In this document: positions 1 to 64,000 of the stretch, in pieces
Numbering within the stretch: the stretch's first letter is position 1
Layout: each line of letters starts with the position of its first letter
NCBI GenBank assembly: GCA_029260905.1
Contig: JAJDCH010000002.1
Span: 15,546 to 79,545 of the forward strand
Direction of reading: 5' to 3'
Length of the DNA stretch: 64,000 nt
Source of the DNA: Candidatus Levyibacteriota bacterium
Lineage (GTDB): Bacteria; Patescibacteriota; Microgenomatia; Levybacterales; UBA12049
Program-made: the position numbers and the translations under genes
The notes under the pieces: model-generated
Seen by the model: the letters and a program-made list of their open reading frames with translations, nothing else
Told to the model about the DNA's origin: nothing
Database searches by the model: none

Positions 1-131
1 CTCGGTTTGCTTTGGGGCTTGCCCTGAGCTTGCCGAAGGGTTGCTGGATGGGTCGTAGAGCCAAGACTCTCTCCATCACTCTTGATTGGTTAGATAATAT
101 CATGGACAAAGGATTTTATGCAAGAGGTAAA

Positions 132-512
132 TTATTTTTTGTATGAAAAGAAAAGTTCAAGCATGAGGAAAAGTGCTGCAAGTAAGATAAAGAAAAATGG
201 GTGGTCGATATTATTTAGCTTGAAAATAAGAGATGTTATTCCCAAAAGACTTATTAATCCTGCATGAAGAGGGGATTTGAACAAAAATAGTATTAGATAA
301 AAAATAAAGAGAAAAAGTGAAATAAGAAATAAAAGAACAATAGGTAATTTGAAAAAAAGAAGCGTAAATGTATGGTTTGGTGGGAAAAAGTAGATGAGAG
401 AAGAAAGTATTGATAGAAAGATGATGCTTAAAAATATTGATTTTAGAGATCTTTCGGGAGATTTCATAGAAAGGTTATCTGCAAGTTCCACTTCTGCCAA
501 CAACAGATACAC
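132..512 (-). CDS. Small, very hydrophobic multi-TM protein (hypothetical). The true start is probably the Met near 467, which would remove the overlap with the upstream gene.
   Basis: ORF lies immediately downstream of the pilin-like gene on the same strand. It has 3-4 predicted TM helices, but its L/F/I-rich composition could also be an artefact of AT-rich DNA. Confidence 0.3.
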   Translation of the reverse strand: MYLLLAEVELADNLSMKSPERSLKSIFLSIIFLSILSSLIYFFPPNHTFTLLFFKLPIVLLFLISLFLFIFYLILFLFKSPLHAGLISLLGITSLIFKLNNIDHPFFFILLAALFLMLELFFSYKK

Positions 513-1278
513 ATTTTAGTCCACCTTTGCATTGATTATTTCCTGCAACATCACATGATCCACCTTTTCCAATTGTTCCTTGATTTCCACCAAACTCTCG
601 GAGTTTAAGTACGTCAACACTAAGAAATTGGAGAAGAACAAGTGAGAGTATCAAGAAGATGAGTCCTACAATCGCAGCAATGAGTTGCTCACGTCCTTCT
701 TTTATTTTTTCAGGATTTCCACTAGACATCATTATCTTATATCCAGCACGCATGATCAGAAAAAGAGCTACACCGCCAGAGAGGCTCAGAAGTGCGCCAA
801 AAATTGTACTTACGTAACCACCAGGAGTTGTTGAAATAGTACCAATTGCTGTATTAAATTCTTCACAAACCTCGTATGGCTCTCCTTCTTTTGGGGCAGG
901 ATCAGCGCAAGGTGGGGGTGGAACGTTAATTATTTCAGCTGAGGGTTCACAGGTTTTAAAAAGTCCACTGCTTTGGTTAGTGCATTCAAACCCTTTCTTG
1001 CAAGCCTTTGAATTTCCACCACCTCGTCCAGTATTGTCACATCTTGCACCTTCATCAAGAGTTCCATCTTCTACACATATTGCTGGTTCGGGATCACCTG
1101 GATCAACACAACTGAAGCCTTCTTTGCATGTATCTAGAACGCCACAGGTCATTCCTTCTCCTACCTCTGCTGCAAGAACAGGCTGGGGTAGACTGATAAA
1201 AAACAAACTAACAAAAAATGAAAAAAGAAGGGCAGAAAAAATCTTTCTCACTATTTCAGCTTTGCAGAAAATTGGCAT
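475..1278 (-). CDS. Secreted Cys-rich protein carrying a C-terminal TrbC/VirB2-like two-helix pilin module. It is a paralog of the ORF at 5636..6013.
   Basis: N-terminal signal peptide. Repeated C-K-x-G-F/L-x-C motifs (CKEGFSCV, CKKGFECT, CKGGLKCV). A hydrophobic hairpin with the loop motif AGYKIMMSSGNPEKIKEG aligns with GGYNVMTSKGDPQKANIG of the 125-aa pilin-like protein. Confidence 0.55.
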   Translation of the reverse strand: MPIFCKAEIVRKIFSALLFSFFVSLFFISLPQPVLAAEVGEGMTCGVLDTCKEGFSCVDPGDPEPAICVEDGTLDEGARCDNTGRGGGNSKACKKGFECTNQSSGLFKTCEPSAEIINVPPPPCADPAPKEGEPYEVCEEFNTAIGTISTTPGGYVSTIFGALLSLSGGVALFLIMRAGYKIMMSSGNPEKIKEGREQLIAAIVGLIFLILSLVLLQFLSVDVLKLREFGGNQGTIGKGGSCDVAGNNQCKGGLKCVSVVGRSGTCR

Positions 1279-1300
1279 AAATGCAAGAGTGAAATGGCTC

Positions 1301-1329
1301 TTGACATCATTTGGCAGTCGTGTTATATT
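1301..1329 (+). promoter_or_regulatory. Sigma70-type promoter TTGACA-N17-TATATT upstream of hrcA
   Basis: TTGACA at 1301-1306 and TATATT at 1324-1329, with an exact 17-nt spacer, about 28 nt upstream of the hrcA ATG at 1357. Confidence 0.55.
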
Positions 1330-1337
1330 ATTGCTAA
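1311..1337 (+). promoter_or_regulatory. Degenerate CIRCE-like inverted repeat (HrcA operator candidate) overlapping the hrcA promoter
   Basis: TTGGCAGTC-N9-TATTGCTAA compared with the CIRCE consensus TTAGCACTC-N9-GAGTGCTAA, matching 7/9 in each half. hrcA is encoded immediately downstream. Confidence 0.35.
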
Positions 1338-1356
1338 TTCTGTTAACTTAAGTTCA

Positions 1357-2088
1357 ATGCATAATTTAACTCACAGACAAATAGAAATATTAAAAAGTAT
1401 TATTGAAGAATATATCGAGACAGCTGAGGCTGTTGGATCTGAGACTATTGAGAAGAAACACAATTTGTCAGCAAGCCCTGCAACTATTAGAAATGAGATG
1501 GTAAAGCTTGCAGAATATGGATACATCAAAAAAACCCATTCTTCAGCAGGACGTGTGCCAACAGCAAGGGGACTTAAGTTTTACGTTCATGAGTTGATGA
1601 AAGAAAAAGAGCTTTCAACTGTTGAGGAGGTAGCGCTTAAGGAAAGGGTTTGGGATTATAGAGCGAAAATGCAGAGATTTCTTAAGGAAGCAACAAGATC
1701 TCTTGCAGCAAAAACAAATACTTTGGCAATTGCCACAACAAACGAAGGTGAGCTTTATTGTTCTGGATATGCAAATATTTTAGATATGCCAGAGTTTCTT
1801 GATATAGATTTGACGAAAAACCTACTTGAAGTTTTGGATGAGTATGATGTTTTTTCAAGTATTTTTGCAAATGTCTTACCTGATGATGAAATTCATATCT
1901 TGATTGAGGATGATCTTGGATCAGCACTGAGAGGTCCATACGGATTTATTTTTACTGAGTACTCTACACCATTAAATGGTCATGGGAAGATAGGAGTATT
2001 GGGGCCTGCGCGTCTTGCCTATACATCAATAGTGCCAACTGTTAGATACTTTGGTGATTTGATAAGAACTAGTGCTGAAGGGTGGTAG
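1357..2088 (+). CDS. hrcA: Heat-inducible transcriptional repressor HrcA
   Basis: Winged-helix N-terminus and HrcA-typical segments (SASPATIRNEM, GVLGPARLAYTSI). It sits at the head of a grpE-dnaK-dnaJ operon. The start was moved to the internal Met at 1357, downstream of the promoter. Confidence 0.85.
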   Translation: MHNLTHRQIEILKSIIEEYIETAEAVGSETIEKKHNLSASPATIRNEMVKLAEYGYIKKTHSSAGRVPTARGLKFYVHELMKEKELSTVEEVALKERVWDYRAKMQRFLKEATRSLAAKTNTLAIATTNEGELYCSGYANILDMPEFLDIDLTKNLLEVLDEYDVFSSIFANVLPDDEIHILIEDDLGSALRGPYGFIFTEYSTPLNGHGKIGVLGPARLAYTSIVPTVRYFGDLIRTSAEGW

Positions 2089-2105
2089 GTTCTGCGAAGC
2101 AGAAC
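2089..2105 (+). terminator. Hairpin GTTCTGC-GAA-GCAGAAC directly after the hrcA stop codon (possible attenuating terminator)
   Basis: Perfect 7-bp stem with a 3-nt loop, followed by a short T-containing tract. Confidence 0.3.
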
Positions 2106-2146
2106 GCTTATTGTATGGCATTTAGTTTATGGTTAGTAATCATGCA

Positions 2147-2175
2147 TTGACAGAATAAGGATGAAAATTTAGAAT
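2147..2175 (+). promoter_or_regulatory. Sigma70-type promoter TTGACA-N17-TAGAAT upstream of grpE
   Basis: TTGACA at 2147-2152 and TAGAAT at 2170-2175, with a 17-nt spacer, ending 7 nt before the grpE ATG. Confidence 0.5.
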
Positions 2176-2181
2176 AAAAAA

Positions 2182-2652
2182 ATGGATAAAAAAGAAAAAA
2201 AGAAAGAAAAAAGAGATGAAAGCGCACAGATTGATAAAGAACCAGAAGAGTTAAAAGAAAAGATACATGATTTTGAGGATAAATACAAAAGAGCGCTTGC
2301 GGATTATCAAAATCTTGAAAAAAGAGTGGGTGATCAGAGAATAGAGCTTATTCGGGGAGCAAATCGAGATTTGCTCTTGAGACTTCTTCCGGTTTTGGAT
2401 ACACTGATGCTTGCGAGCGTGCATACAGAAGATCAGGGAGTAAAAGTAACTGTTCAGCAATTTATAGATACATTAAAAAACGAAGGGGTTGAACGGATTG
2501 AGACAAAAGGTGTACAATTTGATCCAACGACCATGGAGGCGATAGCCACAGGGGACGGGAAGGATGGAGAAGTTTTGGAAGAGCTGAGGACTGGTTTTAT
2601 GATAAATGGTAAATTATTAAGACCAGTTCAAGTTAAAGTAGGAAAATCCTAA
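2182..2652 (+). CDS. grpE: Nucleotide exchange factor GrpE
   Basis: Size (156 aa), a K/E-rich N-terminus and its position between hrcA and dnaK. Confidence 0.85.
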   Translation: MDKKEKKKEKRDESAQIDKEPEELKEKIHDFEDKYKRALADYQNLEKRVGDQRIELIRGANRDLLLRLLPVLDTLMLASVHTEDQGVKVTVQQFIDTLKNEGVERIETKGVQFDPTTMEAIATGDGKDGEVLEELRTGFMINGKLLRPVQVKVGKS

Positions 2653-2717
2653 ATACAAATTTCAAAAGTTTTAGGAATTAGAGATTGGAATTTAGAATTT
2701 GTCCTGAAAGGAGATTT

Positions 2718-4631
2718 ATGGGAAAAATAATAGGCATAGACCTAGGAACAACTAATTCATGTGTAGCCGTGATGGAGGGTGGTTCACCAAAGGTGATTCA
2801 TTCAGCTGAAGGGCGTAATGTCATTCCATCTGTTGTGGATCCTGTAACGCATGTTGTCGGAGATGTTGCCAAGAGACAACTTGTTCTTAAGCCAAAGCAG
2901 ACCGTCTTCTCAATCAAGAGACTGATGGGAAGAAAGTTTAAGGATAAGTCAGTTCAGGAAGACATGAAGTGGCTTCCGTATACTGTTAAAGCAGGAAGAA
3001 ATGACATGGCAGTTGTTGAGGTAGATGGTAAAACCTATACCCCTCAGGAGTTATCCGCTCAAATTCTTCAAAAGATTAAATCTGATGCTGAGAGCTATCT
3101 TGGCGATAAGGTGACTCAAGCTGTTATCACAGTTCCTGCTTATTTTGATGATTCAGAGAGACAAGCTACCAAGCAGGCAGGAGAGATTGCTGGACTTGAA
3201 GTTTTGAGGATTATCAATGAGCCAACAGCAGCAGCTCTTGCCTATGGGCTTGATAAGAAAAATGCGCACACCATTGCTGTTTATGATTTGGGTGGTGGTA
3301 CATTTGATATCTCAATCCTAGAGCTTGGAGAAGGTGTTTATCAGGTAAAATCAACTAATGGTGATACTCATCTTGGCGGAGATGATTTTGACCAGAAGAT
3401 AATTAATTATCTTGCTGAAGAGTTTCTAAAAGAAAATAGCGTGGATTTGAGAAAAGATCCTCAAGCTCTGCAAAGACTAAAAGAATCAGCTGAAAAGGCA
3501 AAGATAGAGCTTTCGAGTTCACAAGAAGCACAAATCAATCAGCCATTTATAACTCAGGGAAAAGACGGTCCCCTTCATTTGACTTTGACTCTTACAAGAT
3601 CCAAGCTTGAACAGATTGTAGATGAACTGATTCAAAATACATTAAAGCCTGTTGAGAAGGCATTAGCAGATGCAAAGATAAAAACAACTGATGTTGATGA
3701 AATAATTATGGTTGGTGGCATGACCCGAATGCCAAAAGTGGTTGAAGCAGTCACGAAATTCTTTGGTAAAGAACCAAATAAGTCAGTAAACCCAGACGAG
3801 GTTGTTGCAATAGGAGCAGCAGTTCAGGGAGGGGTTCTTGGTGGTGAGGTAAAAGATGTACTTCTTTTGGATGTGACACCTTTGACACTTGGGCTTGAGA
3901 CGCTTGGTGCTGTTTCTACACCACTTATTGACAGGAATACAACAATTCCAACTAGTAAGTCACAGGTTTTTTCAACTGCTGCTGATAACCAAACACAAGT
4001 AGAGATAAATGTTTTACAGGGTGAGAGATCAATGGCTGCTGATAACAAGTCTTTGGGACGATTTATTCTTGATGGTATTCCGCCTGCGCCTCGTGGCGTG
4101 CCACAGGTTGAGGTGACTTTTGATATTGATGCCAACGGAATACTAAGCGTTTCTGCAAAAGATAAGGCATCAGGAAAGGAGCAAAGCATTAAGATAACAG
4201 GTAGTACTGGTTTATCAAAAGAAGAAGTTGAAAAAATGACAAAAGATGCTGAGTCCCATGCTAAAGAAGATGAGGAGAAAAAGGGTAAGATTGAGGCCCG
4301 AAATCATGCAGATGCTCTTATTTTTACAGCTGAGAAGTCACTTAAAGATGCAGGGGATAAAGTAGCCGATGATGTTAAAAAAGAAGTTGAAGAAAAGACA
4401 AAAGAATTAAAAGATATTTTGGATAGTGGCACCAAAGAAGACTTGGAAACAAAGACTAATGAGCTTTCAGAAACGCTTCAAAAAATTGGTCAAGCAGCAT
4501 ATCAGCAGGGTCAGAAAGCTCAGGAAGAGCCTGAAATTGAAAGCGAAGAAAAGGAAGGTAAGAAAGATGATTCAGAATCTGAGAAGAAAAAAGATAAAGA
4601 CGAACCTGTTGAGGGAGAAGTGGTAGAATAG
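2718..4631 (+). CDS. dnaK: Molecular chaperone DnaK (Hsp70)
   Basis: N-terminal [21 protein letters not shown] and the Hsp70 substrate-binding domain. An AGGAG Shine-Dalgarno sits 7 nt before the ATG at 2718. Confidence 0.95.
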
Positions 4632-4666
4632 CTTTTAGCTTATGGCTTTTAGCTTTCAGGAATTTA

Positions 4667-4687
4667 GAGCGCAGAAGCGCTTTTTTA
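4667..4687 (+). terminator. Rho-independent terminator after dnaK (AGCGC-AGAA-GCGCT plus TTTTTT). A TATAAT at 4689-4694 may give dnaJ its own promoter.
   Basis: 5-bp GC stem and tetraloop, followed by a T6 run. Confidence 0.45.
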
Positions 4688-4706
4688 GTATAATAAAACT
4701 GTTATT

Positions 4707-5597
4707 ATGGCAAGTGAAAAAGATTATTATCAAGTTTTGGGTGTTACCAAATCAGCTAGTGCTGATGAGATAAAAAAGGCTTACCGCAAACTCGCCCTTG
4801 AGTATCATCCAGATCGCAATAAAACTAAAGAGGCAAATAATAAGTTCAAAGAAGTGACAAAGGCCTATGAAGTCCTATCAAATGATCAGAAAAGAAAGAC
4901 CTATGATCAATTCGGACATGCTGCTTTTGAGCAGGGTGGTATGGGAGGGGCAGGCGGCGGCGGTAACCCGTTTAGCGGTGGTCAACAGGGAGGACAATAT
5001 GGGCCATTTAGATACACCTATTCATCAGGCGGGCAGGGATCTGATTTTGATTTTGGAGGTTTTTCAGACCCATTTGAGATATTTGAGCAGTTTTTTGGAG
5101 GAGCGCAAAGACAGAGAAGACCTGCGTATTCAATCAGAATTAATTTTGATGAAGCAGTGAAAGGTGTTGAGAAGCAAGTAAGTATAAATGGTAAACCACA
5201 AAAAATAAAAATACCTCCAGGTGTTGATCGGGGATCTCGTATCAGATTTAGTGAATACGATATTGTGGTAGATGTAACACCTGATCCAAAATTTCAAAGA
5301 GAGGGTGCAGATATAGTTACAGTTGAGGATGTGTCTTTTCCTCAAGCTGCTCTTGGTGGAGAGCTTGAGATCGAAACAGTTCATGGAAAAGTAAAATTTA
5401 AAATACCATCAGGTACGCAGCCTGAAACACTGGTGAGGCTTAGTGGAAAGGGTATGCCAAGGATCAATAAGTCTGGAAATGGTGATCATTATGTCAAAAT
5501 TAAAGTTACAGTTCCTAAGAAGCTGAATAGGGATCAGAAAAAGATTCTGGAAGATCTTCTCAAAGAAGAGAAAAAATCAGGAAAAAGCTGGTTTTGA
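4707..5597 (+). CDS. dnaJ: J-domain co-chaperone (DnaJ/CbpA-like). It has a G/F-rich region but no CxxCxGxG zinc finger.
   Basis: J domain with HPD (YHPDRNK), Gly/Phe-rich linker and C-terminal substrate-binding domains. No Cys-rich repeats are present. Confidence 0.85.
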
Positions 5598-5635
5598 TAA
5601 TTGATTTTTCTCTTAACTCTTGCTACTGTTAGAAT

Positions 5636-6013
5636 ATGGCTCGTTTCGTTCTTTCTATATTTTTTTTGTTTGTTTTTATTTTTTCACCAGTTCAGGTATT
5701 TGCAGCAGGGTCAGGAGCGGATTGTGATTATTCAAAGGAGATAAATACTGATTTTGGTTGTCTTCCCAATGATCCGATTGGATTTGTGCAGGAATTTTAT
5801 GGAATAGGACTTAGCTTTATTGCAGCGCTTTCTCTTTTGGCGTTAATAATTGGAGGCTATAATGTGATGACATCCAAGGGAGATCCACAAAAAGCAAATA
5901 TCGGCAAATCATGGATATTTTATGCAATTGGAGGTTTGGTTCTTGCAATTTTTGGATATATATTTATAAGACTTATAATCGTTGATATTTTGAAGGTTCC
6001 AGGATTCTCATAG
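5636..6013 (+). CDS. VirB2/TrbC-like type IV secretion pilin-like protein (signal peptide plus two hydrophobic helices)
   Basis: 125 aa. Signal peptide, then helix-loop-helix with the loop GGYNVMTSKGDPQKANIGKS. It is a paralog of the C-terminal module of ORF 475..1278. Confidence 0.5.
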   Translation: MARFVLSIFFLFVFIFSPVQVFAAGSGADCDYSKEINTDFGCLPNDPIGFVQEFYGIGLSFIAALSLLALIIGGYNVMTSKGDPQKANIGKSWIFYAIGGLVLAIFGYIFIRLIIVDILKVPGFS

Positions 6014-6016
6014 TTT

Positions 6017-8512
6017 ATGAAAAAACTTCTGCCCAGTCTAATACTCTTTCTTTCTGTTTTTTTGGGAATAATGTTTTTTAATACTCCTCAGACTTTGGCT
6101 ACAGGCGCTTCTCCAGGTACAACTGCAACTACGGTAAGTGATGATAAATTGCCTGCTGGCACATGGAGACAAGATTCTGAAGTTACATTTATAGGTAAAA
6201 GCGCAGCAAGAGCCCGCACCATGCTTGATTGGACTATCCAAAATTATAATTGGATTTGTGTCGAGCGTATAGTAGGCACAAGTCAGTGTAATGATACAGA
6301 TAATCCCCTTCAGTCATTTTGGTTGAGGATTGTTACCTATATTGTGGTACCGCTTTTGTTCGTGGCAGTTTTGATTAGTGCTGCAGTAATCATTATTACA
6401 CGTGGAAGATCTGTTACCATCATGCGGCTTTTACCTCGTTTCTTGGGTGTTGTGATTTTAATCTTTTTTACCTATTCACTTCTGCAGTTTTTTTATCAGT
6501 TCTCTGATTTGATACAAGGATTTTTTCTTCGTCATCCAACAGAAACAGCACAGGATGGGACAACATCTTGTCCCCCAAGCTGTATTGGAACTAAAGATTT
6601 GTTATATGTTGGTTGGGATTATGATACTTTTCTTGGCTTGAGACTCGCAAGCCCAGATGCAAATAATTCAAATGCTGAGTCAGCATTCATGTCGCTTCTT
6701 CTCACCAAAATGACTGCCATGACTTACTACGTAATGGTAGGGATTCTTATTTTGAGGAAGATTATTTTATGGTTTTTTATTGTAGTATCGCCTGTCTTTC
6801 CGTTACTTTTGTTATTTTATCCTATCAGAAACACTGCCAAAATCTGGATTGGTGAGTTTTTCCGTTGGCTTCTTTATGCTCCGCTTTTTGCAATTTTTCT
6901 TCAGGGTCTTGTTTTTATGTGGAGTAATCCAGTTGGAATACCGCTTGACTTTAAATCAACAAAAATAGGAGTTGAGCAGGGCAGGATTGGTTCACCTGCC
7001 AAGGATGAGAATACGCTTTTTCCAACAACAGTAAATATTCTTCTCGGGGGTCCACAGGAGGTTGTAACTATTAGCAATAGTATTAATCTTACAGAAACAT
7101 TTGCGAAGTATGTTGTTGCTCTTTTGATGCTTTGGGGCGTTATCATTCTACCCTGGATACTCCTTCAGATCTTTTTGGATTATTCATCCAATTTTTCTGT
7201 AGGTGATACAGCTGTGATGAGAACCCTTCTTAATGTTAAAAATAAACCCCCAGCTCCTACTGGCACCCCTCCGAGTACCGGTCCGCCATTTAGCTTACCA
7301 TTTGCAAAGAAATTTGATTTGCGTCCTCCACAAACCCCACCCTCTGCACCAACTGGAGTAGCCAAGGAATTGCCTATTAGTACAGGTCGAATGATGCAGT
7401 CACATAATATGCCATCAGCTCAGATTAAGGCTCAGACTCTTAGTCTTTCAAATGTTACCCTTCCAACAATTCGTGATATTGCAAAATACGACACAGCAAT
7501 CACTTCTCGTGATACTACCAAGCAACAGGATATTATTAGGATGAGAGATACTCTGACAAAGATCGGTAATCCTGCAAGTTCCAGTTCTGACAGCCAGCGT
7601 TACACCGAAGTCCGCAGCAAGCTAACAAAAGAAAGCCAAGATGGAAATCAGTTGGCAGCATCAATTCTTAGCGCAGCAAATATAGCTACCAACAAGTCTG
7701 CTCAAAATCAAAATAGGCAAATAAAGAATGTTCTTAACCAGATAGCTAATCCAACAACAGCACCAGCTGTTACAAAGAAATTTGACACTCAAAAAGTTGC
7801 TCAGCTTCATGATTCGCTTGCTAAAGCAAGTAAGCAAGGAAACGCTTTGGCAACTTCTATTCTTTCAGTTGATGAAAAGACATCAGAAAAAGAAATTGAG
7901 GCATTGAAAGAGAAAATAGCACAGGCTAAAAAACGAAGCGATAAGCTTGCAGCTGAGGTGTTAGATGTTACAGATAAAGAAGTGGAAGCAGGCCTTCCTG
8001 CCGTAAATAGAGTTCAGACTGTCAGTCAGCAGGATTACCAGGCAGTTAAGGATATGTGGAGAGAGAATTACAAGAATCTTGAAGTTCCACAAGGCATGGC
8101 CGGAACAAGATCAGATTGGATCAAAGAAGATGTTGAAAAAATTAATAATATTGTAAACATGCTTTCATCAACCAGTCCGGATGACATGAAGAAGGGAATG
8201 GATGAAGTTTCTGATATTTTGCCTTTCCTTCTGGTTGGTGGCTTCTCTCAGACAGAAATTATATCTTATTTGAAGGCAAAGAAAGAAGCAGGACAAGAAG
8301 TAAATAGTCAACTTGCCACAGAGGAGGATGATAAGGTAGAGGTTTCAACACAGAAAGCAGAAACAAAACGAGAGATGGCTGCAACGCTTGAAGAGGAAGA
8401 TGCTACAAAGGGACAGGAGGCAAGTCAACCGTCATCTGTTTCTGTTCCTGATGAACCAAAAGTTGATGATGAAAAAGCAGTTAAGCCTGCAGATGAGAAC
8501 AAAAAACAATAA
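6017..8512 (+). CDS. Polytopic membrane protein, possibly VirB6/TrbL-like. It has a long hydrophilic C-terminal tail carrying repeats.
   Basis: Signal/anchor sequence, at least 6 predicted TM helices, then a P/T-rich linker. A C-terminal repeat module (KASKQGNALATSILS...) is homologous to the C-terminus of the downstream Clp ATPase. Confidence 0.45.
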   Translation: MKKLLPSLILFLSVFLGIMFFNTPQTLATGASPGTTATTVSDDKLPAGTWRQDSEVTFIGKSAARARTMLDWTIQNYNWICVERIVGTSQCNDTDNPLQSFWLRIVTYIVVPLLFVAVLISAAVIIITRGRSVTIMRLLPRFLGVVILIFFTYSLLQFFYQFSDLIQGFFLRHPTETAQDGTTSCPPSCIGTKDLLYVGWDYDTFLGLRLASPDANNSNAESAFMSLLLTKMTAMTYYVMVGILILRKIILWFFIVVSPVFPLLLLFYPIRNTAKIWIGEFFRWLLYAPLFAIFLQGLVFMWSNPVGIPLDFKSTKIGVEQGRIGSPAKDENTLFPTTVNILLGGPQEVVTISNSINLTETFAKYVVALLMLWGVIILPWILLQIFLDYSSNFSVGDTAVMRTLLNVKNKPPAPTGTPPSTGPPFSLPFAKKFDLRPPQTPPSAPTGVAKELPISTGRMMQSHNMPSAQIKAQTLSLSNVTLPTIRDIAKYDTAITSRDTTKQQDIIRMRDTLTKIGNPASSSSDSQRYTEVRSKLTKESQDGNQLAASILSAANIATNKSAQNQNRQIKNVLNQIANPTTAPAVTKKFDTQKVAQLHDSLAKASKQGNALATSILSVDEKTSEKEIEALKEKIAQAKKRSDKLAAEVLDVTDKEVEAGLPAVNRVQTVSQQDYQAVKDMWRENYKNLEVPQGMAGTRSDWIKEDVEKINNIVNMLSSTSPDDMKKGMDEVSDILPFLLVGGFSQTEIISYLKAKKEAGQEVNSQLATEEDDKVEVSTQKAETKREMAATLEEEDATKGQEASQPSSVSVPDEPKVDDEKAVKPADENKKQ

Positions 8513-8555
8513 TACTTGTCGTTTGGGTCTATTAGTGATAAATTGTAATTAAGAT

Positions 8556-11500
8556 ATGTTTGGGAAATTATTTGATCAAAAAAAAGAAGATGATCAAAAT
8601 GCTGCTGCCCCCCAACAGGGACAGGCTACTCAGTATTTTGATCAGCCACCTCCTGGTCAGCAACAGGTAGCACCGAATCAACCGGCTCAGCAAGTAGTTG
8701 CTCAACAGCCAGTAGCACCGACGCCTACTCCTCAAGCTAGTCCTGCAGATAACGCTGCTTCTCCAATTCAGAGTCAGGTTTCACCTCCTGTTGATGGAGC
8801 AACTTCAGCACAGCAGCAAGAACCTATACAGCCAGACACCTCTGCTGCACTTACTCATCTTGACCCTTTAGCAACTCAGGTTTTGACACGAGCGCAGGAA
8901 GAAACAAAAAGAATAAATCAACAGTTTATTGAACCCGAACAGATTTTACTTGCGATAATAAATGATCAGCAGACATATAAGCTTTTGGATGAGTTTAAGA
9001 TTGACGGAGGAGCTCTTTCAAAAGAAATTCAGTCAAAAGAGACAATGGGCGTTTTTAAGTCTCAGCCAACCCTTAGTCCTGTCTCGCAGAAGATTTTTGA
9101 TGCATCTTACAAAGATGCAAAGAATAGAGGCTCCAACTTTGTCACTCCTCAGGATATTTTTATACAGCTTTTATCCAAAGATTATCCTGTTTCAAATTAT
9201 CTAACAAGCAAAGGGCTTATGAAAGAAGCAGTAATTGAAAAGATGGCAAAAAACGCTGATCTTAATTATTCACATAAAACTATTCTTGAAACATATGCAA
9301 CAGACCTAACAGAGGAAGCGCGAACAGGCAAGCTTGATCCTGTTGCAGGACGTGAAAAAGAAGTTGATAGGATTGTTCATATTTTACTTCGAAGAACTAA
9401 AAATAACCCGATTATAATAGGAGAAACTGGAGTTGGAAAAACAGCAATAGTTGAGGGGCTTGCCCAGCAAATCGCAGCTGGTCAGGTTCCAAAAGATTTA
9501 CAAAATAAAAGAGTTTTTCAGCTTGATGTCTCATCTCTTATTGCAGGAGCCTCCCACAGGGGTGAATTTGAAGAAAGACTGCGTGGTGTTGTGAATGAAG
9601 TAATGGGATCCAATAATACAATTATTCTTTTTATTGATGAAATCCACAGTCTCTTAGGAACTGGTGATGGTGAAGGAATGAGTGCAGCAAACATCATAAA
9701 ACCACACCTTGCTCGTGGTCATTTGCAAATGATCGGTGCCACGACAACTATTGAATATAGAAAAAATTTTGCGAAAGACAAGGCGTTTGAGAGACGATTT
9801 CAGCCAGTTACTGCTGAGGAGCCATCTGAGGAAAATGCAGTCGAGATGCTTAAGGTTTTGAGACAAAAATATGAGAAGTTTCATAAGGTAGAAGTTTCTG
9901 ATGATACTTTGGTTGAGTGTGTGAAGCTCTCAAAGAAATATATTGGTGAACGTTATCTACCTGACAAGGCAGTTGATCTTTTGGATGAAGCATGTTCTGA
10001 GGTAAAATTGCAGATAGATGCAGGAAAGAGAAAAGAAGCTCAAGTAAGAAAAGGAGACATAGAAAAAGTTGTCAGTATTTGGACTGGTATTCCTATTACC
10101 AAATTAACAGAAGATGAAAGTCAAAAGCTTCTTAAGCTTGAAGATAGAATTCATAAGAGACTGATTGATCAGGAGCAGGCAGTTGTTGCTGTTGCTGAAG
10201 CGGTAAGGCGTGGAAGAATAGGTCTTGCTGCTGCAAATAGACCAATTGCATCCTTTATATTCCTTGGCCCAACAGGCACGGGTAAGACGGAACTTGCAAA
10301 GACTTTGGCGGAGCTTCTTTTTGGAAGAGATGACGCGATGGCAAGGCTTGACATGTCTGAGTATATGGAGAAGCATGAGGTTGCTAAGCTAATTGGCGCG
10401 CCACCAGGATATGTTGGTTATGAAGAGGGTGGTCAGCTCACAGAAGCAGTTCGCAAGAAGCCTTATTCAATCGTTCTTCTTGACGAGATCGAAAAAGCGC
10501 ATCCTGATGTTTTTAATATACTTTTACAGCTTCTTGAAGATGGAAGACTTACAGATAATAAAGGAAATACAATTTCTTTTAAGAATACAATTGTTATTTG
10601 TACGTCCAATATTGGTAGTAGCTTGATTCAGCAGAAATTAAATGAGCATGATTCAAAGACAGCAAAGACCAAGGAAGAATCAGAAAAACTATTCGAAGAA
10701 TTAACAGCTCTTGCAAAAGAAGAATTGGTCAAATTTTTCAGGCCTGAGCTTTTGAACAGATTTGATGAGACAGTTATTTTCAGGCCTCTTCTGCTTGAGC
10801 ATATGGCCGGCATCACAAGACTTGGTATTAAGAAAACAGCAGGTCTTTTGAAGGAGCAGGGATATAATCTTCAGATTACAGAAAAAGCAATTGCGCAACT
10901 TGCAAAAGATGGTTACGATCCTGTTTATGGGGCAAGACCTCTGAGAAGGCTTATTCAAACAGCGATTGAAAATCCTGTGGCGCTTGAGATTATATCCAAA
11001 AGATTTACACCTGGAGATACAATCTTAATTGATTATGATTCTGAGAAAAATACATTCGTGTTTACAAAAGGTGAGCAGAGCAAGGTATTTAATTCTGAAA
11101 ACATTAAAAAGACTTTGATGGGTGTTTTGCATCCTGAAACAGCCAGCGAAGATGATAAGGAAAAGCTGAAAATCCTGCATGATAAGGTCGAAGAAGCAGC
11201 CAAAAACGGTAATGAGCTAGCAGCAAGGATAATGGCTATGTCTGATGCAACAACAGCTGAAGAGACTCAAAAGATAATGGATGATTTGAAGGTTGCGCGA
11301 GAGAAAGAGGATCCTGTTTCTGCAGATATTTTAGCCTACGTTAATGCTGTTCTTTCAGCGCAAGCAACAGTAGAGCAGGAAGCTGATCCGATGTTTATAT
11401 TCAAGAAAAAGCTTCAGCAAATAGCAAATCCTTTGTATACAGCTGATGAAAAAGATAAAGAAAAATTTAATCATCTAAATGATATGCTTACAAAAGCTAG

Positions 11501-12059
11501 TCAGGAAAACAACGAATGGGCAAAAACTATACTGGCTTTAACAGATCAGACATCTGATACAGATATAGAAAAAATAAAAACAGATCTTGAAAAAGCAAAG
11601 GCAAATGGAGATCAGTTGGCAATCAACGTCCTGCAGGCGATATCTGATTCTGAGACAGCTGAGGTGGCTGGGTCCAGTCAAGAAGAAACTACCAAAGAAC
11701 CAGTTGCTGGCGCAGAAGATAAAAAAGCTGAGGGGGTACCACCTGTTCCAGTATCAGTGGCTGATCAGCCAAAAGAAGTGGTAAAGCCCGCTGTTGATTC
11801 ATCAAAAGGTGCGCCGTTTGGTTTGGCAAACGCGCCAAGTGCGCCTGACACAAGTCATATTACACCAGTTGAGTCCGTTGTTGCAGATCAGCCCGTTGTA
11901 GTTGCAGGAAATCCTGCGCCAGTTGAACCAACACCTCCTGCATCAGGAGGAGCGACCCTATCACAAAGTGCTGGAATGACAGCTTTGAATGAGCACTTAG
12001 AAAAAGAAAACAACATCATTTCTACCTCAGTCGAATCCGATGGTGAGAATATTTCCTAA
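8556..12059 (+). CDS. Clp-family AAA+ ATPase with two nucleotide-binding domains. It is ClpA-like, with no ClpB M-domain, and has an N-terminal Q/P-rich extension and a C-terminal repeat extension.
   Basis: Clp N-domain repeats. D1 Walker A IIIGETGVGKT; D2 Walker A FLGPTGTGKTE. LLDEIEKAHPDVFNILLQLLEDGRLTD and GARPLRRLIQ are present. The D1-D2 linker is short, like ClpA. No IG[FL] ClpP-docking tripeptide was seen. Confidence 0.8.
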   Translation: MFGKLFDQKKEDDQNAAAPQQGQATQYFDQPPPGQQQVAPNQPAQQVVAQQPVAPTPTPQASPADNAASPIQSQVSPPVDGATSAQQQEPIQPDTSAALTHLDPLATQVLTRAQEETKRINQQFIEPEQILLAIINDQQTYKLLDEFKIDGGALSKEIQSKETMGVFKSQPTLSPVSQKIFDASYKDAKNRGSNFVTPQDIFIQLLSKDYPVSNYLTSKGLMKEAVIEKMAKNADLNYSHKTILETYATDLTEEARTGKLDPVAGREKEVDRIVHILLRRTKNNPIIIGETGVGKTAIVEGLAQQIAAGQVPKDLQNKRVFQLDVSSLIAGASHRGEFEERLRGVVNEVMGSNNTIILFIDEIHSLLGTGDGEGMSAANIIKPHLARGHLQMIGATTTIEYRKNFAKDKAFERRFQPVTAEEPSEENAVEMLKVLRQKYEKFHKVEVSDDTLVECVKLSKKYIGERYLPDKAVDLLDEACSEVKLQIDAGKRKEAQVRKGDIEKVVSIWTGIPITKLTEDESQKLLKLEDRIHKRLIDQEQAVVAVAEAVRRGRIGLAAANRPIASFIFLGPTGTGKTELAKTLAELLFGRDDAMARLDMSEYMEKHEVAKLIGAPPGYVGYEEGGQLTEAVRKKPYSIVLLDEIEKAHPDVFNILLQLLEDGRLTDNKGNTISFKNTIVICTSNIGSSLIQQKLNEHDSKTAKTKEESEKLFEELTALAKEELVKFFRPELLNRFDETVIFRPLLLEHMAGITRLGIKKTAGLLKEQGYNLQITEKAIAQLAKDGYDPVYGARPLRRLIQTAIENPVALEIISKRFTPGDTILIDYDSEKNTFVFTKGEQSKVFNSENIKKTLMGVLHPETASEDDKEKLKILHDKVEEAAKNGNELAARIMAMSDATTAEETQKIMDDLKVAREKEDPVSADILAYVNAVLSAQATVEQEADPMFIFKKKLQQIANPLYTADEKDKEKFNHLNDMLTKASQENNEWAKTILALTDQTSDTDIEKIKTDLEKAKANGDQLAINVLQAISDSETAEVAGSSQEETTKEPVAGAEDKKAEGVPPVPVSVADQPKEVVKPAVDSSKGAPFGLANAPSAPDTSHITPVESVVADQPVVVAGNPAPVEPTPPASGGATLSQSAGMTALNEHLEKENNIISTSVESDGENIS

Positions 12060-12114
12060 ATTTGGGATTTGGTTATTTCATTTGTAATTTCTGCGTATTC
12101 TCCATATACTAAAT

Positions 12115-12450
12115 GTGAGCATGAATTCTTATCTGTCTATTCCACTTATTATTTTGAAGTTTTGGTATTTTGAGGCGCCAAGGGGAATTCTTGGTTATTT
12201 TGGATCGCTTAATAAAGCTTTTTTTGATTTCTTTTCACTACCTCTTTTTCTTAAGACCTATTTTAAGCCCCTGAAAAATGAATACAGACAAGGCTTGGTT
12301 GGTTTCTCAAGAGCAATGGGAATTATCATAAAGACAGGCTTTATTGTGATTGATCTGATAATCTTAGCCACTCTTTTAGTATTTGAGATAGGAGTAATTG
12401 TCGGATTTTTGGCATTTCCGATTCTTACTTTTTGGATGTTGTTTGTTTGA
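12115..12450 (+). CDS. Small membrane protein (hypothetical)
   Basis: 111-aa ORF with hydrophobic helices, lying between the two Clp-like genes. Confidence 0.4.
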   Translation: MSMNSYLSIPLIILKFWYFEAPRGILGYFGSLNKAFFDFFSLPLFLKTYFKPLKNEYRQGLVGFSRAMGIIIKTGFIVIDLIILATLLVFEIGVIVGFLAFPILTFWMLFV

Positions 12451-12459
12451 AAAGAAAAT

Positions 12460-14868
12460 ATGTTTTTTTACGCACGAATTTATCATTTTTACAGGCGAGC
12501 TTTATTAAGAGCCATACGCCTTTTTGTTTTTGCTGTTTTGCTTCTTATTATTTGGCCAAGTGTAGAGGCAGGAGGCTTGCCGAAAATTCCACTTTTCTTG
12601 TTTAATCTTTTTGTTATTTGGGAGATATTTTTTCATTTTAAGATTGGGCGTGTGATGCCTAGTTTAACAATTGAAAAGAATCAAAAAAAAGATCCTTATT
12701 TATCTTTTACACTCCAGGCAATTCTTCCATTTGTAGAGGAAGTAAAGACAGGAAATATTATAAGAAAAATTGTTAAGTACCCGCAAATTAAAGCCATAAT
12801 GCAAAAAGCAGACATAGAAGACAAAGACTTGAATTTTCCAGATGTGCCAGTTGATCTTTTGGCGCAATCCGCTTTTGAAACAGCACGTACGTTCAGGGCA
12901 AAATATGTGACATCTATTGATCTTTTTGCAGCATACATTTTTCTTATAGAGAAAGACACCGAGCTTCTTTTTGCCAAACAATTAAAGATAGATGATCTAA
13001 ATAATATTGTACGTTGGGCAAAGATAGAGTATCCAGATGAAGAAGAGCCCAAGAAAATAAGGACAGGGTCGTTGGGTGAGGGAATAGGAGAAGTATTAAC
13101 AACTGGATGGACTTATGAAACCAAAAAATATACAGTATCATTTTCATCTATTGCTCTTGGCAATAAACCTTTGATACTTGGGAGAGAGGCTGAATTTCGA
13201 CAATTAATTGAGACACTTATAAAAATAGAAAATAATAATGTGCTGCTGGTTGGAAATATAGGTGCGGGAAAGGAGAATTTGGTGCGGGCATTTTCTTATT
13301 ATTCTTTTACGGGTGAGCTTGGAGGGCTTCTCAATTACAAAAAAGTACTTCAACTTCTTACTGGTGCATTGACAGCTGGCGCATCACAAAGAGGAGATCT
13401 TGAAGTACGACTCCAAGAAATAATTGCTGAGATATCACATGCTGAGAATGTGCTTATTTATATACCTGATATTGAAAATATACTTGGTGGCGCGTCCTAC
13501 AACCTTGATTTATCAGGGGCACTGCTTCCTTATCTCAAGACAGGCAATCTGCCGGTTGTGGCAACTATGACAACTGGTGCTTACAAAACCTACATGGAGA
13601 AAAATCCGATTAAGGAGGCTTTTACTGTTATAAGTCTTTCAGATCCAGGCCCTGATGTTGCAACACAAATGGTACTTAGTGAGGCAAAAAAGATTGAGAA
13701 AAAATACAATGCCATCATTACATATGGTGCTGTTAAATCTTCTGTTGAGTTAGCCGGGAGATTTCTTCAGGATCAGGTACTTCCGGGTAGTGCTGTATCA
13801 CTTCTTGAGACAGTTGCAAATAAAGTTGCGCTTGATAAAAACGTTGTTTATTTTGAGCATACCAAGAAAAAAGCAGTTCTCAAGGATCATGTGGTTAGTG
13901 AGGTGGAGACTGAGGCGCATGTGGCAATCGGCACACCAAGCGATCAGGAGATAGAGCTACTTTTACATCTTGAGGAGAGGCTTCATGCGCGGGTTATCCA
14001 TCAGGATGAGGCCATCACTGCCATATCTGAGGCGATGAGAAGAGTCAGATCGGGAATGAGTACTAGCGAGAGGCCTGTCTCATTTTTGTTTCTTGGCCCA
14101 ACTGGTGTGGGCAAGACTGAGACAGCCAAGGCTCTTGCTGATTTTTATTTTGGTGGTGTCAAAAATATGATCAGGCTTGATATGAGTGAGTACTCAGATG
14201 ATGCGGGAGTAAGGCGTCTTCTTGGAGCGCTTCCAGGTGAGGGACAGGAAAGAGGAGAGCTGACTGATAAGATTCATGATAATCCAGCAAGCCTTGTTCT
14301 TCTTGATGAGTTTGAAAAAGCAAATCCCAAGATTCATAATTTATTTCTCCAGGTTTTGGATGATGGACGATTAACTGATAATAAAGGTGTGACTGTAAGT
14401 TTCCGTAACGCCATAATCATCGCCACATCCAATGCAGGATCTGAATTTATTCGTGAAGAAGTGGGAAAAGGTGTGGCAGTTGATAAAAGTTTTCAAAGAA
14501 ATCTGCTCGAGCATCTTCAGACTAATAGGCTTTTTAAGCCTGAACTTCTTAATCGATTTGATGATGTAGTTACCTTTAAACCACTTGCCAATGAAGACGT
14601 AATTCAAGTTGTAAAATTAATGCTTGGCAACTTGATTAAAACAATGGCTGAACAAGATATAGTCCTCGCCTTTGATGATGCTGTTATTGAGAAGATTAGC
14701 AAAGAAGGTTTTGACGCGCAGTTTGGGGCTAGGCCACTGAAGCGTTATATTCAGGATAATCTTGAGGACATAATTGCCCAGAAAAAACTTACAAAAGAAC
14801 TGGATAGAGGCAAGAGAGCTTCTTTCTCAATTGATGGAACAGGCGCGCTGACTGTAACCATTTCGTAA
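12460..14868 (+). CDS. Membrane-anchored Clp-like AAA+ protein. D1 is degenerate; D2 is intact but lacks the pore-loop tyrosine.
   Basis: N-terminal TM helices. D1 Walker A is GNIGAGKE and D1 Walker B is IPDIEN (degenerate). D2 has FLGPTGVGKTE, LVLLDEFEKA and GARPLKR intact. GALPGEGQ replaces the GYVG pore loop. Confidence 0.7.
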   Translation: MFFYARIYHFYRRALLRAIRLFVFAVLLLIIWPSVEAGGLPKIPLFLFNLFVIWEIFFHFKIGRVMPSLTIEKNQKKDPYLSFTLQAILPFVEEVKTGNIIRKIVKYPQIKAIMQKADIEDKDLNFPDVPVDLLAQSAFETARTFRAKYVTSIDLFAAYIFLIEKDTELLFAKQLKIDDLNNIVRWAKIEYPDEEEPKKIRTGSLGEGIGEVLTTGWTYETKKYTVSFSSIALGNKPLILGREAEFRQLIETLIKIENNNVLLVGNIGAGKENLVRAFSYYSFTGELGGLLNYKKVLQLLTGALTAGASQRGDLEVRLQEIIAEISHAENVLIYIPDIENILGGASYNLDLSGALLPYLKTGNLPVVATMTTGAYKTYMEKNPIKEAFTVISLSDPGPDVATQMVLSEAKKIEKKYNAIITYGAVKSSVELAGRFLQDQVLPGSAVSLLETVANKVALDKNVVYFEHTKKKAVLKDHVVSEVETEAHVAIGTPSDQEIELLLHLEERLHARVIHQDEAITAISEAMRRVRSGMSTSERPVSFLFLGPTGVGKTETAKALADFYFGGVKNMIRLDMSEYSDDAGVRRLLGALPGEGQERGELTDKIHDNPASLVLLDEFEKANPKIHNLFLQVLDDGRLTDNKGVTVSFRNAIIIATSNAGSEFIREEVGKGVAVDKSFQRNLLEHLQTNRLFKPELLNRFDDVVTFKPLANEDVIQVVKLMLGNLIKTMAEQDIVLAFDDAVIEKISKEGFDAQFGARPLKRYIQDNLEDIIAQKKLTKELDRGKRASFSIDGTGALTVTIS

Positions 14869-14952
14869 TTAAATTATATCTGCGGGATTTTTTGGAGGCA
14901 AGGTAAATATAAGAGATCATCACACCCATAAGTTCGATTTGGATGAGAAGCA

Positions 14953-15447
14953 TTACTCATTTTTTGTCACTCTTGCTAGTCCTTCTACTTTAATGTCCTG
15001 ACCTGCTATATCTTGAAATACTTCTTCAGTTAATGATCTCGCCCGGGTAGTTGGAAATTCTTTATTTTTATTTAATATTTCAAAAGGAATACCGTTAATA
15101 ACAATGACCTTAGAAAGACCTTCGTAAAGCAAACGTTCTGAATCTGATGGTCTCCCCAGTGTTCCCGCATCTTCAATTCTGATTAAGCCTGCTTCAGGGA
15201 TTTTTAATTTGCCTCTAGAGACTGCTAATTTAATTTTTCTATCACTCTCAGCAGCTAGGTCTACAAATGAAACTCCCAAAGGGCTTGTGTATGTCACATG
15301 ACTAAGAGTTCTTTCCTGAACCCCCCCCAAGTAATTTCTTCCTGATGCGTCGATAATTTCTGTTCTGACAAACATCAAGGTTCTTGGCTGTGTTCCCCTC
15401 GTTATCCCCTTTACAATATCCCTTGTTAGAAGTTCTGCTCGTACCAT
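14953..15447 (-). CDS. Hypothetical protein (164 aa)
   Basis: Clean ORF divergent from nusA. No family recognised with confidence. Confidence 0.5.
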   Translation of the reverse strand: MVRAELLTRDIVKGITRGTQPRTLMFVRTEIIDASGRNYLGGVQERTLSHVTYTSPLGVSFVDLAAESDRKIKLAVSRGKLKIPEAGLIRIEDAGTLGRPSDSERLLYEGLSKVIVINGIPFEILNKNKEFPTTRARSLTEEVFQDIAGQDIKVEGLARVTKNE

Positions 15448-15487
15448 AGTGTCCTATATTATATTATTCATAATATGAAAGTCAATA

Positions 15488-15516
15488 TTGTCACTTCGGG
15501 CTTAATTTGCTATACT
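15488..15516 (+). promoter_or_regulatory. Sigma70-type promoter TTGTCA-N17-TATACT upstream of nusA
   Basis: Hexamers at 15488-15493 and 15511-15516, separated by a 17-nt spacer. Confidence 0.45.
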
Positions 15517-15603
15517 TCACTTACGAACGTATGCAAGTGGAAATGAAAAATTATTTCCAGAATCCCAGTGATTCAAATATAATTAGCAGAAATTCGTTAT
15601 ATT

Positions 15604-16968
15604 ATGCCGGCAATACAAAGATCAGAATTCGCACTAGCTCTAAATCAAGTTGCTTCAGAACGAGGAGTTGACGTAGAGGTTGTCCTTGAGACAGTCCGAA
15701 ACGCTATCCTTGCTGCCTATCGTAAAGATCATCCAGGAGCAGAAATAGAAGAATTTACAGCAGAACTTGATCCCAATTCAGGGGAGGCTCACATCCTCAA
15801 AGAAGGAAAAGATGTGACACCTCCAGGTTTTGGAAGAATTGCAGCGCAAACTGCCAAGCAGGTTATACTTCAAAAGATCCGCGAGAAAGAGAAGGAAGCA
15901 ATCCTTACTGATTTCAGAGATAAAGTTGGAACAGTAATTAACGGTATGGTTCTCAGGTTTGCAGGACCAAACGTGATTGTTGATGTTGGAAAGACTGAGG
16001 CTCTTATGCCTCCTGGTGAGCAGATGCCTCAGGAAAAATACCATCTTAACCAAAGGCTTTCTTTTTATATGCTTGAGATTCGAGACGGGATGAAGGGTGA
16101 AGAGATAATTGTATCCCGTTCATCAAATGGACTGGTTGAAGGACTTTTCAAAAGAGAAGTTCCTGAAATCGCACAAGGATCAGTTGAGGTAAAGCAAATT
16201 GTCAGAGAGCCGGGAAACAGGACAAAGATTGCTGTTTTCTCAACGCAACCTGGAATTGATCCTGTTGGTTCATGTGTAGGACAAAAAGGTGTCAGAGTGC
16301 AAGCTATTATTCAGGAGCTTGGCGGAATTGAAAAGGTAGATATAATTCAGTGGTCAGATGATATAAAGACTTATATTGCACAAGCTTTATCTCCTGCCAA
16401 AAATGTAACACTTGAGATTGATGAGAAAGAAAAAGTAGCTCATGCTAAAGTACCACAAGAGGAACTGTCCTTAGCAATTGGAAAAGATGGACAAAACGTC
16501 AGGCTTGCTCACAAACTGACAGGTTACAGGATTGAGATAGAGGGAATTGGTGAGCCACCAGCTCCGGTTGAGGAAAAGGTCGAAAAAGTTGAAGAAGTTG
16601 TTGAGGCAGAAGAAAAACCAGCTGAAGAGGTGTCAGTTGATTCAAAAGATGACGCAGCAGCATCAAGCGAGCCAGTTGTAGAAGTATCCGATGATTCATC
16701 TGATGAGAAAAAGCCTGAAGCTGAAGCCGAAGCAGTTGGCAATCCTGATGAAAAGCAGGCAGATTCTTCACAAGCTCAGGAAGTAACTATAGAAGAAGCA
16801 GAAGAGAAAGAATCGGCTGAGAGTGATGAGTCACCTGCTGATGAGAAAAGTAAAACCCCTACCAAAGAAACTGCAAATGCTGTAGAAGATGAGGATTCAA
16901 AAGATTCTGAAGCTAGAGACACAAATTCAGAAAATGAAAAACCGTCAGAAGATAGCAGTAAAGAATAA
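15604..16968 (+). CDS. nusA: Transcription termination/antitermination factor NusA with an acidic low-complexity C-terminal tail
   Basis: NusA N-terminal domain, S1 domain and KH domains. The tail is E/D/S-rich. Confidence 0.9.
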   Translation: MPAIQRSEFALALNQVASERGVDVEVVLETVRNAILAAYRKDHPGAEIEEFTAELDPNSGEAHILKEGKDVTPPGFGRIAAQTAKQVILQKIREKEKEAILTDFRDKVGTVINGMVLRFAGPNVIVDVGKTEALMPPGEQMPQEKYHLNQRLSFYMLEIRDGMKGEEIIVSRSSNGLVEGLFKREVPEIAQGSVEVKQIVREPGNRTKIAVFSTQPGIDPVGSCVGQKGVRVQAIIQELGGIEKVDIIQWSDDIKTYIAQALSPAKNVTLEIDEKEKVAHAKVPQEELSLAIGKDGQNVRLAHKLTGYRIEIEGIGEPPAPVEEKVEKVEEVVEAEEKPAEEVSVDSKDDAAASSEPVVEVSDDSSDEKKPEAEAEAVGNPDEKQADSSQAQEVTIEEAEEKESAESDESPADEKSKTPTKETANAVEDEDSKDSEARDTNSENEKPSEDSSKE

Positions 16969-16995
16969 TATGAGAGGTATTATTCAACAATCATT

Positions 16996-18471
16996 ATGGA
17001 TAACAAAGATAAAAAAAATCAAACAGATTTCCCTCCAGTCGTAGCAGTTCTGGGTCATGTTGACCATGGAAAGACAACGCTTCTAGATGAAATAAGAAAA
17101 ACTTCAATTGCTGATCGTGAGAAGGGCGGTATTACGCAGGCAATAGGTGCATCACAAGTCGAGATAGAACATGATGGTGCAAAGAAAAAAATTACATTCA
17201 TTGACACACCTGGTCATGCAGCATTTACCAAAATGAGGGGAAGGGGTGCTCAAGCTGCTGATATTGGCATACTTGTTGTTTCTCTTGCAGATGGTCTTAA
17301 GCCCCAAACAGAAGAAAGTATAGAAATTATCAAAAAATCAGGCATACCATATATAGTTGCATTGACTAAGTCAGATCTGCCAGATCTTATTCCAGAAAAA
17401 GTAAAAAAACAACTTGCAGATGCAGGAGTTGCACTTGAGGGCTATGGCGGAGATGTACCGTATCTTGAGGTTTCAGCAAAGACCAGCTCCAATATAAAAG
17501 AGCTTTTAGATCTTGTCCTTCTTGTTTTTGATATGCATCACGCTTCAGATTATAAAGAAAAAATTTCCAGCTCTAGTCCGCTTGAGGCAGTTGTGATTGA
17601 GTCCAGGCTTGATATAAGATCAGGTCCGAAAGCAACAGTGGTTGTCAAAAACGGTACATTAAACGTGCGGGAGGCAGTGCAGGTTGATGGTGAGGTTTTC
17701 AAGATCAGATCCCTCATTGATGCTTTTGGAAAACAAGCTCAATCTACAACAGTAGGAGAGGCAGTTGAGATTCTTGGTTTTTCAAAGGCTCCAACAGTTG
17801 GGAGTATAGTTAGTCATGAATCAAAAGCTGATGAAGCAAAAGAAAATGCAAAAGAACCAAAAGCTCCTTTGATGAAAGATTATAGTTACAAAAGACAAAA
17901 AGAACACAAAGGTCTTTCTTTGGTTGTTGTTGCTGATACGCTAGGGAGTCTTGAAGCTATTACTGCAGCTCTTCCCAAGGATGTTAAGCTGATATCCAGC
18001 AAAACAGGTGAGGTTTCTGAGGCAGATGTTATGCTTGCTAAATCAACAGGAAGTATTCTTATTAGTTTTAATATCAAGCTTAAACCCAATATTCAAAAGC
18101 TTGCGATGGATGAGAAGATTTTGGCAAGGAACTATGAAATAATTTATGAACTTCTTGACGAAGTACATGATGCTCAGGAGGGAAAACTTCTTTCTCAAAT
18201 GGAAAAAATTTATGGTCAGGCAAAAATTTTGGCTAAGTTTCCATTTGATAAATCATTTGCTTTTGGTGTGGCAGTTACAGAGGGGAGACTTGCAAAAGGA
18301 GATAGAATCCGTTTTATGCGAGGTGAAGAGGTTGTAGGAGAAACAACAATCGCATCGCTGAGGGTTGGAAAAGATCAAGTTTCCAAGGTAGAATCTGGAA
18401 AAGAAGCAGGATTCGTGCCTGCAACACCTCTTGACATAATGGTTGGAGATATGATACTATCCCATAGTTAA
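16996..18471 (+). CDS. infB: Translation initiation factor IF-2 (short form without the N-terminal domains)
   Basis: G domain with AVLGHVDHGKTTLLD and DTPGH, followed by the IF2 C-terminal domains. The gene follows nusA. Confidence 0.9.
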   Translation: MDNKDKKNQTDFPPVVAVLGHVDHGKTTLLDEIRKTSIADREKGGITQAIGASQVEIEHDGAKKKITFIDTPGHAAFTKMRGRGAQAADIGILVVSLADGLKPQTEESIEIIKKSGIPYIVALTKSDLPDLIPEKVKKQLADAGVALEGYGGDVPYLEVSAKTSSNIKELLDLVLLVFDMHHASDYKEKISSSSPLEAVVIESRLDIRSGPKATVVVKNGTLNVREAVQVDGEVFKIRSLIDAFGKQAQSTTVGEAVEILGFSKAPTVGSIVSHESKADEAKENAKEPKAPLMKDYSYKRQKEHKGLSLVVVADTLGSLEAITAALPKDVKLISSKTGEVSEADVMLAKSTGSILISFNIKLKPNIQKLAMDEKILARNYEIIYELLDEVHDAQEGKLLSQMEKIYGQAKILAKFPFDKSFAFGVAVTEGRLAKGDRIRFMRGEEVVGETTIASLRVGKDQVSKVESGKEAGFVPATPLDIMVGDMILSHS

Positions 18472-18473
18472 CT

Positions 18474-19568
18474 ATGGACAACAACATTATTCAGCAAATT
18501 AAAGAAATTGTTACAGGTGCAGGTAGCATCGGAATCACGGTTGGAAAAAATCCGACTGTGGACGACATGGCTGCTGCGCTTGGTCTTTATATAGCGCTTC
18601 AAAATGCCAATAAAAAAGTATTGGTTGCATCACCTACCGACCCTATAGTCGAGTTTTCTTCACTTGTCGGAGTCAACAAGATCACAAAGACCTTAAGCGG
18701 TACTGGTGGCGGATCTGGTGATTTGACTGTTTCTTTTCCATATGTTGAAGGAGAAATTGAAAAAGTTTCATATACGACAGAGGAGGGATATTTAAATATA
18801 ATCGTTAAGGCATCACAACAAGGACTTTCATTCAGTGAGCAGGATGTGAGATTTCAAAGAGGTGGAGGAGAAAAGCTTGATGCTGTATTTGTGATCGGTG
18901 CTGCCTATCTGTCGGAGGTAGAAAGCGTTTTTGATACTCAGGATCTTGATATTAAAATTATTAATGTTGACAAAAGAGCTACAAATGAGGGATATGGTGA
19001 TATCGTTGATGTCATCCTACAGCTTTCATCAGTAAGCGAAGAGGTCGCAAGACTTGTTCTTTCAATGGGTATTCAGATGGATCAGGATGCAGCACAAAAT
19101 TTCATGACTGGAATTTCAGATGCGACCAAGAATTTTCAGAGTCCGCAGACATCATCTCTTGCTTTTGAGGTGGCAGGAAATCTGATGAAAAAAGGAGCAG
19201 TTAGAGCTCGTGAGACTATTGAGGGTACAGATCTTCAAAGAGCCAGACAAGACCTCTCAGATTTGACAAAAAAACAAGTCGGAGTAATGCAGGACAGTCC
19301 TGTTCAGGAGCCATCAGTTACAACACAGCCTCAAGTAAGACCACAGCCTTTGCAGAGTTCTCAACCTCAGGCAAGACTTCAGCAACAGGCAGCACCAACT
19401 GGTCAGGATTTGCCAAGAACCGCTCCTGTCAGACAGCCTCAAACACGACAACCACAACCAGCAAGAACTCAGCCAACGAAAGATCAGGGATTTGCAAATG
19501 ACGATCAAGATGCGCCAGATGACTGGCTGACTCCAAAAGTCTACAAAGGCTCAACTGATGTAAACTAA
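18474..19568 (+). CDS. Possible DHH-family (NrnA-like) homolog with no DHH catalytic motif. It has a Q/P-rich C-terminal tail.
   Basis: Lies in the position after infB. Weak N-terminal resemblance to NrnA (GKNPTVDDMAAALGL). No DHH or GGGH motifs were seen. Confidence 0.3.
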   Translation: MDNNIIQQIKEIVTGAGSIGITVGKNPTVDDMAAALGLYIALQNANKKVLVASPTDPIVEFSSLVGVNKITKTLSGTGGGSGDLTVSFPYVEGEIEKVSYTTEEGYLNIIVKASQQGLSFSEQDVRFQRGGGEKLDAVFVIGAAYLSEVESVFDTQDLDIKIINVDKRATNEGYGDIVDVILQLSSVSEEVARLVLSMGIQMDQDAAQNFMTGISDATKNFQSPQTSSLAFEVAGNLMKKGAVRARETIEGTDLQRARQDLSDLTKKQVGVMQDSPVQEPSVTTQPQVRPQPLQSSQPQARLQQQAAPTGQDLPRTAPVRQPQTRQPQPARTQPTKDQGFANDDQDAPDDWLTPKVYKGSTDVN

Positions 19569-19570
19569 AT

Positions 19571-20143
19571 ATGACAATAAAAGAAGCTGAAAATTTAAAA
19601 CAATTTAGCACCGAAGGATATATTGCTGATTCTCAACAAAGAATCAGTTATCTGACAGTACTCTTGGGAAACAATGGTGTTGATACGCAAGAAAGTGAGA
19701 GAAAAAAAGGAATCATTGCAAACACTACAAGAAAGCCTGGTCTGGTCGGAGAATTTTTTACAAACTTTGGTTATTCTCCTGCAACAGGGCTTGGTCAGTT
19801 GGTTCAGTTATTGGATTTTAAAAGAGAAGTAGCAAGCGAAGCGGGTAGAAGAGCTGGAAATTTAAATTTCTTGGAAGATAAAATTGCAAGGCAAGGATTA
19901 GACGAGGTTTTTGAGTTGCAAAATGATATAGGAAAAATTATTGAGGAAATTGGTAAAGAGGTGTTTGGAGAAGAAAAAGCAGGATCAGAGATCAGGGGAT
20001 TGGAATCTATCTTTTTTGCGCATCTTGATACTGATACTTATAATTCTTCTCAAAAGATTGAAGGGAGAAAAAAAGATAGAGACAGCCAGCTTAATAATCT
20101 TGTTGGTAGAATAAGGGATGAATATCCTCTTACAAGTAGATAA
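19571..20143 (+). CDS. Hypothetical protein (190 aa)
   Basis: ORF between infB and rpsO. No recognisable motifs. Confidence 0.5.
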   Translation: MTIKEAENLKQFSTEGYIADSQQRISYLTVLLGNNGVDTQESERKKGIIANTTRKPGLVGEFFTNFGYSPATGLGQLVQLLDFKREVASEAGRRAGNLNFLEDKIARQGLDEVFELQNDIGKIIEEIGKEVFGEEKAGSEIRGLESIFFAHLDTDTYNSSQKIEGRKKDRDSQLNNLVGRIRDEYPLTSR

Positions 20144-20151
20144 TCTCACTC

Positions 20152-20180
20152 TTGTTATAAAAATCCAAACCTGCTATAAT
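20152..20180 (+). promoter_or_regulatory. Sigma70-type promoter TTGTTA-N17-TATAAT upstream of rpsO
   Basis: Hexamers at 20152-20157 and 20175-20180, separated by a 17-nt spacer. Confidence 0.5.
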
Positions 20181-20213
20181 ACATGAAGATTTAAGAAAGA
20201 TAAGAAGTAAGTT

Positions 20214-20483
20214 ATGCCGCTAAGTACTACGCAGAAACAAGAAGTAATCAAAGAATACCAGACAGCAAAGGGTGACACCGGTTCGCCAGAGGTGCAGATT
20301 GCGCTCCTAACAACCAGAATCACAAAGCTTTCTGAGCATCTTAAAGAACATGCTCATGATGTTCATTCCAGACGCGGACTTCTCTCAATGATTGCAAAAA
20401 GACGAAGACTTATTAATTTTTTGAAAAAAGTTGATGATGAGAGAGTAAAAGAAATTGTAAAGAAAGTAGGAATTAAGGCTTAG
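20214..20483 (+). CDS. rpsO: 30S ribosomal protein S15
   Basis: 89 aa, with the typical S15 helical sequence. The gene precedes pnp. Confidence 0.9.
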   Translation: MPLSTTQKQEVIKEYQTAKGDTGSPEVQIALLTTRITKLSEHLKEHAHDVHSRRGLLSMIAKRRRLINFLKKVDDERVKEIVKKVGIKA

Positions 20484-20570
20484 TTAGTATTTATACCTCA
20501 TTAGGAAATTGTTTCACGATCTGGTATAGTTAAATAGTTAGCTTCGAATTAGAAAGAAATTATTATATAA

Positions 20571-22946
20571 ATGAATAAAACTTCAGTAAGTATAGATTTT
20601 GCAGGTAAGACAATGCTCCTTGAAACAGGCGAATTGGCTCCTCAAGCAACAGCATCAATTTTGGCTCGCCTTGGCGATACGGTTGTGCTAGCAACAGTTG
20701 TTGTGGGCAATTTGAGGCCTGAAATTGATTATTTCCCGCTTAGCGTTGATTATGTTGAGAGACTTTATGCAGGTGGTAAAATCAAAGGAAGCCGTTGGGT
20801 AAAAAGAGAAGGTAGGCCATCAGATGAGGCAATTCTCGCAGGACGTGTGATTGATCGTTCGATCAGACCGCTTTTTCCAAAAGAGTTCAAGCAAGAAGTT
20901 CAGGTAATTGTAACCGTTCTTTCAGTTGATGCTGAAAATGAGCCAGATATATTGGCTCTAAATGCTGTTTCAGCTGCTCTTGCTATTTCAAAAGCTCCAT
21001 GGAATGGACCTATTGCAGGAGTCAGAATGGGTTATGTTGAAGAAAATGGAGATCAGGCAGCGCTTCTAGCAAATCCTACAACCAGCCAAGCAGAGCATTC
21101 AGTTTTGGATATTATAGTTTCACAAAGCAAGGAAAAGACTGTGATGATTGAGGCTGGTGCAATGCAAGTAACAGAAGATGTTGTTTATCAAGCAGTAGAA
21201 GCAGCACACATCGAAACAAGCAAGGTGCTTGATGGAATTGCAGAACTTGTTAAAAAAGTCGGACAGGAAAAACTCCCAGTCCCACAGGATCCACTTCTTG
21301 CAGAGGCTGTAGCGATATTTGAAAAATCATATACAGATGAGGTCAAAAAGCTAATTGAGATAAGAGTAGGTAAAGAAGGCGGAGGAAATGAGGCAGGAGA
21401 ATTAATTGAAAAGATTTATGAAGAGCTGAAGATGAAAGATCCAGAAACAGAGATGGATAAAAAGATTCTTTCAAAAGCTCTTGAAAAGGTGATGTTTAAG
21501 ATCATAAGAAGTGAAACCGTCAGTAAGAAAAAAAGAGCTGATGGTAGAGCGCTTGATGAAATTCGTGAGATAACTGGTGTGACAGGAATTCTTCCAAGAA
21601 CACATGGTTCAGCACTTTTTAACCGTGGTATAACCCAGGCTTTAAGCGTCGCAACTCTTGGTTCCCCTCGTCTTGAACAGTTGATCGAATCAGCTGAGGG
21701 CGAAGAGACAAAGAGATATATTCATCATTACTCAGGCATGCCATATTCTTTTGGTCAGGCTGGGCGTATGGGATTCACATCACGCCGTGAAATTGGACAT
21801 GGTGCTCTAGCTGAGCGTGCATTGATGGCTGTTATACCATCCCAAGAAGTATTTCCATATACCATTAGGGTTGTTTCTGAGGTTCTATCTCAAAATGGTT
21901 CCTCATCAATGGCTAGTACTTGTGGTTCAACACTTGCTCTTATGGATGCAGGTGTGCCAATCACAGCACCCGTTGCTGGTATTTCAGTTGGCATGATGTC
22001 AGATGATAAAGATTATGTTTTGATGACAGATATCATTGGCCTTGAGGATTTTTCAGGTGATATGGATTTCAAGGTAGCTGGAACTTCAAAAGGTATTACA
22101 GCAATACAGCTTGACGTGAAGATTCCAGGTCTTACTCTTAAGCAAGTTAAAGAAATTCTAGCTCAAGCAAAAGGCGCAAGGGCTCTGATTCTTGAAAAGA
22201 TGGAGAAGATTATTCCATCTTCAAAAAAAGCTGTTTCAGAATATGCTCCAAAGATTGAACAAATCAAGATACCTGTGGATAAGATTGGGGAGATTATTGG
22301 ACCGTCAGGTAAGAATATCAAGGCTATTATCGCTCAGACAGGAGCTGAGGTAAATGTAGATGATGATGGAACTGTAAGTATTTCAGCTGTTTCTCAGGAG
22401 TCAGTTCAGGCAGCTGTTGACTGGATTGGTGGAATGACAAGAGAGGTTGCAGTTGGGGAAGAATTTGAGGGAGAAGTGAAAAGAATATTGCCATTTGGAG
22501 CATTTGTTGAGTATCTTCCGGGGCGAGAGGGAATGGTTCATGTAAGTAAGATGAAAAGAGGCTTTGTCAAAGATCCATCAGAAGTTGTTGCAATTGGAGA
22601 TAAGGTTAGGATTAAGATTGAAGAGCGTGACCAGCAGGGAAGAATTAATTTAACAATGCTTCTTGATGGAGACGAACCATCAAGTGGTGGAGATAATGAA
22701 GATAAACAGCCTGATTCAAATCAGCCAGAGCCTGGAAATGAAAGATCTTTTAATTCTCGTTTGCCACGAGATTTTAACAGACGTGATTCTTCCCCCCAAA
22801 GAGCAAATAATTTTGACAGACCCGATAGATCAGAACACCCTCTTTCCAAGCAATTAAGACGAGAAAGTACAGAATCTCGCGGAGGATCAAGAGGCAGTAA
22901 ATTTGGTCCACGTAAATTTGGCCCCAAAAAACCCTTCAGTAGATAA
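20571..22946 (+). CDS. pnp: Polyribonucleotide nucleotidyltransferase (PNPase) with an R/G/S-rich C-terminal tail
   Basis: Two RNase PH domains, a KH domain and an S1 domain. The 90-aa C-terminal tail is low-complexity. Confidence 0.95.
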   Translation: MNKTSVSIDFAGKTMLLETGELAPQATASILARLGDTVVLATVVVGNLRPEIDYFPLSVDYVERLYAGGKIKGSRWVKREGRPSDEAILAGRVIDRSIRPLFPKEFKQEVQVIVTVLSVDAENEPDILALNAVSAALAISKAPWNGPIAGVRMGYVEENGDQAALLANPTTSQAEHSVLDIIVSQSKEKTVMIEAGAMQVTEDVVYQAVEAAHIETSKVLDGIAELVKKVGQEKLPVPQDPLLAEAVAIFEKSYTDEVKKLIEIRVGKEGGGNEAGELIEKIYEELKMKDPETEMDKKILSKALEKVMFKIIRSETVSKKKRADGRALDEIREITGVTGILPRTHGSALFNRGITQALSVATLGSPRLEQLIESAEGEETKRYIHHYSGMPYSFGQAGRMGFTSRREIGHGALAERALMAVIPSQEVFPYTIRVVSEVLSQNGSSSMASTCGSTLALMDAGVPITAPVAGISVGMMSDDKDYVLMTDIIGLEDFSGDMDFKVAGTSKGITAIQLDVKIPGLTLKQVKEILAQAKGARALILEKMEKIIPSSKKAVSEYAPKIEQIKIPVDKIGEIIGPSGKNIKAIIAQTGAEVNVDDDGTVSISAVSQESVQAAVDWIGGMTREVAVGEEFEGEVKRILPFGAFVEYLPGREGMVHVSKMKRGFVKDPSEVVAIGDKVRIKIEERDQQGRINLTMLLDGDEPSSGGDNEDKQPDSNQPEPGNERSFNSRLPRDFNRRDSSPQRANNFDRPDRSEHPLSKQLRRESTESRGGSRGSKFGPRKFGPKKPFSR

Positions 22947-23134
22947 GTAAGAACATGCAGATATTTTAAATAGACTGCATCTCTCGCGCAGGAGACCGAC
23001 TATTCGATTTTAGTGAATCTTTAGCGACTAAAGTTTTGAATTGAAAGTTACTGTAGGATTATTCAACATTCAGGCTCAAGAATATAAATAGATTTTGTTT
23101 AAATTGGAGTAAATTCTCGAATCTATTTATGTCC

Positions 23135-23150
23135 AGTATACCTGTATACT
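23135..23150. promoter_or_regulatory. 16-bp perfect palindrome AGTATAC-CT-GTATACT in the upstream region of the Lon-like gene (candidate operator)
   Basis: Read directly from the sequence. It lies about 120 bp upstream of the ATG at 23272, inside a 325-bp intergenic region. Confidence 0.3.
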
Positions 23151-23271
23151 AGTCATAATATCAATAGTTGGCTTTTTGTACTAGTTTTAGTTTTGATTTA
23201 TTGTTTAGTTTTTAAATATTAGCTTTTAAATAATTCTTTCCAATAGGTCTTTAATGTTGTAAGATAGATCT

Positions 23272-24606
23272 ATGGATCCAACTGCCCAAAATCCACAAAA
23301 TCCTGCAGGCGCGACCACAGCTCAAACACCGCAACAGCCAACACCTGAGGAGCAGGCTGCTGCAGGGAGGGGAGATGCAGCACCTATTCAAAATAGCACT
23401 GTTCAGGCGCAAAACTCATCTGAGGCTGAGGCTTTGAGTAAGGTTGCATCTGTTAATTCTGCACAAATGATAAATAACGATAAGACTCAATTTGAGGCCA
23501 ATCAGGCGCAAAATAGCACGAACACACCAGTAACTGATCATGGAAGATCTTCTGATCAGATCCGCGTGCTTGGTGAAAAAATTGAAAAAGCAGCAATTCC
23601 TGAGGATTTCAAAAAAGAACTGCTTGATCGTATTTCACGGCTTGCAATGATAAGATCAAGCGCCGGTTTTCTTAGCTCAACCTACATAATGGAGTATGAA
23701 TCAACCAATAGATTTGTTAATTGGGTTCTTAGTCTTCCGTGGGGCAAGAAAAGTGAGGACGTGCTTGATCTCAACCGCGCCAAGGAGTGGATGGATAAAA
23801 ATCACTATGGACTTGAGCCGCTTAAACAAAGAGTGCTGGAGTATATAGCATCACTAATGTTAAATATCAAGAATTATGGTCAGACAGAAAATGTAATAAA
23901 GGCGCCAATTCTTTGCATAGTAGGTCTTGCCGGAACTGGTAAAACGACTTTTGCAAGATCTCTTGCTGGAGCCTTAGGTAGAGAGTTTGAGCGTATTCCA
24001 TTTGGAGGTATGGCTGATTCGCGCGTATTGAGAGGTCAGTCGCGTTATTTTCCTGATGCAGAACCTGGACAAGTTATGAAGAGACTTGCAAAGGCGGGTA
24101 CTAATAATCCTGTTATTCTTCTTGATGAGTTGGATCGTGTAACTGATACAGCAAGAGCTGATATCATGGGTGTTCTTATTGAGATACTTGATCCGGAACA
24201 AAACGCCAGATTTACTGATCATTACATAGACTATCCATTTAGCTTGCAAAACGTTTTATTTGTCGCAACAGCAAATAATGTCAGCAGTGTTTCAACTGCC
24301 GTTCTTGACCGTTTAGAAATAATACAAATGCCATCATACAATGATGAAGAAAAAACAGTTATCGGACGGGATTTTGTGTTGCCAAAGACAATGCAAACAA
24401 CTGGTCTTAAGCCTGAGCAGATGACTATTGATCCTGCTGTTTGGGAAGGGTTGGTGCGTCCTCTTGGTTATGATCCTGGTGTCCGTGGACTTGAGCGGGT
24501 CATAACTGGAATGTGTAGAAAAGCTGCGAAAATAATCATATCTGGTCAGGCGCAATCAGTTGTCATAAATAACGAAAATGTGAAACAGTTTTTGCCTGAG
24601 TGGTAA
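23272..24606 (+). CDS. Lon-family AAA+ ATPase module with no LAN N-terminal domain and no S16 protease domain. The N-terminus is Q/N/A-rich low complexity.
   Basis: Strong colinear similarity to the Lon coiled-coil and AAA+ region: LPWGKKSEDVLDLNRAKEWMDKNHYGLEPLKQRVLEYIA, GLAGTGKTT, VILLDELDRV, EILDPEQNARFTDHY, VLDRLEII and DPGVRGLERVITGMCRKAA. The ORF ends where the Lon protease domain would begin. Confidence 0.75.
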   Translation: MDPTAQNPQNPAGATTAQTPQQPTPEEQAAAGRGDAAPIQNSTVQAQNSSEAEALSKVASVNSAQMINNDKTQFEANQAQNSTNTPVTDHGRSSDQIRVLGEKIEKAAIPEDFKKELLDRISRLAMIRSSAGFLSSTYIMEYESTNRFVNWVLSLPWGKKSEDVLDLNRAKEWMDKNHYGLEPLKQRVLEYIASLMLNIKNYGQTENVIKAPILCIVGLAGTGKTTFARSLAGALGREFERIPFGGMADSRVLRGQSRYFPDAEPGQVMKRLAKAGTNNPVILLDELDRVTDTARADIMGVLIEILDPEQNARFTDHYIDYPFSLQNVLFVATANNVSSVSTAVLDRLEIIQMPSYNDEEKTVIGRDFVLPKTMQTTGLKPEQMTIDPAVWEGLVRPLGYDPGVRGLERVITGMCRKAAKIIISGQAQSVVINNENVKQFLPEW

Positions 24607-24703
24607 TTTAGCCATAGCTTAGAGCATATAGCTTGTGGCATATAGAAATCCATAAGCCATACACTCTTTGCTCTAAGTAATAAATAAGCTATACTTATAT
24701 CCA

Positions 24704-26410
24704 ATGGATGAACAAAACACACAACCCTCTCCAATATCCCCTCCTGACTCAGTTTCTTTTATAGCCCTTGGTGGATTGGAAGATGTGACTCGCAATTTGT
24801 ATCTTTATGAATACAAAGATCAGATACTTATAGTTGATTGTGGTATCGGATTTCCGGATGAGACGATGCTTGGGGTTGATCTTTTTCTCCCAGATATTAC
24901 TTATCTTCAAGAGCTTATAAAAAATAAAAATAAAAAAATTGTCGGTATGCTTCTGACGCATGGACATGAAGACCATATCGGCGGAGTGCCATTTATCTTG
25001 CCACAGTTAAATCAGGACTTTCCTATTTATGCATCACCTTTTACAGCGCGTCTTACCAATGAAAAACTTAAGGAATTTCATCTCCCAGAGATTGTGAAAA
25101 CAGTTAAATTTGAGGATGGAGATGTACGGATTGGGGATTTCACAGCCACGTTTATACGTGTTACTCATTCGGTTCCTGATAGCGCTAATTTTTTTATTAG
25201 AACTCCAGTCGGGAATTTTTTTCACGGAAGTGATTTTAAATTTGATCTCACTCCACATGATGGGAAAAGGACTGAATTTAATAAAATAATGAAAGCCTCA
25301 ACTGAAGGGGTTTTGTGTCTGATGACAGACTGTCTTGGGACAGAAAGAGAAGGACACAGCCCATCAGAGGAAGGGCTTGAGAAGAGCTTTGAAAGAGAGA
25401 TGAAGGACTGTACTGGCAAGTTCATTATCACTACTTATTCATCAAATGTAGCGCGTCTCAATCAGGCGATAGAAGCAGCAGAAAAAACAGGAAGAAAAGT
25501 TTGTTTTGTTGGAAGATCAGTTATCAAGGTTGCCCAAATTGCAGAAGAGATGGGTTATCTGAAAATAAAAAAAGGAACAGAGGTTGGGATAAATGATTTG
25601 AAAAATTATAAACCATCACAACTTCTTCTTTTTGTTGCCGGGTCTCAGGGACAGGATAATTCGTCAATGACAAGAATTGCTAACAATGAACACAAGGAGA
25701 TAAAACTTGGTAGAGAAGATCTCGTTGTTTTTTCATCAGATATTATCCCTGGTAATGAGCTGGCAGTAAGCGCTCTCTCAAACACTATTTCAAAAAGAGG
25801 AACAGCAGTTCTTGGTCTTTATAATCGTGGTAATTTTCATGTCTCTGGTCATGGATCACAAGGCGATCATAGACTTATGATGTCTTTGATTAAGCCCAAA
25901 TACATTCTGCCGATAAGTGGCACTTATAAACACATGGTTTTTTATAAAGACTTAGCCAAGAAAATGGGTTATGGCAACAAAGACACTATTCTTATAGAAA
26001 ACGGACAAATTATGCATTTTGGAAAAAATGGGTATCAATATGGAAAAAAGATCGAGACAAAAAATGTTTTTGTTGATCAGGTCTCAGGTGAGGAAGTGGA
26101 GCATTATGTGGTGCGTGATAGGGAAAAATTGGCAAAAGAAGGCGTGGTCATCGTCATGGCTGAGGTCAGGGGAGCGGACGGTCAGCTGGTTGACAGGCCT
26201 GAGATAATTGCTAGGGGCTCATCAGTTGGCGGCTTGAAGGATTTTTCTGGTGATTTGATGAAGGAGATTGTGCGTGATCTTTCTAATAAAAAGGAAAAGG
26301 TAACGAATTGGGCGCATATAAGACATATTATAGGAGATACAGCGCAGAAACAAATTTATCGTAAATTCCGCTCTCGCCCCCTCGTTTTACCTGTTATTAT
26401 AGAGGTCTGA
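24704..26410 (+). CDS. rnj: Ribonuclease J (metallo-beta-lactamase with a beta-CASP domain)
   Basis: HGHEDHIGG motif, beta-CASP region and an RNase J C-terminal domain. Confidence 0.9.
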   Translation: MDEQNTQPSPISPPDSVSFIALGGLEDVTRNLYLYEYKDQILIVDCGIGFPDETMLGVDLFLPDITYLQELIKNKNKKIVGMLLTHGHEDHIGGVPFILPQLNQDFPIYASPFTARLTNEKLKEFHLPEIVKTVKFEDGDVRIGDFTATFIRVTHSVPDSANFFIRTPVGNFFHGSDFKFDLTPHDGKRTEFNKIMKASTEGVLCLMTDCLGTEREGHSPSEEGLEKSFEREMKDCTGKFIITTYSSNVARLNQAIEAAEKTGRKVCFVGRSVIKVAQIAEEMGYLKIKKGTEVGINDLKNYKPSQLLLFVAGSQGQDNSSMTRIANNEHKEIKLGREDLVVFSSDIIPGNELAVSALSNTISKRGTAVLGLYNRGNFHVSGHGSQGDHRLMMSLIKPKYILPISGTYKHMVFYKDLAKKMGYGNKDTILIENGQIMHFGKNGYQYGKKIETKNVFVDQVSGEEVEHYVVRDREKLAKEGVVIVMAEVRGADGQLVDRPEIIARGSSVGGLKDFSGDLMKEIVRDLSNKKEKVTNWAHIRHIIGDTAQKQIYRKFRSRPLVLPVIIEV

Positions 26411-26446
26411 CTTGACAACTATAGGATTTTCTGTTATAATCCCCGC

Positions 26447-28912
26447 ATGACTGAAAGACGAGGAGCACCACGTACTCCGGAACAAGTATTACCCAAAGAA
26501 AATCTTTTGGGTTCTAATCATGCGCTTCAGGCAAGGCTTCTAAATCCGCTTAATCTTGAGGCGGATATGAACGGTACGGATGTGCTCGTAATAGCTGGTG
26601 ATGTCAAAGATCAGGGACTCGGGTTTGCTCTTGGAGAAGAGGGAGCAAGGGTTTATGAAGATGTTTCACTACAACAAAGAGGAAATGATACCCTCAAATT
26701 TAACCAATGGAGAGATAATTTCAACATTAGAATTGCTCAAATCAAAAAAAGAGAGCCTGAAAAGGCTGAATTTTTAGAGCAGATTGGTGTGACAGATGCT
26801 GATAGCTTTTATGATGAGTATCTTTTTGATAGAGAAAATGGAAAGCTCAAATCTGATTTGGTTGGATTTGTTTCAAAAGTAGCTGAGGCTGATGCAGGTT
26901 CTGTTGGAGCAAATGAAGATTTGATAAAAGAGCTTGGAAAGGCTTTTGGTGAGGGGTCAAATGAAGTGATAGTTAATCTGGTACAGGCTGTTAAAAATAT
27001 CCAAATGGGTGCAACAACTTTTGCTCAGTCAGCTGAGATTGATTTGGAAGTTGCAAAAACACATGATCTTATTCAAAGAATTGTTTCAGATAGAAATGAA
27101 TGGAATGCAGGCGGTCAAGATGCTGCAGAGCAGGATCTTCAGGCGTATTTGGCGACTTTGGAAGAAGATGAAGTAGACCAAGGCGGTGATGAGGGTGATG
27201 ATGATTCAGGTCCTGATGATGCTGGGAAAAGACACCAGGCTACGAAAGACAATTCTCAGTCTGATAAGGAAGAAGATGGTGGAGAAGGTGATGAAAGTGG
27301 AGATGGTAAAAATTTACCTGACAAGTTGGTTTGGAGAAGTGGGGGGATAAATGTTCCACCAGATCCGGATAGTAATGGCGAGCCTCCTGATGGTCCTAGT
27401 GGCGGCGTAGAGCCTGATTCGTCTCCTTCAGGAAGCGGTGGAGGATCAGGAGCGGTTGCTGAAGGAGATGGTAGCGGATCTGGAGAAGACAAGATTCCCG
27501 CAGGCACGTTTGGGCCTGGGGATGATGAGTTGGAGTTTGAGTATGATGAGCCAGAACGAGTCAGTCCAGATGTTTCAGATTGGCAGACCATGATTATGCG
27601 AGTCAAGTCAGGATCACTTCCTGATGAGACAAAAGCTAAATTGATAGCGCAAATTAGAGGAAAAATAGCTGAAGAAAGAGCAAATGCCGGTGGAAAACTG
27701 ACAAGCGGCGGAGAGGAGGATGGAGGAAATCCTGAGCCTGTTCAGATAGATAGACCTGCAAGTCCTGCAGTTGAAAGTTTTGTGAATGGAGATGGTTTGG
27801 ACCTAGATGCTGTTTTAGGGGAGATGCGCAGTTCTGCTGCCGAAACTGCAGGTCCAGTAACAGAACCTGATCGCGGGAGCGAAAGTAGTGAGACTGGGAA
27901 AGAGGTTCTTTCTTATGATCCTTTGATACTTAGGGATATCAGAGACAGATTAAGATATTTTAGTGAGGTTTTTCCTCACAAAGAATTTCTTCTTGGCAGG
28001 GATATAGAGTTGGAAGCAGACGTGCTGGATGAGGTGTTAAAGCTTGTAGATCAGGCAGGCAAAATTATTGAATCAAGAAAAGGAGAGGTCGCTGGTTTTG
28101 GGGAGTTTTTTGAGGCATACACAGAACAGGTGGAGCTGGATAAGGATCTGGAATCAGGATTTTGGATCTCAGATGATGGAAATACGAGATATGCATCTGC
28201 AGAGATATACGAACTTAATCAGATGGTACGTGCCAAGGCATATGTTGAGGCAATTGCAAAAGGCTATAAGTCAATACTTGAAGGTCAAGAAAATGGGTCG
28301 TTTGATAGGGAGTTGACAGAAATTTTTTCTAGTTATCTTCCAGCACTTGATGATTTCATGAGGAGTCAGATTGATGGCACTCCTGAGTATGAATCTCAAC
28401 TCGATCTGTCTTATCAAGGGTTTGTTGAAAGGGTTAAAGATCAGATTGAGGGTGTGGACAATCCAGGAGGAAATGTAAAAATTTTGGTAGAGATGCCTGC
28501 GCTTTCTGAATATATAAAAGGCAGATTGCGAAATGGTGAAAGTGTTCAGGATCTTGAGATTATTAGTTTGGGAAAAGACGGTCAAAAGCCATATATAAGA
28601 TTCGTGGTTGTGACAGCTGATGGTAGTGAGGTAAATTACAATATAGTTAACAATAAAGAGAATACAGGGATGGAAATTTATTTTGATCATGAGCTGAATG
28701 GCTCGCTAGACACAGATAATCCCGCAATAACAGAGATTGATGATGATTTAAATGATTATCCAGACGAAAATTATCGAGATTTCGGTGAGGGTTTGGTGCA
28801 TGATCTTGATTTGGCGATTGAAAATCCCAAAATGAGACCAGTTGGAATGATAATAGATACTTATGGTGAGTTGATAATTAAATTTGCAGATAGCGAATTT
28901 ATAGCGATATAA
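26447..28912 (+). CDS. Large acidic hypothetical protein (821 aa) with a G/D/E/S-rich, disordered-looking central region
   Basis: Long clean ORF with no TM helices or recognisable catalytic motifs. The region is more GC-rich than the surrounding sequence. Confidence 0.6.
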   Translation: MTERRGAPRTPEQVLPKENLLGSNHALQARLLNPLNLEADMNGTDVLVIAGDVKDQGLGFALGEEGARVYEDVSLQQRGNDTLKFNQWRDNFNIRIAQIKKREPEKAEFLEQIGVTDADSFYDEYLFDRENGKLKSDLVGFVSKVAEADAGSVGANEDLIKELGKAFGEGSNEVIVNLVQAVKNIQMGATTFAQSAEIDLEVAKTHDLIQRIVSDRNEWNAGGQDAAEQDLQAYLATLEEDEVDQGGDEGDDDSGPDDAGKRHQATKDNSQSDKEEDGGEGDESGDGKNLPDKLVWRSGGINVPPDPDSNGEPPDGPSGGVEPDSSPSGSGGGSGAVAEGDGSGSGEDKIPAGTFGPGDDELEFEYDEPERVSPDVSDWQTMIMRVKSGSLPDETKAKLIAQIRGKIAEERANAGGKLTSGGEEDGGNPEPVQIDRPASPAVESFVNGDGLDLDAVLGEMRSSAAETAGPVTEPDRGSESSETGKEVLSYDPLILRDIRDRLRYFSEVFPHKEFLLGRDIELEADVLDEVLKLVDQAGKIIESRKGEVAGFGEFFEAYTEQVELDKDLESGFWISDDGNTRYASAEIYELNQMVRAKAYVEAIAKGYKSILEGQENGSFDRELTEIFSSYLPALDDFMRSQIDGTPEYESQLDLSYQGFVERVKDQIEGVDNPGGNVKILVEMPALSEYIKGRLRNGESVQDLEIISLGKDGQKPYIRFVVVTADGSEVNYNIVNNKENTGMEIYFDHELNGSLDTDNPAITEIDDDLNDYPDENYRDFGEGLVHDLDLAIENPKMRPVGMIIDTYGELIIKFADSEFIAI

Positions 28913-28920
28913 ATGATATT

Positions 28921-29358
28921 TTGATTGGTTTTAGGTCTGGAAATAGTGTAAGCGCTAACACCCTATTAAGTGTCTTGCCGAGGATTTCAGATGCAGCTGA
29001 GAGATTAATAACAGAAAAAATTTTAGACACAGAAGGGATTGCAAAGGCATATGAGAGATTGACAGAGTTGTTTACAAAAAATCCGGAAAATATGGATGGG
29101 ATGTTGGTGCGTTCAGAGCAAGTGGCTAGAGAAGAAGATCCCGAATCTTCAAATCTTTCTGAGGGGCCTCTTGTTTTCACACCAGAAGTTTATGATTTGA
29201 TAATGGCAAATTTCGCATTGAAACAAGTTGTAAATGTGAGCACAGGTGTTAAATCAGCTTCTTCTGGGAGCGAGCATTTAATAATCAACAATACAAACCG
29301 GTTCATTTATTCTCTGGAAAATGTACGTGACTATGTTAGAAAGCATTTGATGTCATAA
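28921..29358 (+). CDS. Hypothetical protein (145 aa)
   Basis: ORF directly following the 821-aa gene on the same strand. Confidence 0.45.
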   Translation: MIGFRSGNSVSANTLLSVLPRISDAAERLITEKILDTEGIAKAYERLTELFTKNPENMDGMLVRSEQVAREEDPESSNLSEGPLVFTPEVYDLIMANFALKQVVNVSTGVKSASSGSEHLIINNTNRFIYSLENVRDYVRKHLMS

Positions 29359-29406
29359 TAGAGTTTGTATTTTGAATTTGAAAAATAGTGGTATATAATA
29401 TATTTT

Positions 29407-31536
29407 ATGCCCAGAGGAAGAGGACGAGGACGCAGAAAAGCTTTTAAGTTGAAGCTAAAGAAAAAAACTATATATACGATTTTTGGGATCGGCTTTCTTC
29501 TTGCGGGCGGATCACTTCTGGCATCACTTCTCAATCCTTCAGATACAACCTCAGTCATCACGGAGCAAGTAAGCGCAATGCTTGGTGGATCAACGCTTCT
29601 TTTTCCATTTGTTCTGATATTGATTGGTTTTCTTTTCCTTAATCTCAAGTTTTATTTATCAAGGATTAATGTGGCGATTGGATACGCGCTTTTTTTCGTA
29701 TCTGTTGTTGGTCTTTTTAGAACTGGGGCTGTAGGGGATCGGATATTTTTGATTCTTGAGGAGATAATCACAACTCCTGGGGCCAACCTGGTACTAATTG
29801 CCGGAATGCTGGTTGGGATAATTGTTTTTTTTGATACATCAATTGATGAGATATTTGAGGGATTTGGCGCAGTAATAGGAGTTCTGAAAAAGCTAGTTCC
29901 TTTTGGGCTTTTTTCCAAAAACAAGAACGAAAAACAACCTCTTATAAATAAAAACAAGCCGATGATGATAAAAGGTGGTAAGGATGAGGAAGAAAAAGAA
30001 AAACTCGACATCAAAAAACCACCAATCATTCATAAAAAGGAGCAACAGGAGCTTTTGCCTGAGACATTGGTTAGCAACGTGCTTGGTAAGGACGTATCAG
30101 GTGTTTGGGAATATCCACCTTTGTCACTTTTATCAGCAGAACCAGGACAAAAAGCTGAGCGTGGAGACATCAAGCAAATAGCCCAAACGATTGAAAATAC
30201 TCTTCAGAGTTTCAGAATTGAAGCACGTGTTGCTGAGGTAAATCTCGGTCCAGCTGTTACCCAATATGCGCTTGAGCTGGCGCTTGGTACGAGGATTTCA
30301 AAAATTACATCACTTGCCAATAATCTTGCACTTGCAACTGAGGCGCCAACTGGACAGATCAGAATAGAGGCGCCAATTCCTGGTAGGAATTTAGTTGGAA
30401 TCGAGATACCAAATAGATCTCTTGAAGTCGTTCCGCTTCGAACTATGCTTGCATCAACTCCAATGCAAAAAGCCAAATCCAAACTGACAGTTTCACTTGG
30501 AATTGATGTATCGGGAAATCCGATTGTAATTGATATAGCCAAAATGCCACATATGCTTGTTGCTGGTACGACTGGTTCTGGAAAATCAGTTCTGATCAAT
30601 GCGTTTATTTCGACTTTGCTTTTTCGCGCATCGCCTCAGGAGGTTCGTCTTATACTTATTGATCCGAAAAGAGTCGAGTTCACAGGCTATAATGGCATAC
30701 CTCATCTTTTGACTCCAGTAATTGTTGAGCCTGAGAAAATTCTTTCAGCTCTGAAGTGGGCAATGGCAGAGATGGATAAGAGATATAGGATTTTTGCAGA
30801 AAGGGGAGTGCGAAATATTGATTCATACAATGAATTATCAGGTTTTCAGGCACTTCCATATATAGTTATTTTTATTGATGAGCTTGCAGATCTGATGATG
30901 TTTGCGCCAGTTGAGGTGGAAGATGCGATTGCGCGTCTTGCCCAGATGGCCCGTGCAACTGGAATCCATCTAGTGATTGCTACACAAAGACCATCTGTTA
31001 ATGTTATAACTGGTCTTATTAAGGCCAACATTCCATGTCGCATTGCGTTTAATGTTTCATCAATGATTGACTCTCGCGTTATACTTGATGCGCCAGGTGC
31101 GGAAAAGCTTCTCGGAAGGGGAGATATGCTTTATATACCTCCAGATCAGGCAAAACCAACACGTATTCAGGGGGCATACATAGAAAAAGAAGTTAAAAAG
31201 TTGGTTGATTTTCTCAAATCCAAAGACTATCCTGTTGAATACACGGAAGAAGTTATATCCCAACCTCTTCCGCTTAAAAAGGGAGCAGGAGGAAGCATGG
31301 ATACTGGTGCAAGCAGTGAGGTTGAAGAGGCAATAAGAGTTGTATGTCAGTTTAATACAGCAAGCGCTTCTTTTCTGCAAAGAAAAATGTCAATTGGCTA
31401 TGCAAAGGCTGCTCGTATTTTGGATCAACTTGAGGAGATGGGGGTTGTTAGTCATGCTGAGGGATCAAAGCCCCGTGATGTTCTTGTCAGAAATGCTGAA
31501 GAGTACCTGACTAGCCAGCAGGAGAAAGATTCTTAG
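29407..31536 (+). CDS. ftsK: DNA translocase FtsK/SpoIIIE
   Basis: N-terminal TM helices, Walker A LVAGTTGSGKS, the motor domain and a C-terminal gamma wHTH domain. Confidence 0.9.
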   Translation: MPRGRGRGRRKAFKLKLKKKTIYTIFGIGFLLAGGSLLASLLNPSDTTSVITEQVSAMLGGSTLLFPFVLILIGFLFLNLKFYLSRINVAIGYALFFVSVVGLFRTGAVGDRIFLILEEIITTPGANLVLIAGMLVGIIVFFDTSIDEIFEGFGAVIGVLKKLVPFGLFSKNKNEKQPLINKNKPMMIKGGKDEEEKEKLDIKKPPIIHKKEQQELLPETLVSNVLGKDVSGVWEYPPLSLLSAEPGQKAERGDIKQIAQTIENTLQSFRIEARVAEVNLGPAVTQYALELALGTRISKITSLANNLALATEAPTGQIRIEAPIPGRNLVGIEIPNRSLEVVPLRTMLASTPMQKAKSKLTVSLGIDVSGNPIVIDIAKMPHMLVAGTTGSGKSVLINAFISTLLFRASPQEVRLILIDPKRVEFTGYNGIPHLLTPVIVEPEKILSALKWAMAEMDKRYRIFAERGVRNIDSYNELSGFQALPYIVIFIDELADLMMFAPVEVEDAIARLAQMARATGIHLVIATQRPSVNVITGLIKANIPCRIAFNVSSMIDSRVILDAPGAEKLLGRGDMLYIPPDQAKPTRIQGAYIEKEVKKLVDFLKSKDYPVEYTEEVISQPLPLKKGAGGSMDTGASSEVEEAIRVVCQFNTASASFLQRKMSIGYAKAARILDQLEEMGVVSHAEGSKPRDVLVRNAEEYLTSQQEKDS

Positions 31537-31585
31537 TATAAAGTATCAAGAATTAAGTATTATGTATTTTCTGCGGAAAGATTCT

Positions 31586-31614
31586 TTGACCCTTTATACT
31601 TAATACTTTATACT
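31586..31614 (+). promoter_or_regulatory. Promoter-like TTGACC-N17-TATACT inside a repeated TTTATACTTAATAC/TTTATACTACTA motif upstream of the rodZ-like gene
   Basis: Hexamers at 31586-31591 and 31609-31614. The same AT-rich motif recurs at 58381-58420, upstream of serS. Confidence 0.4.
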
Positions 31615-31627
31615 ACTACTTAATAGC

Positions 31628-32260
31628 ATGTTAAAGATAGGACAGAGACTACAAGGTATTAGAATAAAAAAAGGACTTAGTGTTGATGAAATTGCAAAAG
31701 AAATCAAAATCAAACCACAGTTTTTAACTGCAATTGAGAAAGGGGAGTATGAGAAACTTCCGTCAATTGCTTATGCTCAGGGATTTGTCAGAAATTATGC
31801 AGATTACCTAGGACTTCCCAAATCAGAAACAACAGCCCTTTTTAAAAGAGATTTTGATGAGAATAAAAATTTAAAAGTACTTCCTGATGGCTTGAGTGGA
31901 AATACTGAGGGGTTTCATGTGAGTTGGGCACGAATCAGACAAATTTTTCTGGGGTTGATCTTGGTACTTATTGTTCTTGGATTTGTTGTATTTCAATACA
32001 GGTCATTTTTCTTTGCTCCATCGCTTTCTATCACAAGTCCCAAGGACGAGATGGTTGAGGCGGGAGATATAAAGGTAGCAGGCATCACTGATAGCGCAGC
32101 AACTGTTTTGATAAACGGCGAGCAGGTGTCTGTTGCTGAGGATGGGAAGTTTGTAAAAGGAGTTACTCTTTTTCCCGGAACAGCAGAAATAGTTGTCAAA
32201 TCGACAAATAGACTAGGAAAACAGACCACTATAACAAAGCGAATTAAGGTAAAGGAGTAG
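31628..32260 (+). CDS. RodZ-like protein (XRE-type HTH, TM helix and C-terminal domain)
   Basis: N-terminal HTH (LSVDEIAKEIKIKPQFLTAIEKGEY), a single TM segment and a C-terminal beta-rich domain. Confidence 0.6.
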   Translation: MLKIGQRLQGIRIKKGLSVDEIAKEIKIKPQFLTAIEKGEYEKLPSIAYAQGFVRNYADYLGLPKSETTALFKRDFDENKNLKVLPDGLSGNTEGFHVSWARIRQIFLGLILVLIVLGFVVFQYRSFFFAPSLSITSPKDEMVEAGDIKVAGITDSAATVLINGEQVSVAEDGKFVKGVTLFPGTAEIVVKSTNRLGKQTTITKRIKVKE

Positions 32261-32327
32261 TAAGTGATAGATTGTTCCACATTGCTTTATTGACACATTG
32301 GTTTTCATACGCTAAGTTATATAAACC

Positions 32328-32618
32328 ATGATAGATCCTGTTCAGCTTGTTCTTCTTTTGATAATAGTAATTTTGGCAATTCTTCTGGTGGTTCTTGGAA
32401 TTCAAGTTTTTTTAATCCTTCGAGAATTGAAAAAAACAATTGGAAAAGCTAGTAATGTACTTGATAATATTGATTCGATAAGTGAGAGTATTGAGGGACC
32501 TGTTGAGGCCATCTCATCAATAGCGCTTGCTTTTAAAGCAGGATCATTTCTCAGTGTTGCAAAATTCATCAAGGATCTTCTTGGAGACAGGGAAGGGAAG
32601 AAGCGGGAAAGGGAATAA
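32328..32618 (+). CDS. DUF948-like small membrane protein
   Basis: N-terminal TM helix followed by a coiled-coil-like region. It pairs with the downstream YtxH-like gene, as in ytxG-ytxH clusters. Confidence 0.4.
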   Translation: MIDPVQLVLLLIIVILAILLVVLGIQVFLILRELKKTIGKASNVLDNIDSISESIEGPVEAISSIALAFKAGSFLSVAKFIKDLLGDREGKKRERE

Positions 32619-32746
32619 AATTTCTAAGTATTAATTTCTAATTTCTAAACAATATCAAAATCAAAATAAATTAATTCAAACCCTTTTTGTTTTTTGGATT
32701 TTTAAAATTTAAATTTGTTTAGGGTTTAGATACTCTAATTTAGAAT

Positions 32747-33115
32747 GTGAAAAAATATATGGAAAACAGGAATGACAATAGAGGAAATGGATTTTTGTTT
32801 GGTCTAATAGTTGGTGTGGCAGTTACTCTTCTTTTTACCACAAAAAAGGGCAGGGAAATTCTCAGAGAGCTAACTGACCGTGGTATGGAAAAGATAGGGG
32901 ATCTCGAGGAGAAGATTGATCGCAAGCAGACGGAGTTTGAACAGGAGTTAGAGGAGGAAGAGGGGGATGATTATATTGAAACCCTACCTGATCTTAAAAA
33001 GCCTCTCGCAGGGAGTATTGAAGAAGAAAAAAGTGAAGCGAATCCGTCCTCAAAGGGGCAAGTAGAAAAACCCAAAAAATCTCCCCGCCGTTTCTTTAAA
33101 GGAAAAAAGAGTTAG
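32747..33115 (+). CDS. YtxH-like protein
   Basis: GFLFGLIVGVAVTLLFTTKKGREILREL N-terminal signature, followed by a charged helical tail. Confidence 0.45.
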   Translation: MKKYMENRNDNRGNGFLFGLIVGVAVTLLFTTKKGREILRELTDRGMEKIGDLEEKIDRKQTEFEQELEEEEGDDYIETLPDLKKPLAGSIEEEKSEANPSSKGQVEKPKKSPRRFFKGKKS

Positions 33116-34062
33116 AGGCCGTACTTTTCGATATTGGCGTTGTGTTCTTCAAGTGTTCTTCCATAGTGATTGACTCCTGATTTATCGGTGATGTAGTAGA
33201 GATAGTTTGTGTCGGCTGGATTTAGCGCTGCATCTAGAGCTTGGGTTCCTGGATTAGAAATGGGAGTAGGCGGAAGGCCTGCATGGGTGTAAGTGTTGTA
33301 TGCTGAGTCTGGAACGATGTTGGATCCACTATTTGTTAGTTTTGGCCACCAGTCAGAGGGATTGCCAATCGCGTATTGGATCGTTGCATCGATATAAACG
33401 CCCATTCCTGCATTAAGTCTATTGTGGATGACTGATGAGACAATGAATCTATCCTCATCATGTTTTGCTTCTCTTTCTATCATTGATGCGATTGTGACTA
33501 TTTCATCTTTTGAGTATTTTGTATTGGAAGACTTGATGCTGTTATATTTTTTATCAAAATTATCACGCATTGTTTCTATGATCGTATCTATATTTGCATC
33601 TTTCGGGAAAAAGTAAGTGTCAGGAAAAAGATAGCCCTCATAAAGCCTAAGTTTGCCTCTCCAAGACTCATCATAACCAATTATTCTTTCTTCAAGCCTA
33701 TCAGCTATTTCATCAGCCCTGAGTCCTTCAGGAATAATTACCTGCATATCAAATGTTCCGACTTGGAGAGCTTCTGCGATCTCAGTTGCATTCATGGATG
33801 ATGAGAGATAAAACTCTCCTGCTTGGATTTTCTCTTCCAAATCAAGCCTTTTTACGTTTAGGAAAAATATAACTGGATCTTTGATAAGATTTTCTGACTT
33901 GAGGCTTTGTGCTATTTCACGAACTGTTTGTCCTTTTTCAACAGAGAAGAGTTTGGTGGTGGTGTCTGTAGGTTCTGGTGCTTGAGTTCCTTGAACAAAC
34001 CAGGCAAAGAATCCGCCAATTGCCAGAAGTAGCATTACTATTAAGAATGAAAGTTTTTTCAT
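33112..34062 (-). CDS. mltG: Endolytic murein transglycosylase MltG (YceG family)
   Basis: N-terminal TM anchor and a YceG-like domain (LFPDTYFF, IVTIASMIEREA). Confidence 0.85.
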   Translation of the reverse strand: MKKLSFLIVMLLLAIGGFFAWFVQGTQAPEPTDTTTKLFSVEKGQTVREIAQSLKSENLIKDPVIFFLNVKRLDLEEKIQAGEFYLSSSMNATEIAEALQVGTFDMQVIIPEGLRADEIADRLEERIIGYDESWRGKLRLYEGYLFPDTYFFPKDANIDTIIETMRDNFDKKYNSIKSSNTKYSKDEIVTIASMIEREAKHDEDRFIVSSVIHNRLNAGMGVYIDATIQYAIGNPSDWWPKLTNSGSNIVPDSAYNTYTHAGLPPTPISNPGTQALDAALNPADTNYLYYITDKSGVNHYGRTLEEHNANIEKYGL

Positions 34063-34074
34063 AAGTTATTGTTT

Positions 34075-35346
34075 TTATTCTAGTTCAAAAACCGGAAAAT
34101 TGTTAAGCGAATCCTTTGCTTCTTCAACTGCTTGGTGGCTATCACTATAAAGTGTAAATATTGGTTTGTCAACCAAGACCTCATCGCCGATTTTTACATT
34201 AAGAAGAAGGCCACTTTTTTTCTCTTTTGGCGCGCCAAGAATTCTTGCAATGGCTGTTACGTTTTTGCTGTTAATGTTTTTAACAATGCCTTTTTTTCTA
34301 GACTTGACGACGTGTTGGTGTTTTCCTGGTTTCATCATCTCGCTTGTAATATTGGGATTACCATTTTGTGCTTTTATAATCTCCATCATTTTCTGGTGAG
34401 CATGACCTGATGTTAGGATGTATTCTGCCCAGATGCGACCTGTTCCAAATTCTTTCTTGATTCTATCTTTTAGACTTTGGTTTGAATCGCTAAGACAAAG
34501 ATCAAGAAGTGATCCTGCAAGATTAAGTGATTTTTTTTCAAGATCAAGAGGTCTCTGAGAGTGTTGTTCAAGAACCATCAGTGCGTCTTTTGCTTCGAGT
34601 AGAGGACCTATTCCCCGTCCAACAGGCTCGTCTGTTTTGTGAATTATTGCTTCTACTTTGACTCCAAATTTTTCTGCTAAATTCTCGAATTTCCTTTTTA
34701 CTTTCTCAGCATCAGACAGATTATGCACTTTGACATGTGATCCGTATGGCAGATCGATCACAATATGATTTGATCCGAAAGCAACCTTTTTGGCCATAAT
34801 CGAAACCAGTATTTTGTCAAAACTTTCAAGAAGAAGCGGTTCTTCAACTTTTATTAATTCATCATCAGCTGGGGCTATGCTAACTGCTCCTCCCCAGACA
34901 ATACAGGCATTTGTTTTATCAACAATTTTATAAATCTGCTCTTTTGTAAAGCTGACATCTGCTATTACTTCCATGTCATCAGCTGTGCCACCAGCAGATG
35001 TTATGGCGCGGCTAGAGCTCTTAGGAATGGTAAAGCCAGCTGAGGCAACAATGGGAACAACAATCATGGTTGTACGAGTTCCTGGCACCCCACCGATTGA
35101 ATGTTTATCAGCAACAATCCCTTGGAATTTAAGCTTGTCACCCGTTTCTATCATTGCTTTTGTAAGGTAAAAAAGCTCTGTATTGTTAAAGCCAACTGTG
35201 TAACCAGTTGATGCAAAGTATGTAGTCAAGATCGTTCCTAGTCTGTGGTGGGCAATCTCATCCATAATGGCAAAGATGCCTTTATAATCAAGTCTTTTTC
35301 CTGAGATTTTTCTCTGGATTGCAAGTAGCGCTTCCTGTTCATTCAT
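34075..35346 (-). CDS. Thymidine/pyrimidine-nucleoside phosphorylase family enzyme, possibly an archaeal-type AMP phosphorylase
   Basis: DKHSIGGVPG (compare TP DKHSTGGVGD), SSRAITSAGGTAD and SIMAKKVA motifs, and a C-terminal alpha/beta domain. Confidence 0.75.
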   Translation of the reverse strand: MNEQEALLAIQRKISGKRLDYKGIFAIMDEIAHHRLGTILTTYFASTGYTVGFNNTELFYLTKAMIETGDKLKFQGIVADKHSIGGVPGTRTTMIVVPIVASAGFTIPKSSSRAITSAGGTADDMEVIADVSFTKEQIYKIVDKTNACIVWGGAVSIAPADDELIKVEEPLLLESFDKILVSIMAKKVAFGSNHIVIDLPYGSHVKVHNLSDAEKVKRKFENLAEKFGVKVEAIIHKTDEPVGRGIGPLLEAKDALMVLEQHSQRPLDLEKKSLNLAGSLLDLCLSDSNQSLKDRIKKEFGTGRIWAEYILTSGHAHQKMMEIIKAQNGNPNITSEMMKPGKHQHVVKSRKKGIVKNINSKNVTAIARILGAPKEKKSGLLLNVKIGDEVLVDKPIFTLYSDSHQAVEEAKDSLNNFPVFELE

Positions 35347-35500
35347 ATCTCACCTTTAATCATCTGAAGAGCGTATTTAAAAAAGCTTTTAATAATACTT
35401 ATAACAAAATAAAAAGCACTATTAAGGAGTCTATTGATTGTGGGCCAGATTTTTTTGAGAAATAAAATTACTGGGGATTGTTGTCTATTTTCTTCCATTT

Positions 35501-36229
35501 TTATATCTTCTCAGCTTTTGATTTTATTATCAACCTTTTCCAGGTTGTACCAGGCGGTGTACATGTAACAATTGTTAGATAAGAGCCGTCATATTGTTGA
35601 GTTAGATACGAGGTGTCTTCGGCATCAGTAACTGAGATATCAAATATTTTGTAATTATAAATTTTTCCATCTGATGAGACCTGAATATCATCGCCTGGTT
35701 TTACGCTATGAATATTGGCAAAGATCGTTTTATAGTTTTTTGGATCAAAAAGCTGTGGAAGGGTTGAGTGACCAAAAATGACAGATGTGCCACGATTTGG
35801 GGGTATAGCAGTTCCTGGAAAATTGACAAGATTGGAGGAAAGGTCAAGATTAACGGTTGAAGCTATTACATCTTTTATGCCGATTGATTCAATAGACAGA
35901 TAAAAAAACGATACATTACTTTCCTCCTCTTTTTTATGTGACGGTGGTAACCAGTTAGGATTGCCATTAAAATTAACACTTGAGATAGATTCTGCTGTGG
36001 TTTCAAAAAAGCTTTTTATAGAGTTTTTTGAAAGAATAAATTTTTGTGGGATAGGTGATGTATAAGTGCTGCTAGCAAAAGCAGGTTTTACGTAAAGTTC
36101 CCATGAAAGAATTGGAAACATCACATAAAGTCCGAAAAATAGACCAAGAAGTGAAATACCAAGTCCGCCAAGCCTTATTGTTTTTTTGATTTTTTTGGTG
36201 TCTGCTTTTTTGTAAACTTTTTTAATCAT
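35501..36229 (-). CDS. Sortase (transpeptidase)
   Basis: N-terminal TM anchor, His in IFGHSTL, the TLxTC motif LTIVTCTP with the catalytic Cys, and a conserved Arg (WKRL). Confidence 0.8.
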   Translation of the reverse strand: MIKKVYKKADTKKIKKTIRLGGLGISLLGLFFGLYVMFPILSWELYVKPAFASSTYTSPIPQKFILSKNSIKSFFETTAESISSVNFNGNPNWLPPSHKKEEESNVSFFYLSIESIGIKDVIASTVNLDLSSNLVNFPGTAIPPNRGTSVIFGHSTLPQLFDPKNYKTIFANIHSVKPGDDIQVSSDGKIYNYKIFDISVTDAEDTSYLTQQYDGSYLTIVTCTPPGTTWKRLIIKSKAEKI

Positions 36230-36231
36230 AT

Positions 36232-38550
36232 TTATTCCTGAGCGAAAAGTGAGACATTAATGTTGTTTGGAAGTGTTGGAAAAAGAGAGGTTAAAAAAAG
36301 AAGATTAGGAGTGTATTTTATTTCTGCTTTTTCGACTTGTGGAAGAGATGTCAGCATATTTTTTATTTCTTTTGCTGATCTACCTTTTATTTTTTTGACT
36401 ATCTCAGTGGTATCAATTTTGGGAAGAAGGCCTGCGTTAATATCAAGAGCTGCTGCTACTTCACCATCTTCTCCTGCTTCAGGTTCTGTTATTCTTGTTT
36501 CAAATTTATTATCAGCAAAGCTTATATCATCAGAGTATTCTTTTTTGAGAATTGCTTTTGAAAAATCAGTTAGTTCTGATTGGTTGTAAGCTATTTCTTC
36601 AAATACCACAGTTGCTGTTAATTTTACCTTTCCTGTTTCGTCATCTTCTTCTTTGTCAAACTTTTCTTTTTCCAGTGAGGAATTTATTATGACAGGAAGG
36701 ATTTTCTCATCGCCGCCTATTTTTTTGCTCAGCTCTTCAACAGCTTTTTCAGATAGGCTTTTGGGAAGATCAGTTCTTAATTTTTTGATATCATCTGCGC
36801 TAACAACGGTTACAGTTTTTTTGGTACCGTTTGAGAACGCAGATCCGTTTCTGGCTGCAAGATCTGAATTATTCCCAATTGTAAATCTAGTACCTGATGG
36901 AAGATTGCTATCGGTTCCTATTTCCTCTGCTACCACATCAACATCTTTGGTGCCGGGTTTGGTTCCTGAAAAGACATCACCTGTTGCTGCATCAATTTCG
37001 ATATCATTCTGAGTTACAAAAACAAGATCATTACTTGATGTGAGTCTCGTTCCGCTTGATATAGATATATCATCATCAGAATTGTTGTAAACAGTAACTT
37101 TTCCTTTTGCTTTTTCACCAACATCTTTTTTACCTGTTGTGTTTACTTCAAGTTCCCCATCAATTGCAACAGTTACACTTTTTCCAGCAATTATATTTTC
37201 AGAAAAGTTGGTACCTGATGCAGTAGAAAATATAACCTTTTCAGATGTTTCTACAATTTCTGGTTTAACTGATAAAACAACCTCAGCTTTTGTATTGAAG
37301 TAATAAAATAATGTAAATCCAACAAAAACAATAAGAATTCCAATTATTGCTAAGATTGGCATTAGCAAGCCTTTTTTTTCACGTAGGTTTGTAATTTTTT
37401 CAAAAACACCTGATGGTTTTATTGAACCCAAAAATGCGAGTGAATTTTCAACCATATTTTTAAATCCTATCTTTGATTCATCGTTGGTTGGTTCTTCTTC
37501 ATCATCATCATATTCAAAAGAACTCTTATCAGATTCCCTTTTGGGACCATGAAGATTCATAAGGGGCATGGAGTCATCATCTTTTTTTGCAGGAATGATA
37601 TCATCTTCTTTTTTTTCATGTTGTGGGATTACGCCAACTCCATCTTTTGCTACGTCTTTTCCTAGGACAAAGCCAAAATTACCTCCACCTTCTGAGATGT
37701 CATTTGTTTTTAATTCACCATCTGGATTTTTTAATTCATCTTCAGGTTCAATTGATGTTGAAATGTCAGGTATTTTTTCGGAAAGATTTGAAACAGTAAG
37801 CCCCATCTGCTCACTTGCGCCAAAAGTGACAGCTTTTATGTCGAAATCATATGCAAGGGCATTGACTTGAGGAACATGAAGAAAGGGAAGGGATTTACTC
37901 CATTGGTGCTTAGTAAATTCATGGCCGAGGTTTTTGTGTTCCTTGTTACTGTAGAGTATGACTCTTGCTGGGAGTACAGCAGTTGTGAATTCTTTAAGAA
38001 GCGTATCGGTGGTTGTGGCGGCGTTTTCTTCAAGTCCTCCTCGTGCTGTTTCAACTATTTTTCCTCCTCTATAAAGGGTTAATTTGACTTCTCTTTTTCC
38101 GACTTCTGCAAGAACTGCAGATAGAGGGGATCCTTCATCAGCTTGAAGCATGTGGGCTACAGCCTCGCTTATCACAAGAAAACCAACTGGTGTAAGTGAG
38201 AGAGCATCAGAGGCTTTTTTTAGCTTGTGTAGATATTCCTTTTTAATTTTTTTGGATTCATTGTCAATCCAATTATCTTTTACACCAAAAACTGTTTTGT
38301 GGGTTTGGATATCAGGTGGGAGAATCTCTTCAGCTCTACTTATGGTTTTATCGATAGTTTGTACAAGCTCATCTATTGTCAGGTTCTCAAGAGGCGTTAG
38401 GAGTTTTTCTTGATGGCGTGAAACGATTTCCGATTCGTTAAGATTTTTTTTGAGAATTACTGATTCAGCTTTATCGTCTGTGAGAAGAAGAACGAGGTAA
38501 TAATCGTCACTTCCTTTTTTTGATTTTAAAAATGGAATAGGCAGCTTCAT
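36232..38550 (-). CDS. Bitopic membrane protein (772 aa) with an N-terminal cytoplasmic domain, one TM helix and an extracellular S/T/G/D-rich C-terminal region. It is translationally coupled to the sortase gene.
   Basis: Single central hydrophobic segment (LLMPILAIIGILIVFVGFTLFYYF). Its stop codon overlaps the sortase start. Confidence 0.6.
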   Translation of the reverse strand: MKLPIPFLKSKKGSDDYYLVLLLTDDKAESVILKKNLNESEIVSRHQEKLLTPLENLTIDELVQTIDKTISRAEEILPPDIQTHKTVFGVKDNWIDNESKKIKKEYLHKLKKASDALSLTPVGFLVISEAVAHMLQADEGSPLSAVLAEVGKREVKLTLYRGGKIVETARGGLEENAATTTDTLLKEFTTAVLPARVILYSNKEHKNLGHEFTKHQWSKSLPFLHVPQVNALAYDFDIKAVTFGASEQMGLTVSNLSEKIPDISTSIEPEDELKNPDGELKTNDISEGGGNFGFVLGKDVAKDGVGVIPQHEKKEDDIIPAKKDDDSMPLMNLHGPKRESDKSSFEYDDDEEEPTNDESKIGFKNMVENSLAFLGSIKPSGVFEKITNLREKKGLLMPILAIIGILIVFVGFTLFYYFNTKAEVVLSVKPEIVETSEKVIFSTASGTNFSENIIAGKSVTVAIDGELEVNTTGKKDVGEKAKGKVTVYNNSDDDISISSGTRLTSSNDLVFVTQNDIEIDAATGDVFSGTKPGTKDVDVVAEEIGTDSNLPSGTRFTIGNNSDLAARNGSAFSNGTKKTVTVVSADDIKKLRTDLPKSLSEKAVEELSKKIGGDEKILPVIINSSLEKEKFDKEEDDETGKVKLTATVVFEEIAYNQSELTDFSKAILKKEYSDDISFADNKFETRITEPEAGEDGEVAAALDINAGLLPKIDTTEIVKKIKGRSAKEIKNMLTSLPQVEKAEIKYTPNLLFLTSLFPTLPNNINVSLFAQE

Positions 38551-38553
38551 AAA

Positions 38554-40401
38554 TTATCCGACTTTGGCATATATTCTCCTGAATCCGCGTCCCAAAGCAT
38601 CCTGCTTTATAATTTTAAATGATTTCACCTCTCCTGTAAATTCTACATGAGGTCCTCCACAGAACTCAATAGAATATGATTTTTCAGGGTTTTTGCTGTC
38701 TCCTCCTATAAAGTAGATTTTGGAGCTCTCGCCATATGTATCCATAAAGAGTCCGATTGCTCCTATCTCGTGTGCCTTGTCTGTAGGGATCATTTCAAAA
38801 TGAACAGGGATATTTTCTTTGATTTTTTTATTTACTACTTTTTCAAGCTTGGCTACTTCCTCATCTGTGAGTTTGCGATCAAAGTTAAAATCAAACCTGA
38901 CCCGTTCTGATGTGATATTGGATCCTGATTGGTGCAAATCTGTTCCAAACATATCCCTGAGGGCTGTATGCATAAGATGTGTGGCAGTATGTCCCATGAC
39001 TGTTTGTTTGGAGTGGTCAGCAAGTCCTCCGCGAAATTTTTTCTCAGCGCCTTTTTTGGAAAGATTTTTGTGTTCTTTCATTTTTTCAGCAAATTTTTGC
39101 TGATCAAATGAGTATCCCAGGTTTTTGATCTGTGTGGGTGATAGACCATGGGTTGTATAGATCACAAATGCATCCTCAGCTGAGATTTCTGTATTGCTCA
39201 TGAGCTCATCGCCTTGGTGTTTGTATTTTTTGATTAAAAAGCTTTTTGCCCTTTTTTGGCTATGTGCATATTTTTCTTGTTCTTCAAGTATGGTTCCTTT
39301 TATTTTTTCAAAATTTTCAACTAGATTAGGATCAGTTTGTTTGAATTGATCAACAATAGATTCGATAATATTATCTAAATTTTTACCACCCAGTTTATTG
39401 AAACTATCAACAGATCTTCTTATCAGTCTCCTGAGTATGTATCCCTGCTCTGTGTTTGAGGGATAGACGTTGGCATCAGCTATGAAGACACTTGAAGATA
39501 GGTGAGCTGAAATCATTCTCATTTCGCGTACGTTTTTCTCGTAACTTTTATTAGTTTGTTTTTCAATAGTTGTGATTGTGGGCGCAAAAAGTGATGTAAG
39601 GAAAACATCGGGTTGGTTTTCAGCTGCCATGAGAAGTCTCTCCACACCTGCTCCGTGATCAATGTTTTGTTGGGGTAGATTGGAAAAAGTTCCATTAGGC
39701 TGTTTCTTGTATTGCATAAATACGGTATTGCTGATTTCAAGATACCTTCCGCAATCGCAGTTAATATGGCACAGTGCGTTTTTATATTGGCTATTTTCAT
39801 GAAGCTTTAAGTCCTTGCCAAAATCATAAAATATTTCACTGCTTGGACCTCCTATTTCTCCTTCAGGCATATTTTCTGGAATTCCGGCTCTGGACCACCA
39901 GTTCTTGTGTGCATCATAATGAAAGATTCTGTTTGTAGGATTAAGCCCCACGTTTTCGAAAATTTCAGTCCAAACAGATAAGGCTTCATTATCTTGGGAA
40001 AATTCATTATGACCCCCAAAGATACTCACATAAAGTTTTTCTTGGTTAATACCCAGATCTTTTGTAATATATTCAAAAATCCAAGGCAACTGCTCTTTTT
40101 TAAAGTAATCTCCCAGTGACCAATTTCCAATCATTCGAAAAAAAGTCAAATGGCGATTGTCCCCAACCTCGTTGATGTCATCAAGCGCGCCTTGTCCGCG
40201 GAAAACATTCTGAACGTTTACAAATCTTTTACCCTCGGGATGTTTTTCTCCAGCAAGATAAGGTATTAGTGGTTGCATGCCTGAATTGGTAAAAAGCGTA
40301 GTTGGGTCGTTTTTGGGCACCAGAGGTGAGTTTGGGATTTTTTTATGATCCCTTTTTTCAAAAAATTTAATATATTTATCAACAATATCAAACGCAGTCA
40401 T
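38554..40401 (-). CDS. alaS: Alanine--tRNA ligase, short form with catalytic and editing domains but no C-terminal C-Ala domain
   Basis: FTNSGM, IGNWSLGDYFK and the editing motifs HTATHLMH and CGGPHV. Length is 615 aa. Confidence 0.85.
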   Translation of the reverse strand: MTAFDIVDKYIKFFEKRDHKKIPNSPLVPKNDPTTLFTNSGMQPLIPYLAGEKHPEGKRFVNVQNVFRGQGALDDINEVGDNRHLTFFRMIGNWSLGDYFKKEQLPWIFEYITKDLGINQEKLYVSIFGGHNEFSQDNEALSVWTEIFENVGLNPTNRIFHYDAHKNWWSRAGIPENMPEGEIGGPSSEIFYDFGKDLKLHENSQYKNALCHINCDCGRYLEISNTVFMQYKKQPNGTFSNLPQQNIDHGAGVERLLMAAENQPDVFLTSLFAPTITTIEKQTNKSYEKNVREMRMISAHLSSSVFIADANVYPSNTEQGYILRRLIRRSVDSFNKLGGKNLDNIIESIVDQFKQTDPNLVENFEKIKGTILEEQEKYAHSQKRAKSFLIKKYKHQGDELMSNTEISAEDAFVIYTTHGLSPTQIKNLGYSFDQQKFAEKMKEHKNLSKKGAEKKFRGGLADHSKQTVMGHTATHLMHTALRDMFGTDLHQSGSNITSERVRFDFNFDRKLTDEEVAKLEKVVNKKIKENIPVHFEMIPTDKAHEIGAIGLFMDTYGESSKIYFIGGDSKNPEKSYSIEFCGGPHVEFTGEVKSFKIIKQDALGRGFRRIYAKVG

Positions 40402-40466
40402 AATAATAATTATAGCACGAATTTATTCAGGCTGGACAAGTTGGTTTTTTGATGTTAACCTGAGAA

Positions 40467-40919
40467 ATGAAGATGAAAAAAATTCTGCTCATTCTTTTTT
40501 CTTTTTTATTTTTCTTCATTACAGCAGGGGAGGCGCGCGCGCAGATTTTTACAACCGAAAAGCTGATAACTGTTGATATCGGAAAGCAGAGGCTTTATGC
40601 ATGGGAAAATGGGCAAGTTCTGATGAATACAGCTGTTTCAACAGGCATGTATTACACGCCAACTGTTAAGGGAAGCTTCAGTATCTACAAAAAAATTCCT
40701 TTGCAGGATATGAGAGGTTATTTTCCACCATACGAACCATACTATATAAAGAATGTTCCAAGCGTAATGTATTTTTATGGAGCTTATGCAATTCATGGAA
40801 CACACTGGCATAGTAAATTTGGTTGGAGAGCATCCCACGGCTGTGTCAACGTACCGGTCACACAGGCTCAATGGCTCTATTCATGGGCTGATCAGGGAAC
40901 AAGAGTTGAGATTTTTTGA
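40467..40919 (+). CDS. L,D-transpeptidase (YkuD domain)
   Basis: Signal peptide and a catalytic HG...SHGCVN motif. Confidence 0.8.
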   Translation: MKMKKILLILFSFLFFFITAGEARAQIFTTEKLITVDIGKQRLYAWENGQVLMNTAVSTGMYYTPTVKGSFSIYKKIPLQDMRGYFPPYEPYYIKNVPSVMYFYGAYAIHGTHWHSKFGWRASHGCVNVPVTQAQWLYSWADQGTRVEIF

Positions 40920-40922
40920 AGT

Positions 40923-41667
40923 TTAGAGATCGTTTGGGTTTGATGGTGGGGTTAGATCAGGCTTTGGCTCTTTAAAGAGGCTACCGAATTCAGCTAGAAA
41001 ACTTTTTATTGTTGATCTGCGGGCAAGATCTCGCTCGGCCTTGGTTTTAACAGCAATCTCTTTGGCTTTTTTGAAATATTCCCCAAAGACAGGGATTTTG
41101 TCAGGATGGTTGTTTGTGTTTGTTATTTCTGCGCCAAAAACGAAAGGGCAAGTCAATAAGTAATTTGCTGCTTGATCGGCAGTTCTCCACATGCGGGAAG
41201 GACGTTTATCCAGGCTTTCTAAAGGAGTGTCATTAGGATTAAAATTTTTCCCATACTCATCAGGTTCTGATGTCAGTCTCTGATCGGCTGTTGTCATCAT
41301 TTGTCCATTTTTAAAAAACAAAAGATGTTCTGAGCCCTTTTCATCTAGGGGAAGAATATAGCCAATAAGATTTTCGCTTTTTAGTTCTCCTATATTCTGA
41401 ATTTCAAGTCCCTCAGTAGTCTGCGCTACTCTAGTTGATGGGGGGGGTTGTAGTAACCACAATGCCTCTGCCGAGGCCTTCGCGATCAAGTTTGTCGATC
41501 ATCTCGGAAAATCGTGCCAAGGCTTCTGTTTCAGACTCTCCATTTTTTGCCAAATCAGGATGAGCTGAAATATCTGGATAGCCTGGTTTAGCACCATCTG
41601 CTTTGCCTGATTGTCCCTCATCTTCTGTCATAATAAAATCATAGCAAATTTTTTTTAGTCTTGACAA
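40923..41667 (-). CDS. Hypothetical protein, apparently split by a frameshift at an 8-nt homopolymer into two overlapping ORFs (40923..41489 and 41431..41667)
   Basis: The two ORFs overlap across the G8 (C8 on the coding strand) run at 41440-41447. Removing one nucleotide fuses them in frame. Confidence 0.45.
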
Positions 41668-41689
41668 CTAGTTTGTGCATATGATATAA
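41661..41689 (+). promoter_or_regulatory. Sigma70-type promoter TTGACA-N17-ATATAA upstream of rpoB, giving a leader of about 125 nt
   Basis: TTGACA at 41661-41666 and an A/T-rich -10 at 41684-41689. Confidence 0.4.
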
Positions 41690-41814
41690 ACATATCAATT
41701 CTCCGGAATCGAAGGTACAAGGGCGAGAGCCCAGGTATCTCCTTTTTGCATGATTGAGCTTCTTTTGCCGCCATGTAAGTTGATTGGAGTCTGCCTTTAA
41801 TTTAAAATCTCAAG

Positions 41815-44800
41815 ATGCCAAAAAGTTCCATTGACTCGAATAAAAAAGAAGTTCTAAGACACAACTGGGGTAGGGAATATAAAAACGTTCCAACTCTTGA
41901 CCTTCTTGCAGTACAAAAAAATTCATATAAAAAATTTCAGGAAAAAGGAATAGAAGAAATTATTCAGGAGGTATCCCCGGTTGATGATTTTACGGGAAAG
42001 AATTGGAATCTGGTTTTTCATGATCACAAGATCGGTAAGCCTTCAATTGATCCAGAAACAGCACTTATTAAGGGGCTTACCTACAACTCTCCTCTCACAA
42101 TAAAAGTTACACTTACCAACAAGAAAACAAACGAAACACATAAGGCAGAGGTTTTTCTTGGAGATATTCCACAGATGACTGAGCGAGCAACATTTATCAT
42201 AAATGGTATAGAGCGCGCAGTTGTGAATCAGCTTGTTCGTTCGCCTGGTGTGTTCTTTACAAGTACGCAAGATCCCATTACTGGAAAGATGCTTTACTCA
42301 GCTGAGATAAGGCCAGTTCATGGATCATGGCTTGAATTCTCTACAACACGTTATGGAACAATTACAGTAAAGATTGATAGACGCAGGAAATTTCTTGCAA
42401 CGACATTTCTTCGAGCTCTTGGAATATCTGATAACGAAGCAATAAAAGAGAAATTTAAAGACCAAGAAAAAAGAGAAGGAGCATCTCTTATAGATAATAC
42501 TCTCCAAAAAGACGATACAGTTGATGAGACAGACGCATTGGTTCAGATATTTAAGAAAATGCATCCAGGAGAACCTGTTGTTCTTGATAAGGTTAGAGAA
42601 TATTTTACCAACTTGTTCTTCAATAATAGGAGATATGATTTGGGTGATGTCGGACGCTACAAGACAAATAAGAGGCTGTCTGTAGTTCCAGGATTTACTC
42701 CTTCAAAAGAAAGAGTACTAGCCATTGAAGATATTATTGCAGCTCTTTCATATCTGATGGTTCTAGAAACAGGAGATGGTTATGTGGATGATATAGACAG
42801 TCTTGCAAACAGACGTGTCAGAAGTGTTGGAGAGCTTGTTGCGATAAATGCTTTCAGGGTTGGAATGCTTAGAGTTGAGAGAAGCATTAAAGAAAGAATG
42901 GGGCTGCTTCAAGCTGATGTGCCAGTTGTTGTTGCAAATCTTATCAACGCAAGGCCAATTATGGCGGCAATTAATGAATTCTTCCGTACCTCTCAACTCT
43001 CAACTATCCTTGATCAAACAAATCCACTCTCAGAAATTGACAACCTTAACAGGCTTACAGTTATGGGAACAGGTGGTATTTCAAGAGAAAGAGCAGCTTT
43101 CTCAATTCGTGATATTAATAGTTCTCAGTATAGTAGAATTGATCCGATTAGATCACCTGAGGGACCAAATATCGGACTTGTTACTTATATGTCTCTTTAT
43201 GCAAGGGTTAATGATTTTGGATTTTTGGAAGCACCATATATAAAACTTGCCAAAGTAAAAAAGAATGGAAAAGAAGTAATGAAGATGACTGATGAAGTTG
43301 TATATCTTGATGCAGAAGATGAGAGAGGTAAGTATATTACTCATGCAGTTTTAGATTTTTCACCAAGCGGTGAGGTACTAAACGAGAGAGTTCCTGCTCG
43401 ATATAAAGGCGAGTTTAAAGAGGTCGAAAGTACAGTTATTGAATATATAGATGTTATTCCAAGACAAGTTATTGGAACATCAGCAAGCTTGATTCCTTTT
43501 ATTGCACATGATGAAGCAAACAGAGCCTTGATGGGAACGCACATGCAGTGTCAGGCAGTGCCGCTTATTAATCCACAAAGCCCGACTGTTGGAACAGGAA
43601 TGGAATCAGACATCTCAGCAGTTATGGGGCGTGTAGTAAGGGCGCCTTTTGAAGGAAAAGTCGAATATGTTGATTCAGATAAATTAGTTCTTAAGAGTAA
43701 TAAGGGAGAGAAAGAAGCATTTTCAATCAAAACTTTTGAGAGAACATCACAAGCAACAGCATACACTCAGCGCCCAATGGTGGTTGAGGGACAAAGGGTT
43801 GAAAAGGGTGATGTTATAATAGATGGACCCTCAAGTGAAAAAGGAGAACTTGCGTTGGGACAAAACCTTCTTATTGCATATTGTTCTCTTGATGGACTTG
43901 GATACGAAGACGCTATTGTTATCTCAGACCGAATGGTAAAAGACAATGCGTTATCCAGTATTCATATTGAAAAGTATGAAGCAGCTGTGGTTGAAACTAA
44001 GCTTGGACCTGAAGAAACAACAAGAGATATTCCAAATGTTTCAGAAGAAGATTTGGCAAACCTTGATGAAGACGGAGTAGTTGTTGTGGGATCAGACGTC
44101 GGGCCTGGTGATATACTTGTTGGAAAGATTGCGCCAAAAGGCGAGACTGAATTAACCGCTGAAGAGAGACTTCTGCGTGCGATATTTGGTGAGCAGGCGA
44201 GAGAAGTTCGTGATACCAGTCTTAGAACACCTCATGGTGAGCGTGGAACAGTTATAAATGTTCAGGTCTTAGACAGGAAAAATGGTGATGAGCTAGAGCC
44301 TGGTACAATGAGAAAGATTATCGTAGAGGTTGCTCAATTTCGTCACGTTTCAGTTGGAGATAAGTTGGCAGGAAGACACGGAAACAAGGGAATTATTTCA
44401 AGAATTCTTCCAATTGCTGATATGCCACATCTTGAAGATGGAACACCAGTTGATATAATTATATCTCCTGTTTCGATCCTTGCCCGTATGAATCTTGGAC
44501 AGATTCTTGAGGCGCATCTTGGGTTTGCGGCACAGAAACTTGGAATGAAGATTGGTGTTCCTGCTTTTGAAAAGATTGAAGAGGTTAGAATGACTGATCT
44601 TCTCAAGAAAGCTGGCCTGCCAGTAAGCGGTAAAGTTAAGCTGATTGATGGAAAGACAGGAAAACCATATGAGAATCCAGTTGTTGTTGGAATCGAGTAT
44701 ATAATGAAGCTTATCCACATGGTTGAGGATAAAACCCATGCAAGATCAACCGGTCCTTATTCGCTTGTTACTCAACAGCCACTTGGTGGAAAGGCTCAAA

Positions 44801-45222
44801 TGGGTGGACAGAGGCTTGGAGAGATGGAGGTTTGGGCGCTTGAAGCACATCGTGCAAGATATATCCTTCAGGAGATGCTTACTATTAAATCAGATGATGT
44901 GGTTGGGCGTGCAAAAGCATTTGAAGCGATTGTAAAAGGAACGGATATCCCAACACCAAAAGTTCCTGAATCGTTCAAGGTTCTTATTAAAGAACTTCAG
45001 TCATTAGGGCTCAATGTTGTTCCCCAAGGAGCAGTAGTTGAAGTTGAGGAAGTGGAGAAAAAAGAAGAAAAGACAGAAGAGATAAAAGATGTAGTTGAGG
45101 AATTTAAAAAAGCCCTTGACACAGAAGGGGAGGTAAAGGATGATGATTTATCAGAAGAAAAGAAGGAGTCAGCTAAAGAAAGCGTTGAAGAGAAAGTAGA
45201 AGAAGAGGAAGAAGAGGAATAA
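41815..45222 (+). CDS. rpoB: DNA-directed RNA polymerase subunit beta
   Basis: Conserved RpoB blocks throughout. Compact at 1135 aa. Confidence 0.95.
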   Translation: MPKSSIDSNKKEVLRHNWGREYKNVPTLDLLAVQKNSYKKFQEKGIEEIIQEVSPVDDFTGKNWNLVFHDHKIGKPSIDPETALIKGLTYNSPLTIKVTLTNKKTNETHKAEVFLGDIPQMTERATFIINGIERAVVNQLVRSPGVFFTSTQDPITGKMLYSAEIRPVHGSWLEFSTTRYGTITVKIDRRRKFLATTFLRALGISDNEAIKEKFKDQEKREGASLIDNTLQKDDTVDETDALVQIFKKMHPGEPVVLDKVREYFTNLFFNNRRYDLGDVGRYKTNKRLSVVPGFTPSKERVLAIEDIIAALSYLMVLETGDGYVDDIDSLANRRVRSVGELVAINAFRVGMLRVERSIKERMGLLQADVPVVVANLINARPIMAAINEFFRTSQLSTILDQTNPLSEIDNLNRLTVMGTGGISRERAAFSIRDINSSQYSRIDPIRSPEGPNIGLVTYMSLYARVNDFGFLEAPYIKLAKVKKNGKEVMKMTDEVVYLDAEDERGKYITHAVLDFSPSGEVLNERVPARYKGEFKEVESTVIEYIDVIPRQVIGTSASLIPFIAHDEANRALMGTHMQCQAVPLINPQSPTVGTGMESDISAVMGRVVRAPFEGKVEYVDSDKLVLKSNKGEKEAFSIKTFERTSQATAYTQRPMVVEGQRVEKGDVIIDGPSSEKGELALGQNLLIAYCSLDGLGYEDAIVISDRMVKDNALSSIHIEKYEAAVVETKLGPEETTRDIPNVSEEDLANLDEDGVVVVGSDVGPGDILVGKIAPKGETELTAEERLLRAIFGEQAREVRDTSLRTPHGERGTVINVQVLDRKNGDELEPGTMRKIIVEVAQFRHVSVGDKLAGRHGNKGIISRILPIADMPHLEDGTPVDIIISPVSILARMNLGQILEAHLGFAAQKLGMKIGVPAFEKIEEVRMTDLLKKAGLPVSGKVKLIDGKTGKPYENPVVVGIEYIMKLIHMVEDKTHARSTGPYSLVTQQPLGGKAQMGGQRLGEMEVWALEAHRARYILQEMLTIKSDDVVGRAKAFEAIVKGTDIPTPKVPESFKVLIKELQSLGLNVVPQGAVVEVEEVEKKEEKTEEIKDVVEEFKKALDTEGEVKDDDLSEEKKESAKESVEEKVEEEEEEE

Positions 45223-45229
45223 TTTAATT

Positions 45230-48200
45230 ATGGATAATAATAAAACAAAGAATAAAAATTTATTAAAAGATTTGAACATCTCAGATTTTAAATCACTAAA
45301 GCTTTTGCTTGCAAAGCCCGAGGACATAATGGATTGGTCATATGGCGAGGTAACAAAGCCTGAGACGATAAATTATCGAACACTTAGACCTGAAAAAGAT
45401 GGACTTTTTGATGAGAGAATATTTGGTCCTACGAAAGATTGGGAGTGTTATTGTGGAAAATACAAGAGAATTAGATATCGAGGAATTGTTTGTGATAAGT
45501 GTGGGGTTGAGGTTACTCTCTCAAGAGTGAGGCGAGAAAGGCTTGGACATATTAGTCTTGCATGTCCAGTTGCGCATGTCTGGTTCTTTAAGGGCGCATC
45601 CAGTGCTTTAGCTCTTATTCTTGATGTTCAGCAAAAGAGTCTTGAGTCAATAATTTACTATGCATCATATCTCATAACCAACATTGATGAAAATAAGAAA
45701 AAAGAAGCGCTTGAAGCATTTGTTAAAAATATTGAAGAAAGAAAAGAGGCTTTGAAGAAAAGAATTGAAACCGAAGAAGCTGAAATAGGAAAAGAAGCTG
45801 AAAGCAAGAAAAAAGAAGTAAAGGGAGGCGCGGAACATAAGCAGCTTATCGCTGAAGAGGTTGAGCTTTCAAAGAGACAAAAAGTTGCAAGACTTGCAGA
45901 AACTCTTGACCAGGAGGTAAAAAAACTTGATGAGATATCAGATACATTCATAAAGCTTTTAAAGAGTTTGAGGGTTGGAAGTGTTCTGTCTGAAGACGAA
46001 TACTTTAAATTACTTGAGTATGATACACCGATCTTTTTCTCAATCAAGACAGGTTCTGAAGCACTTCTTGAGGTTGTAAAAAACATTGATCTGTCAGCGC
46101 TTATTGCAAATCTCCGAACTGAAGCAGAAAAATCATCTGGTCAGCGTTACATAAGAGTTGTAAAAAGATTGAGACTTATTGAATCTATGAGAGGGGCTGG
46201 AACATCACCTGCTTCAATGGTCATGTCAGTCTTGCCTGTTATCCCGCCAGATCTTCGTCCAATGGTTCAGCTATCAGGTGGAAGATTTGCAACATCTGAT
46301 CTAAACGATCTATACAGAAGGGTAATAAATAGAAATAATCGTCTTAAGCACCTACTTGTTCTTGGTGCGCCAGAAATAATTTTAAGAAATGAAAAGAGGA
46401 TGCTTCAGGAATCTGTTGATGCTTTGATTGATTCATCACAGAGAAGTTCACAAACAGTTGCATCTAGCCTTCGATCTCTTTCAGATATGCTTCGTGGAAA
46501 ACAGGGTCGTTTCCGTCAGAATCTACTTGGAAAAAGGGTCGACTATTCAGGGCGTTCAGTTATTGTTGTTGGACCTGAGCTTTCTCTTTCGCAATGTGGA
46601 CTTCCAAAGGAGATGGCGCTTGAGGTTTTTAAGCCATTTATTCTTCGTGAGGTAATTATCAGAGGTCTTGCAACCAACATTAAATCAGCAAAGAGATATA
46701 TTGAAAAGAGACCACCTGAAGTCTTTGATATTCTTGAGGAAATTACAAAAGATCATCCAGTTCTTTTGAACCGTGCTCCTACCTTGCACAAGCTTGGTAT
46801 GCAGGCGTTCTATCCTGTTTTGATTGAAGGATCAGCTATTCAGCTTCATCCTTGTGTCTGTTCTGGTTATAATGCTGATTTTGATGGAGATCAGATGGCT
46901 GTTCATATCCCACTTTCCAAAAAAGCGCAAGAAGAGGCAGTAAGACTCATGACACCAGAGCACAATCTTCTTAAGCCTGCAAGTGGCGACCCGATAACTC
47001 TTCCAAACAAAGAAATGGCACTTGGAACTTATTACATCACAACCATAAATGAGGATCTCAGAAAACCAAAAGAAGAAATGGCTTATTTTGAATCATCTGA
47101 TGCAGCTCTTCTTGCTTTTGATTTGGATAAGATTCAGATGAGAGAGCCTGTAAATGTGAGAATAAAGGGTGAATTGATTGAAACAAGTGTTGGTAGGCTT
47201 AAGTTCAATGAACTTCTTTTTGAAGACCTACGATTTGTAAACAAGAGCATAAATGCTGGAGCAATCAAGACAGTTATTGTTAAAGCTATGAAGATGTATT
47301 CATCGTCCGAGGTGGCTGAGCTTATTGATAAGATCAAAAATCTTGGATTTTATGGAGCTACGATTTCGGGAATAAGTGTTAGTGTTTTTGATAATGATAT
47401 TGTCCCAGAAAAAGGCAAAATGGTTGAGGATGCAGAGAAAAAAGTCGCGCTGATTGACAAGGAATATCAAGATGGTTTGATAACAATAACTGAAAAGAAA
47501 AGGCTTTCAAATAATGTTTGGCTTAAAGCAACAGATGAAGTTGCTGATCTTACTTGGAAAGCATTGAAAGCTTCCAACCCTATTAAGCTCAGTATCGACT
47601 CTGGAGGATCACGTGCTGGCCTTGAGCAGCTCAAACAACTTTCAGCTATCCGTGGTCTTATCGTTGACCCGCTTGGAAAGATTGTTGAACTTCCCGTTAA
47701 ATCAAACTTCCGTGAGGGTTTAAGTATTTTTGAATACGTTGCATCAGCAAGGGGTTCAAGAAAAGGTCTGACAGATGGTGCGCTTAAGACAGCAAACGCA
47801 GGTTATTTGACACGTCGTCTTGTAGATGTGGCACATGATGTGATTATAAGAGCTGAAGATTGTGGAACAACTGAGGGAATTGTCATTCAGGAAGGCGAAA
47901 AAGATAGAACGTCAATACTTGTTGATCGTGTGGTTGGACGTGTAGCAGCTGAGAATGTGACATCCAAAAAGAGTAAAAAGGTCCTTCTTAAAGCAGGAGA
48001 AGAGATAAACGAAGATGCAGTAAAATTATTTGAAGAAAATGAAGTAGATGAAGTTGTTGTTCGTTCGCCACTTCTTTGTAAGTTGTCATATGGAATTTGT
48101 AGCGCGTGTTATGGATGGGATTTCTCAACTAAGAAATTGATTGGTGATGGCGTTCCAGTTGGAGTTGTAGCTGCGCAATCAATTGGTGAGCCGGGAACTC

Positions 48201-49030
48201 AGCTTACTATGCGTGTTAAGCATTATGGTGGTGTTGTTATGTCAGATGTGACCCAAGGATTGCCAAGAGTTGAAGAACTTTTTGAAATGAGAACTCCCAA
48301 GAATCTTGCTCCTGTTTCTGAAATTACAGGAAAGGTAAAAATAGATACTAATAATGAAGGACATCTTGTTTATATCAAGAATACAAAGATAAAACCAATA
48401 GAGACACAGGAATATTTTGTTCCTCTCTCAGCTGAGTTACAGATTAAAGATGGTGATGAGGTTAATGCAGGTACACCACTTGCAGCTGGTGACTTGGATC
48501 CAAAAGAAGTTTTGAAGATTGGTGGCGTTTTGATGGCGCAGCGCTATCTTATTACACAGGTTCAAAAAGTGTATGAATCACAAGGAATTATGATAAATGA
48601 CAAACATTTTGAGGTCACAATCAGAAAGATGTCGGATAAGATAATTGTTGAAACAGTAGGTGATACATCGCTCATACCAGGAGATTTTATTACTAAAGCA
48701 AAATTTGAGGAGATTAATGGTGGAGTTCTGGCTGAAGGCGGAGAACCTGCAACAGGAAGGCAAGTGCTTCTTGGTATCACCAAAGCAGCTTTATTCTCTG
48801 ATTCATGGCTATCTGCTGCATCATTCCAGGAGACAACAAAAGTACTTACAGAAGCGGCTCTTGAAGGACGTGTAGATAAATTGATTGGTCTTAAGGAGAA
48901 CGTTATAATAGGACGTCTTATTCCTGTTGCTCCAATGGAAGGTGATGATGCAGATGGTAAAAAAATTGCTACTACTGAAGAATCATCTGAAGAAAAAGTA
49001 GAAGTGGTTGAAGAATCAGTTGCCGCTTAA
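45230..49030 (+). CDS. rpoC: DNA-directed RNA polymerase subunit beta'
   Basis: Zinc-binding CxxC motifs, NADFDGD and the trigger loop region. Confidence 0.95.
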   Translation: MDNNKTKNKNLLKDLNISDFKSLKLLLAKPEDIMDWSYGEVTKPETINYRTLRPEKDGLFDERIFGPTKDWECYCGKYKRIRYRGIVCDKCGVEVTLSRVRRERLGHISLACPVAHVWFFKGASSALALILDVQQKSLESIIYYASYLITNIDENKKKEALEAFVKNIEERKEALKKRIETEEAEIGKEAESKKKEVKGGAEHKQLIAEEVELSKRQKVARLAETLDQEVKKLDEISDTFIKLLKSLRVGSVLSEDEYFKLLEYDTPIFFSIKTGSEALLEVVKNIDLSALIANLRTEAEKSSGQRYIRVVKRLRLIESMRGAGTSPASMVMSVLPVIPPDLRPMVQLSGGRFATSDLNDLYRRVINRNNRLKHLLVLGAPEIILRNEKRMLQESVDALIDSSQRSSQTVASSLRSLSDMLRGKQGRFRQNLLGKRVDYSGRSVIVVGPELSLSQCGLPKEMALEVFKPFILREVIIRGLATNIKSAKRYIEKRPPEVFDILEEITKDHPVLLNRAPTLHKLGMQAFYPVLIEGSAIQLHPCVCSGYNADFDGDQMAVHIPLSKKAQEEAVRLMTPEHNLLKPASGDPITLPNKEMALGTYYITTINEDLRKPKEEMAYFESSDAALLAFDLDKIQMREPVNVRIKGELIETSVGRLKFNELLFEDLRFVNKSINAGAIKTVIVKAMKMYSSSEVAELIDKIKNLGFYGATISGISVSVFDNDIVPEKGKMVEDAEKKVALIDKEYQDGLITITEKKRLSNNVWLKATDEVADLTWKALKASNPIKLSIDSGGSRAGLEQLKQLSAIRGLIVDPLGKIVELPVKSNFREGLSIFEYVASARGSRKGLTDGALKTANAGYLTRRLVDVAHDVIIRAEDCGTTEGIVIQEGEKDRTSILVDRVVGRVAAENVTSKKSKKVLLKAGEEINEDAVKLFEENEVDEVVVRSPLLCKLSYGICSACYGWDFSTKKLIGDGVPVGVVAAQSIGEPGTQLTMRVKHYGGVVMSDVTQGLPRVEELFEMRTPKNLAPVSEITGKVKIDTNNEGHLVYIKNTKIKPIETQEYFVPLSAELQIKDGDEVNAGTPLAAGDLDPKEVLKIGGVLMAQRYLITQVQKVYESQGIMINDKHFEVTIRKMSDKIIVETVGDTSLIPGDFITKAKFEEINGGVLAEGGEPATGRQVLLGITKAALFSDSWLSAASFQETTKVLTEAALEGRVDKLIGLKENVIIGRLIPVAPMEGDDADGKKIATTEESSEEKVEVVEESVAA

Positions 49031-49049
49031 ATGCCTTAATGGTATAATA
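49021..49049 (+). promoter_or_regulatory. Extended -10 promoter (TTGCCG-N17, then TGGTATAAT) for rpsL-rpsG, located within the 3' end of rpoC
   Basis: TGGTATAAT at 49041-49049. Confidence 0.45.
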
Positions 49050-49063
49050 CCAAGACTAAATAT

Positions 49064-49537
49064 ATGCCGACACTATCACAATTATCAAAATCAGGAAGGT
49101 CAAAAAGGATTAAGAAGACCAAGTCAACAGCTCTTAAAACAGTTTTTAATTCAAAAGAGAGACGTTTTAAAGAGTTTAGTTCGCCTCAGAAAAGAGGAGT
49201 GGTTACGCTGGTTAAAACCATGACTCCCAAAAAGCCTAATTCTGCTCTTCGAAAAGTGGCGCGTATCAAGCTTTCAAATAAGACTGAGGTTACAGCATAT
49301 ATTCAAGGAGTTGGTCATACTTTGTCAGAGCACGGAATTGTTTTGGTAAGGGGTGGTCGTGTCAGGGATCTTCCAGGTGTTAAATATCATTTGGTAAGAG
49401 GCAAATTTGATCTTTTGGGAGTTGATGGAAGAAAGACATCAAGAAGTATTTACGGAACTAAGTTGCAAAAAGGCGGAGCAAAGGTTGCGCCAGCAGCTGC
49501 AGCTCCAACTCCTGCGCCTGAAGCGCCAGTCGCCTAA
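49064..49537 (+). CDS. rpsL: 30S ribosomal protein S12, with an internal insertion and an Ala/Pro-rich C-terminal extension
   Basis: [40 protein letters not shown]. Length is 157 aa against a typical 124. Confidence 0.9.
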
Positions 49538-49546
49538 ACATAAAAT

Positions 49547-50020
49547 ATGAGACACAAAAAAGTTAAAAAAAGAATAACAAATCCTGATACTATCCATAAT
49601 TCTATGGTTGTTTCAAAGCTGATCAACTACATCATGAAAGATGGTAAAAAGACAGTTGCCCAGAAGCAGGTTTATGGTGCATTTGATGTATTAACAGAAA
49701 AGGGAAAAGACCCACTAAAAGAATTTGATCTCGCGCTTACAAATGTAGGACCAAAAGTAGAAGTAAAGGCAAGACGTGTAGGTGGGGCAAATTATCAAGT
49801 TCCTGTTGAGGTAAGTCCAGCAAGACGAACATCCCTTGCGCTACGTTGGATTATTGAAGCAGCAACCAAAAGACCAAACAAAGAATACCACACTTTTTCT
49901 GAAAAGCTGGCAGCAGAGATAATAGATGCGACGCAAAATCTTGGTGATGCAGTTAGAAAAAGAGAAATAGCCCTCAAGCAAGCAGAAGCCAACCGCGCCT
50001 TCTCCCACTTCAGGTGGTAA
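49547..50020 (+). CDS. rpsG: 30S ribosomal protein S7
   Basis: Typical S7 sequence. The gene follows rpsL. Confidence 0.9.
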   Translation: MRHKKVKKRITNPDTIHNSMVVSKLINYIMKDGKKTVAQKQVYGAFDVLTEKGKDPLKEFDLALTNVGPKVEVKARRVGGANYQVPVEVSPARRTSLALRWIIEAATKRPNKEYHTFSEKLAAEIIDATQNLGDAVRKREIALKQAEANRAFSHFRW

Positions 50021-50037
50021 ATAAAATCTGTTGAGAT

Positions 50038-50301
50038 TTACTCAAATCTGAATAAGTCAGGATTTTTTTGAACTTCGTTTGATTTGAAAATTCCACCGTT
50101 CATACTGAGAAAAACTCCAGGTTCTATGTTGTCAAACGATGCTATTGAAAATCCGAGATTAAACCCCGCATCAGATGCTGAAAAACTAGTTATTGGGATC
50201 ATGGATCCAGTAAAGATAATTTTTTTATCTCCAAAAGAATTCTTGTCAAAAAAATGAGCAGTTTCTTGAAAGAGCTGACAGGTTTTTTGATGCTGTAGCA
50301 T
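50038..50301 (-). pseudogene. L-asparaginase gene remnant, an internal fragment of about 87 aa
   Basis: QETAHFFDKNSFGDKKIIFTGSMIPITSFSASDAGFNLGFSIAS...GVFLSMNGGIF aligns with the asparaginase motifs EETAYFL...[21 protein letters not shown]...GVLVVFNDEIH. The N-terminal TGGTIAG region and the C-terminal half are absent, and the HGTDT motif is degenerate. Confidence 0.45.
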
Positions 50302-50371
50302 GGTGAATTGTTTGGTTTTGAAAAAGTTGGGAGAGCATATTTAAGGGCAAGATAACTTGAATTGTAAAAGC

Positions 50372-51085
50372 TTATTCAAATTCTACCCCGAGGATTTTGT
50401 CACCGATTTCTATTTTGTTAACAACACTCATACCACTTGTTACTATCCCAAAGTTGGTGTATTGGTTATCAAGCCAGTCTGCCTCAGATTTTGTAATGAA
50501 GAACTGTGAGTCATTTGAGACGCGGGCGCCTTGCCCTATCTGCATTTGGCTTGAGGCAGCCATGCCCAAAGATCCCGTGAGAAAGGGCTTGTTGTTTAGC
50601 TCAGTCTGAATTGCATTTCCTCCTGTGCCGTTTGCAAGAGGATCACCGCCTTGGACGACCCAGCCCTCGACTCTATGGAAATTTTTGTTTTTATAGAATC
50701 CTGCTTTTGATTTGTTTATAAAATTAGCAACAGCATTGGGCGCTTCTCTACCAAAAAGAATAATATCTATATCACCTTTACTTGTTTTGATGGTTGCTGA
50801 AACAGACGCATTAAGAGGCCCCTGGATTCCAGTATCTGTAGCGGTCTGTTGCTGAGATGCTTGTTGTTGTTGATCTTGTTGCCCGTTTTTTGCAAATGTT
50901 TGGGATTCAGGAGGAAGTGTGGGGAGGATGCTTCCTGTTAATTTATTTCCAAGTGTGTCTTTTTGAGAAAATAGCAAGATTCCACCCAGGATGACAATGA
51001 CAGAAATAGTTGATATAAGATTGAATTTGTTCATATTGGTTATTTTAGCAAACAAAACGCGTTTTGCGAAGTCCCCTGAAATCAC
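50372..51085 (-). CDS. Cyclophilin-type peptidyl-prolyl cis-trans isomerase with a TM anchor and a Q-rich linker. The probable true start is 51034.
   Basis: FHRVEGWVVQGGDP and the cyclophilin core. The first 17 codons are hydrophilic and are followed by MNKFNLIST..., a signal-anchor sequence. Confidence 0.85.
   Translation of the reverse strand: MISGDFAKRVLFAKITNMNKFNLISTISVIVILGGILLFSQKDTLGNKLTGSILPTLPPESQTFAKNGQQDQQQQASQQQTATDTGIQGPLNASVSATIKTSKGDIDIILFGREAPNAVANFINKSKAGFYKNKNFHRVEGWVVQGGDPLANGTGGNAIQTELNNKPFLTGSLGMAASSQMQIGQGARVSNDSQFFITKSEADWLDNQYTNFGIVTSGMSVVNKIEIGDKILGVEFE
51053..51066. promoter_or_regulatory. 14-bp perfect palindrome CAAAACGCGTTTTG in the divergent lepA / cyclophilin control region
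   Basis: Read directly from the sequence. Confidence 0.3.
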
Positions 51086-51161
51086 ATATTCTCCTACGCC
51101 TTGTTTGGTAGGGCTACGGCGGATCTACAGTTGTAATTGCTAAGCGAGGTGGTATACAATT

Positions 51162-52898
51162 ATGACCATGATTAAACAGGAAAATATTAGGAACTTTGCA
51201 ATCATAGCGCATATTGATCATGGTAAGTCAACACTATCTGATAGGCTTTTGGAAATAACAAAAACAATTGCCAAGGACAAGCTTCAAGAGCAATTTCTTG
51301 ATCAAAACGTGATAAGCCGCAAGCGTGGAATCACTATTAAACTTGCACCAGTCAGGATGAAATACGTCTTGGATGAAAAAGAATATCAGATGAATTTGAT
51401 TGATACGCCAGGACACGTTGATTTTTCCTATGAGGTATCACGTACGCTTGCTGCATGCGAAGGGGCTGTTTTACTCGTTGATGCAACTCAGGGGATTCAA
51501 GCACAAACCGTTGCCCATTTTCAGGTAGCCCAAAAGCTGGGTCTTGTTATGATCCCTGTTCTAAATAAAATTGATCTGCCAAATGCAGACACAGAAAAAG
51601 TAATAAAAGAACTAGAAAAATTTGGGTTTGAAGCAAAAGATATCATCTCGATCTCTGCAAAAACAGGAGAGAACGTAGATGTTCTTCTTGAAAGAGTTAT
51701 TGAAAAAATTCCAGCACCAAAGGGTGATGAGAAAGCACCACTTAGGGCACTTATATTTGATGCAGTTTATGATGAATATAGGGGTGTAATCGCATACGTA
51801 AGAGTAGTAGACGGAAGTATAAGAAAAGGTGAAAAGATTGAGTTTTTTCAAAATAAGCTTAAAGTCGATACTGCAGAAGTTGGGATATTCACGCCTTTTT
51901 TGAAAGAAACAGAAGATCTTGGAGCAGGCGAAATTGGATATATTGTTGGTTCAATAAAAGATATCAGACAGGCAAGGGTTGGTGATACGATAATTGAAGC
52001 AGGGAAAAAAGTTGAACCACTTCCTGGATATGATGTACCACAACCAATGATATTTTTTGGGATGTACCCGAAAATATCAGATGATTACCCAAAGCTCAAG
52101 GAATCGCTAGGCAAGCTTACTCTCAACGATACATCTCTTACCTATACTGATGAGTATTCAGCTTATCTCGGATCAGGATTTAGAGTTGGATTTTTAGGAC
52201 TTCTCCATGCTGATATTGTAAAGGACAGACTCAAGCAGGAGTTTGAATTGGACCTTCTTCTTACCATGCCTCAGGTTCTCTATGAAACACGGGGTGAGGA
52301 TATCTATGAACCGTATATGTTTCTAAGCGTATATGTTCCAGAAGAATATGTTGGAAATACTATGACTGTTTGTCAAAAGAAAAAAGGACAAATGATAGAC
52401 ATTAAATACCATGAAGGATTCGCAGTTCTTTCATATGAGATGCCTTATTCTATGTTCATAAGAGGCTTGTCAGGCGATCTTAAGTCAGTAACAGCAGGTT
52501 ATGGAAGCCTTGATTATATATTGACTGAGTATAAAAAGGCAGATCTAGTAAAGCTTGAAATATTTATCAATTCAAATTCGATTGATGTTTTATCAGAGCT
52601 TGTCTACAAAGACGAAGCAGTTTATGTGGCAAGAGAAAAAGCAGAAAAGCTGAAGGAGTCGCTTGATAGGCAACAGTTTCGTCAGATCATCCAAGCAGTG
52701 ATAAATGGTAACATTGTTGCAAGAGAGGAGATAGCTCCTTTTAGAAAGGATGTCACAGCCAAATTGTATGGTGGTGATAGGACAAGAAAGGACAAGCTTC
52801 TAGATAAGCAGAAGAAGGGTAAAAAGAAAATGATTTCAACTGGAAAGGTGTCTCTTCCACAAAGCGCTCTTTTTTCCATGATAAGTGATAGTAAGTAG
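51162..52898 (+). CDS. lepA: Elongation factor 4 (LepA)
   Basis: G domain (AIIAHIDHGKSTL, DTPGHVDF) and the LepA C-terminal domain. Confidence 0.95.
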   Translation: MTMIKQENIRNFAIIAHIDHGKSTLSDRLLEITKTIAKDKLQEQFLDQNVISRKRGITIKLAPVRMKYVLDEKEYQMNLIDTPGHVDFSYEVSRTLAACEGAVLLVDATQGIQAQTVAHFQVAQKLGLVMIPVLNKIDLPNADTEKVIKELEKFGFEAKDIISISAKTGENVDVLLERVIEKIPAPKGDEKAPLRALIFDAVYDEYRGVIAYVRVVDGSIRKGEKIEFFQNKLKVDTAEVGIFTPFLKETEDLGAGEIGYIVGSIKDIRQARVGDTIIEAGKKVEPLPGYDVPQPMIFFGMYPKISDDYPKLKESLGKLTLNDTSLTYTDEYSAYLGSGFRVGFLGLLHADIVKDRLKQEFELDLLLTMPQVLYETRGEDIYEPYMFLSVYVPEEYVGNTMTVCQKKKGQMIDIKYHEGFAVLSYEMPYSMFIRGLSGDLKSVTAGYGSLDYILTEYKKADLVKLEIFINSNSIDVLSELVYKDEAVYVAREKAEKLKESLDRQQFRQIIQAVINGNIVAREEIAPFRKDVTAKLYGGDRTRKDKLLDKQKKGKKKMISTGKVSLPQSALFSMISDSK

Positions 52899-52899
52899 T

Positions 52900-54063
52900 T
52901 TAGAGGAAGAGGAAGATGAATGCGCCTCCGAGCATAAGAACCAATGATACAATTCCTACACCCAGTGCAACTTCTGCTGATCCTGTTGGCTCAAGCGTTG
53001 GTATAGGTGTAGGAGCAGTTACTCCGCCACCAGTTGAGCCACCACCGCCACCAGTTGAGCCACTATCCCCATTTACAGTAACAGTCCCTTTACATAGATC
53101 AGATGGAGCGCTTACTCCTCCTCGTTCATCATATATAACAGCGCTTACGTTGAATGTTCCAGCATTATTGTAGGTGTAGGATGCTGGTGCATTTACAGAT
53201 GCTGTTCCTATTCCGCCGCCAGATGAGACATCAGTTGTCCCACCGTCACCAAAGTTGAATGTTACTTTATTAATAGTTCCATCTGTGTCACTACCTGCAA
53301 CAGTAAATGTAACTGAGAATGGTAAATCTCCAACTGGATCCCTGTCAACACTTAAGCTGTCACAAACAGGAAGCTCGTTTGGAATTTCAGGTCCAGGAGT
53401 TGAATCAGGATCTGGCGTAGCAGTTGGAGATGGAATTTTGGTTGGAGCTGGAGTGCCAGTCGGAATTGCTGTGTCCTGGACTCCGATTGCAATGTATGCT
53501 GGATTTGATGATGATAGAACGTTCTCTGCAAATTCACTATTACCATCAATTGATGAAACAGTTGTAGTAATACCATATGAAACCTGCGTTGGTGTTGTTG
53601 CGTCGGTGTTGCTGAGTGCAGTAAATGTAACCTTTCCAGCACTTGTTGGTATTTGTTGGATTGCCTTTGTTGGGTCTGATCCAACTGAGAGGGCGACTGA
53701 AATTTTGCCAGGTTCATATACAGGACCTTCTGTAATTGTCGGGAATGCGCTTGTGTTTACTACAAACGCACCGTTTTCTGCTGATAATTTTTCGGGATCA
53801 TAACTAATTTCAAGTTTTACAAAAGAAACAAGGTTTTCTCCGGGATCGACAACAACATCAAGAGTTACCTGTTTATCAATATCTGTTTTTATTGGTGCGC
53901 TTGCTGAAGAATCGGGTTTGTAGAGAAGGTTTGTGGATGGGTTAGCTCTTGATCTAGTATCTGTGGTTGTGCCCACAAGATAGATGGTTAGCGGTATTCC
54001 AATTAGAAGTACGGCAAGAAGTCCAAACAAGAGAATTTTTTTACCGCTTATTTTTTGTTTCAT
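52900..54063 (-). CDS. Surface protein with an N-terminal anchor/signal, a T/P-rich linker, a PKD-like domain, and a C-terminal LEPTG motif followed by a hydrophobic tail
   Basis: PFSVTFTVAGSDTDGTINKVTFNFGDGG (PKD-like). The C-terminus is ...TLEPTGSAEVALGVGIVSLVLMLGGAFIFLFL. Confidence 0.6.
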   Translation of the reverse strand: MKQKISGKKILLFGLLAVLLIGIPLTIYLVGTTTDTRSRANPSTNLLYKPDSSASAPIKTDIDKQVTLDVVVDPGENLVSFVKLEISYDPEKLSAENGAFVVNTSAFPTITEGPVYEPGKISVALSVGSDPTKAIQQIPTSAGKVTFTALSNTDATTPTQVSYGITTTVSSIDGNSEFAENVLSSSNPAYIAIGVQDTAIPTGTPAPTKIPSPTATPDPDSTPGPEIPNELPVCDSLSVDRDPVGDLPFSVTFTVAGSDTDGTINKVTFNFGDGGTTDVSSGGGIGTASVNAPASYTYNNAGTFNVSAVIYDERGGVSAPSDLCKGTVTVNGDSGSTGGGGGSTGGGVTAPTPIPTLEPTGSAEVALGVGIVSLVLMLGGAFIFLFL

Positions 54064-54177
54064 AAATTTATTTTATTCAATTGAGAAGTGCCGAGATAAT
54101 CCTCGTATTTTTATCGTATACTAATAAAAAAGCCTCTGTCAAGCGGTAATTAAAATTCACTGAAATATTATAAGATA

Positions 54178-54206
54178 TTGACACATCTGGAAGTCTGTTG
54201 TATAAA
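54178..54206 (+). promoter_or_regulatory. Sigma70-type promoter TTGACA-N17-TATAAA upstream of groES
   Basis: Hexamers at 54178-54183 and 54201-54206, with an exact 17-nt spacer. Confidence 0.55.
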
Positions 54207-54233
54207 TTAGCATACAGATTGATCAAGTGATAA
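54207..54233 (+). promoter_or_regulatory. CIRCE-like HrcA operator TTAGCATAC-N9-AAGTGATAA immediately downstream of the groES -10
   Basis: Matches 7/9 in each half against TTAGCACTC-N9-GAGTGCTAA, with a 9-nt spacer. Its position after the -10 is classical, and hrcA is present in the same window. Confidence 0.5.
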
Positions 54234-54261
54234 AACTTGGTTGGTCTATATTTTTTGACTT

Positions 54262-54558
54262 ATGGCAAATAAAAAAATAAAACCACTTTTTGATAATATA
54301 CTAGTTAAGCCAGTTCAAGCCGAAACTAGAACATCAGGAGGTATATATCTTCCAGAAACAGCTAAAGAAAAACCACAAATTGGTGAGGTGATTGCAATAG
54401 GTGATGGTGCTAGAGATAATGCAGGAAAGCTTATTCCAATGGTTGTGAAGATAGGTCAGAAAGTAATGTATGCCAAATGGGGTGGAAGTGAAGTTAAGGT
54501 AGATAACGAAGAATGGAAATTGGTGAAGCAGACAGATATACTTGCAATTGTTGAGTAG
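54262..54558 (+). CDS. groES: Co-chaperonin GroES
   Basis: 98 aa with the typical GroES sequence. An SD is present. Confidence 0.95.
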   Translation: MANKKIKPLFDNILVKPVQAETRTSGGIYLPETAKEKPQIGEVIAIGDGARDNAGKLIPMVVKIGQKVMYAKWGGSEVKVDNEEWKLVKQTDILAIVE

Positions 54559-54591
54559 ATCTTAAGCACTAAGCACGAAATTCAAAATTAA

Positions 54592-56274
<1,683 letters not shown>

Positions 56275-56278
56275 CTTA

Positions 56279-57940
56279 TTACTCCTTGTCTCTTCCGATA
56301 AGTTCGTTGGTACGACCCAAGACCTCTCTCCAATTACCCATTCTCTGAAGCATCAAGACGTAGCTTTTTGCTTCTTTGACGTCAAAGAACCAGGTCAGGA
56401 AAAGATAGATTGAAAGTCCTGCAAGGGATGAGATACCAGTTAGGATCAAGAGATTTAATGTGCGTGTTGTATCAAAAACAAGCTGATCGAGAAGTTTTAT
56501 TGGTATGTAGAGCGCAAATGCTGTGAAGAATGATGCAGTTGCGATCTTAATCCATGATATGAAAAGGCTTGGAAGATGAAAACCCTTTGTTGTTTTATTG
56601 AGAAGAACAAGAAGAAGTATCAATTGTGAAATTCCTGCAATTGAATATGCCGCAGCTATGCTTTCTATTCCAAGCTGCATGGGAACAACAAAAATGTAGC
56701 CAAGCCCAAGCATGAAAAGCGTGCCAAGAACACCTGTGATAAGTGGGGTTTTGGTATCATGCAATGCGTAAAACGCACGGTAAGTAAGGGCAATAAGCGC
56801 TTGTGCAAAAATTGAAAGAGAGAAGAAGGCAAGCGTGTGGCCTGTAAGAACGGTTGCCTCCCAGGTAAGTTTGGGCGCTCCAAAAATTAGTCTGACAACA
56901 GGAATTCTAAGAACCAAAATCAAAACAGAAATAGGAAGAATAAGATAAAGCATCTGATTAAAACTAAGTATAAAAGTTGATTTAAAACTTTCAAGATTAT
57001 CTTTTTCTCGAGCCAATACAGGAAATGCTGCCTGGGCAATTGCTTGACCGATTAGCGCAACTGGTGCCCACGCAATTGTTTGAGCAAGATCGAAAATAAG
57101 GTAATTTGTTCCAGCTGATGGAAGAAAGGAAACAAGTGAGACAATAAGAATTGTGCCAGCCTGAAAAACAGCATTGGCAATTGTTCTTGGCCACATAAGA
57201 TGGGTTATTATCCGTAAGCCTTTATTTTTCAGATCAAAAATTGGTTTGTAGCTAAAGCCAATTTTTTTGACCATTGGGATTTGAAGGGAAATAAAAAGTA
57301 CAGCTCCAAATATAGTGCCAACCGCGCCTGAATAAATTCCGATAAAAGGAGAAAGAGTCACAAGGCCGACTATAATTCCAAGGTTATAAAGTGCTAACGC
57401 AAAACCAGGAATAAAAAAATGGTTGTATGATTGAAGGAGTGCCGTAAAAAACATCCCAATAACTAGAAGGAATTGTCCGATGATTATTATCCTGACAAGA
57501 TTTGTCATCAGTTGCATGTCAGCTGGTGTAAATCCACCACCAGGATTAAAGATAGTTAGAAAATATGGAGCAAAAATTAGAAGGATTATAGAAATTAATG
57601 AAAAGGCAGCTAGGCCAATTGTAAAGAGATTTGAGGCAATTCTATGTGCTTCCTGCTCTTTGTCTTTTGCTAGATAGCTTGAAAAAACAGGAATGAAAGC
57701 ACTTGATAAAGCCGATGCGATAATAAGCTGAAAAATAAAATCAGGAAGTTTATATGCAACATCATAGACACCAATTATATTTGATGTCCCAAAAAGAGAA
57801 ATAAGAATACGTTTCTTAAATACTCCAAGGAGTTGCGATAAGACAACTGTTGTCATGATGACAAATGCAGCAGACAGGATGTTGTTTTGTCTTCTTGTCA
57901 GAAGATCAAAGCTTTTTGATAAGAAATTGTTTTTTGTCAT
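56279..57940 (-). CDS. murJ: Lipid II flippase MurJ
   Basis: 553 aa with 14 predicted TM helices. The MurJ/MviN N-terminus ILSAAFVIMTTVVLSQLLG is present. Confidence 0.85.
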   Translation of the reverse strand: MTKNNFLSKSFDLLTRRQNNILSAAFVIMTTVVLSQLLGVFKKRILISLFGTSNIIGVYDVAYKLPDFIFQLIIASALSSAFIPVFSSYLAKDKEQEAHRIASNLFTIGLAAFSLISIILLIFAPYFLTIFNPGGGFTPADMQLMTNLVRIIIIGQFLLVIGMFFTALLQSYNHFFIPGFALALYNLGIIVGLVTLSPFIGIYSGAVGTIFGAVLFISLQIPMVKKIGFSYKPIFDLKNKGLRIITHLMWPRTIANAVFQAGTILIVSLVSFLPSAGTNYLIFDLAQTIAWAPVALIGQAIAQAAFPVLAREKDNLESFKSTFILSFNQMLYLILPISVLILVLRIPVVRLIFGAPKLTWEATVLTGHTLAFFSLSIFAQALIALTYRAFYALHDTKTPLITGVLGTLFMLGLGYIFVVPMQLGIESIAAAYSIAGISQLILLLVLLNKTTKGFHLPSLFISWIKIATASFFTAFALYIPIKLLDQLVFDTTRTLNLLILTGISSLAGLSIYLFLTWFFDVKEAKSYVLMLQRMGNWREVLGRTNELIGRDKE

Positions 57941-57971
57941 AATTGAATAATATTATGTAGCTTTGTGATGA

Positions 57972-58000
57972 TTGTCTTTTTAAGTATATCATGGTAAAAT
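57972..58000 (+). promoter_or_regulatory. Promoter TTGTCT-N17-TAAAAT ending 6 nt before the rpsT ATG, implying a leaderless or near-leaderless transcript
   Basis: Hexamers at 57972-57977 and 57995-58000. The ATG is at 58007. Confidence 0.4.
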
Positions 58001-58006
58001 ACCTCT

Positions 58007-58369
58007 ATGCCAATACTAAAACACGCAAAGAAAAAATTAAAACAAGATAAAAAAAGAACTGAAAGAAATAAGCTGGTGAAAGTAGCTTTTAAAAAAGCTG
58101 TTAAAAAAGCACGCGAAACAAAAACCCCAAAGAGTCTTAGCGAGGCATTTAAGGCAATTGACAAGGCAGCAAAGGCAAACATCTTTCATAAAAATAGAGC
58201 AGCAAGAATCAAATCATCTCTTTCAAAATTAGTCGGAAAATCAGCACCAGTTGCAAAAAAAACAGTTCCCGTAACTAAAACAGAAAAAGCAAAGCCTGTC
58301 TCCAAAACAAAAACCGCAAAGATAAAAACTCCTACGAAGAAGAAAGCCTCTCCTAAAAAATCAAAATAA
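58007..58369 (+). CDS. rpsT: 30S ribosomal protein S20 with a K-rich C-terminal extension
   Basis: S20 helical N-terminal region, followed by a lysine-rich tail. Confidence 0.85.
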   Translation: MPILKHAKKKLKQDKKRTERNKLVKVAFKKAVKKARETKTPKSLSEAFKAIDKAAKANIFHKNRAARIKSSLSKLVGKSAPVAKKTVPVTKTEKAKPVSKTKTAKIKTPTKKKASPKKSK

Positions 58370-58422
58370 TCCCCCTTTTTAATACTTTATACTTAATACC
58401 AAATACTTTATACTACTAACGT

Positions 58423-59679
58423 ATGTTTGACATTAAACTAATCCGCGACAATCCTGAGCAAATTCAAAAATCTGCAAAAGATAAGAGAATTGATATTGAT
58501 GTAAAAAAGATTCTTGAAATTGATAAAAAAGAATCTGAGCTTCAGAAAAAAGTTCAATCCCTTCAGGAGAAAAGAAACGCTTTTAATAAGGAAATAAAAG
58601 GCAAGCCGAGTGCTGAGCAGATCGAAAAAGGAAAAAAGATAAGAGAAGAGCTTGTAGCACTAGGGACAGAATTTAACAAAACAAAAGAAGAATTAAACGT
58701 ATTGCTTCTTCAGATTCCAAATCCAGCAAAACCTGATGTAAAGGCGGGAAAAGATGAGTCAGAAAATGATGTTATCCGAAAATGGGGAGAGATTCCTAGG
58801 TTTTCATTCAAACCAAAAGATCATCTAGGGCTTGGAGAGGCGCTTGGAATAATAAATATTGAAAAAGCAGCAAAGGTTTCTGGAACCCGCTTTGCATATC
58901 GGATGGGCGATATGGTTCTTTTGGAGTTGGCGCTTGTTCAGTATTCAATGGATTTTCTGGTCAAGGAAGGATTTATCCCAGTTATCCCACCTGTTCTTGT
59001 CAAAAGAGAGGTAATGCAAGGTCTTGGATATATGGAAAATGGTGGCGAAGAAGACATGTTTCAGTTGAAAGAAGATGGATTGTTTTTGGTCGGAACAGCA
59101 GAGCATTCACTTGTTCCGATGCATAAGGATGAGATTTTGGACATCAAAGACTTGCCAAGACGTTACGTAGGGTATTCGACATCATTTAGAAGAGAGGCTG
59201 GATCATATGGCAAAGATACAAGAGGAATTTTTCGCAATCACCAGTTCAATAAAGTTGAAATGGTTTCATTTGTCGCTGCAGGCGAGGATGACCATGAAAA
59301 TGATTATTTATTGGGACTTGAAGAAAAGATGTTCCAGGAGCTTGAGATTCCCTACCAGGTAATAAAAATGTGTACAGGAGATCTTGGTTTTCCAGCAGCC
59401 CGTAAATATGATATCGAGGCATGGATGCCAGGGCAAGAAAAATATCGCGAAGTTACATCTGTTTCAACTGTTACAGATTTTCAGTCAAGGCGTCTGAACA
59501 TGAAGTATCAAGATGGATCTGAGAAAAAATATTTGCAGGTTTTAAATGGTACAGCTTTTGCAATGTCTAGAACTCCAATTGCGATTCTCGAAAATTATCA
59601 GCAGGAAGATGGCTCAATTGTGATTCCTGAAATTTTGAGAAAATATATGAACAAAGAAAAGATCAGTAATATGAAGTAG
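58423..59679 (+). CDS. serS: Serine--tRNA ligase
   Basis: N-terminal coiled coil and class II aaRS motifs. Confidence 0.95.
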   Translation: MFDIKLIRDNPEQIQKSAKDKRIDIDVKKILEIDKKESELQKKVQSLQEKRNAFNKEIKGKPSAEQIEKGKKIREELVALGTEFNKTKEELNVLLLQIPNPAKPDVKAGKDESENDVIRKWGEIPRFSFKPKDHLGLGEALGIINIEKAAKVSGTRFAYRMGDMVLLELALVQYSMDFLVKEGFIPVIPPVLVKREVMQGLGYMENGGEEDMFQLKEDGLFLVGTAEHSLVPMHKDEILDIKDLPRRYVGYSTSFRREAGSYGKDTRGIFRNHQFNKVEMVSFVAAGEDDHENDYLLGLEEKMFQELEIPYQVIKMCTGDLGFPAARKYDIEAWMPGQEKYREVTSVSTVTDFQSRRLNMKYQDGSEKKYLQVLNGTAFAMSRTPIAILENYQQEDGSIVIPEILRKYMNKEKISNMK

Positions 59680-59842
59680 ACATTAAGAAATGTTTGTGTG
59701 ATTTTTGGCTCCAGATCAATCTAAATCCTCATTTTTGAAGCAGGAAGAATTCTTGACAAGTATTTAATAAAAGAGAGAATATTAAATTGGATTAAGACCC
59801 TCCTATGCATAAAGCCCAGGAGGGCAAAGGGGGTGATTCTCC

Positions 59843-59884
59843 ATGCCAGCAAAGAAAAAAGCCAAAAAAGCTAAAAAAAAGTAA
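59843..59884 (+). CDS. Candidate Lys-rich mini-ORF (MPAKKKAKKAKKK) with a strong Shine-Dalgarno, in the serS-secA intergenic leader-like region
   Basis: AGGGGGTGA SD ends 9 nt upstream of the ATG. 13 codons, 8 of them Lys (AAA/AAG runs). It is followed by an 18-bp palindrome and an intrinsic terminator. Confidence 0.3.
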   Translation: MPAKKKAKKAKKK

Positions 59885-59919
59885 CTTAATAAATATAAAG
59901 CACCAATTGATCAATTGGT

Positions 59920-59955
59920 AAAACCCCTTTTCAGGAATGATGAGGGGTTTTTTTT
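59920..59955 (+). terminator. Rho-independent terminator (AAAACCCCT ... AGGGGTTTT stem plus a T8 run)
   Basis: 9-bp stem with a CCCC/GGGG core and a 14-nt loop, followed by TTTTTTTT at 59948-59955. Confidence 0.6.
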
Positions 59956-60009
59956 GAACCTGAAATGTGCTAGTATGAGATGCAATTGTAATTTTTTACA
60001 GTCAGTAAT

Positions 60010-62775
60010 ATGTTAGGAGTATTAAATAGATTATTTGATAGTAACAACCGTGAGATATCCAAACTTCAGCCAATTGTTGATGAGATAGAGTCTTTTTCAA
60101 AAAAGTTTGAGAAACTGAATGACAGTGATTTCCCCAAAAAAACAGAAGAGTTTAAGAAGAGAATAGCAAAAGGGGAAGATCTGTTTTTGGTTTTACCTGA
60201 AGCTTTTGCATTGACTCGTGAAGCGGCAAGAAGAACCCTTGGGCTTTATCACTATGAAGTTCAACTTATGTCTGCAATAGTTCTTGCTCAAGGTAGAATC
60301 TCTGAACAGAAAACAGGAGAAGGAAAAACTTTATCAGCAGTTCCAGCACTTTATTTACATAGTTTAACAGGAAAAAGCGTTCATCTTGTCACAGTCAATG
60401 ACTACCTAGCACGTCGTGATGCGGGGTGGATGGGTCCTGTTTTTGAACTTTTAGGAGTCAGTGTTTCATCAATAATTAGTGAGCGTTCTTTTATTTATGA
60501 TTCAAAGTTTAAGCAGGAAGATGCATCAGAATATCGTCTTTTACATCTAAAACCAGTAAGTAGAAAAGAAGCATATGATGCTGATGTTGTTTATGGAATT
60601 AACTCTGAGTTTGGTTTTGATTATCTTCGGGATAATATGGCTCAAGACATAAATAGGGTTGCTCAAAGAGGCTATCATTTTGCAATAGTTGACGAAGTAG
60701 ACTCAGTACTTATTGATGAGGCTAGAACGCCGCACATTATTTCTGCACCTGATGAATCTCCTTCTGCCAAATATTTTGAGTATGCAAAGGTCGTTGATAA
60801 GCTAACCCCAGATGTTGATTATAAAATTGATGAAAAGCTAAGAACAGCCCATCTTACAGATCATGGAATAGGAAAAATTGAAAAGCTTTATGGAATCAAT
60901 GATATTTATGAAAAAGATTTTGATACTGTATATCATCTTGAAGCAGCACTGAAGGCGCGTACTCTTTTTAGAAAAGAAAAAGATTATATAGTTAAGGACA
61001 ACCAGGTTATACTCGTTGATGAATTCACAGGACGTTTGATGGAGGGTAGAAGGCTTTCTGATGGAATCCATCAAGCAATTGAAGCGAAAGAAAATGTAAC
61101 TATTCAAAAAGAATCAAAAACACTAGCAACTGTTTCTCTTCAGAATTATTTTAGAATGTATGATGTTCTTGCAGGCATGACAGGAACTGCTGTGACAGAA
61201 GCGCAGGAGTTCAAAAAGATTTATGATCTTGATGTTGTTGTTATTCCAACCAATAATCCGGTTAAGCGTGAAGATTTTCCTGATGCAGTTTACAAAACAG
61301 GCAGAGGTAAGTTGTCAGCAGTTGTAGCTGAAATTGAAAAAGCTCATAAAAAAGGACAACCTGTACTGGTGGGCACTACATCAATTGAGAAAAACGAAAT
61401 AATCGGTCAATCTCTCAAAAGACGAGGGATAAAATTTGAACTTCTTAATGCCAAAAATCATTTGAGAGAGGCTGAAATTATCTCCCAGGCTGGAAGAAGG
61501 GGTGCAATTACTGTTGCGACTAACATGGCAGGAAGAGGAGTTGATATAGTTCTTGGAGGTGAGACACTAAAGAAAAAAGATGGTACTGTAAATAAAAGCT
61601 CAGCTGAGTATAAAAAATGGCAAAAAGAACATGATGAAGTGATAGGGCTTGGTGGGTTATATGTTATAGGAACAGAAAGACATGAATCAAGAAGAATTGA
61701 TAATCAGCTAAGGGGAAGATCGGGTAGGCAAGGGGATCCTGGCGCATCAAAATTTTTTGTATCACTTGATGATGAGATAATGAGACTTTTTGGCGGGGAC
61801 AGGATAGCAGGTCTTATGAGTAGATTTAATATGCCTGAGGATGTACCGCTTGAACACGGACTGGTCTCTAAATCAATTGAAAATGCGCAAACAAAAGTTG
61901 AGGGATTTTATTTTGATCAGAGAAAACACGAAGTTGAGTATGATGATGTGCTGAATAAGCAAAGAGAGATTATTTACTCGCTCAGAAGAAAAGCGCTTGA
62001 ATCAACAATTGATGGTGGGTCAAAATTAAAAGAGGAAATACTTGATAGGTTGCACGATCAAATATCAGATTTTGTTAATATGATACCTGCTGATGTAGCC
62101 ACAAGAACAGGAGGCGCTGATTCTGTAAATGAAAAAATTATTGAAAATTTTGTTGCTATAGTTCCATTTGATCCAGCATCCCAAAAGCAACTGGTAAAAC
62201 AGCTGGAGCAGATTCATACAACAGATGAAAAAAAGGAGTTTCTCGATAAGCTGATTGATGATTTGTATAAAAAACGGGAACAGGATTTGACAGAAAAAGT
62301 AATGCGACAGATTGAGAAATTTGTAATGTTAACAGTAATTGATAATCTCTGGATGAATCATCTGGATGCTATGACAAACCTTAGGGGAGGCATAGGGCTT
62401 CGTGGATATGCACAGAAAGATCCGTTGGTTGAGTATAAAAATGATGGATTTAGCATGTTTGAGAAATTAATGGCAAGTATAAATGACGAGATTGTCAGGA
62501 GAATCTTTAGGGTACAAGTGCAAGAACAGACTCACACACACGCTGATGGATCAGTTCACACAGGGCCTATGCATTCTCCCACAGATTTAGGAAAAGCTGC
62601 TTCGCCTCTTGCAAATGCAGTTACAAATACGCCAGCAAGTGAGGTTTCAGAAGATGTCAAAAAGCCTGTTATTTCGGCTAAAAAAACGCAAAATAAATTA
62701 AGCCGAAATGACCCATGTTGGTGCGGCTCGGGAAAGAAATGGAAGAAATGCCATTATCCGGCAACTGGTGAGTAA
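60010..62775 (+). CDS. secA: Preprotein translocase ATPase SecA
   Basis: DEAD-like motor domains, a preprotein cross-linking domain and a C-terminal zinc-binding tail (CWCGSGKKWKKCH). Confidence 0.95.
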   Translation: MLGVLNRLFDSNNREISKLQPIVDEIESFSKKFEKLNDSDFPKKTEEFKKRIAKGEDLFLVLPEAFALTREAARRTLGLYHYEVQLMSAIVLAQGRISEQKTGEGKTLSAVPALYLHSLTGKSVHLVTVNDYLARRDAGWMGPVFELLGVSVSSIISERSFIYDSKFKQEDASEYRLLHLKPVSRKEAYDADVVYGINSEFGFDYLRDNMAQDINRVAQRGYHFAIVDEVDSVLIDEARTPHIISAPDESPSAKYFEYAKVVDKLTPDVDYKIDEKLRTAHLTDHGIGKIEKLYGINDIYEKDFDTVYHLEAALKARTLFRKEKDYIVKDNQVILVDEFTGRLMEGRRLSDGIHQAIEAKENVTIQKESKTLATVSLQNYFRMYDVLAGMTGTAVTEAQEFKKIYDLDVVVIPTNNPVKREDFPDAVYKTGRGKLSAVVAEIEKAHKKGQPVLVGTTSIEKNEIIGQSLKRRGIKFELLNAKNHLREAEIISQAGRRGAITVATNMAGRGVDIVLGGETLKKKDGTVNKSSAEYKKWQKEHDEVIGLGGLYVIGTERHESRRIDNQLRGRSGRQGDPGASKFFVSLDDEIMRLFGGDRIAGLMSRFNMPEDVPLEHGLVSKSIENAQTKVEGFYFDQRKHEVEYDDVLNKQREIIYSLRRKALESTIDGGSKLKEEILDRLHDQISDFVNMIPADVATRTGGADSVNEKIIENFVAIVPFDPASQKQLVKQLEQIHTTDEKKEFLDKLIDDLYKKREQDLTEKVMRQIEKFVMLTVIDNLWMNHLDAMTNLRGGIGLRGYAQKDPLVEYKNDGFSMFEKLMASINDEIVRRIFRVQVQEQTHTHADGSVHTGPMHSPTDLGKAASPLANAVTNTPASEVSEDVKKPVISAKKTQNKLSRNDPCWCGSGKKWKKCHYPATGE

Positions 62776-62899
62776 GTTTCTAATTTTTTGCTAAAAAGGT
62801 AAATGATTAAAGCATATCTGACCCAGTTTGTTGTTTTAGATTATTTTTTCTGATTTCCCCTGTTGCAATTTCTGATGTTTTATTTTAAAATTCTGGTTA

Positions 62900-63643
62900 A
62901 TGGAATTGATAGTTATACTGTTTGTCCTCCTTGTTCTACTTGCCTCAATTAAACAAATCAATGAATATCAAAGGGGTATCAAATTTTCATTTGGAAGATA
63001 TAGTGGCATGATGAATCCAGGATGGAGGATTGTTCTTCCAATAATTCAATCTTATCAGAAGGTTGACATCAGAACCAAAGCGGTTGATGTACCTGATCAG
63101 GAGGCAATTACCAAAGATAATGTTTCAGCAAGCATCTCTGCAGTTATTTATTATAAAGTAGTGGATGCGTCAAAGGCGGTTTTGGAGGTGGAGAATTATT
63201 TTCAGGCAGTTCATCAGCTTGCTCAGACAACTATGAGAAATGTGGTAGGTGAGGTAGATCTTGATTCTCTTCTTGCAAATCGTGATGCTGTTGCTGAACG
63301 GATAAGAGACATTGTCAAAAAAACAACAGATGATTGGGGAATTGAGGTTATATCGGTTGAGCTGAAAGACATTATACTTCCAGATAGCATGAAGAGAACC
63401 ATGGCCAAGCAGGCAGAAGCAGAGCGAGAAAAACGCGCAACAATTATTAACTCAGAAGGGGAAGTGATAGCTGCGAGTAATCTTTCAAAAGCTGCCAAGC
63501 TGATGAGTAATTCACCAGGTGCGCTTCATCTGAGAACTCTTAATTCAATAAATGATATTTCATCAGATCAGTCAAATACAATTGTTTTTGCGACACCGAT
63601 TGAAGTTCTAAAAGCCCTTGAGGGATTCACTAAAAAGAAGTGA
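62900..63643 (+). CDS. SPFH/band-7 (stomatin-like) membrane protein
   Basis: N-terminal TM helix, an SPFH domain and a charged helical C-terminus (AEAEREKRA). Confidence 0.8.
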   Translation: MELIVILFVLLVLLASIKQINEYQRGIKFSFGRYSGMMNPGWRIVLPIIQSYQKVDIRTKAVDVPDQEAITKDNVSASISAVIYYKVVDASKAVLEVENYFQAVHQLAQTTMRNVVGEVDLDSLLANRDAVAERIRDIVKKTTDDWGIEVISVELKDIILPDSMKRTMAKQAEAEREKRATIINSEGEVIAASNLSKAAKLMSNSPGALHLRTLNSINDISSDQSNTIVFATPIEVLKALEGFTKKK

Positions 63644-64000
63644 TTATTTTTTATTGAGGGTTTTTATTATTTGTGATATTATGGCGTGATTTTTGGTCAG
63701 CGCCCCGTTTTTTCGGATTAACAAACCGTATTCCCGTATCCATTTGACGGGTGTTTTTTGGACTCTTAAAATTTTTTGTTTAAGTTCAGATCTTATATAA
63801 TTCTTTGGAAGAAGCGTAACCCCTGTTCCAAGTATTGCTAGTTCTTTCATGAAAGTAACACTTGTTGATTGAGCAATTATATTTGGATTTATGTGTTTTT
63901 TTATAAAATTAAGATCAATTTGTGCTCTAGTTTTTGATCCTGTTGCATAGAGAATAAAAGGAATCTTATCAAGATTATTTTTAAAATTTGTTGATGAAAC
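63644..64000 (-). CDS. Partial CDS (C-terminal portion) of a LysR-type regulator substrate-binding domain. It runs off the window edge.
   Basis: The frame stays open to position 64000. The C-terminal pattern ELAILGTGVTLLPKNYIRSEL...GLLIRKNGALTKNHAII resembles LysR substrate-binding domain ends. Confidence 0.4.
   Translation of the reverse strand, partial: VSSTNFKNNLDKIPFILYATGSKTRAQIDLNFIKKHINPNIIAQSTSVTFMKELAILGTGVTLLPKNYIRSELKQKILRVQKTPVKWIREYGLLIRKNGALTKNHAIISQIIKTLNKK

Follow-up and report, generated by a model that had tools for sequence, protein, structure and literature searches.

A decorated VirB2-like pilin paralog beside the dnaK operon of a Microgenomates genome

What is a pilin-like protein with cysteine-rich outer parts doing beside a heat-shock operon in an ultrasmall, Levybacteria-like member of the Patescibacteria? 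The question touches on the T4SS of this group. This system is essential in the sole genetically tractable Patescibacterium, and its role is termed completely unknown (PMC11665869); among 3,035 surveyed genomes no adhesins were reported for it (PMC12102498), and no pilus of this system is reported in the literature that we examined. Here, we analyze one such protein of 267 aa, encoded within a 64-kb window (the whole stretch of DNA under analysis), asking in turn to which family it belongs, what its outer parts are, how they vary between genomes and on which side of the membrane they are likely to lie.

The open reading frame on the minus strand reproduces the protein quoted in an earlier sequence-only reading of the same DNA, and a spurious ORF is ruled out by 41 homologs and conserved synteny; the best relative among GTDB representative genomes is 44% identical. 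The product begins with a Sec-type signal peptide, after which come two 4-Cys modules, a linker rich in Pro that contains a Cys pair, a hairpin of two helices and, at the C-terminus, a further 4-Cys module (Table 1); hydropathy marks hydrophobic segments at residues 9-39, 155-178 and 195-227. The signal peptide proposed by that reading is present by a hydropathy/charge rule of thumb: its n-region is basic (K6, R11, K12), its hydrophobic core spans residues ~13-31, and the likely signal peptidase I site falls between PVLA and AE, where homologs have sites of the AYA/VYA/SFA type. The predicted mature gene product (about 230 aa) consists of an N-terminal ectodomain of about 120 aa, the hairpin and a 40-aa C-terminal module.

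Table 1. Coordinates of the decorated pilin gene, its parts and the neighbouring genes in the window
Feature	Position	Strand	Basis or remark
Whole gene, decorated T4SS pilin paralog, 267 aa	475..1278	-	ORF call, PF18895, homologs
Stop codon of the 267-aa pilin gene	475..477	-	
Possible alternative start, GTG	1249..1251	-	Gives MRKIF...; agrees with MKKF/VKRF starts of homologs (alignment A1)
Signal peptide, residues 1-36	1171..1278	-	Hydropathy and charge analysis
N-terminal 4-Cys module 1, residues 41-70 (C45, C51, C57, C68; CKEGFSC)	1069..1158	-	
N-terminal 4-Cys module 2, residues 77-112 (C80, C93, C99, C110; CKKGFEC)	943..1050	-	
Pro-rich linker and Cys pair, residues 119-138 (PPPPC124...C138)	865..924	-	Conservation in alignment A1
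Pilin hairpin, residues 152-229	592..825	-	PF18895, NCBIfam, BLASTP, hydropathy, AlphaFold2
Hairpin parts: helix 1/TM1 ~155-178; basic loop 179-194 YKIMMSSGNPEKIKEGREQ; helix 2/TM2 195-227			Loop predicted cytoplasmic
C-terminal 4-Cys module, residues 238-267 (C242, C250, C256, C266; CKGGLKC...GRSGTCR)	478..567	-	Predicted extracytoplasmic
Minimal pilin paralog, 125 aa	5636..6013	+	Signal peptide, Cys pair, hairpin; no extra modules
Downstream partner gene, 111 aa, polytopic membrane protein, Cys-free, function unknown	132..467	-	Synteny
Polytopic membrane protein, 831 aa, right after the small pilin	6017..8512	+	Synteny, 45-54% identity

Profile matches identify the gene product as a paralog within the VirB2-like T4SS pilins of family PF18895: with a cut-off of 26.6 bits, the Pfam model T4SS_pilin reaches 40.9 bits (E=2.2e-10; residues 157-219 on profile positions 10-71 of 71), and 37 of the 41 homologs carry the same annotation. 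In this respect there is nothing unusual about the 267-aa pilin, whose Pfam family is already catalogued and very large: 8,291 cluster representatives (50% identity) match it at E<=1e-3. AlphaFold2 places helices at residues 152-184 and 189-229 (pLDDT ~87), the loop of the hairpin holds five K/R and three D/E residues, and across the 27 sequences of alignment A1 G179, Y180 and G187 are invariant, with P189 and R196 conserved at 90% or more. The NCBIfam model NF045849 (Mbov_0395 pilin-like) reaches 38.6 bits vs. a cut-off of 40 (E=6.3e-10; residues 145-219 on model positions 2-76 of 80); judged by this score, the protein is a close relative, not a member, of that family. Pfam PF04956 (TrbC/VirB2) gives no match to the query, and its hits to the 125-aa paralog (E=0.052), to the closest ortholog L001 (E=0.0024) and to L010 (E=0.0086) lie below its cut-off of 27.9 bits. 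An hhalign comparison with Agrobacterium VirB2 runs helix to helix and in register, but the similarity is weak (probability 22%, pairwise E=9.5e-4).

The pilin-like module put forward in the sequence-only reading has thus been retained as a pilin hairpin of the T4SS/VirB2-like kind (PF18895), not of the type IV pilus kind. Abundant T4P systems are encoded by Patescibacteria and might suggest a PilA-like T4P pilin or pseudopilin, a reading to which we give practically no credence: the signal peptide is a classical one and lacks the prepilin motif (G followed by F-T-L-I-E), the absence of which refutes this candidate; two hydrophobic helices (155-227) stand behind a large N-terminal domain in place of one N-terminal helix; and the Pfam matches are to T4SS_pilin only, with no N_methyl match.

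The VirB2-like pilins of Patescibacteria are PF18895 proteins whose genes form arrays (2-11 genes each, above all in Microgenomatia), and a pilin gene lies near virB4 in 1,135 of the 1,948 assemblies containing them (PMC12102498); the pilin array of Southlakia is essential (PMC10633639). With these pilins (e.g., the Southlakia epibionticum ML1 array and the 'Sec secreted array' of TM7x) the 267-aa protein shares the family, the signal peptide and two-helix hairpin, the occurrence of several divergent paralogs per genome and a Microgenomates/Patescibacteria host. However, the PF18895 pilins of the literature are described as small and arrayed near virB4, whereas the present one is not arrayed, has no VirB4, VirD4 or VirB3 gene within its 64-kb window, carries a Cys-rich N-terminal ectodomain (~120 aa) as well as the C-terminal 4-Cys module, and is divergent from hrcA, in a locus at which the ectodomain is exchanged in its entirety between orthologs. 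The likeness to canonical VirB2/TrbC/TraA pilins (PF04956) lies in the succession of signal peptide, hydrophobic helix, short basic loop and second hydrophobic helix; yet the canonical proteins, at ~70 aa when mature, are essentially the hairpin alone, as opposed to ~230 aa with extra domains, and come from Gram-negative T4SS, whereas the host of the 267-aa protein is a monoderm. Canonical VirB2/TrbC pilins polymerise into an extracellular pilus together with phospholipid. Finally, the hairpin matches nearly the full 80-position model of the Mycoplasma ICE protein Mbov_0395 (NF045849), which is consistent with the MPF-FATA ancestry reported for the Patescibacteria T4SS (PMC12102498), although that model covers the hairpin region only, with the Cys-rich modules outside it, and the 267-aa gene lies in a chromosomal housekeeping context, not in an ICE.

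This context consists of the big pilin, divergent from hrcA, followed by hrcA-grpE-dnaK-dnaJ-small pilin-polytopic protein-ClpB. The dnaK operon is indeed flanked by pilin genes on both sides, as had been claimed, and the claimed resemblance of the two proteins holds as well: BLASTP matches the hairpin region to its 125-aa counterpart (107 aa aligned, 30% identical, E=1e-15), pairing the two quoted segments as described, while a phmmer search with the hairpin against the 641 six-frame ORFs of the window retrieved this paralog (1.5e-13) and no third protein at E<=10. With PF18895 the small pilin itself scores 24.5 bits, slightly below the 26.6 cut-off, and its DUF6112 and TrbC/VirB2 matches are sub-threshold; its orthologs, 58-73% identical, occupy the equivalent position in related genomes. 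The occurrence of both paralogs in related genomes, a check suggested along with the original claim, was found as the full arrangement in at least nine genomes and as parts of it in four more. No CIRCE operator with up to 3 mismatches and no tRNA gene was detected in the whole window; a 4-mismatch version of CIRCE overlaps the hrcA promoter.

The two genes adjoining the big pilin either have housekeeping roles or lack an assigned function. Directly downstream, the 111-aa protein, for which Pfam gives no match, keeps its place behind the pilin in 13 related loci (36-48% identical); a start at GTG 512 would make it overlap the pilin gene, and the ATG at 467 is the likelier one. The 831-aa protein may be a very divergent VirB6/TrbL-like component, an assignment that we keep tentative because it alone of seven orthologs gives a weak TrbL match (E=0.0057, 16.9 bits vs. 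a cut-off of 25.9; 0 of the other 6) and a profile search against PDB returned nothing.

Turning to the outer parts, the three repeat motifs pointed out by the sequence-only reading were located at residues 51-57 (CKEGFSC), 93-99 (CKKGFEC) and 250-256 (CKGGLKC). The protein has 15 Cys (5, 45, 51, 57, 68, 80, 93, 99, 110, 124, 138, 242, 250, 256 and 266), and the 14 that remain without Cys5 of the signal peptide make up three 4-Cys frames of the form C-x5-12-C-x5-C-x9-10-C plus the pair C124/C138; the latter answers to the further paired Cys mentioned in that reading, and its short Cys-rich segment after helix 2 to the C-terminal 4-Cys module. Cys content amounts to 5.6%, vs. 0.28% in the other 43 proteins of the window, i.e., a 20-fold enrichment. 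When the non-membrane part was shuffled 100,000 times, at least three C-x-x-G-hydrophobic-x-C motifs arose once, a figure that is indicative only because the motif was defined after inspection of the sequence. In the AlphaFold2 model, module 1 forms a beta-hairpin (55-58/66-70, low to moderate confidence), as does module 2 (97-101/108-112), with the same layout in ortholog L001, and the C-terminal module has a pLDDT of 77-90. Between modules and membrane, the linker is well conserved (across alignment A1, with its 27 sequences, P123 is invariant and C124 and C138 reach 90% or more), its polyPro plus Cys-pair pattern recurs in 125 of 137 relatives, and a conserved F-x-T-A-x-G motif follows it immediately ahead of helix 1.

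The Cys spacing recurs in homologs: L001 shows the succession 4+4+2+4, and a profile built from the tails of the homologs, excluding the query, gives the query's C-terminal module 38 bits (iE 3e-12), the number of copies of this module in homologs ranging from 0 to 3. The Cys-rich decoration of the pilin is real, lies at both ends and is recurrent. The claim of three repeats survives in part, i.e., for the shared Cys framework and the CxxG(F/L)xC signature; homology between the N- and C-terminal modules found no support in the profile search, and the notion of three homologous repeats was dropped because the C-tail profile scores only about 1 to 7 bits on the N-terminal modules (about 1 and -1 bits, with 7 bits for one of them in a second profile version). 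Run against 1.24 Mb of related loci, the profile of the C-terminal module matched pilin ORFs only. None of the modules of the 267-aa protein has a Pfam match above threshold, known adhesins included; Lustrin_cystein (PF14625) stays below its cut-off of 27 for the query (13.8 bits, E=0.074) and for the L001 tail (18.3 bits). Likewise, Foldseek of the AlphaFold2 model vs. PDB gave nothing at E<=0.001, with generic helical hairpins as top matches and Dickkopf as the best, weak, Cys-rich match (E=0.28, probability 0.25), and a PDB sequence search with the family profile gave no match.

A comparison across genomes separates the hairpin from what surrounds it. Among 14 orthologs at the same position, most of them confirmed syntenic, the 90-aa core has a median identity of 59%, and the heads, at 26%, come close to shuffled sequences (14%) and belong to unrelated domain types; dnaK is 81-91% identical over the same loci. 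The ectodomain is swapped wholesale among orthologs, which carry different Cys repeats, Ig-like domains or PG_binding_1 tails, with a head length of ~100 to 350 aa and a tail of 0 to 140 aa; nearly all close relatives have Cys-rich heads. Alignment of these syntenic orthologs has shown a conserved hairpin core with radically variable outer parts. We have not found this pattern of conserved core and replaced ectodomain, or the underlying synteny in at least nine Levybacteria-like genomes, described in the literature, and it is the architecture together with the cross-genome pattern, rather than the single gene, that gives the observation its value. A functional analogy only, namely that of variable surface T4SS parts, links this family to the VirB2 multi-paralogs of Bartonella and Anaplasma and to Gram-positive adhesins such as PrgB, and such variable components are thought to widen or change target-cell recognition (PMC12102498). 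In those systems, however, variation resides inside the pilin or in a separate large adhesin, whereas here whole ectodomains are fused to a conserved hairpin; PrgB has no sequence relationship to the 267-aa pilin.

The same pattern bears on whether the protein could be the precursor of a secreted Cys-rich peptide (toxin or signal), with the hairpin as leader or carrier and the 111-aa membrane protein in charge of immunity or export. The Cys-rich modules are small and knottin-like, and a small membrane protein is conserved right downstream, in line with this scheme; but it is the hairpin that is conserved, not the presumed payload, orthologs substitute Ig-like or PG-binding domains for the modules, and protease or processing motifs are absent, all of which makes a peptide precursor very improbable.

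As for the side of the membrane, orthologs L002 and L011 have two PG_binding_1 domains (E ~1e-15) after helix 2, in the position of the C-terminal module, and the C-terminal end is therefore predicted to be outside. An even number of Cys occurs in the mature 267-aa protein as well as in 112 of 137 relatives, the net charge of the ectodomain is -13, and MdbA/VKOR-type oxidoreductases are enriched in Patescibacteria (CPR) (bioRxiv 10.1101/335083). An N-out/C-out topology in which disulfides hold the outer modules together is supported by the PG-binding tails, the even Cys counts and the 20-fold enrichment in Cys, and we infer the disulfides from this predicted topology, the even counts, the tails and the MdbA/VKOR enrichment taken together.

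In our view, it is fairly probable that the 267-aa member of the VirB2-like pilin family presents lineage-specific binding modules, acting either as a minor subunit that displays them on the surface or as a pilin-like anchor that stays in the membrane. Such a protein would be exported by the Sec pathway and cleaved by signal peptidase I after about residue 36; helix 1 would cross the membrane from outside to inside, leaving the basic G-N-P-E loop in the cytoplasm, and helix 2 would lead back outward, so that the N-terminal part of ~120 aa and the 40-aa C-terminal module would both face out and become oxidised to disulfides. Solved VirB2/TraA-type pili (F-pilus, T-pilus) expose both termini on the outside of the filament; the modules would accordingly be presented at the surface of the cell or of the pilus, where the protein could partner with the small pilin and serve contact with a host cell or a cell wall. 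An adhesin role and incorporation into a pilus are what we infer from this arrangement, and a host-binding role is plausible. Several observations pull the other way: the 64-kb window has no VirB4, VirD4 or VirB3 gene, and the only candidate T4SS component near the pilin is the 831-aa protein with its weak TrbL match; no module matches a known adhesin, and the similarity to VirB2 itself is weak; subunits that each bear a head of 120 to 350 aa may be hard to pack as tightly as a VirB2-type filament requires; and the PG-binding tails of orthologs would suit a protein fixed to the wall better than a pilus that is extruded.

A second possibility is a membrane-anchored surface protein only, whose hairpin is a two-pass anchor that does not polymerise, independently of any T4SS, and whose modules act at the cell's own wall or surface (e.g., in wall tethering or envelope organisation). 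The distance of the gene from any recognisable T4SS ATPase across the 64-kb window, the PG_binding_1 tails of orthologs and, by our own reasoning, large heads that may block filament packing all speak for this alternative, which we nevertheless regard as rather unlikely: the hairpin and its loop are conserved beyond the needs of an anchor (see the core identity and the invariant or nearly invariant G179, Y180, G187, P189 and R196), the same conserved locus also houses a minimal pilin paralog, and the family is that of the virB4-clustered pilins of Patescibacteria (PMC12102498). At the opposite end, the protein could be the major structural subunit of a T4SS pilus, with Cys-rich modules on every subunit and a filament fully coated by them. 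An N-out/C-out arrangement would put both ends on the exterior of the filament, as in VirB2/TraA structures, and decorated forms prevail in close relatives (heads of at least 60 aa in 133 of 137). Nevertheless, the 125-aa paralog is the more natural major subunit because it is minimal and more conserved between genomes (58-73%), and the span of head and tail lengths is hard to fit into one conserved lattice, which leaves a fully coated filament distinctly improbable.

A more far-reaching proposal, speculative and in our estimate rather doubtful, is that the PF18895 hairpin serves in Levybacteria and other Microgenomates as a universal membrane or pilus 'socket' for interchangeable host-binding cassettes (Cys-knot-like, Ig-like, PG-binding), the fusions occupying one fixed chromosomal hot spot next to the dnaK operon. 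On this proposal, decorated pilins would represent the 'missing' T4SS adhesins and a main determinant of host range, and they might, in addition, be co-regulated with the HrcA heat-shock regulon via the shared divergent promoter region. A structural puzzle also emerges, namely how a VirB2-type lattice would tolerate large terminal domains. If swappable disulfide-bonded outer domains do make the contact, they would represent concrete host-recognition candidates for uncultured Microgenomates, and the locus, if this is true, would provide a marker for the prediction of host range from metagenomes.

[quoted passage not shown] Its translation is identical to the 267-aa protein quoted in the sequence-only reading, which took it for a paralog of the 125-aa pilin located on the other side of the heat-shock operon. 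This paralogy is borne out by BLASTP, with an ungapped alignment of residues 123-229 of the large pilin to residues 18-124 of the small pilin (30% identity, E=1e-15), a significant match that covers the loop and helix strings originally compared, and of all 641 ORFs in a six-frame translation of the window, a phmmer search with the hairpin matched these two proteins only. The large pilin hairpin scores 40.9 bits against Pfam PF18895 T4SS_pilin (threshold 26.6), while the small pilin stays just under threshold (24.5 bits) and has further sub-threshold matches to DUF6112 and TrbC/VirB2. Residues 145-219 of the large pilin also match the NCBIfam model of the Mbov_0395 pilin-like conjugal transfer protein of a Mycoplasma ICE (38.6 bits vs. 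a cut-off of 40, E=6e-10). In an hhalign comparison of the family alignment with Agrobacterium VirB2 (an approximate sequence), helix 1, loop and helix 2 fall in register, at a weak probability of 22%. Searching PDB sequences with the family profile returned no relative, and Foldseek found no significant match to the AlphaFold2 model of the large pilin. A type IV pilus pilin is ruled out by the classical signal peptide and the lack of a prepilin motif; thus, the proposed "pilin module" holds in the T4SS sense but not in the type IV pilus sense. The earlier observation is confirmed and, with the word so understood, its structural interpretation is right.

Coordinates of the features discussed (window positions, unless residues of the large pilin or a related locus are named; head, part N-terminal of the hairpin; tail, part after helix 2)
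Feature	Position	Strand	Description
Polytopic membrane protein	132..467	minus	111 aa, Cys-free, very hydrophobic; 7 nt downstream of large pilin
Large pilin	475..1278	minus	267 aa
Alternative large pilin start	1249..1251		GTG, giving MRKIF...
hrcA promoter	1301..1329	plus	TTGACA-17-TATATT with upstream TG; near-consensus
CIRCE-like palindrome	within 1301..1337 (with the promoter)		TTGGCAGTC-N9-TATTGCTAA; 4 mismatches to consensus
Likely hrcA start	1357		ATG
Small pilin	5636..6013	plus	125 aa
Polytopic protein	6017..8512	plus	831 aa; starts 3 nt after small pilin
ClpB-like AAA+ paralogs	8556..14868	plus	1167 aa and 802 aa
Conserved membrane ORF	12115..12450		111 aa; between the ClpB-like genes
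Very acidic protein	26447..28912	plus	821 aa
Genes of 772-aa protein and sortase	35501..38550	minus	sortase directly downstream
PKD-domain surface protein	52900..54063		C-terminal membrane anchor
Hydrophobic segments (three), large pilin	9-39, 155-178, 195-227
N-terminal module 1, large pilin	C45, C51, C57, C68		CKEGFSC
N-terminal module 2, large pilin	C80, C93, C99, C110		CKKGFEC
Cys pair C-terminal to PPPP linker, large pilin	C124, C138		no motif
C-terminal module, large pilin	C242, C250, C256, C266		CKGGLKC
Ortholog L001			head: 4+4+2 Cys layout of the large pilin; tail: 4-Cys module
Ortholog L002	9698..10936		head: three 6-Cys "CGNPG...CC" repeats; tail: two PG_binding_1, E about 1e-15
Ortholog L011	1625..3223		head: about 270 aa, beta-rich, mostly not Cys-rich; tail: two PG_binding_1
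Orthologs L005, L015			heads: about 340 aa, Cys-poor, Ig-like; tails: 4-Cys
Orthologs L004, L010, L027, L019			heads: "CTC..G..NGF.C"-type repeats; no tail
Ortholog L006			head: different repeat, "KGSC..QC..YC"; no tail
Tandem decorated pilins, L006	10001..11735
Tandem decorated pilins, L015	5515..6969
Tandem decorated pilins, L065/L066	10001..11309

The large pilin carries 15 Cys residues (5.6% of its length vs. 0.28%, or 54 in 19,386 residues, for the window's remaining 43 proteins), and the small pilin is second in Cys richness; Cys being very rare in the window, these 15 are conspicuous. One of them, Cys5, lies within the signal peptide and would be missing if translation started from the alternative GTG, the position at which homologs start, whereas the remaining 14 form four groups. 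When the non-membrane part was shuffled 100,000 times, at least three C-x-x-G-hydrophobic-x-C motifs arose once, a figure that is indicative only as the motif was set post hoc. Against a profile of C-terminal modules taken from other proteins, the tail of the large pilin scores 38 bits (iE 3e-12) and its two N-terminal modules score 1.0 and -1.4 bits; a second tail profile gives 7.3 bits for N-terminal module 1. Of the "three repeats" initially described, the common Cys framework and signature stand, but at these scores homology is unproven, and a common origin of tail and N-terminal modules is only suggested by that shared pattern. The tail module itself is a genuine mobile unit, as it occurs in 0, 1, 2 or 3 copies per homolog; within 1.24 Mb of related DNA it was found in pilin ORFs only. 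In the AlphaFold2 model (mean pLDDT 73.7), the hairpin (~87) and the C-terminal module (77-90) score higher than the N-terminal modules (50-68).

A word-indexed search yielded 41 homologs of 183-465 aa (one named Candidatus Roizmanbacteria), 37 of them with precomputed PF18895 annotation, and an exhaustive search yielded 8,291 cluster representatives at a cut-off of E<=1e-3, of which 2,435 pass E<=1e-10. In 137 retrieved relatives whose hairpin is recognizable, heads of 60 aa or more occur in 133, and heads with 4 or more Cys likewise in 133 (the median head density being 7.3 Cys per 100 residues). PolyPro together with the Cys pair is found in 125 of these relatives, a tail containing 4 or more Cys in 64, and an even number of Cys in 112. 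The Cys spacing recurs in these homologs: their heads contain 70 C-x-x-G-hydrophobic-x-C motifs vs. 4.5 expected from shuffles, and Gly occupies position 3 of C-x5-C segments in 34% of cases in heads and 58% in tails (background 9.9%). Both the catalogued family and, inside it, the decorated subfamily are large, and the large pilin is an ordinary member of each.

The surrounding gene order is conserved as well. Pilin genes do flank the heat-shock operon on both sides, as had been proposed, in the order large pilin, hrcA-grpE-dnaK-dnaJ, small pilin, 831-aa polytopic protein and a pair of ClpB-like ATPases; owing to the latter, a chaperone cluster surrounds the small pilin and polytopic protein genes, hrcA-grpE-dnaK-dnaJ-[pilin-polytopic protein]-clpB-clpB'. 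By tblastn of the window proteins against 79 related loci from species-representative genomes other than the window's own (mostly Candidatus Levyibacteriota or unclassified Patescibacteria MAGs), the arrangement is full in eight (L001, L002, L004, L006, L010, L020, L027, L028) and partial in five (L005, L009, L011, L015, L017). Identity to the window copies is 81-91% for DnaK, 79-84% for HrcA, 58-73% for the small pilin and 45-54% for the polytopic protein. The 111-aa protein downstream of the large pilin is likewise encoded there in 13 related loci, at 36-48% identity; it has no match in Pfam and may act together with the decorated pilin. The 831-aa protein weakly matches TrbL/VirB6 (E=0.0057), a match seen in none of 6 orthologs, and its profile found nothing in PDB; its orthologs span 833-1558 aa, growing mainly in a hydrophilic, apparently repetitive C-terminal region. 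The 831-aa protein may represent the highly divergent VirB6 that PMC12102498 notes as "missing" in Microgenomatia. The hrcA promoter overlaps a CIRCE-like palindrome (no CIRCE with three or fewer mismatches occurs anywhere in the window), and since this element is located in the short stretch between the two divergent genes, an effect of HrcA on hrcA and the large pilin alike may be speculated. Elsewhere in the window, the acidic 821-aa protein contains a Gly/Asp/Glu/Ser-rich low-complexity stretch, has no Pfam match and lies in the most GC-rich (0.436) and most GC-skewed region; the sole Pfam match of the 772-aa protein is Baseplate_J (29.5 bits vs. a cut-off of 21.1).

Extraction of the hrcA-adjacent genes from related loci and their comparison with Pfam revealed extensive variation around a conserved center. 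The core, 90 aa that run from the F-x-T-A-x-G motif through the end of helix 2, is 49-81% identical across 14 orthologs (median 59%), whereas their heads reach a median of 26% vs. 14% for shuffled heads by the same lenient measure; for roughly one in two syntenic loci the tblastn alignment begins only at about residue 104-138. Thus, the locus keeps a strongly constrained hairpin and swaps the outer parts wholesale. In L002 and L011, the PG_binding_1 pair sits after the second helix, replacing the 4-Cys tail. Some loci carry two or more decorated paralogs in tandem; the window has one large and one small pilin only.

The PG-binding tails place the end after helix 2 outside the cytoplasm, from which we infer an N-out/C-out insertion with all Cys modules located where disulfides can form. 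These tails, the large size of the heads and the absence of T4SS genes nearby (no VirB4-type ATPase within the 64-kb window; metG and tatD as further downstream genes in L001, the closest genome) also keep alive a rival explanation, that the hairpin only anchors a surface protein in the membrane, but the strong constraint on loop and helices argues that it does more. Under the pilin interpretation, the protein would be exported via Sec and cleaved near residue 36, its basic G-N-P-E loop would remain in the cytoplasm, and its Cys modules would fold oxidatively and be displayed at the surface of the cell or of a filament composed mainly of the small pilin. Filament display is suggested by VirB2/TraA pili, in which both termini are on the filament outside and the loop points towards the lumen.

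VirB2-like pilins of Patescibacteria have been identified by PF18895 and related profiles (Quinonero-Coronel et al., 2025; PMC12102498), co-occurring with VirB4 in 1,948 assemblies (pilin gene near virB4 in 1,135) and forming arrays of 2-11 divergent genes, above all in Microgenomatia and Saccharimonadia, with no adhesins detected. The T4SS genes, pilin series included, proved essential in Southlakia epibionticum (Wang et al., 2023; PMC10633639). Reviews regard the function of Patescibacteria T4SS as unknown and a pilus in a monoderm as unprecedented (PMC12857230, PMC11665869). These papers do not mention terminal Cys-rich or other extra domains on pilins, and we found neither the decorated architecture nor cassette-like turnover beside the dnaK operon described in the searchable literature. 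An MdbA-like oxidoreductase with VKOR is enriched in Patescibacteria (CPR) (Meheust et al., bioRxiv 10.1101/335083).

Overall, the "adhesin" part of the sequence-only reading is conjecture, and a putative host-binding role is plausible for an epibiotic lineage. Cys content could, our data suggest, flag exported disulfide-bonded proteins in genomes of this kind. Finally, the Mbov_0395 match ties the pilins of Patescibacteria to pilin-like proteins encoded by Tenericutes ICEs, and is relevant to an issue raised in the literature, namely whether the pilin and the MPF-FATA-type T4SS arrived jointly.

Follow-up and report, generated by a model that had tools for sequence, protein, structure and literature searches.

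The chromosome of Levybacteria (Patescibacteria, class Microgenomatia), an uncultured group of tiny bacteria, carries the genes for a VirB2-type pilin, a VirB6-like membrane protein and a two-ring Hsp100 ATPase, Clp1, as a conserved, lineage-wide trio that moves as a unit. We tentatively propose that the trio encodes a T4SS-derived VirB2/VirB6 membrane platform which recruits Clp1 as a dedicated Hsp100 unfoldase, a reading that we hold to be quite possible if somewhat short of probable. The cluster is a concrete, testable link between a VirB2/VirB6 platform and the Hsp70/Hsp100 chaperone system. Patescibacteria are attached to other microbes, and the cluster bears on how their minimal machines may be powered and maintained; according to a genetic study cited in PMC12102498, T4SS-like genes are essential for the attached lifestyle. 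We found no paper in the literature describing the combination of pilin, VirB6 and Clp, which an earlier note on this DNA had not recognised as a described system.

The window that we analysed, a stretch of 64,000 nucleotides, contains the heat-shock operon hrcA-grpE-dnaK-dnaJ at 1294..5597 on the + strand (Pfam HrcA, GrpE, HSP70 and DnaJ). Directly 3' of this operon and 5' of nusA-infB lie five co-oriented genes, all on the + strand, which encode the 125-aa two-helix pilin (5636..6013), the 831-aa VirB6-like protein (6017..8512), the 1167-aa Clp1 (8556..12059), a 111-aa small membrane protein with a GTG start (12115..12450) and a second Clp-type protein of 802 aa, Clp2 (12460..14868). An ORF check reproduced exactly the coordinates given in the earlier note. 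The gaps from dnaJ to the pilin and onwards to Clp2 are 38, 3, 43, 55 and 9 nt.

Gene order was surveyed in the loci of 80 Levybacteria species. The pilin lies directly 5' of the VirB6-like gene in 72/74 loci and Clp1 directly 3' of it in 67/69. Conservation of the gene order had been set beforehand as a point on which the earlier reading could fail, and pilin, VirB6 and Clp1 proved contiguous in 67/69 species-level loci. The trio follows dnaJ in 44 loci and sits between dnaK and dnaJ in 23, and in L013, L023 and L028 it lies away from dnaK yet is still contiguous. Since the trio stays intact when moved or when outside the dnaK operon, the tightest partner of Clp1 is VirB6 and not dnaK.

These data bear on the main competing explanation, co-regulation only, which we consider doubtful. 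Here Clp1 is the general Hsp100 of the lineage, and the pilin and VirB6 are ordinary parts of the Patescibacteria T4SS whose genes were placed, for the sake of expression, in an operon that is highly expressed and stress-responsive; VirB4 would be encoded elsewhere near dnaA, there would be no physical coupling, and a repeat shared by VirB6 and Clp1 would be a generic helical spacer exchanged between neighbours. The location of the cluster inside hrcA-grpE-dnaK-dnaJ, with dnaK 5' of the trio in 56/61 loci, is in favour of co-regulation, and clpB adjoins the dnaK operon in ordinary bacteria also; it may be that the cell has no Hsp100 besides Clp1, which would then act as a general chaperone. 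The integrity of the trio when shifted relative to dnaJ, or when outside the dnaK operon altogether, argues against co-regulation as the whole explanation.

The assignment of the 125-aa protein as a VirB2-like pilin was upheld by HMM searches. The window copy scores 24.5 bits against Pfam T4SS_pilin (PF18895), just below the cut-off of 26.6, and 38/39 of its orthologues match this family (best E 2.5e-8); there is also a weak NCBIfam match to a pilin-like conjugal transfer family and ICE pilin-like families (NF045849). A signal peptide, two Cys residues forming a pair and two TM helices are recognisable in the protein, together with a basic loop on the cytoplasmic side and, at the C-terminus, the conserved motif IPGF[SK]. 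Its conservation is high, with 40-68% identity among orthologues, in contrast to the variable pilin arrays reported for Patescibacteria.

The 831-aa protein is a polytopic membrane protein with the VirB6 fold, as the architecture described in the earlier note implied. By sequence it lies outside the VirB6 family, since its score against Pfam TrbL/VirB6 (PF04610; 16.9 bits, E 0.0057) does not reach the gathering cut-off of 25.9 and only 7/28 homologues reach it with an E no higher than 0.01 (best E 4.4e-6 for the family). The VirB6-fold membrane domain (residues 1-395; 6017..7201) has 5 long TM helices in addition to a signal peptide and an exported N-domain with Cys residues, an arrangement more likely than the six or more TM helices first proposed. 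The tail that follows is predicted to be all-alpha by AF2, with pLDDT ~70-88 in the part (7541..7969) that holds two copies of a helical-hairpin repeat module (nt 7541-7726 and 7718-7969). Next comes a conserved C-terminal domain (7997..8311), recognised in two alignments by nearly invariant columns with the signature LPxVNRxQxVSxEDYxAVKDMW ... ILPFLLxGGFSQTEI, and then an acidic, disordered end up to nt 8512. The tail is probably cytoplasmic, judging from positive-inside counts and from the AF2 model with its 5 helices; it could be extracellular if there are 6 TM segments, as a simple hydropathy reading allows.

With the helical-repeat tail, family members reach total lengths of 700 aa up to more than 2,700 aa, and searches of Pfam and the PDB detected no relatives of the tail extension. 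Rickettsiales RvhB6 and F-plasmid TraG likewise combine a VirB6-like membrane domain with a very large C-terminal extension. The Levybacteria extension differs from these in being a distinct helical-hairpin repeat with a conserved C-domain, and in being partly common to a Clp ATPase.

As with VirB2 and VirB6 (TrwL/TrwI) of T4SSs, a T4SS_pilin-family pilin stands directly 5' of a VirB6-fold protein in Levybacteria. More distant VirB6 homologues lie in origin-proximal neighbourhoods of T4SS type (rnpA-yidC-jag, DnaA, RecF and an SLT_3 lysozyme-like protein), the position reported for Patescibacteria T4SS genes (PMC12102498), and the homologue at the sister-clade locus L097 is near a coupling-protein-like ATPase that matches DotL and TrwB. 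Hence the Levybacteria layout is derived. A Clp1-like gene is found near the VirB6 homologue in only 3/23 sister-clade loci. The Levybacteria locus departs from a T4SS in that the pair lies within the dnaK operon with a Clp ATPase gene next on its 3' side, that VirB6 bears a helical-repeat tail, and that VirB4 and VirD4 were not found there; VirB3 and VirB8 are only provisionally counted as absent, and the 111-aa protein gave no match in Pfam or NCBIfam. In Microgenomatia T4SS genes are reported to be dispersed and VirB6 'scarce' (PMC12102498); the VirB6-like family is a candidate for this missing VirB6, which would also suit co-regulation of ordinary T4SS parts.

Clp1 scores 858.8 bits against ClpB (TIGR03346) and 703.3 bits against ClpA (TIGR02639), below the respective equivalog cut-offs of 1232.1 and 993.15, and its best sequence match is E. 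coli ClpB (E 5e-202). It was also considered as the ClpV/TssH of a T6SS, which was rejected on a TssH score of 656.9 against a cut-off of 884.95 and on the lack of T6SS genes in the window. The core of the protein (8871..11060) consists of Clp_N, two AAA rings (D1 and D2) and D2-small, as defined by ClpB alignment and motifs. Residues 113-490 align with ClpB 17-408 and residues 495-831 with ClpB 529-852, the whole M domain (ClpB 409-528) being deleted, and a short D1-D2 junction lacking the M domain is found in 64/64 Clp1 orthologues. In the D1 pore loop 60/64, the window copy included, have His in place of Tyr, while all 64 share invariant Walker A and Walker B motifs in the two rings and an invariant GYVG pore loop in D2. 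The ClpP-docking motif of ClpA/ClpC D2 is [LIV]-G-[FL], and no conserved G-[FL] was found in the loop region of the 64 orthologues. The earlier description of Clp1 as a ClpA-like double ring is therefore corrected: the scores are ClpB-like, the likeness to ClpA is confined to the missing M domain, and the ClpP loop is absent.

The terminal extensions noted earlier are present, with ~105 aa at the N-terminus and ~330 aa at the C-terminus. The first (8556..8870) begins with an M[FL]GxLF peptide that is conserved across Clp1 orthologues and continues as a Q/P-rich linker of ~100 aa; the median distance from Met to Walker A is 306 residues in the orthologues, compared with ~205 in E. coli ClpB. 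The second carries two copies of the repeat module (nt 11103-11339 and 11400-11642, within 11103..11642) and a low-complexity tail (11643..12059) ending in a clade-conserved peptide, ...VESDGENIS.

With its two AAA rings, intact Walker motifs, D2 GYVG loop, lack of a ClpP loop and location in the dnaK operon, Clp1 resembles the ClpB/Hsp104 that works with DnaK-DnaJ-GrpE. It differs in the missing M domain, the D1 Tyr to His change, the extra N-terminal segments and the C-terminal modules. Judged from its sequence, Clp1 is re-tooled relative to ClpB, with the M domain, the ClpP loop and the D1 pore-loop Tyr gone. DnaK cooperates with ClpB by way of the M domain, and the loss of this domain argues against co-regulation only, whereas the retention of all catalytic motifs of a working ClpB-type ATPase is in keeping with it.

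The C-terminal module that the earlier note had seen in both the VirB6-like protein and Clp1 is indeed common to the two (BLASTP E 3e-11 with composition correction). A module HMM recovers both copies in the VirB6 tail (i-E 1.7e-16 and 7.3e-25) and both in Clp1 (i-E 2.3e-20 and 8.7e-27), and a six-frame scan of the whole window gave no copies outside these two proteins. Across ~1.5 Mb of neighbourhoods the module is confined to VirB6 tails (82 proteins) and Clp1 (23 proteins), the latter carrying 2-5 copies each. For 82/83 of the Clp1 copies the closest relative is a Clp1 copy of another species, which points to a single old acquisition kept by selection. Such vertical inheritance, rather than recent copying from a neighbour, counts against the exchanged spacer that co-regulation would assume. 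Since the module occurs in no more than 23 of some 64 Clp1 orthologues, it cannot be a general docking device for Clp1; most orthologues lack it, as co-regulation would allow, and in L003 the VirB6-Clp1 pair occurs with no module in Clp1.

No VirB4, VirD4 or VirB11 is present in the 64 kb window, as the earlier note had observed. A search for the same three ATPases within 10 kb in the 80 Levybacteria loci found none, VirB4 and VirD4 being adjacent in no locus, and the unassigned Walker-A ORFs within this distance are FtsK and a Lon-like AAA protein only. A coupling protein (VirD4/T4CP) is likewise absent from the window and the 80 loci, the one T4CP-like ATPase being that near the sister-clade homologue of L097. 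To our knowledge, a VirB4-family ATPase is the hallmark of all known T4SSs; the locus contains a VirB2-type pilin and a VirB6-type protein, and VirB4 is missing from the window and the 80 loci.

In Table S1 of PMC12102498, VirB4 is recorded for 20/44 Levybacteria genomes and given as absent from 24/44, the absences being called from draft MAGs with one HMM. Two carriers of the cluster, L046 (RIFCSPHIGHO2_01_FULL_37_33) and L053 (RIFCSPLOWO2_01_FULL_38_21), are among the genomes listed without it. Presence in about 45% implies that the motor exists elsewhere in many relatives, which fits co-regulation; absence in 24/44, set against near universality in the neighbouring lineages of the table, does not. 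Given the 20/44 genomes with VirB4 and the position of the cluster within a heat-shock operon, the suggestion that Clp unfoldases replace the T4SS motor was not borne out.

We therefore return to a VirB2/VirB6 platform with a dedicated Hsp100, in which the topology of the tail, its contact with Clp1, the client and the direction of work are what we infer. The VirB6-like protein would oligomerise in the membrane and hold pilin subunits in the manner of VirB6 in the R388 T4SS, and its probably cytoplasmic tail of helical-hairpin repeats would be the docking arm for Clp1. Because the DnaK-binding M domain is lost and ClpP docking is impossible, Clp1 would be targeted by other means, putatively by the conserved N-terminal peptide and, in the clade of the window, also by the 2-5 copies of the repeat module. 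The intact D2 pore loop could then pull membrane-embedded clients, of which the cytoplasmic loop of the pilin and the VirB6 tail are candidates, and Clp1 would extract, assemble or recycle them, a job done by VirB4 in the canonical T4SS. The co-expressed DnaK, DnaJ and GrpE would handle the hydrophobic products of this action.

Of Clp ATPases known to have specialised in an envelope machine, the closest parallel is ClpV (TssH), an Hsp100 paralogue that is independent of ClpP and dedicated to the secretion apparatus encoded beside it. In contrast to ClpV, the partner of Clp1 is a membrane platform with a pilin, and there is no contractile sheath. Should Clp1 service or drive the platform, it would join ClpV as only the second Hsp100 with a bacterial envelope machine as its dedicated partner, and VirB4 would be dispensable for a VirB2/VirB6 module. 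A stronger version, in which VirB2/VirB6 is independent of VirB4 and Clp1 is the motor, tethered via the VirB6 tail and helped by Clp2, is in our view unlikely; if true, a Clp-powered pilus or secretion machine would be a new class of envelope apparatus.

The PTEX complex of Plasmodium (HSP101-PTEX150-EXP2) physically joins a ClpB-like unfoldase to a pore in the membrane. By analogy, Clp1 seated on a VirB6 oligomer might unfold cytoplasmic proteins and thread them through a conduit of VirB6 and pilin, either to the cell surface or into a host cell, replacing VirD4 and VirB4. Such a channel would draw on the same gene linkage and re-tooling of Clp1 as the dedicated-Hsp100 platform, on the lack of T4SS ATPases nearby in the 80 loci with VirB4 often absent (PMC12102498), and on the HSP101-EXP2 precedent, HSP101 (6e10) being among the PDB relatives of Clp1. 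We nevertheless regard it as improbable: neither a signal nor candidate substrates emerged, nothing comparable to PTEX150 as a docking ring or adaptor is seen, and the pilin, being single-copy and strongly conserved, has the look of a structural partner. PTEX is eukaryotic and sits in another compartment, its pore protein is unrelated to VirB6, and its coupling is physical where that of Clp1 to VirB6 is only proposed. Also speaking against such a channel, VirB6 in the solved R388 machine (7o3v) forms the platform on which the stalk stands and is not known to be a protein pore.

That the cluster is the remnant of an integrated conjugative element or plasmid module lying by chance beside chaperone genes is very improbable, for although the weak pilin matches to ICE pilin-like families (NF045849) and the occurrence of VirB6-like proteins in conjugative elements would fit, the GC content is even across the cluster region (~0.37-0.41), an integrase, relaxase, tRNA or repeat boundary was sought with none found, and the same chromosomal position recurs in ~70 species-level genomes.

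The two remaining genes of the cluster form a pair, the small membrane protein (~110 aa) being directly 5' of Clp2 in 26/33 loci with enough sequence. An alignment of 46 sequences gives this protein the motif FSLPLFxxTFFKPLKNEYRQGLVGFS, and Pfam and NCBIfam searches returned no match; it is a small membrane protein, as first noted. Clp2, identified by Pfam and NCBIfam, has 35% identity to Clp1 over 561 columns and scores 424.1 bits against TIGR03346 (cut-off 1232.1). Its membrane anchor and inactive-looking D1 were both confirmed: a TM hairpin at ~nt 12508-12639 is followed by a Clp_N-like region, a pseudo-D1 and an intact D2 ATPase. In 35 orthologues the acidic pair of the D1 Walker B is lost and the pore-loop aromatic residues are missing from both rings, and since neither ring has these aromatics Clp2 is unlikely to be a threading unfoldase. 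With its small membrane partner it would be a membrane-anchored ATPase without pore loops, for which anchoring or regulating is likelier than threading.

Membrane-tethered AAA+ machines with inactive rings or subunits include Pex1/Pex6-Pex15, Msp1, FtsH and Torsin-LAP1. Like these, Clp2 is tethered to the membrane; it is a type-II AAA+ protein whose D1 is dead and which is paired with a small membrane protein, but it belongs to the Hsp100 family and has neither pore-loop aromatics nor a protease domain. We found no description of a bacterial membrane-anchored Hsp100 in the literature. The cluster contains two unusual forms of Hsp100, a ClpB that lacks the M domain and a Clp that is anchored in the membrane and devoid of pore loops. 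A scan for anti-phage defence systems (PADLOC, e.g. Dodola DolB) gave only partial matches, to the AAA domains of Clp1 and Clp2, in place of the full-length match with accompanying partner proteins that would mark such a system, and the four further proteins in the scan had no match.

A second T4SS_pilin-domain protein, of 267 aa, is encoded on the - strand at 475..1278, divergent from hrcA (PF18895 E 2.2e-10; NF045849 38.6 bits). It has Cys-rich N- and C-terminal parts, lies 5' of hrcA in ~20 loci and is conserved in the closest relatives only; it is possibly related to the five-gene cluster.

The earlier note had named five open reading frames as a candidate non-canonical membrane apparatus, and all five are present on the plus strand with unchanged coordinates, namely a VirB2-like pilin (5636-6013), an 831-aa VirB6-like membrane protein (6017-8512), the Hsp100-family protein Clp1 (8556-12059), a 111-aa protein (12115-12450) and the membrane-anchored paralogue Clp2 (12460-14868). 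The cluster follows hrcA, grpE, dnaK and dnaJ (1294-5597) and precedes nusA and infB, with intergenic gaps, from dnaJ on, of 38, 3, 43, 55 and 9 nt. An identical copy of the 831-aa protein occurs in a public protein collection, and the nearest relatives of the locus are all labelled as, or group with, Candidatus Levybacteria/Levyibacteriota, from which we take the window to be Levybacteria (Patescibacteria, Microgenomatia) chromosomal DNA. No CIRCE operator (TTAGCACTC-N9-GAGTGCTAA) was found anywhere in the window with up to three mismatches allowed, although hrcA is present. The dnaK-dnaJ gap contains a hairpin and T-run at 4666-4683, followed by TATAAT.

The pilin has the layout of VirB2, with an exported N-terminal part carrying two cysteines, a pair of TM helices and a basic loop, and the conserved motif IPGF[SK] at its C-terminus. 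Against Pfam T4SS_pilin the window copy reaches 24.5 bits, slightly short of the cut-off of 26.6, and this model matches 38 of 39 orthologues (best E 2.5e-8); among PDB sequences the pilin profile matched GPCR TM helices only. The window pilin has a signal peptide of 23 aa. Most orthologues (related loci L005-L082) are about 98 aa long and begin at the Cys motif; these ORFs are too short for a signal peptide, hence the N-terminal part must be exported another way there.

The 831-aa protein matches Pfam TrbL weakly (16.9 bits for the window copy; 7 of 28 homologues match). An AF2 model of residues 1-468 (pLDDT 63.7) gives a signal peptide and five long helices, and its top five Foldseek matches were all TrwI. 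The family profile found only designed helical bundles among PDB sequences. The loop charges (+4.4 for 128-141, +2 for 245-250, +2.1 for 266-284 and -1.6 for the Cys-containing 166-222) speak for five membrane passes, with the tail in the cytoplasm. This tail (approximately 475-831) is predicted to be all-alpha (AF2, pLDDT 69); neither Pfam nor the PDB contains a relative of it, and Foldseek against PDB returned only non-specific helical proteins.

The best match of Clp1 is E. coli ClpB (E 5e-202), aligned as two blocks that leave out ClpB 409-528, which indicates that Clp1 is without the entire M domain. Clp1 948-1028 could be aligned weakly to the M domain of ClpB, but this match was not significant (i-E ~250) and was discarded. 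Walker A and B in both rings and the GYVG loop of D2 are invariant across 64 Clp1 orthologues, the Tyr of the D1 pore loop is replaced by His in 60 of them, and no conserved ClpP-docking G-[FL] was found in this set. Clp1 reaches none of the NCBIfam equivalog cut-offs (ClpB 858.8 against 1232.1, ClpA 703.3 against 993.15 and TssH 656.9 against 884.95). In the Clp1 orthologues listed, the N-terminus consists of an M[FL]GxLF peptide and, after it, a Q/P-rich linker about 100 aa long. Clp2 shares 35% identity with Clp1. It has an N-terminal TM hairpin, a D1 that is missing the acidic pair of Walker B and a D2 with intact Walker A and B, and both rings lack an aromatic residue in the pore loop; the N-terminal 240 aa of Clp2 returned just 7 fragments when used as a query. 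The conserved 111-aa membrane protein is always encoded directly 5' of Clp2. The parts are of known kinds (VirB2, VirB6 and Hsp100), each departing from its closest family in at least one defining test. Our literature search found no paper describing a link between VirB6 and Clp, a ClpB without an M domain in such a setting, or a bacterial Hsp100 anchored in the membrane.

The 831-aa protein and Clp1 are themselves related in part (BLASTP, composition-corrected E 3e-11) through a helical repeat of about 80 aa. An iterated HMM of this module, built locally and run on the first 84 loci, found 402 copies in 105 ORFs, comprising 82 VirB6-like proteins and 23 Clp1, and in no other protein. A six-frame scan of the window placed copies in the 831-aa protein (7541-7726 and 7718-7969) and in Clp1 (11103-11339 and 11400-11642) and gave no match elsewhere. 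The Clp1 module (residues 845-1035) found nothing at E <=1e-3 in a large database. Distant homologues also carry the module in their VirB6 tails, and it is missing from Clp1 outside the clade of the window, as in the related locus L003. For 82 of 83 Clp1 copies the most similar copy is in the Clp1 of another species, which points to a single acquisition of the module by Clp1 and its retention since.

A scan of species-representative genomes gave 138 relatives, of which the best 80 loci were analysed with ORFs labelled by the window proteins. The pilin lies directly 5' of the VirB6-like gene in 72 of 74 loci and Clp1 directly 3' of it in 67 of 69; dnaK is upstream in 56 of 61, and the small protein and Clp2 are downstream in 26 of 33. 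Two arrangements occur, dnaK-dnaJ-pilin-VirB6-Clp1 (44 loci) and dnaK-pilin-VirB6-Clp1-dnaJ (23 loci, with the pilin directly after dnaK). In loci L013, L023 and L028 the trio is intact though away from dnaK. Since the trio is contiguous in both orders and apart from dnaK, the conserved unit is pilin-VirB6-Clp1, which normally belongs to the heat-shock operon. The exceptions are L063 (10001-16756) and L084 (10001-16798), where a VirB6-like paralogue with no adjoining pilin or Clp precedes two subtilase (S8) genes and lepA. In 42 of loci L005-L084 (for example L056, 15762-18911) a large secreted multi-peptidase (M4 thermolysin and M28) is encoded near the cluster.

We tentatively favour, at a little under an even chance, a T4SS-derived VirB2/VirB6 platform that uses its cytoplasmic repeat tail to recruit a dedicated unfoldase, uncoupled from DnaK and independent of ClpP. 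The data show the protein identities, the fold, the motif states, the linkage, the exclusivity of the module and that no T4SS ATPase is adjacent; the topology of the tail, its contact with Clp1, the nature of the client and the direction in which Clp1 works are what we infer here. The pilin or the platform would be the client that Clp1 extracts, assembles or recycles, DnaK/DnaJ/GrpE, expressed from the same operon, would deal with the products, and Clp2 with the small protein might serve as a membrane-anchored regulator or anchor. Somewhat unlikely, by comparison, is co-regulation only, in which the trio sits in the heat-shock operon with no physical coupling. The operon setting itself is consistent with it, as are the many Clp1 orthologues, the majority, that do not carry the module; however, the trio holds together independently of dnaK, Clp1 has lost its M domain and the module is inherited vertically in Clp1.

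No VirB4/VirD4/VirB11-type ATPase was found within 10 kb in the best 80 of the 138 loci, and FtsK and a Lon-like AAA protein were the sole large unassigned ORFs there to bear a Walker A motif. In the excerpt of Table S1 of PMC12102498, a survey of Patescibacteria T4SS, 20 of 44 Levybacteria genomes are given as having VirB4 and 24 as lacking it, absences that are suggestive rather than proven because these are draft MAGs. Almost all entries for neighbouring lineages on that page are VirB4-positive, and two of the genomes listed there as lacking VirB4 are L046 and L053, both with the full cluster. VirB4 in nearly half of the genomes listed in that excerpt also speaks for co-regulation only. A Clp-powered machine independent of VirB4 is unlikely. 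The nearest functional precedents for the role of Clp1 are ClpV (type VI secretion) and HSP101 (PTEX), and an export channel of the PTEX kind fed by the unfoldase is more improbable still.

An exhaustive search for the VirB6-like family found only 406 cluster representatives at E <=1e-3 among 1.84 billion; the family is small and confined to one lineage. Homologues at 33-50% identity occupy other contexts: after rnpA-yidD-yidC-jag, about 5.5 kb from dnaA (8 loci), near recF, near an SLT_3 lysozyme-like protein (14 loci), or near SpoIID or ComM. At the related locus L097 a homologue lies 3 kb from a TrwB/TraG-domain ATPase that resembles DotL and TrwB most closely among PDB entries. PMC12102498 situates Patescibacteria T4SS in the same origin-proximal region and calls VirB6 'scarce' in Microgenomatia; it mentions neither Clp nor dnaK. 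Such sister-clade loci have a Clp1-like gene within 6 kb downstream of the VirB6 homologue in 3 of 23 cases. One of these proteins (L089, 6050-10489; 1479 aa) keeps a linker of about 70 aa at the M-domain site and has a 350-aa insertion exactly at the D2 position of the ClpP loop in ClpA/ClpC. These findings indicate that the Levybacteria arrangement is derived, a T4SS VirB6 and a pilin having become fixed beside an Hsp100 that later lost its M domain.

The L089 insertion consists of four repeats of a ~60-aa motif (…W.K……W……YF…). In the sister clades (L085, L087, L089, L092, L094 and others) a different TM protein, of about 65 aa and with a CxxC motif, precedes the VirB6 homologue. After the homologue comes a protein of 550-690 aa that is conserved, lies in the membrane or is exported, and matches no family.

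A mobile-element remnant is very unlikely and was rejected, as the composition is uniform, there is no integrase, relaxase or tRNA, and the position is fixed in ~70 species. Window GC is even (0.35-0.44), no tRNA or Rfam matches were found in the window, and its remaining genes are housekeeping genes (pnp, RNase J, ftsK, alaS, rpoBC, rpsL/G, lepA, groEL, murJ, serS and secA). An anti-phage defence system was also rejected.

Several other window genes deserve mention. A second T4SS_pilin-domain protein (475-1278, minus strand) is 267 aa long, has exported N- and C-terminal parts rich in Cys and is divergent from hrcA; homologues of 190-480 aa lie 5' of hrcA in ~20 of the closest relatives. A 164-aa ORF on the opposite strand (14953-15447, minus strand) occupies the 735 nt that separate Clp2 from nusA. 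It has no family match and no counterpart in the 80 related loci, where nusA is directly 3' of Clp2, and it may not be a real gene. A 444-aa AAA+ protein (23272-24606, plus strand; Pfam AAA and Lon_lid) has a Lon-type lid and no protease domain, and its homologue in L028 is 452 aa. An 821-aa acidic protein rich in Gly/Asp/Glu/Ser (26447-28912, plus strand; no Pfam or NCBIfam match) lies in the sole stretch of raised GC (0.436), which also has strong GC skew; it was ruled out as a hidden VirB4, being acidic, of low complexity and with no P-loop. Finally, a gene pair at 35501-38550 (minus strand) comprises a sortase gene and, next to it, a gene for a 772-aa protein with weak Baseplate_J and GlxA beta-barrel matches. 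The pair is also kept in L063 and L084, and the 772-aa protein may be a sortase substrate.

Follow-up and report, generated by a model that had tools for sequence, protein, structure and literature searches.

The gene at positions 8556 to 12059 of the window (the whole 64,000-nucleotide stretch of Candidatus Levyibacteriota DNA that was analysed) encodes an ATPase, here called Clp, which by its sequence is a conserved Hsp100 of the Patescibacteria (CPR) that has neither the domain coupling ClpB to DnaK nor the ClpP-docking loop. Its long C-terminal tail carries a repeat module otherwise confined to the VirB6-like membrane protein encoded by the adjacent gene, and this points to a dedicated membrane-linked job, a role not previously described for such a protein. 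The explanation that we prefer, and to which we give about an even chance, is that Clp is an unfoldase working without ClpP and without M-domain-mediated coupling to DnaK, at or with the VirB6-like protein.

The tandem AAA+ modules, Clp N-domain and D2-small domain make the 1167-residue product, on sequence criteria, a class-I Hsp100/Clp AAA+ ATPase; Pfam places Clp_N at residues 113-160, AAA (D1) at 286-399, AAA_lid_9 at 424-496, AAA_2 (D2) at 562-738 and ClpB_D2-small (PF10431) at 748-824. The public collection contains an identical protein, encoded on an NCBI contig of 146,890 bp. The gene is laid out as follows.

8556..12059, + strand: complete Clp/Hsp100 ATPase ORF, 1167 aa, ATG start (ORF list and Pfam architecture)
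8556..8585, + strand: N-terminal peptide MFGKLFDQKK, aa 1-10, conserved in homologs
8586..8855, + strand: Q/P/A-rich low-complexity linker, aa 11-100 (by composition)
8865..9290, + strand: Clp N-domain, aa ~104-245 (Pfam Clp_N; alignment with the ClpB N-domain starts at residue 17)
9291..10043, + strand: D1 AAA+ module and lid, aa 246-496 (Walker A GETGVGKT, Walker B ILFIDE, Arg fingers ERRFQ)
9543..9578, + strand: D1 pore-1 loop AGASHRGEFEER, aa 330-341, Ser-His in place of Lys-Tyr
10011..10091, + strand: short D1-D2 junction, aa 486-512, the site of the M-domain in ClpB, ClpC and ClpV
10092..10790, + strand: D2 AAA+ module, aa 513-745 (Walker A GPTGTGKT, Walker B IVLLDE, sensor-1 TSN, Arg finger NRFDE)
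10395..10430, + strand: canonical D2 pore-1 loop GAPPGYVGYEEG, aa 614-625, invariant in 119/119 homologs
10605..10736, + strand: charged D2 surface loop at the IGF/IGL/VGF position, aa 684-727, without a hydrophobic tripeptide
10791..11063, + strand: D2-small domain, aa 746-836 (sensor-2 GARPLRR; Pfam PF10431)
11103..11366, + strand: tail repeat module, copy 1, aa 850-937 (sequence repeat; AF2 model)
11400..11663, + strand: tail repeat module, copy 2, aa 949-1036 (sequence repeat; AF2 model)
11664..12059, + strand: P/V/A/S-rich low-complexity C-terminal end, aa 1037-1167, with the stop codon (by composition)

Motif inspection shows both ATPase rings to be catalytically complete in their motifs, with Walker A and B, sensor and arginine-finger residues retained in each. 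This completeness and the intact D2 pore loop were absent from the features listed in an earlier, sequence-only reading of this DNA. Conservation was assessed in the 119 nearest homologs, which are 58-76% identical and, where named, mostly from Patescibacteria, with 80 ClpC-type proteins as controls, of which 71 served for the docking-loop tripeptide; a scan of reference genomes found the nearest relatives among ClpC-type proteins, at 40-51% identity. The features described below mark out a family and are no peculiarity of a single protein.

The M-domain of ClpB and Hsp104 is a DnaK-docking and regulatory element. When Clp is aligned with E. coli ClpB (PDB 6og3), query residue 490 pairs with ClpB 408 and query residue 495 with ClpB 529, which leaves some 120 residues of ClpB unmatched. 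With the ClpA model TIGR02639 the alignment runs unbroken (107-825 to 6-732); with ClpC (PDB 6em8, 3j3s) it falls into two stretches, the second starting at query residue ~490 and chain residue 463-465, which is consistent with a skipped M-domain, and TssH/ClpV proteins carry an insertion of 105-125 aa at the same point. At the level of sequence, these alignments show the M-domain to be cleanly excised, and 116 of the 119 homologs have no more than 31-33 aa between reference residues 478 and 509. The sequence-only reading had the coiled-coil M-domain absent, and the comparison with ClpB, ClpC, ClpA and ClpV indeed revealed none that had been overlooked. Its description of the linker as short and ClpA-like was right as to length, and as to ClpA holds for layout only: sequence scores favour ClpB and ClpC (677 bits for E. 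coli ClpB and 666 for S. aureus ClpC among PDB sequences, 485 for ClpA). Since similarity to ClpA is the lower, the layout probably reflects loss of an M-domain, not ClpA ancestry.

Nor is a ClpP-docking tripeptide to be found. The sole [ILVM]G[FLM] in Clp is an IGL at residue 555, upstream of the D2 Walker A; between sensor-1 and the arginine finger there is none in Clp or in any of the 119 homologs, as against 62 of the 71 ClpC-type controls with one in the docking loop. The lack of a visible IG[FL]/LGF tripeptide in the sequence-only reading is upheld here and, for that loop, in the 119 homologs. A Pfam scan of 42 window ORFs showed neither ClpP nor ClpX.

The D1 pore loop reads AGASHRGEFEERL in Clp (S333, H334) and AGAKYRGEFEERL in ClpB. 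Alignment upheld the replacement of Tyr by His seen beforehand (SHRGEFEERL for KYRGEFEERL), and the variant proved conserved: Ser is found at 333 in all 119 homologs and His at 334 in 117, whereas the ClpC-type controls have Tyr or Phe at the His position in 79 cases out of 80 and K-Y-R in 73. The D2 pore loop keeps its GYVG in Clp and throughout the homologs (119/119). This family is not alone in having a non-aromatic D1 pore loop: T6SS ClpV/TssH has one too, and two annotated TssH proteins have AGASIKGEFE and AGASAKGEFE where Clp has AGASHRGEFE.

Both ends of the protein are extended. The stretch of about 95 Q/P/A-rich residues reported ahead of the N-domain is confirmed by composition (22% Q, 16% A and 16% P in residues 1-100), and in homologs the linker is likewise P/Q/A/S-rich, variable in sequence and of median length 106 aa. 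At the extreme N-terminus, M-[FL]-G-x-[LI]-F is kept in 112 of 116 homologs (ten-residue consensus M-[FL]-G-x-[LI]-F-N-Q-K-K), which supports the assigned start codon; this conserved decapeptide was not among the features of the sequence-only reading. At the other end, the extension of about 330 aa said to carry a shared repeat measures 331 aa (residues 837-1167, following D2-small) and holds two copies of a module of ~88 aa. The extensions are conserved in orthologs, with medians of 108 aa (N-terminal) and 475 aa (C-terminal).

The product of ORF 6017-8512, just upstream, has the same module at residues 509-570 and 569-659 (nt 7541-7993), and the similarity between the two proteins reaches E = 7e-11 in composition-adjusted BLASTP. 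The tail module is predicted to be a well-folded helical unit: the AF2 model of aa 836-1045 is all-helical, with a pLDDT of 84.8 and about five helices per module. Pfam does not recognise it, and its best structural match in the PDB, at E 0.16, is not significant. Among 1.84 billion cluster representatives a profile search matched the module to just 119, of which 80 were VirB6-like, two were Clp and 37, nearly all short, fitted neither probe; every classifiable match was a VirB6-like protein or a Clp of the present family. Module copies show position-specific orthology between genomes and so appear old and maintained, not recently copied. Clp tails in the family contain from 0 to 4 copies, the number varying independently of that in the VirB6-like proteins. 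About a sixth of close homologs (~17%) have a short tail without the module, and the syntenic Clp of locus L004, of 891 aa, has none while its VirB6-like neighbour has eleven; docking of module on module could thus not be universal.

The neighbouring genes are these.

1294..5597, + strand: hrcA-grpE-dnaK-dnaJ (Pfam), ending 38 bp before the pilin-like gene
5636..6013, + strand: VirB2-like (T4SS_pilin) small protein, 125 aa (Pfam PF18895, E 2.8e-5)
6017..8512, + strand: VirB6/TrbL-like polytopic membrane protein, 831 aa (weak TrbL Pfam match; Foldseek; shared module)
12115..12450, + strand: small protein of 111 aa, hydrophobic, ahead of the second Clp-like gene (ORF list)
12460..14868, + strand: second, membrane-anchored Clp-like ATPase, 802 aa (Pfam, motifs)

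The PF18895 match of the 125-aa protein, at 24.5 bits, lies just below the cut-off; the protein has a signal peptide and two hydrophobic helices with a basic loop between them, and in all related loci its slot is filled by a gene for ~100-137 aa. The TrbL match (PF04610) of the 831-aa protein is weak (E 0.006; 16.9 bits against a cut-off of 25.9), and across its family 9 of 16 members match at E <= 0.01 (best 1.5e-6). In Foldseek, TrwI/VirB6 of R388 accounts for all five of the best PDB matches to its AF2 model; their probability reaches 0.85, but E (0.28-0.6) and target-normalised TM (0.35-0.46) are weak. From loop charges, the positive-inside rule and a model of pLDDT 68 we infer that its C-terminal tail lies in the cytoplasm, the same compartment as Clp. 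The 42 window ORFs compared with Pfam include no VirB4, VirB11 or VirD4, so that no other motor is seen nearby, and no T6SS component (tssB/C, hcp, vgrG and others); a weak Baseplate_J match at 36232-38550 is isolated, 24 kb off.

The order dnaJ, VirB2-like, VirB6-like, Clp and, at variable distance, membrane-anchored Clp paralog is found in seven other genomes, despite only ~60-68% identity of their Clp to the present one. The paralog, with a pseudo-ATPase D1 and a catalytic D2 that lacks the pore-loop Tyr, is matched in seven related loci by a protein of 750-805 aa encoded downstream of Clp, at times with several genes in between, and the 111-aa hydrophobic protein has counterparts of 109-110 aa in loci L004 and L088. 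In all six of the other loci with the upstream region visible, dnaJ directly precedes the pilin/VirB6-like pair. Locus L090 has the dnaJ-pilin-VirB6-like block followed by a 475-aa non-Clp gene, its contig ending soon after.

In the mechanism we propose, substrate would be threaded through the hexamer mainly by the D2 ring, and D1 may serve specialised substrate engagement, by analogy with T6SS ClpV, which also lacks the aromatic D1 pore-loop residue. By its tail module the motor would be drawn to the VirB6-like protein's cytoplasmic tail, through module-module contact or a shared partner, and there it could extract, unfold or feed a dedicated client; the VirB2-like pilin and proteins that pass the VirB6-like platform are candidates. 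The MFGxLFNQKK peptide, on its disordered tether of ~100 aa, probably forms a second element for docking or regulation. Shared domain and synteny make a circumstantial link between Clp and the VirB6-like protein, and the constant position after dnaJ fits a general proteostasis role equally well.

Such a role is embodied in a reading that we find rather unlikely, if the most serious of the alternatives: Clp would be a housekeeping disaggregase of ClpB/ClpC type closing the hrcA-grpE-dnaK-dnaJ region and standing alone like ClpG or ClpL, the VirB2- and VirB6-like genes being uncoupled neighbours; its Q/P-rich N-extension or its tail would bind aggregates, or the tail would recruit DnaK/DnaJ in place of the M-domain. 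The highest family score is indeed that for ClpB (TIGR03346, 859 bits), homologs are annotated by their sources as ClpB or ClpC, and some lack the tail module; Clp lies on the same strand 3' of the chaperone genes, the intergenic gaps are short, no terminator-like hairpin separates dnaJ from Clp, and the linkage to dnaJ is conserved. Yet the DnaK-docking domain is missing from 116 of 119 family members, in having lost the D1 aromatic residue the family is like the dedicated ClpV and unlike general disaggregases, and no CIRCE operator was found in the window to indicate control by HrcA. Confinement of the module to two neighbouring families, in so large a search, is also hard to explain without a functional link.

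That link might instead run through a common third partner (for example DnaK, DnaJ or the Clp paralog) bound by both tails, the module being a shared adaptor-binding domain that concentrates the partner at motor and membrane protein alike. We think this improbable, and the module has no significant structural match and no Pfam match to indicate a binding specificity; but the cluster is accompanied by dnaJ and the Clp paralog wherever these are visible, copy number is independent in the two proteins, and Clp and VirB6-like modules resemble each other no more within a genome (29.2%) than between genomes (28.2%), and so give no sign of pairwise co-adaptation. That Clp activates ClpP, docking it by a non-canonical element, seems very improbable. 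ClpP is annotated in cultivated Saccharibacteria (TM7x_02110, bioRxiv 10.1101/2022.03.25.485537; SEML1_0493, PMC10633639 supplement) and at the IGF position the D2 loop exceeds that of ClpB by 13 aa; against this, the loop is charged, none of the 119 homologs has the tripeptide there, ClpP is missing from the ORFs scanned, and the 331-aa tail leaves D2-small at the very end of the molecule where ClpP would dock. Scarcely any credence can be given to the unusual features being artefacts of a wrong start codon, of a frameshift fusion that created the tail or of pseudogene decay: this is refuted by conservation, in that the N-terminal decapeptide persists in 112 of 116 homologs and the same architecture recurs in more than 100 from independent assemblies, while all catalytic motifs are intact and the tail modules are predicted to fold well. 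No support for it was found.

Set beside known Hsp100 systems, Clp scores below the NCBIfam equivalog cut-offs of ClpB (TIGR03346; 858.8 against 1232.1 bits), ClpA (TIGR02639; 703.3 against 993.15) and ClpV/TssH (TIGR03345; 656.9 against 884.95), which supports the earlier suggestion of a specialised unfoldase that is neither a canonical ClpB nor a partner in ClpAP or ClpCP. With ClpB/Hsp104 it shares its highest similarity, the N-domain, two catalytic rings, D2-small, GYVG and the lack of a ClpP loop; unlike ClpB it has no ~120-aa M-domain, has Ser-His for Lys-Tyr in D1, and adds the N-terminal peptide, disordered linker and 331-aa tail. It resembles ClpA in the order N-D1-D2, the short D1-D2 junction and the uninterrupted model alignment, but not in the IGL docking loop. 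Similarity to ClpC/ClpE is close to that to ClpB, but the spacing from D1 loop to D2 Walker A is 241 aa, as against 296 aa in ClpC, and the UVR-type M-domain and IGF-like tripeptide are absent. ClpG/ClpK and ClpL act without DnaK and ClpP and bind substrate through extra domains (PMC8129007, PMC8024975). They keep M-domains and aromatic D1 loops, however, their extra domains are unrelated to those of Clp, and the NCBIfam scores of Clp for ClpK (655 bits) and ClpG (638) compare with a cut-off of 1900.

ClpV/TssH, the Hsp100 that recycles the T6SS sheath, is a dedicated motor, independent of both ClpP and DnaK and encoded inside a membrane-machine gene cluster, as Clp would be on our reading. 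Clp has in common with it a D1 loop that carries Ser for Lys and is without an aromatic residue, an intact D2 GYVG and the lack of an IGF loop; it differs in lacking the M-domain, in having the tail module and in the absence of T6SS genes nearby, and the ClpV-like D1 loop is a resemblance, not by itself a criterion of membership. HSP101 of the Plasmodium PTEX complex, structures of which (PDB 6e10/6e11) are among the sequence matches of Clp, is eukaryotic, keeps its M-domain and has EXP2 and PTEX150 as partners. These are not homologous to the partners proposed here, and it is as a functional analogy that HSP101 may illustrate the suggested mechanism: a ClpB-type unfoldase stationed at a membrane protein-conducting complex, into which it feeds unfolded cargo.

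The Clp/Hsp100 ATPase encoded at 8556-12059 on the + strand (the Clp) starts at an ATG and is 1167 aa long.

Pfam domains of the Clp, by residue
113-160: Clp_N
286-399: D1 AAA
424-496: AAA_lid_9
562-738: D2 AAA_2
748-824: ClpB_D2-small

The unusual architecture described in a sequence-only reading of this region is borne out. The N-terminus called Q/P/A-rich is so (Q, A and P make up 54% of residues 1-100), and the proposed C-terminal extension amounts to 331 residues beyond the D2-small domain. As to the reported lack of a ClpB M-domain, alignment pairs Clp residue 490 with E. coli ClpB 408 and residue 495 with ClpB 529, so that the M-domain (~120 aa) is absent in its entirety, with a precise junction. 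The short linker was rightly likened to that of ClpA, whose model matches the Clp in one stretch; the ClpB and ClpV models match it in two, the ClpB pair flanking the M-domain. The D1 pore loop is indeed altered, reading AGASHRGEFEERL where ClpB has AGAKYRGEFEERL, and the only [ILVM]G[FLM] tripeptide in the protein, an IGL at 555, lies before the D2 Walker A and outside the docking loop, in keeping with the claim that no ClpP-docking tripeptide is present. Neither ring has lost its Walker A, Walker B, sensor or Arg-finger residues, and D2 has GYVG, the canonical pore loop; we therefore expect the Clp to be an active double-ring motor. We take it to be cytoplasmic, since it has no signal peptide or TM segment.

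More than 100 close homologs (58-76% identity, about 850-1660 aa) were found in a large protein collection; databases give them the generic names ClpB, ClpC or AAA family ATPase. Those with a named source are mostly from Patescibacteria (Levybacteria, Saccharimonadales, 'Patescibacteria group'), with a few MAGs otherwise labelled. Among the 119 closest relatives, aligned, Ser at 333 and the D2 GYVG are invariant (119/119 each), His at 334 is present in 117, 31-33 aa separate reference residues 478 and 509 in 116, and none has an IGF-like tripeptide in the D2 loop. In this set the N-extension has a median length of 108 aa and the C-extension one of 475 aa; the tail is short in roughly one in six. 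The control set, 80 ClpC-type genes from diverse phyla, differs throughout: K-Y-R stands in the D1 loop of 73/80 and Tyr or Phe at the Clp's His position in 79/80, an IGF-like tripeptide is found in 62/71, and the spacing from D1 loop to D2 Walker A is 296 aa, against 241 aa in the Clp. On these counts the features singled out in the sequence-only reading are family-defining, and sharply unlike those of ordinary relatives.

That reading passed over the extreme N-terminus (8556-8585, aa 1-10), where the decapeptide M-[FL]-G-x-[LI]-F-N-Q-K-K is kept in 112 of 116 homologs, followed by a disordered, sequence-variable linker of about 100 aa (median 106) rich in P, Q, A and S. Its conservation speaks for the predicted start codon, and the peptide may be a short linear motif on a tether, with a docking or regulatory role. 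A separate observation comes from a MAG labelled Candidatus Saccharibacteria, in which a Clp ORF of about 795 aa (locus L062, 9893-12280), reaching the contig end and set in surroundings unrelated to those of the Clp, combines a ClpC-size M-domain with His in the D1 pore loop (AGSKHRGDFE); no IGF-like tripeptide was seen by eye in its D2 loop. If this protein shares the Clp's lineage, the Tyr-to-His change and the loss of the M-domain may have been separate events.

The Clp reaches none of the NCBIfam equivalog cut-offs.

Scores of the Clp against NCBIfam models (bits)
ClpB: 859, cut-off 1232
ClpA: 703, cut-off 993
ClpV: 657, cut-off 885
ClpK: 655, cut-off 1900
ClpG: 638, cut-off 1900

Compared with solved structures it scores higher against ClpB (677 bits) and ClpC (666) than against ClpA (485), and for this reason the simplest explanation of its ClpA-like layout would be that a ClpB/ClpC-like ancestor lost its M-domain. 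We also compared it with two annotated plasmid T6SS TssH/ClpV genes, from Vibrio gigantis and E. coli, whose D1 loops read AGASIKGEFENR and AGASAKGEFENR respectively. Both resemble the Clp in having Ser at the Lys position of the D1 loop and no aromatic residue there, an intact D2 GYVG and no IGF loop; a D1 loop without an aromatic residue thus has a precedent in ClpV, itself a dedicated Hsp100. The Clp is not itself a ClpV, however: both TssH proteins retain an M-domain insertion of 105-125 aa, which it lacks.

The window is ordinary chromosome (rpoB, rpoC, rpsL, rpsG, groEL, secA, nusA, infB, pnp, rnj, ftsK, lepA). In it the Clp and the genes surrounding it share the + strand.

Genes around the Clp
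1294-5597 (+): hrcA, grpE, dnaK and dnaJ, first in order
5636-6013 (+): VirB2/T4SS_pilin-like protein, 125 aa, having a signal peptide plus two hydrophobic helices that flank a basic loop
6017-8512 (+): polytopic membrane protein (VirB6-like), 831 aa
8556-12059 (+): the Clp
12115-12450 (+): hydrophobic protein, 111 aa
12460-14868 (+): membrane-anchored Clp paralog

One short minus-strand ORF, nusA (+) and infB follow. No ClpP, ClpX, VirB4, VirB11 or VirD4 was found among the 42 window ORFs scanned with Pfam (every non-nested ORF of 100 aa or more, 39 in number, and three smaller overlapping ones). Five of six other genomes examined at the locus of a Clp homolog keep the gene order (dnaJ, a small pilin-like gene, a large VirB6-like gene, then the Clp), though the Clps of the six are only about 60-68% identical to this one; in the remaining genome the VirB6-like gene alone can be seen upstream. 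A paralog of 750-805 aa lies downstream of the Clp in all six, adjoining it or several genes off, and nusA follows wherever the related locus reaches that far. The dnaJ-pilin-VirB6-like block occurs in one further contig.

Other features of the window deserve mention. Divergent from hrcA, a 267-aa Cys-rich protein (475-1278, - strand) has a clear T4SS_pilin domain (40.9 bits), so that VirB2-like genes lie on both sides of the dnaK region. hrcA itself is present (1294-2088), yet no CIRCE inverted repeat (TTAGCACTC-N9-GAGTGCTAA) was found across the 64 kb with three mismatches allowed. A 444-aa protein (23272-24606, +) with AAA and Lon_lid domains and no Lon protease domain match may be a Lon-derived ATPase without the protease part. 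The 821-aa ORF at 26447-28912 (+), with no Pfam match, lies in the 2-kb bin of highest GC (0.436) and strongest GC skew (0.31) in the window. At 35501-38550 (-) a sortase gene (35501-36229) adjoins that of a 772-aa protein with a weak Baseplate_J-like match (E 5.6e-7), a pairing odd within a housekeeping region.

The paralog, directly preceded by the small hydrophobic protein, is 802 aa long and has two TM helices at its N-terminus. In its D1, a pseudo-ATPase, Walker A reads GAGKE, the Arg fingers are lost and the Walker B acidic pair has become P-D or P-E (IPD here); its D2 is fully catalytic by sequence, but GE--G replaces the pore loop GYVGY. These features are conserved in all five genomes compared, and thus describe a membrane-anchored AAA+ protein without an aromatic pore-loop residue in either ring.

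Moderate evidence makes the 831-aa protein VirB6/TrbL-like. Pfam TrbL, below cut-off in this protein, matches 9 of 16 family members (best E 1.5e-6), and in a Foldseek search of the PDB with its AF2 model (pLDDT 68) each of the top five matches is to TrwI/VirB6 of plasmid R388, with probabilities up to 0.85 but E values of 0.28-0.6. In the family, loop 129-141 (+3.7), the region around 247-283 (+2, +2.1) and the beginning of the C-tail (+1.2) carry a net positive charge, and loops 29-102, 163-224 and 303-365 a net negative one, the first two of these three containing Cys; residues 218-303 are modelled as a long helical hairpin. Charge pattern and hairpin, data of medium confidence, fit five membrane crossings after the signal peptide, with the N-terminus outside and the C-tail inside, the orientation reportedly found for Agrobacterium VirB6. 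When loci from other genomes (L001, L004, L088, L089) are included, the VirB6-like partner varies in length between the 831 aa seen here and 2790 aa, and matches the tail module described below in as many as 20 stretches; a further hydrophobic segment, lying some 60-90 aa before the C-terminus, is present in many of the long members. Each of the three short-tailed syntenic Clps looked up (891, 928 and 950 aa) adjoins a very long VirB6-like protein (1607-2790 aa).

The tail module is a helical repeat of ~88 aa, with two units in the Clp (aa 850-937 and 949-1036) and 1.7 in the VirB6-like protein (aa 509-570 and 569-659); the two tails match at E = 7e-11 (composition-adjusted BLASTP). Its AF2 model is confidently all-helical (pLDDT 84.8), with about five helices per unit, and has no significant PDB match; the module has no Pfam match. 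A profile of four units, run against 1.84 billion cluster representatives, matched only 119 proteins, 44 with E < 1e-30: 80 are polytopic and VirB6-like, the profile matching as many as 20 stretches in one protein, two belong to the Clp family, and 37, nearly all short and probably fragments, fit neither probe. Related loci carry 2-11 copies in the VirB6-like protein and 0-4 in the Clp, the zero being the syntenic 891-aa Clp. Since copies are positional orthologs across genomes, and Clp-to-VirB6-like identity is the same within a genome (29.2%) as between genomes (28.2%), the module is ancient and has been retained in both proteins, without recent exchange between them.

What the Clp does can be approached through what it lacks. 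The M-domain docks DnaK and represses ClpB, and the IGF/IGL loop is the ClpP docking element used by ClpA, ClpC and ClpX; as both are absent, the Clp is most likely an autonomous motor. The main rival to a role at the envelope, supported by the conserved dnaJ linkage and by the absence of the module from some family members, is a housekeeping role as a stand-alone disaggregase, the Clp being simply the last gene of the dnaK region. It is the strict synteny with the VirB6-like gene, and a module exclusive to the two proteins, that lead us to propose instead that the Clp acts at the VirB6-like protein, by direct contact or through a common partner. Every step of such a mechanism is a proposal. 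With the D2 loop canonical and the D1 loop altered, threading would be driven mainly by the D2 ring, leaving D1 for specialised engagement, as has been proposed for ClpV. Candidate clients would be the VirB2-like pilin, extracted from the membrane (the task attributed to VirB4 in classical T4SS), or else proteins that pass the VirB6-like platform.

Classification of Hsp100s rests on two accessory elements, the M-domain for DnaK-coupled disaggregation and the IGF loop for ClpP-coupled degradation; this family has neither, with two predicted-active rings, across many independent assemblies of Patescibacteria, a large and mostly uncultivated share of bacterial diversity. The epibiotic life of these bacteria depends on cell-surface machinery, and both the fixed slot between the dnaK genes and the VirB2/VirB6-like pair and the module common only to the Clp and the VirB6-like protein yield a concrete hypothesis, an unfoldase-powered envelope function. 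The family is also a natural experiment in pore-loop chemistry, with a conserved His where nearly all relatives have Tyr.

The gene context of the Clp is previously undescribed, and no paper describing the family was found in the searchable literature. A survey of T4SS components in Patescibacteria mentions neither Clp nor chaperones in its main text (PMC12102498); Clp ATPases are absent from the main-text discussion of a Tn-seq study of Southlakia epibionticum, a cultivated Saccharibacterium whose genome is arranged differently around dnaJ (PMC10633639); and a TM7x transcriptome paper gives 'clpB' and 'clpP' only as stress genes (bioRxiv 10.1101/2022.03.25.485537).

Our broadest reading, which we consider rather unlikely, is of a hitherto undescribed Patescibacteria envelope machine beside the dnaK genes in which Hsp100-type unfoldases would replace VirB4, VirB11 and VirD4. 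It would consist of the M-domain-less, ClpP-loop-less Clp, its membrane-anchored paralog, the VirB6-like platform and the VirB2-like pilin; the motor, docked by the tail module, would pull pilin from the membrane or unfold proteins and push them through the platform. Such a machine would be a bacterial analogue of the HSP101-PTEX arrangement.
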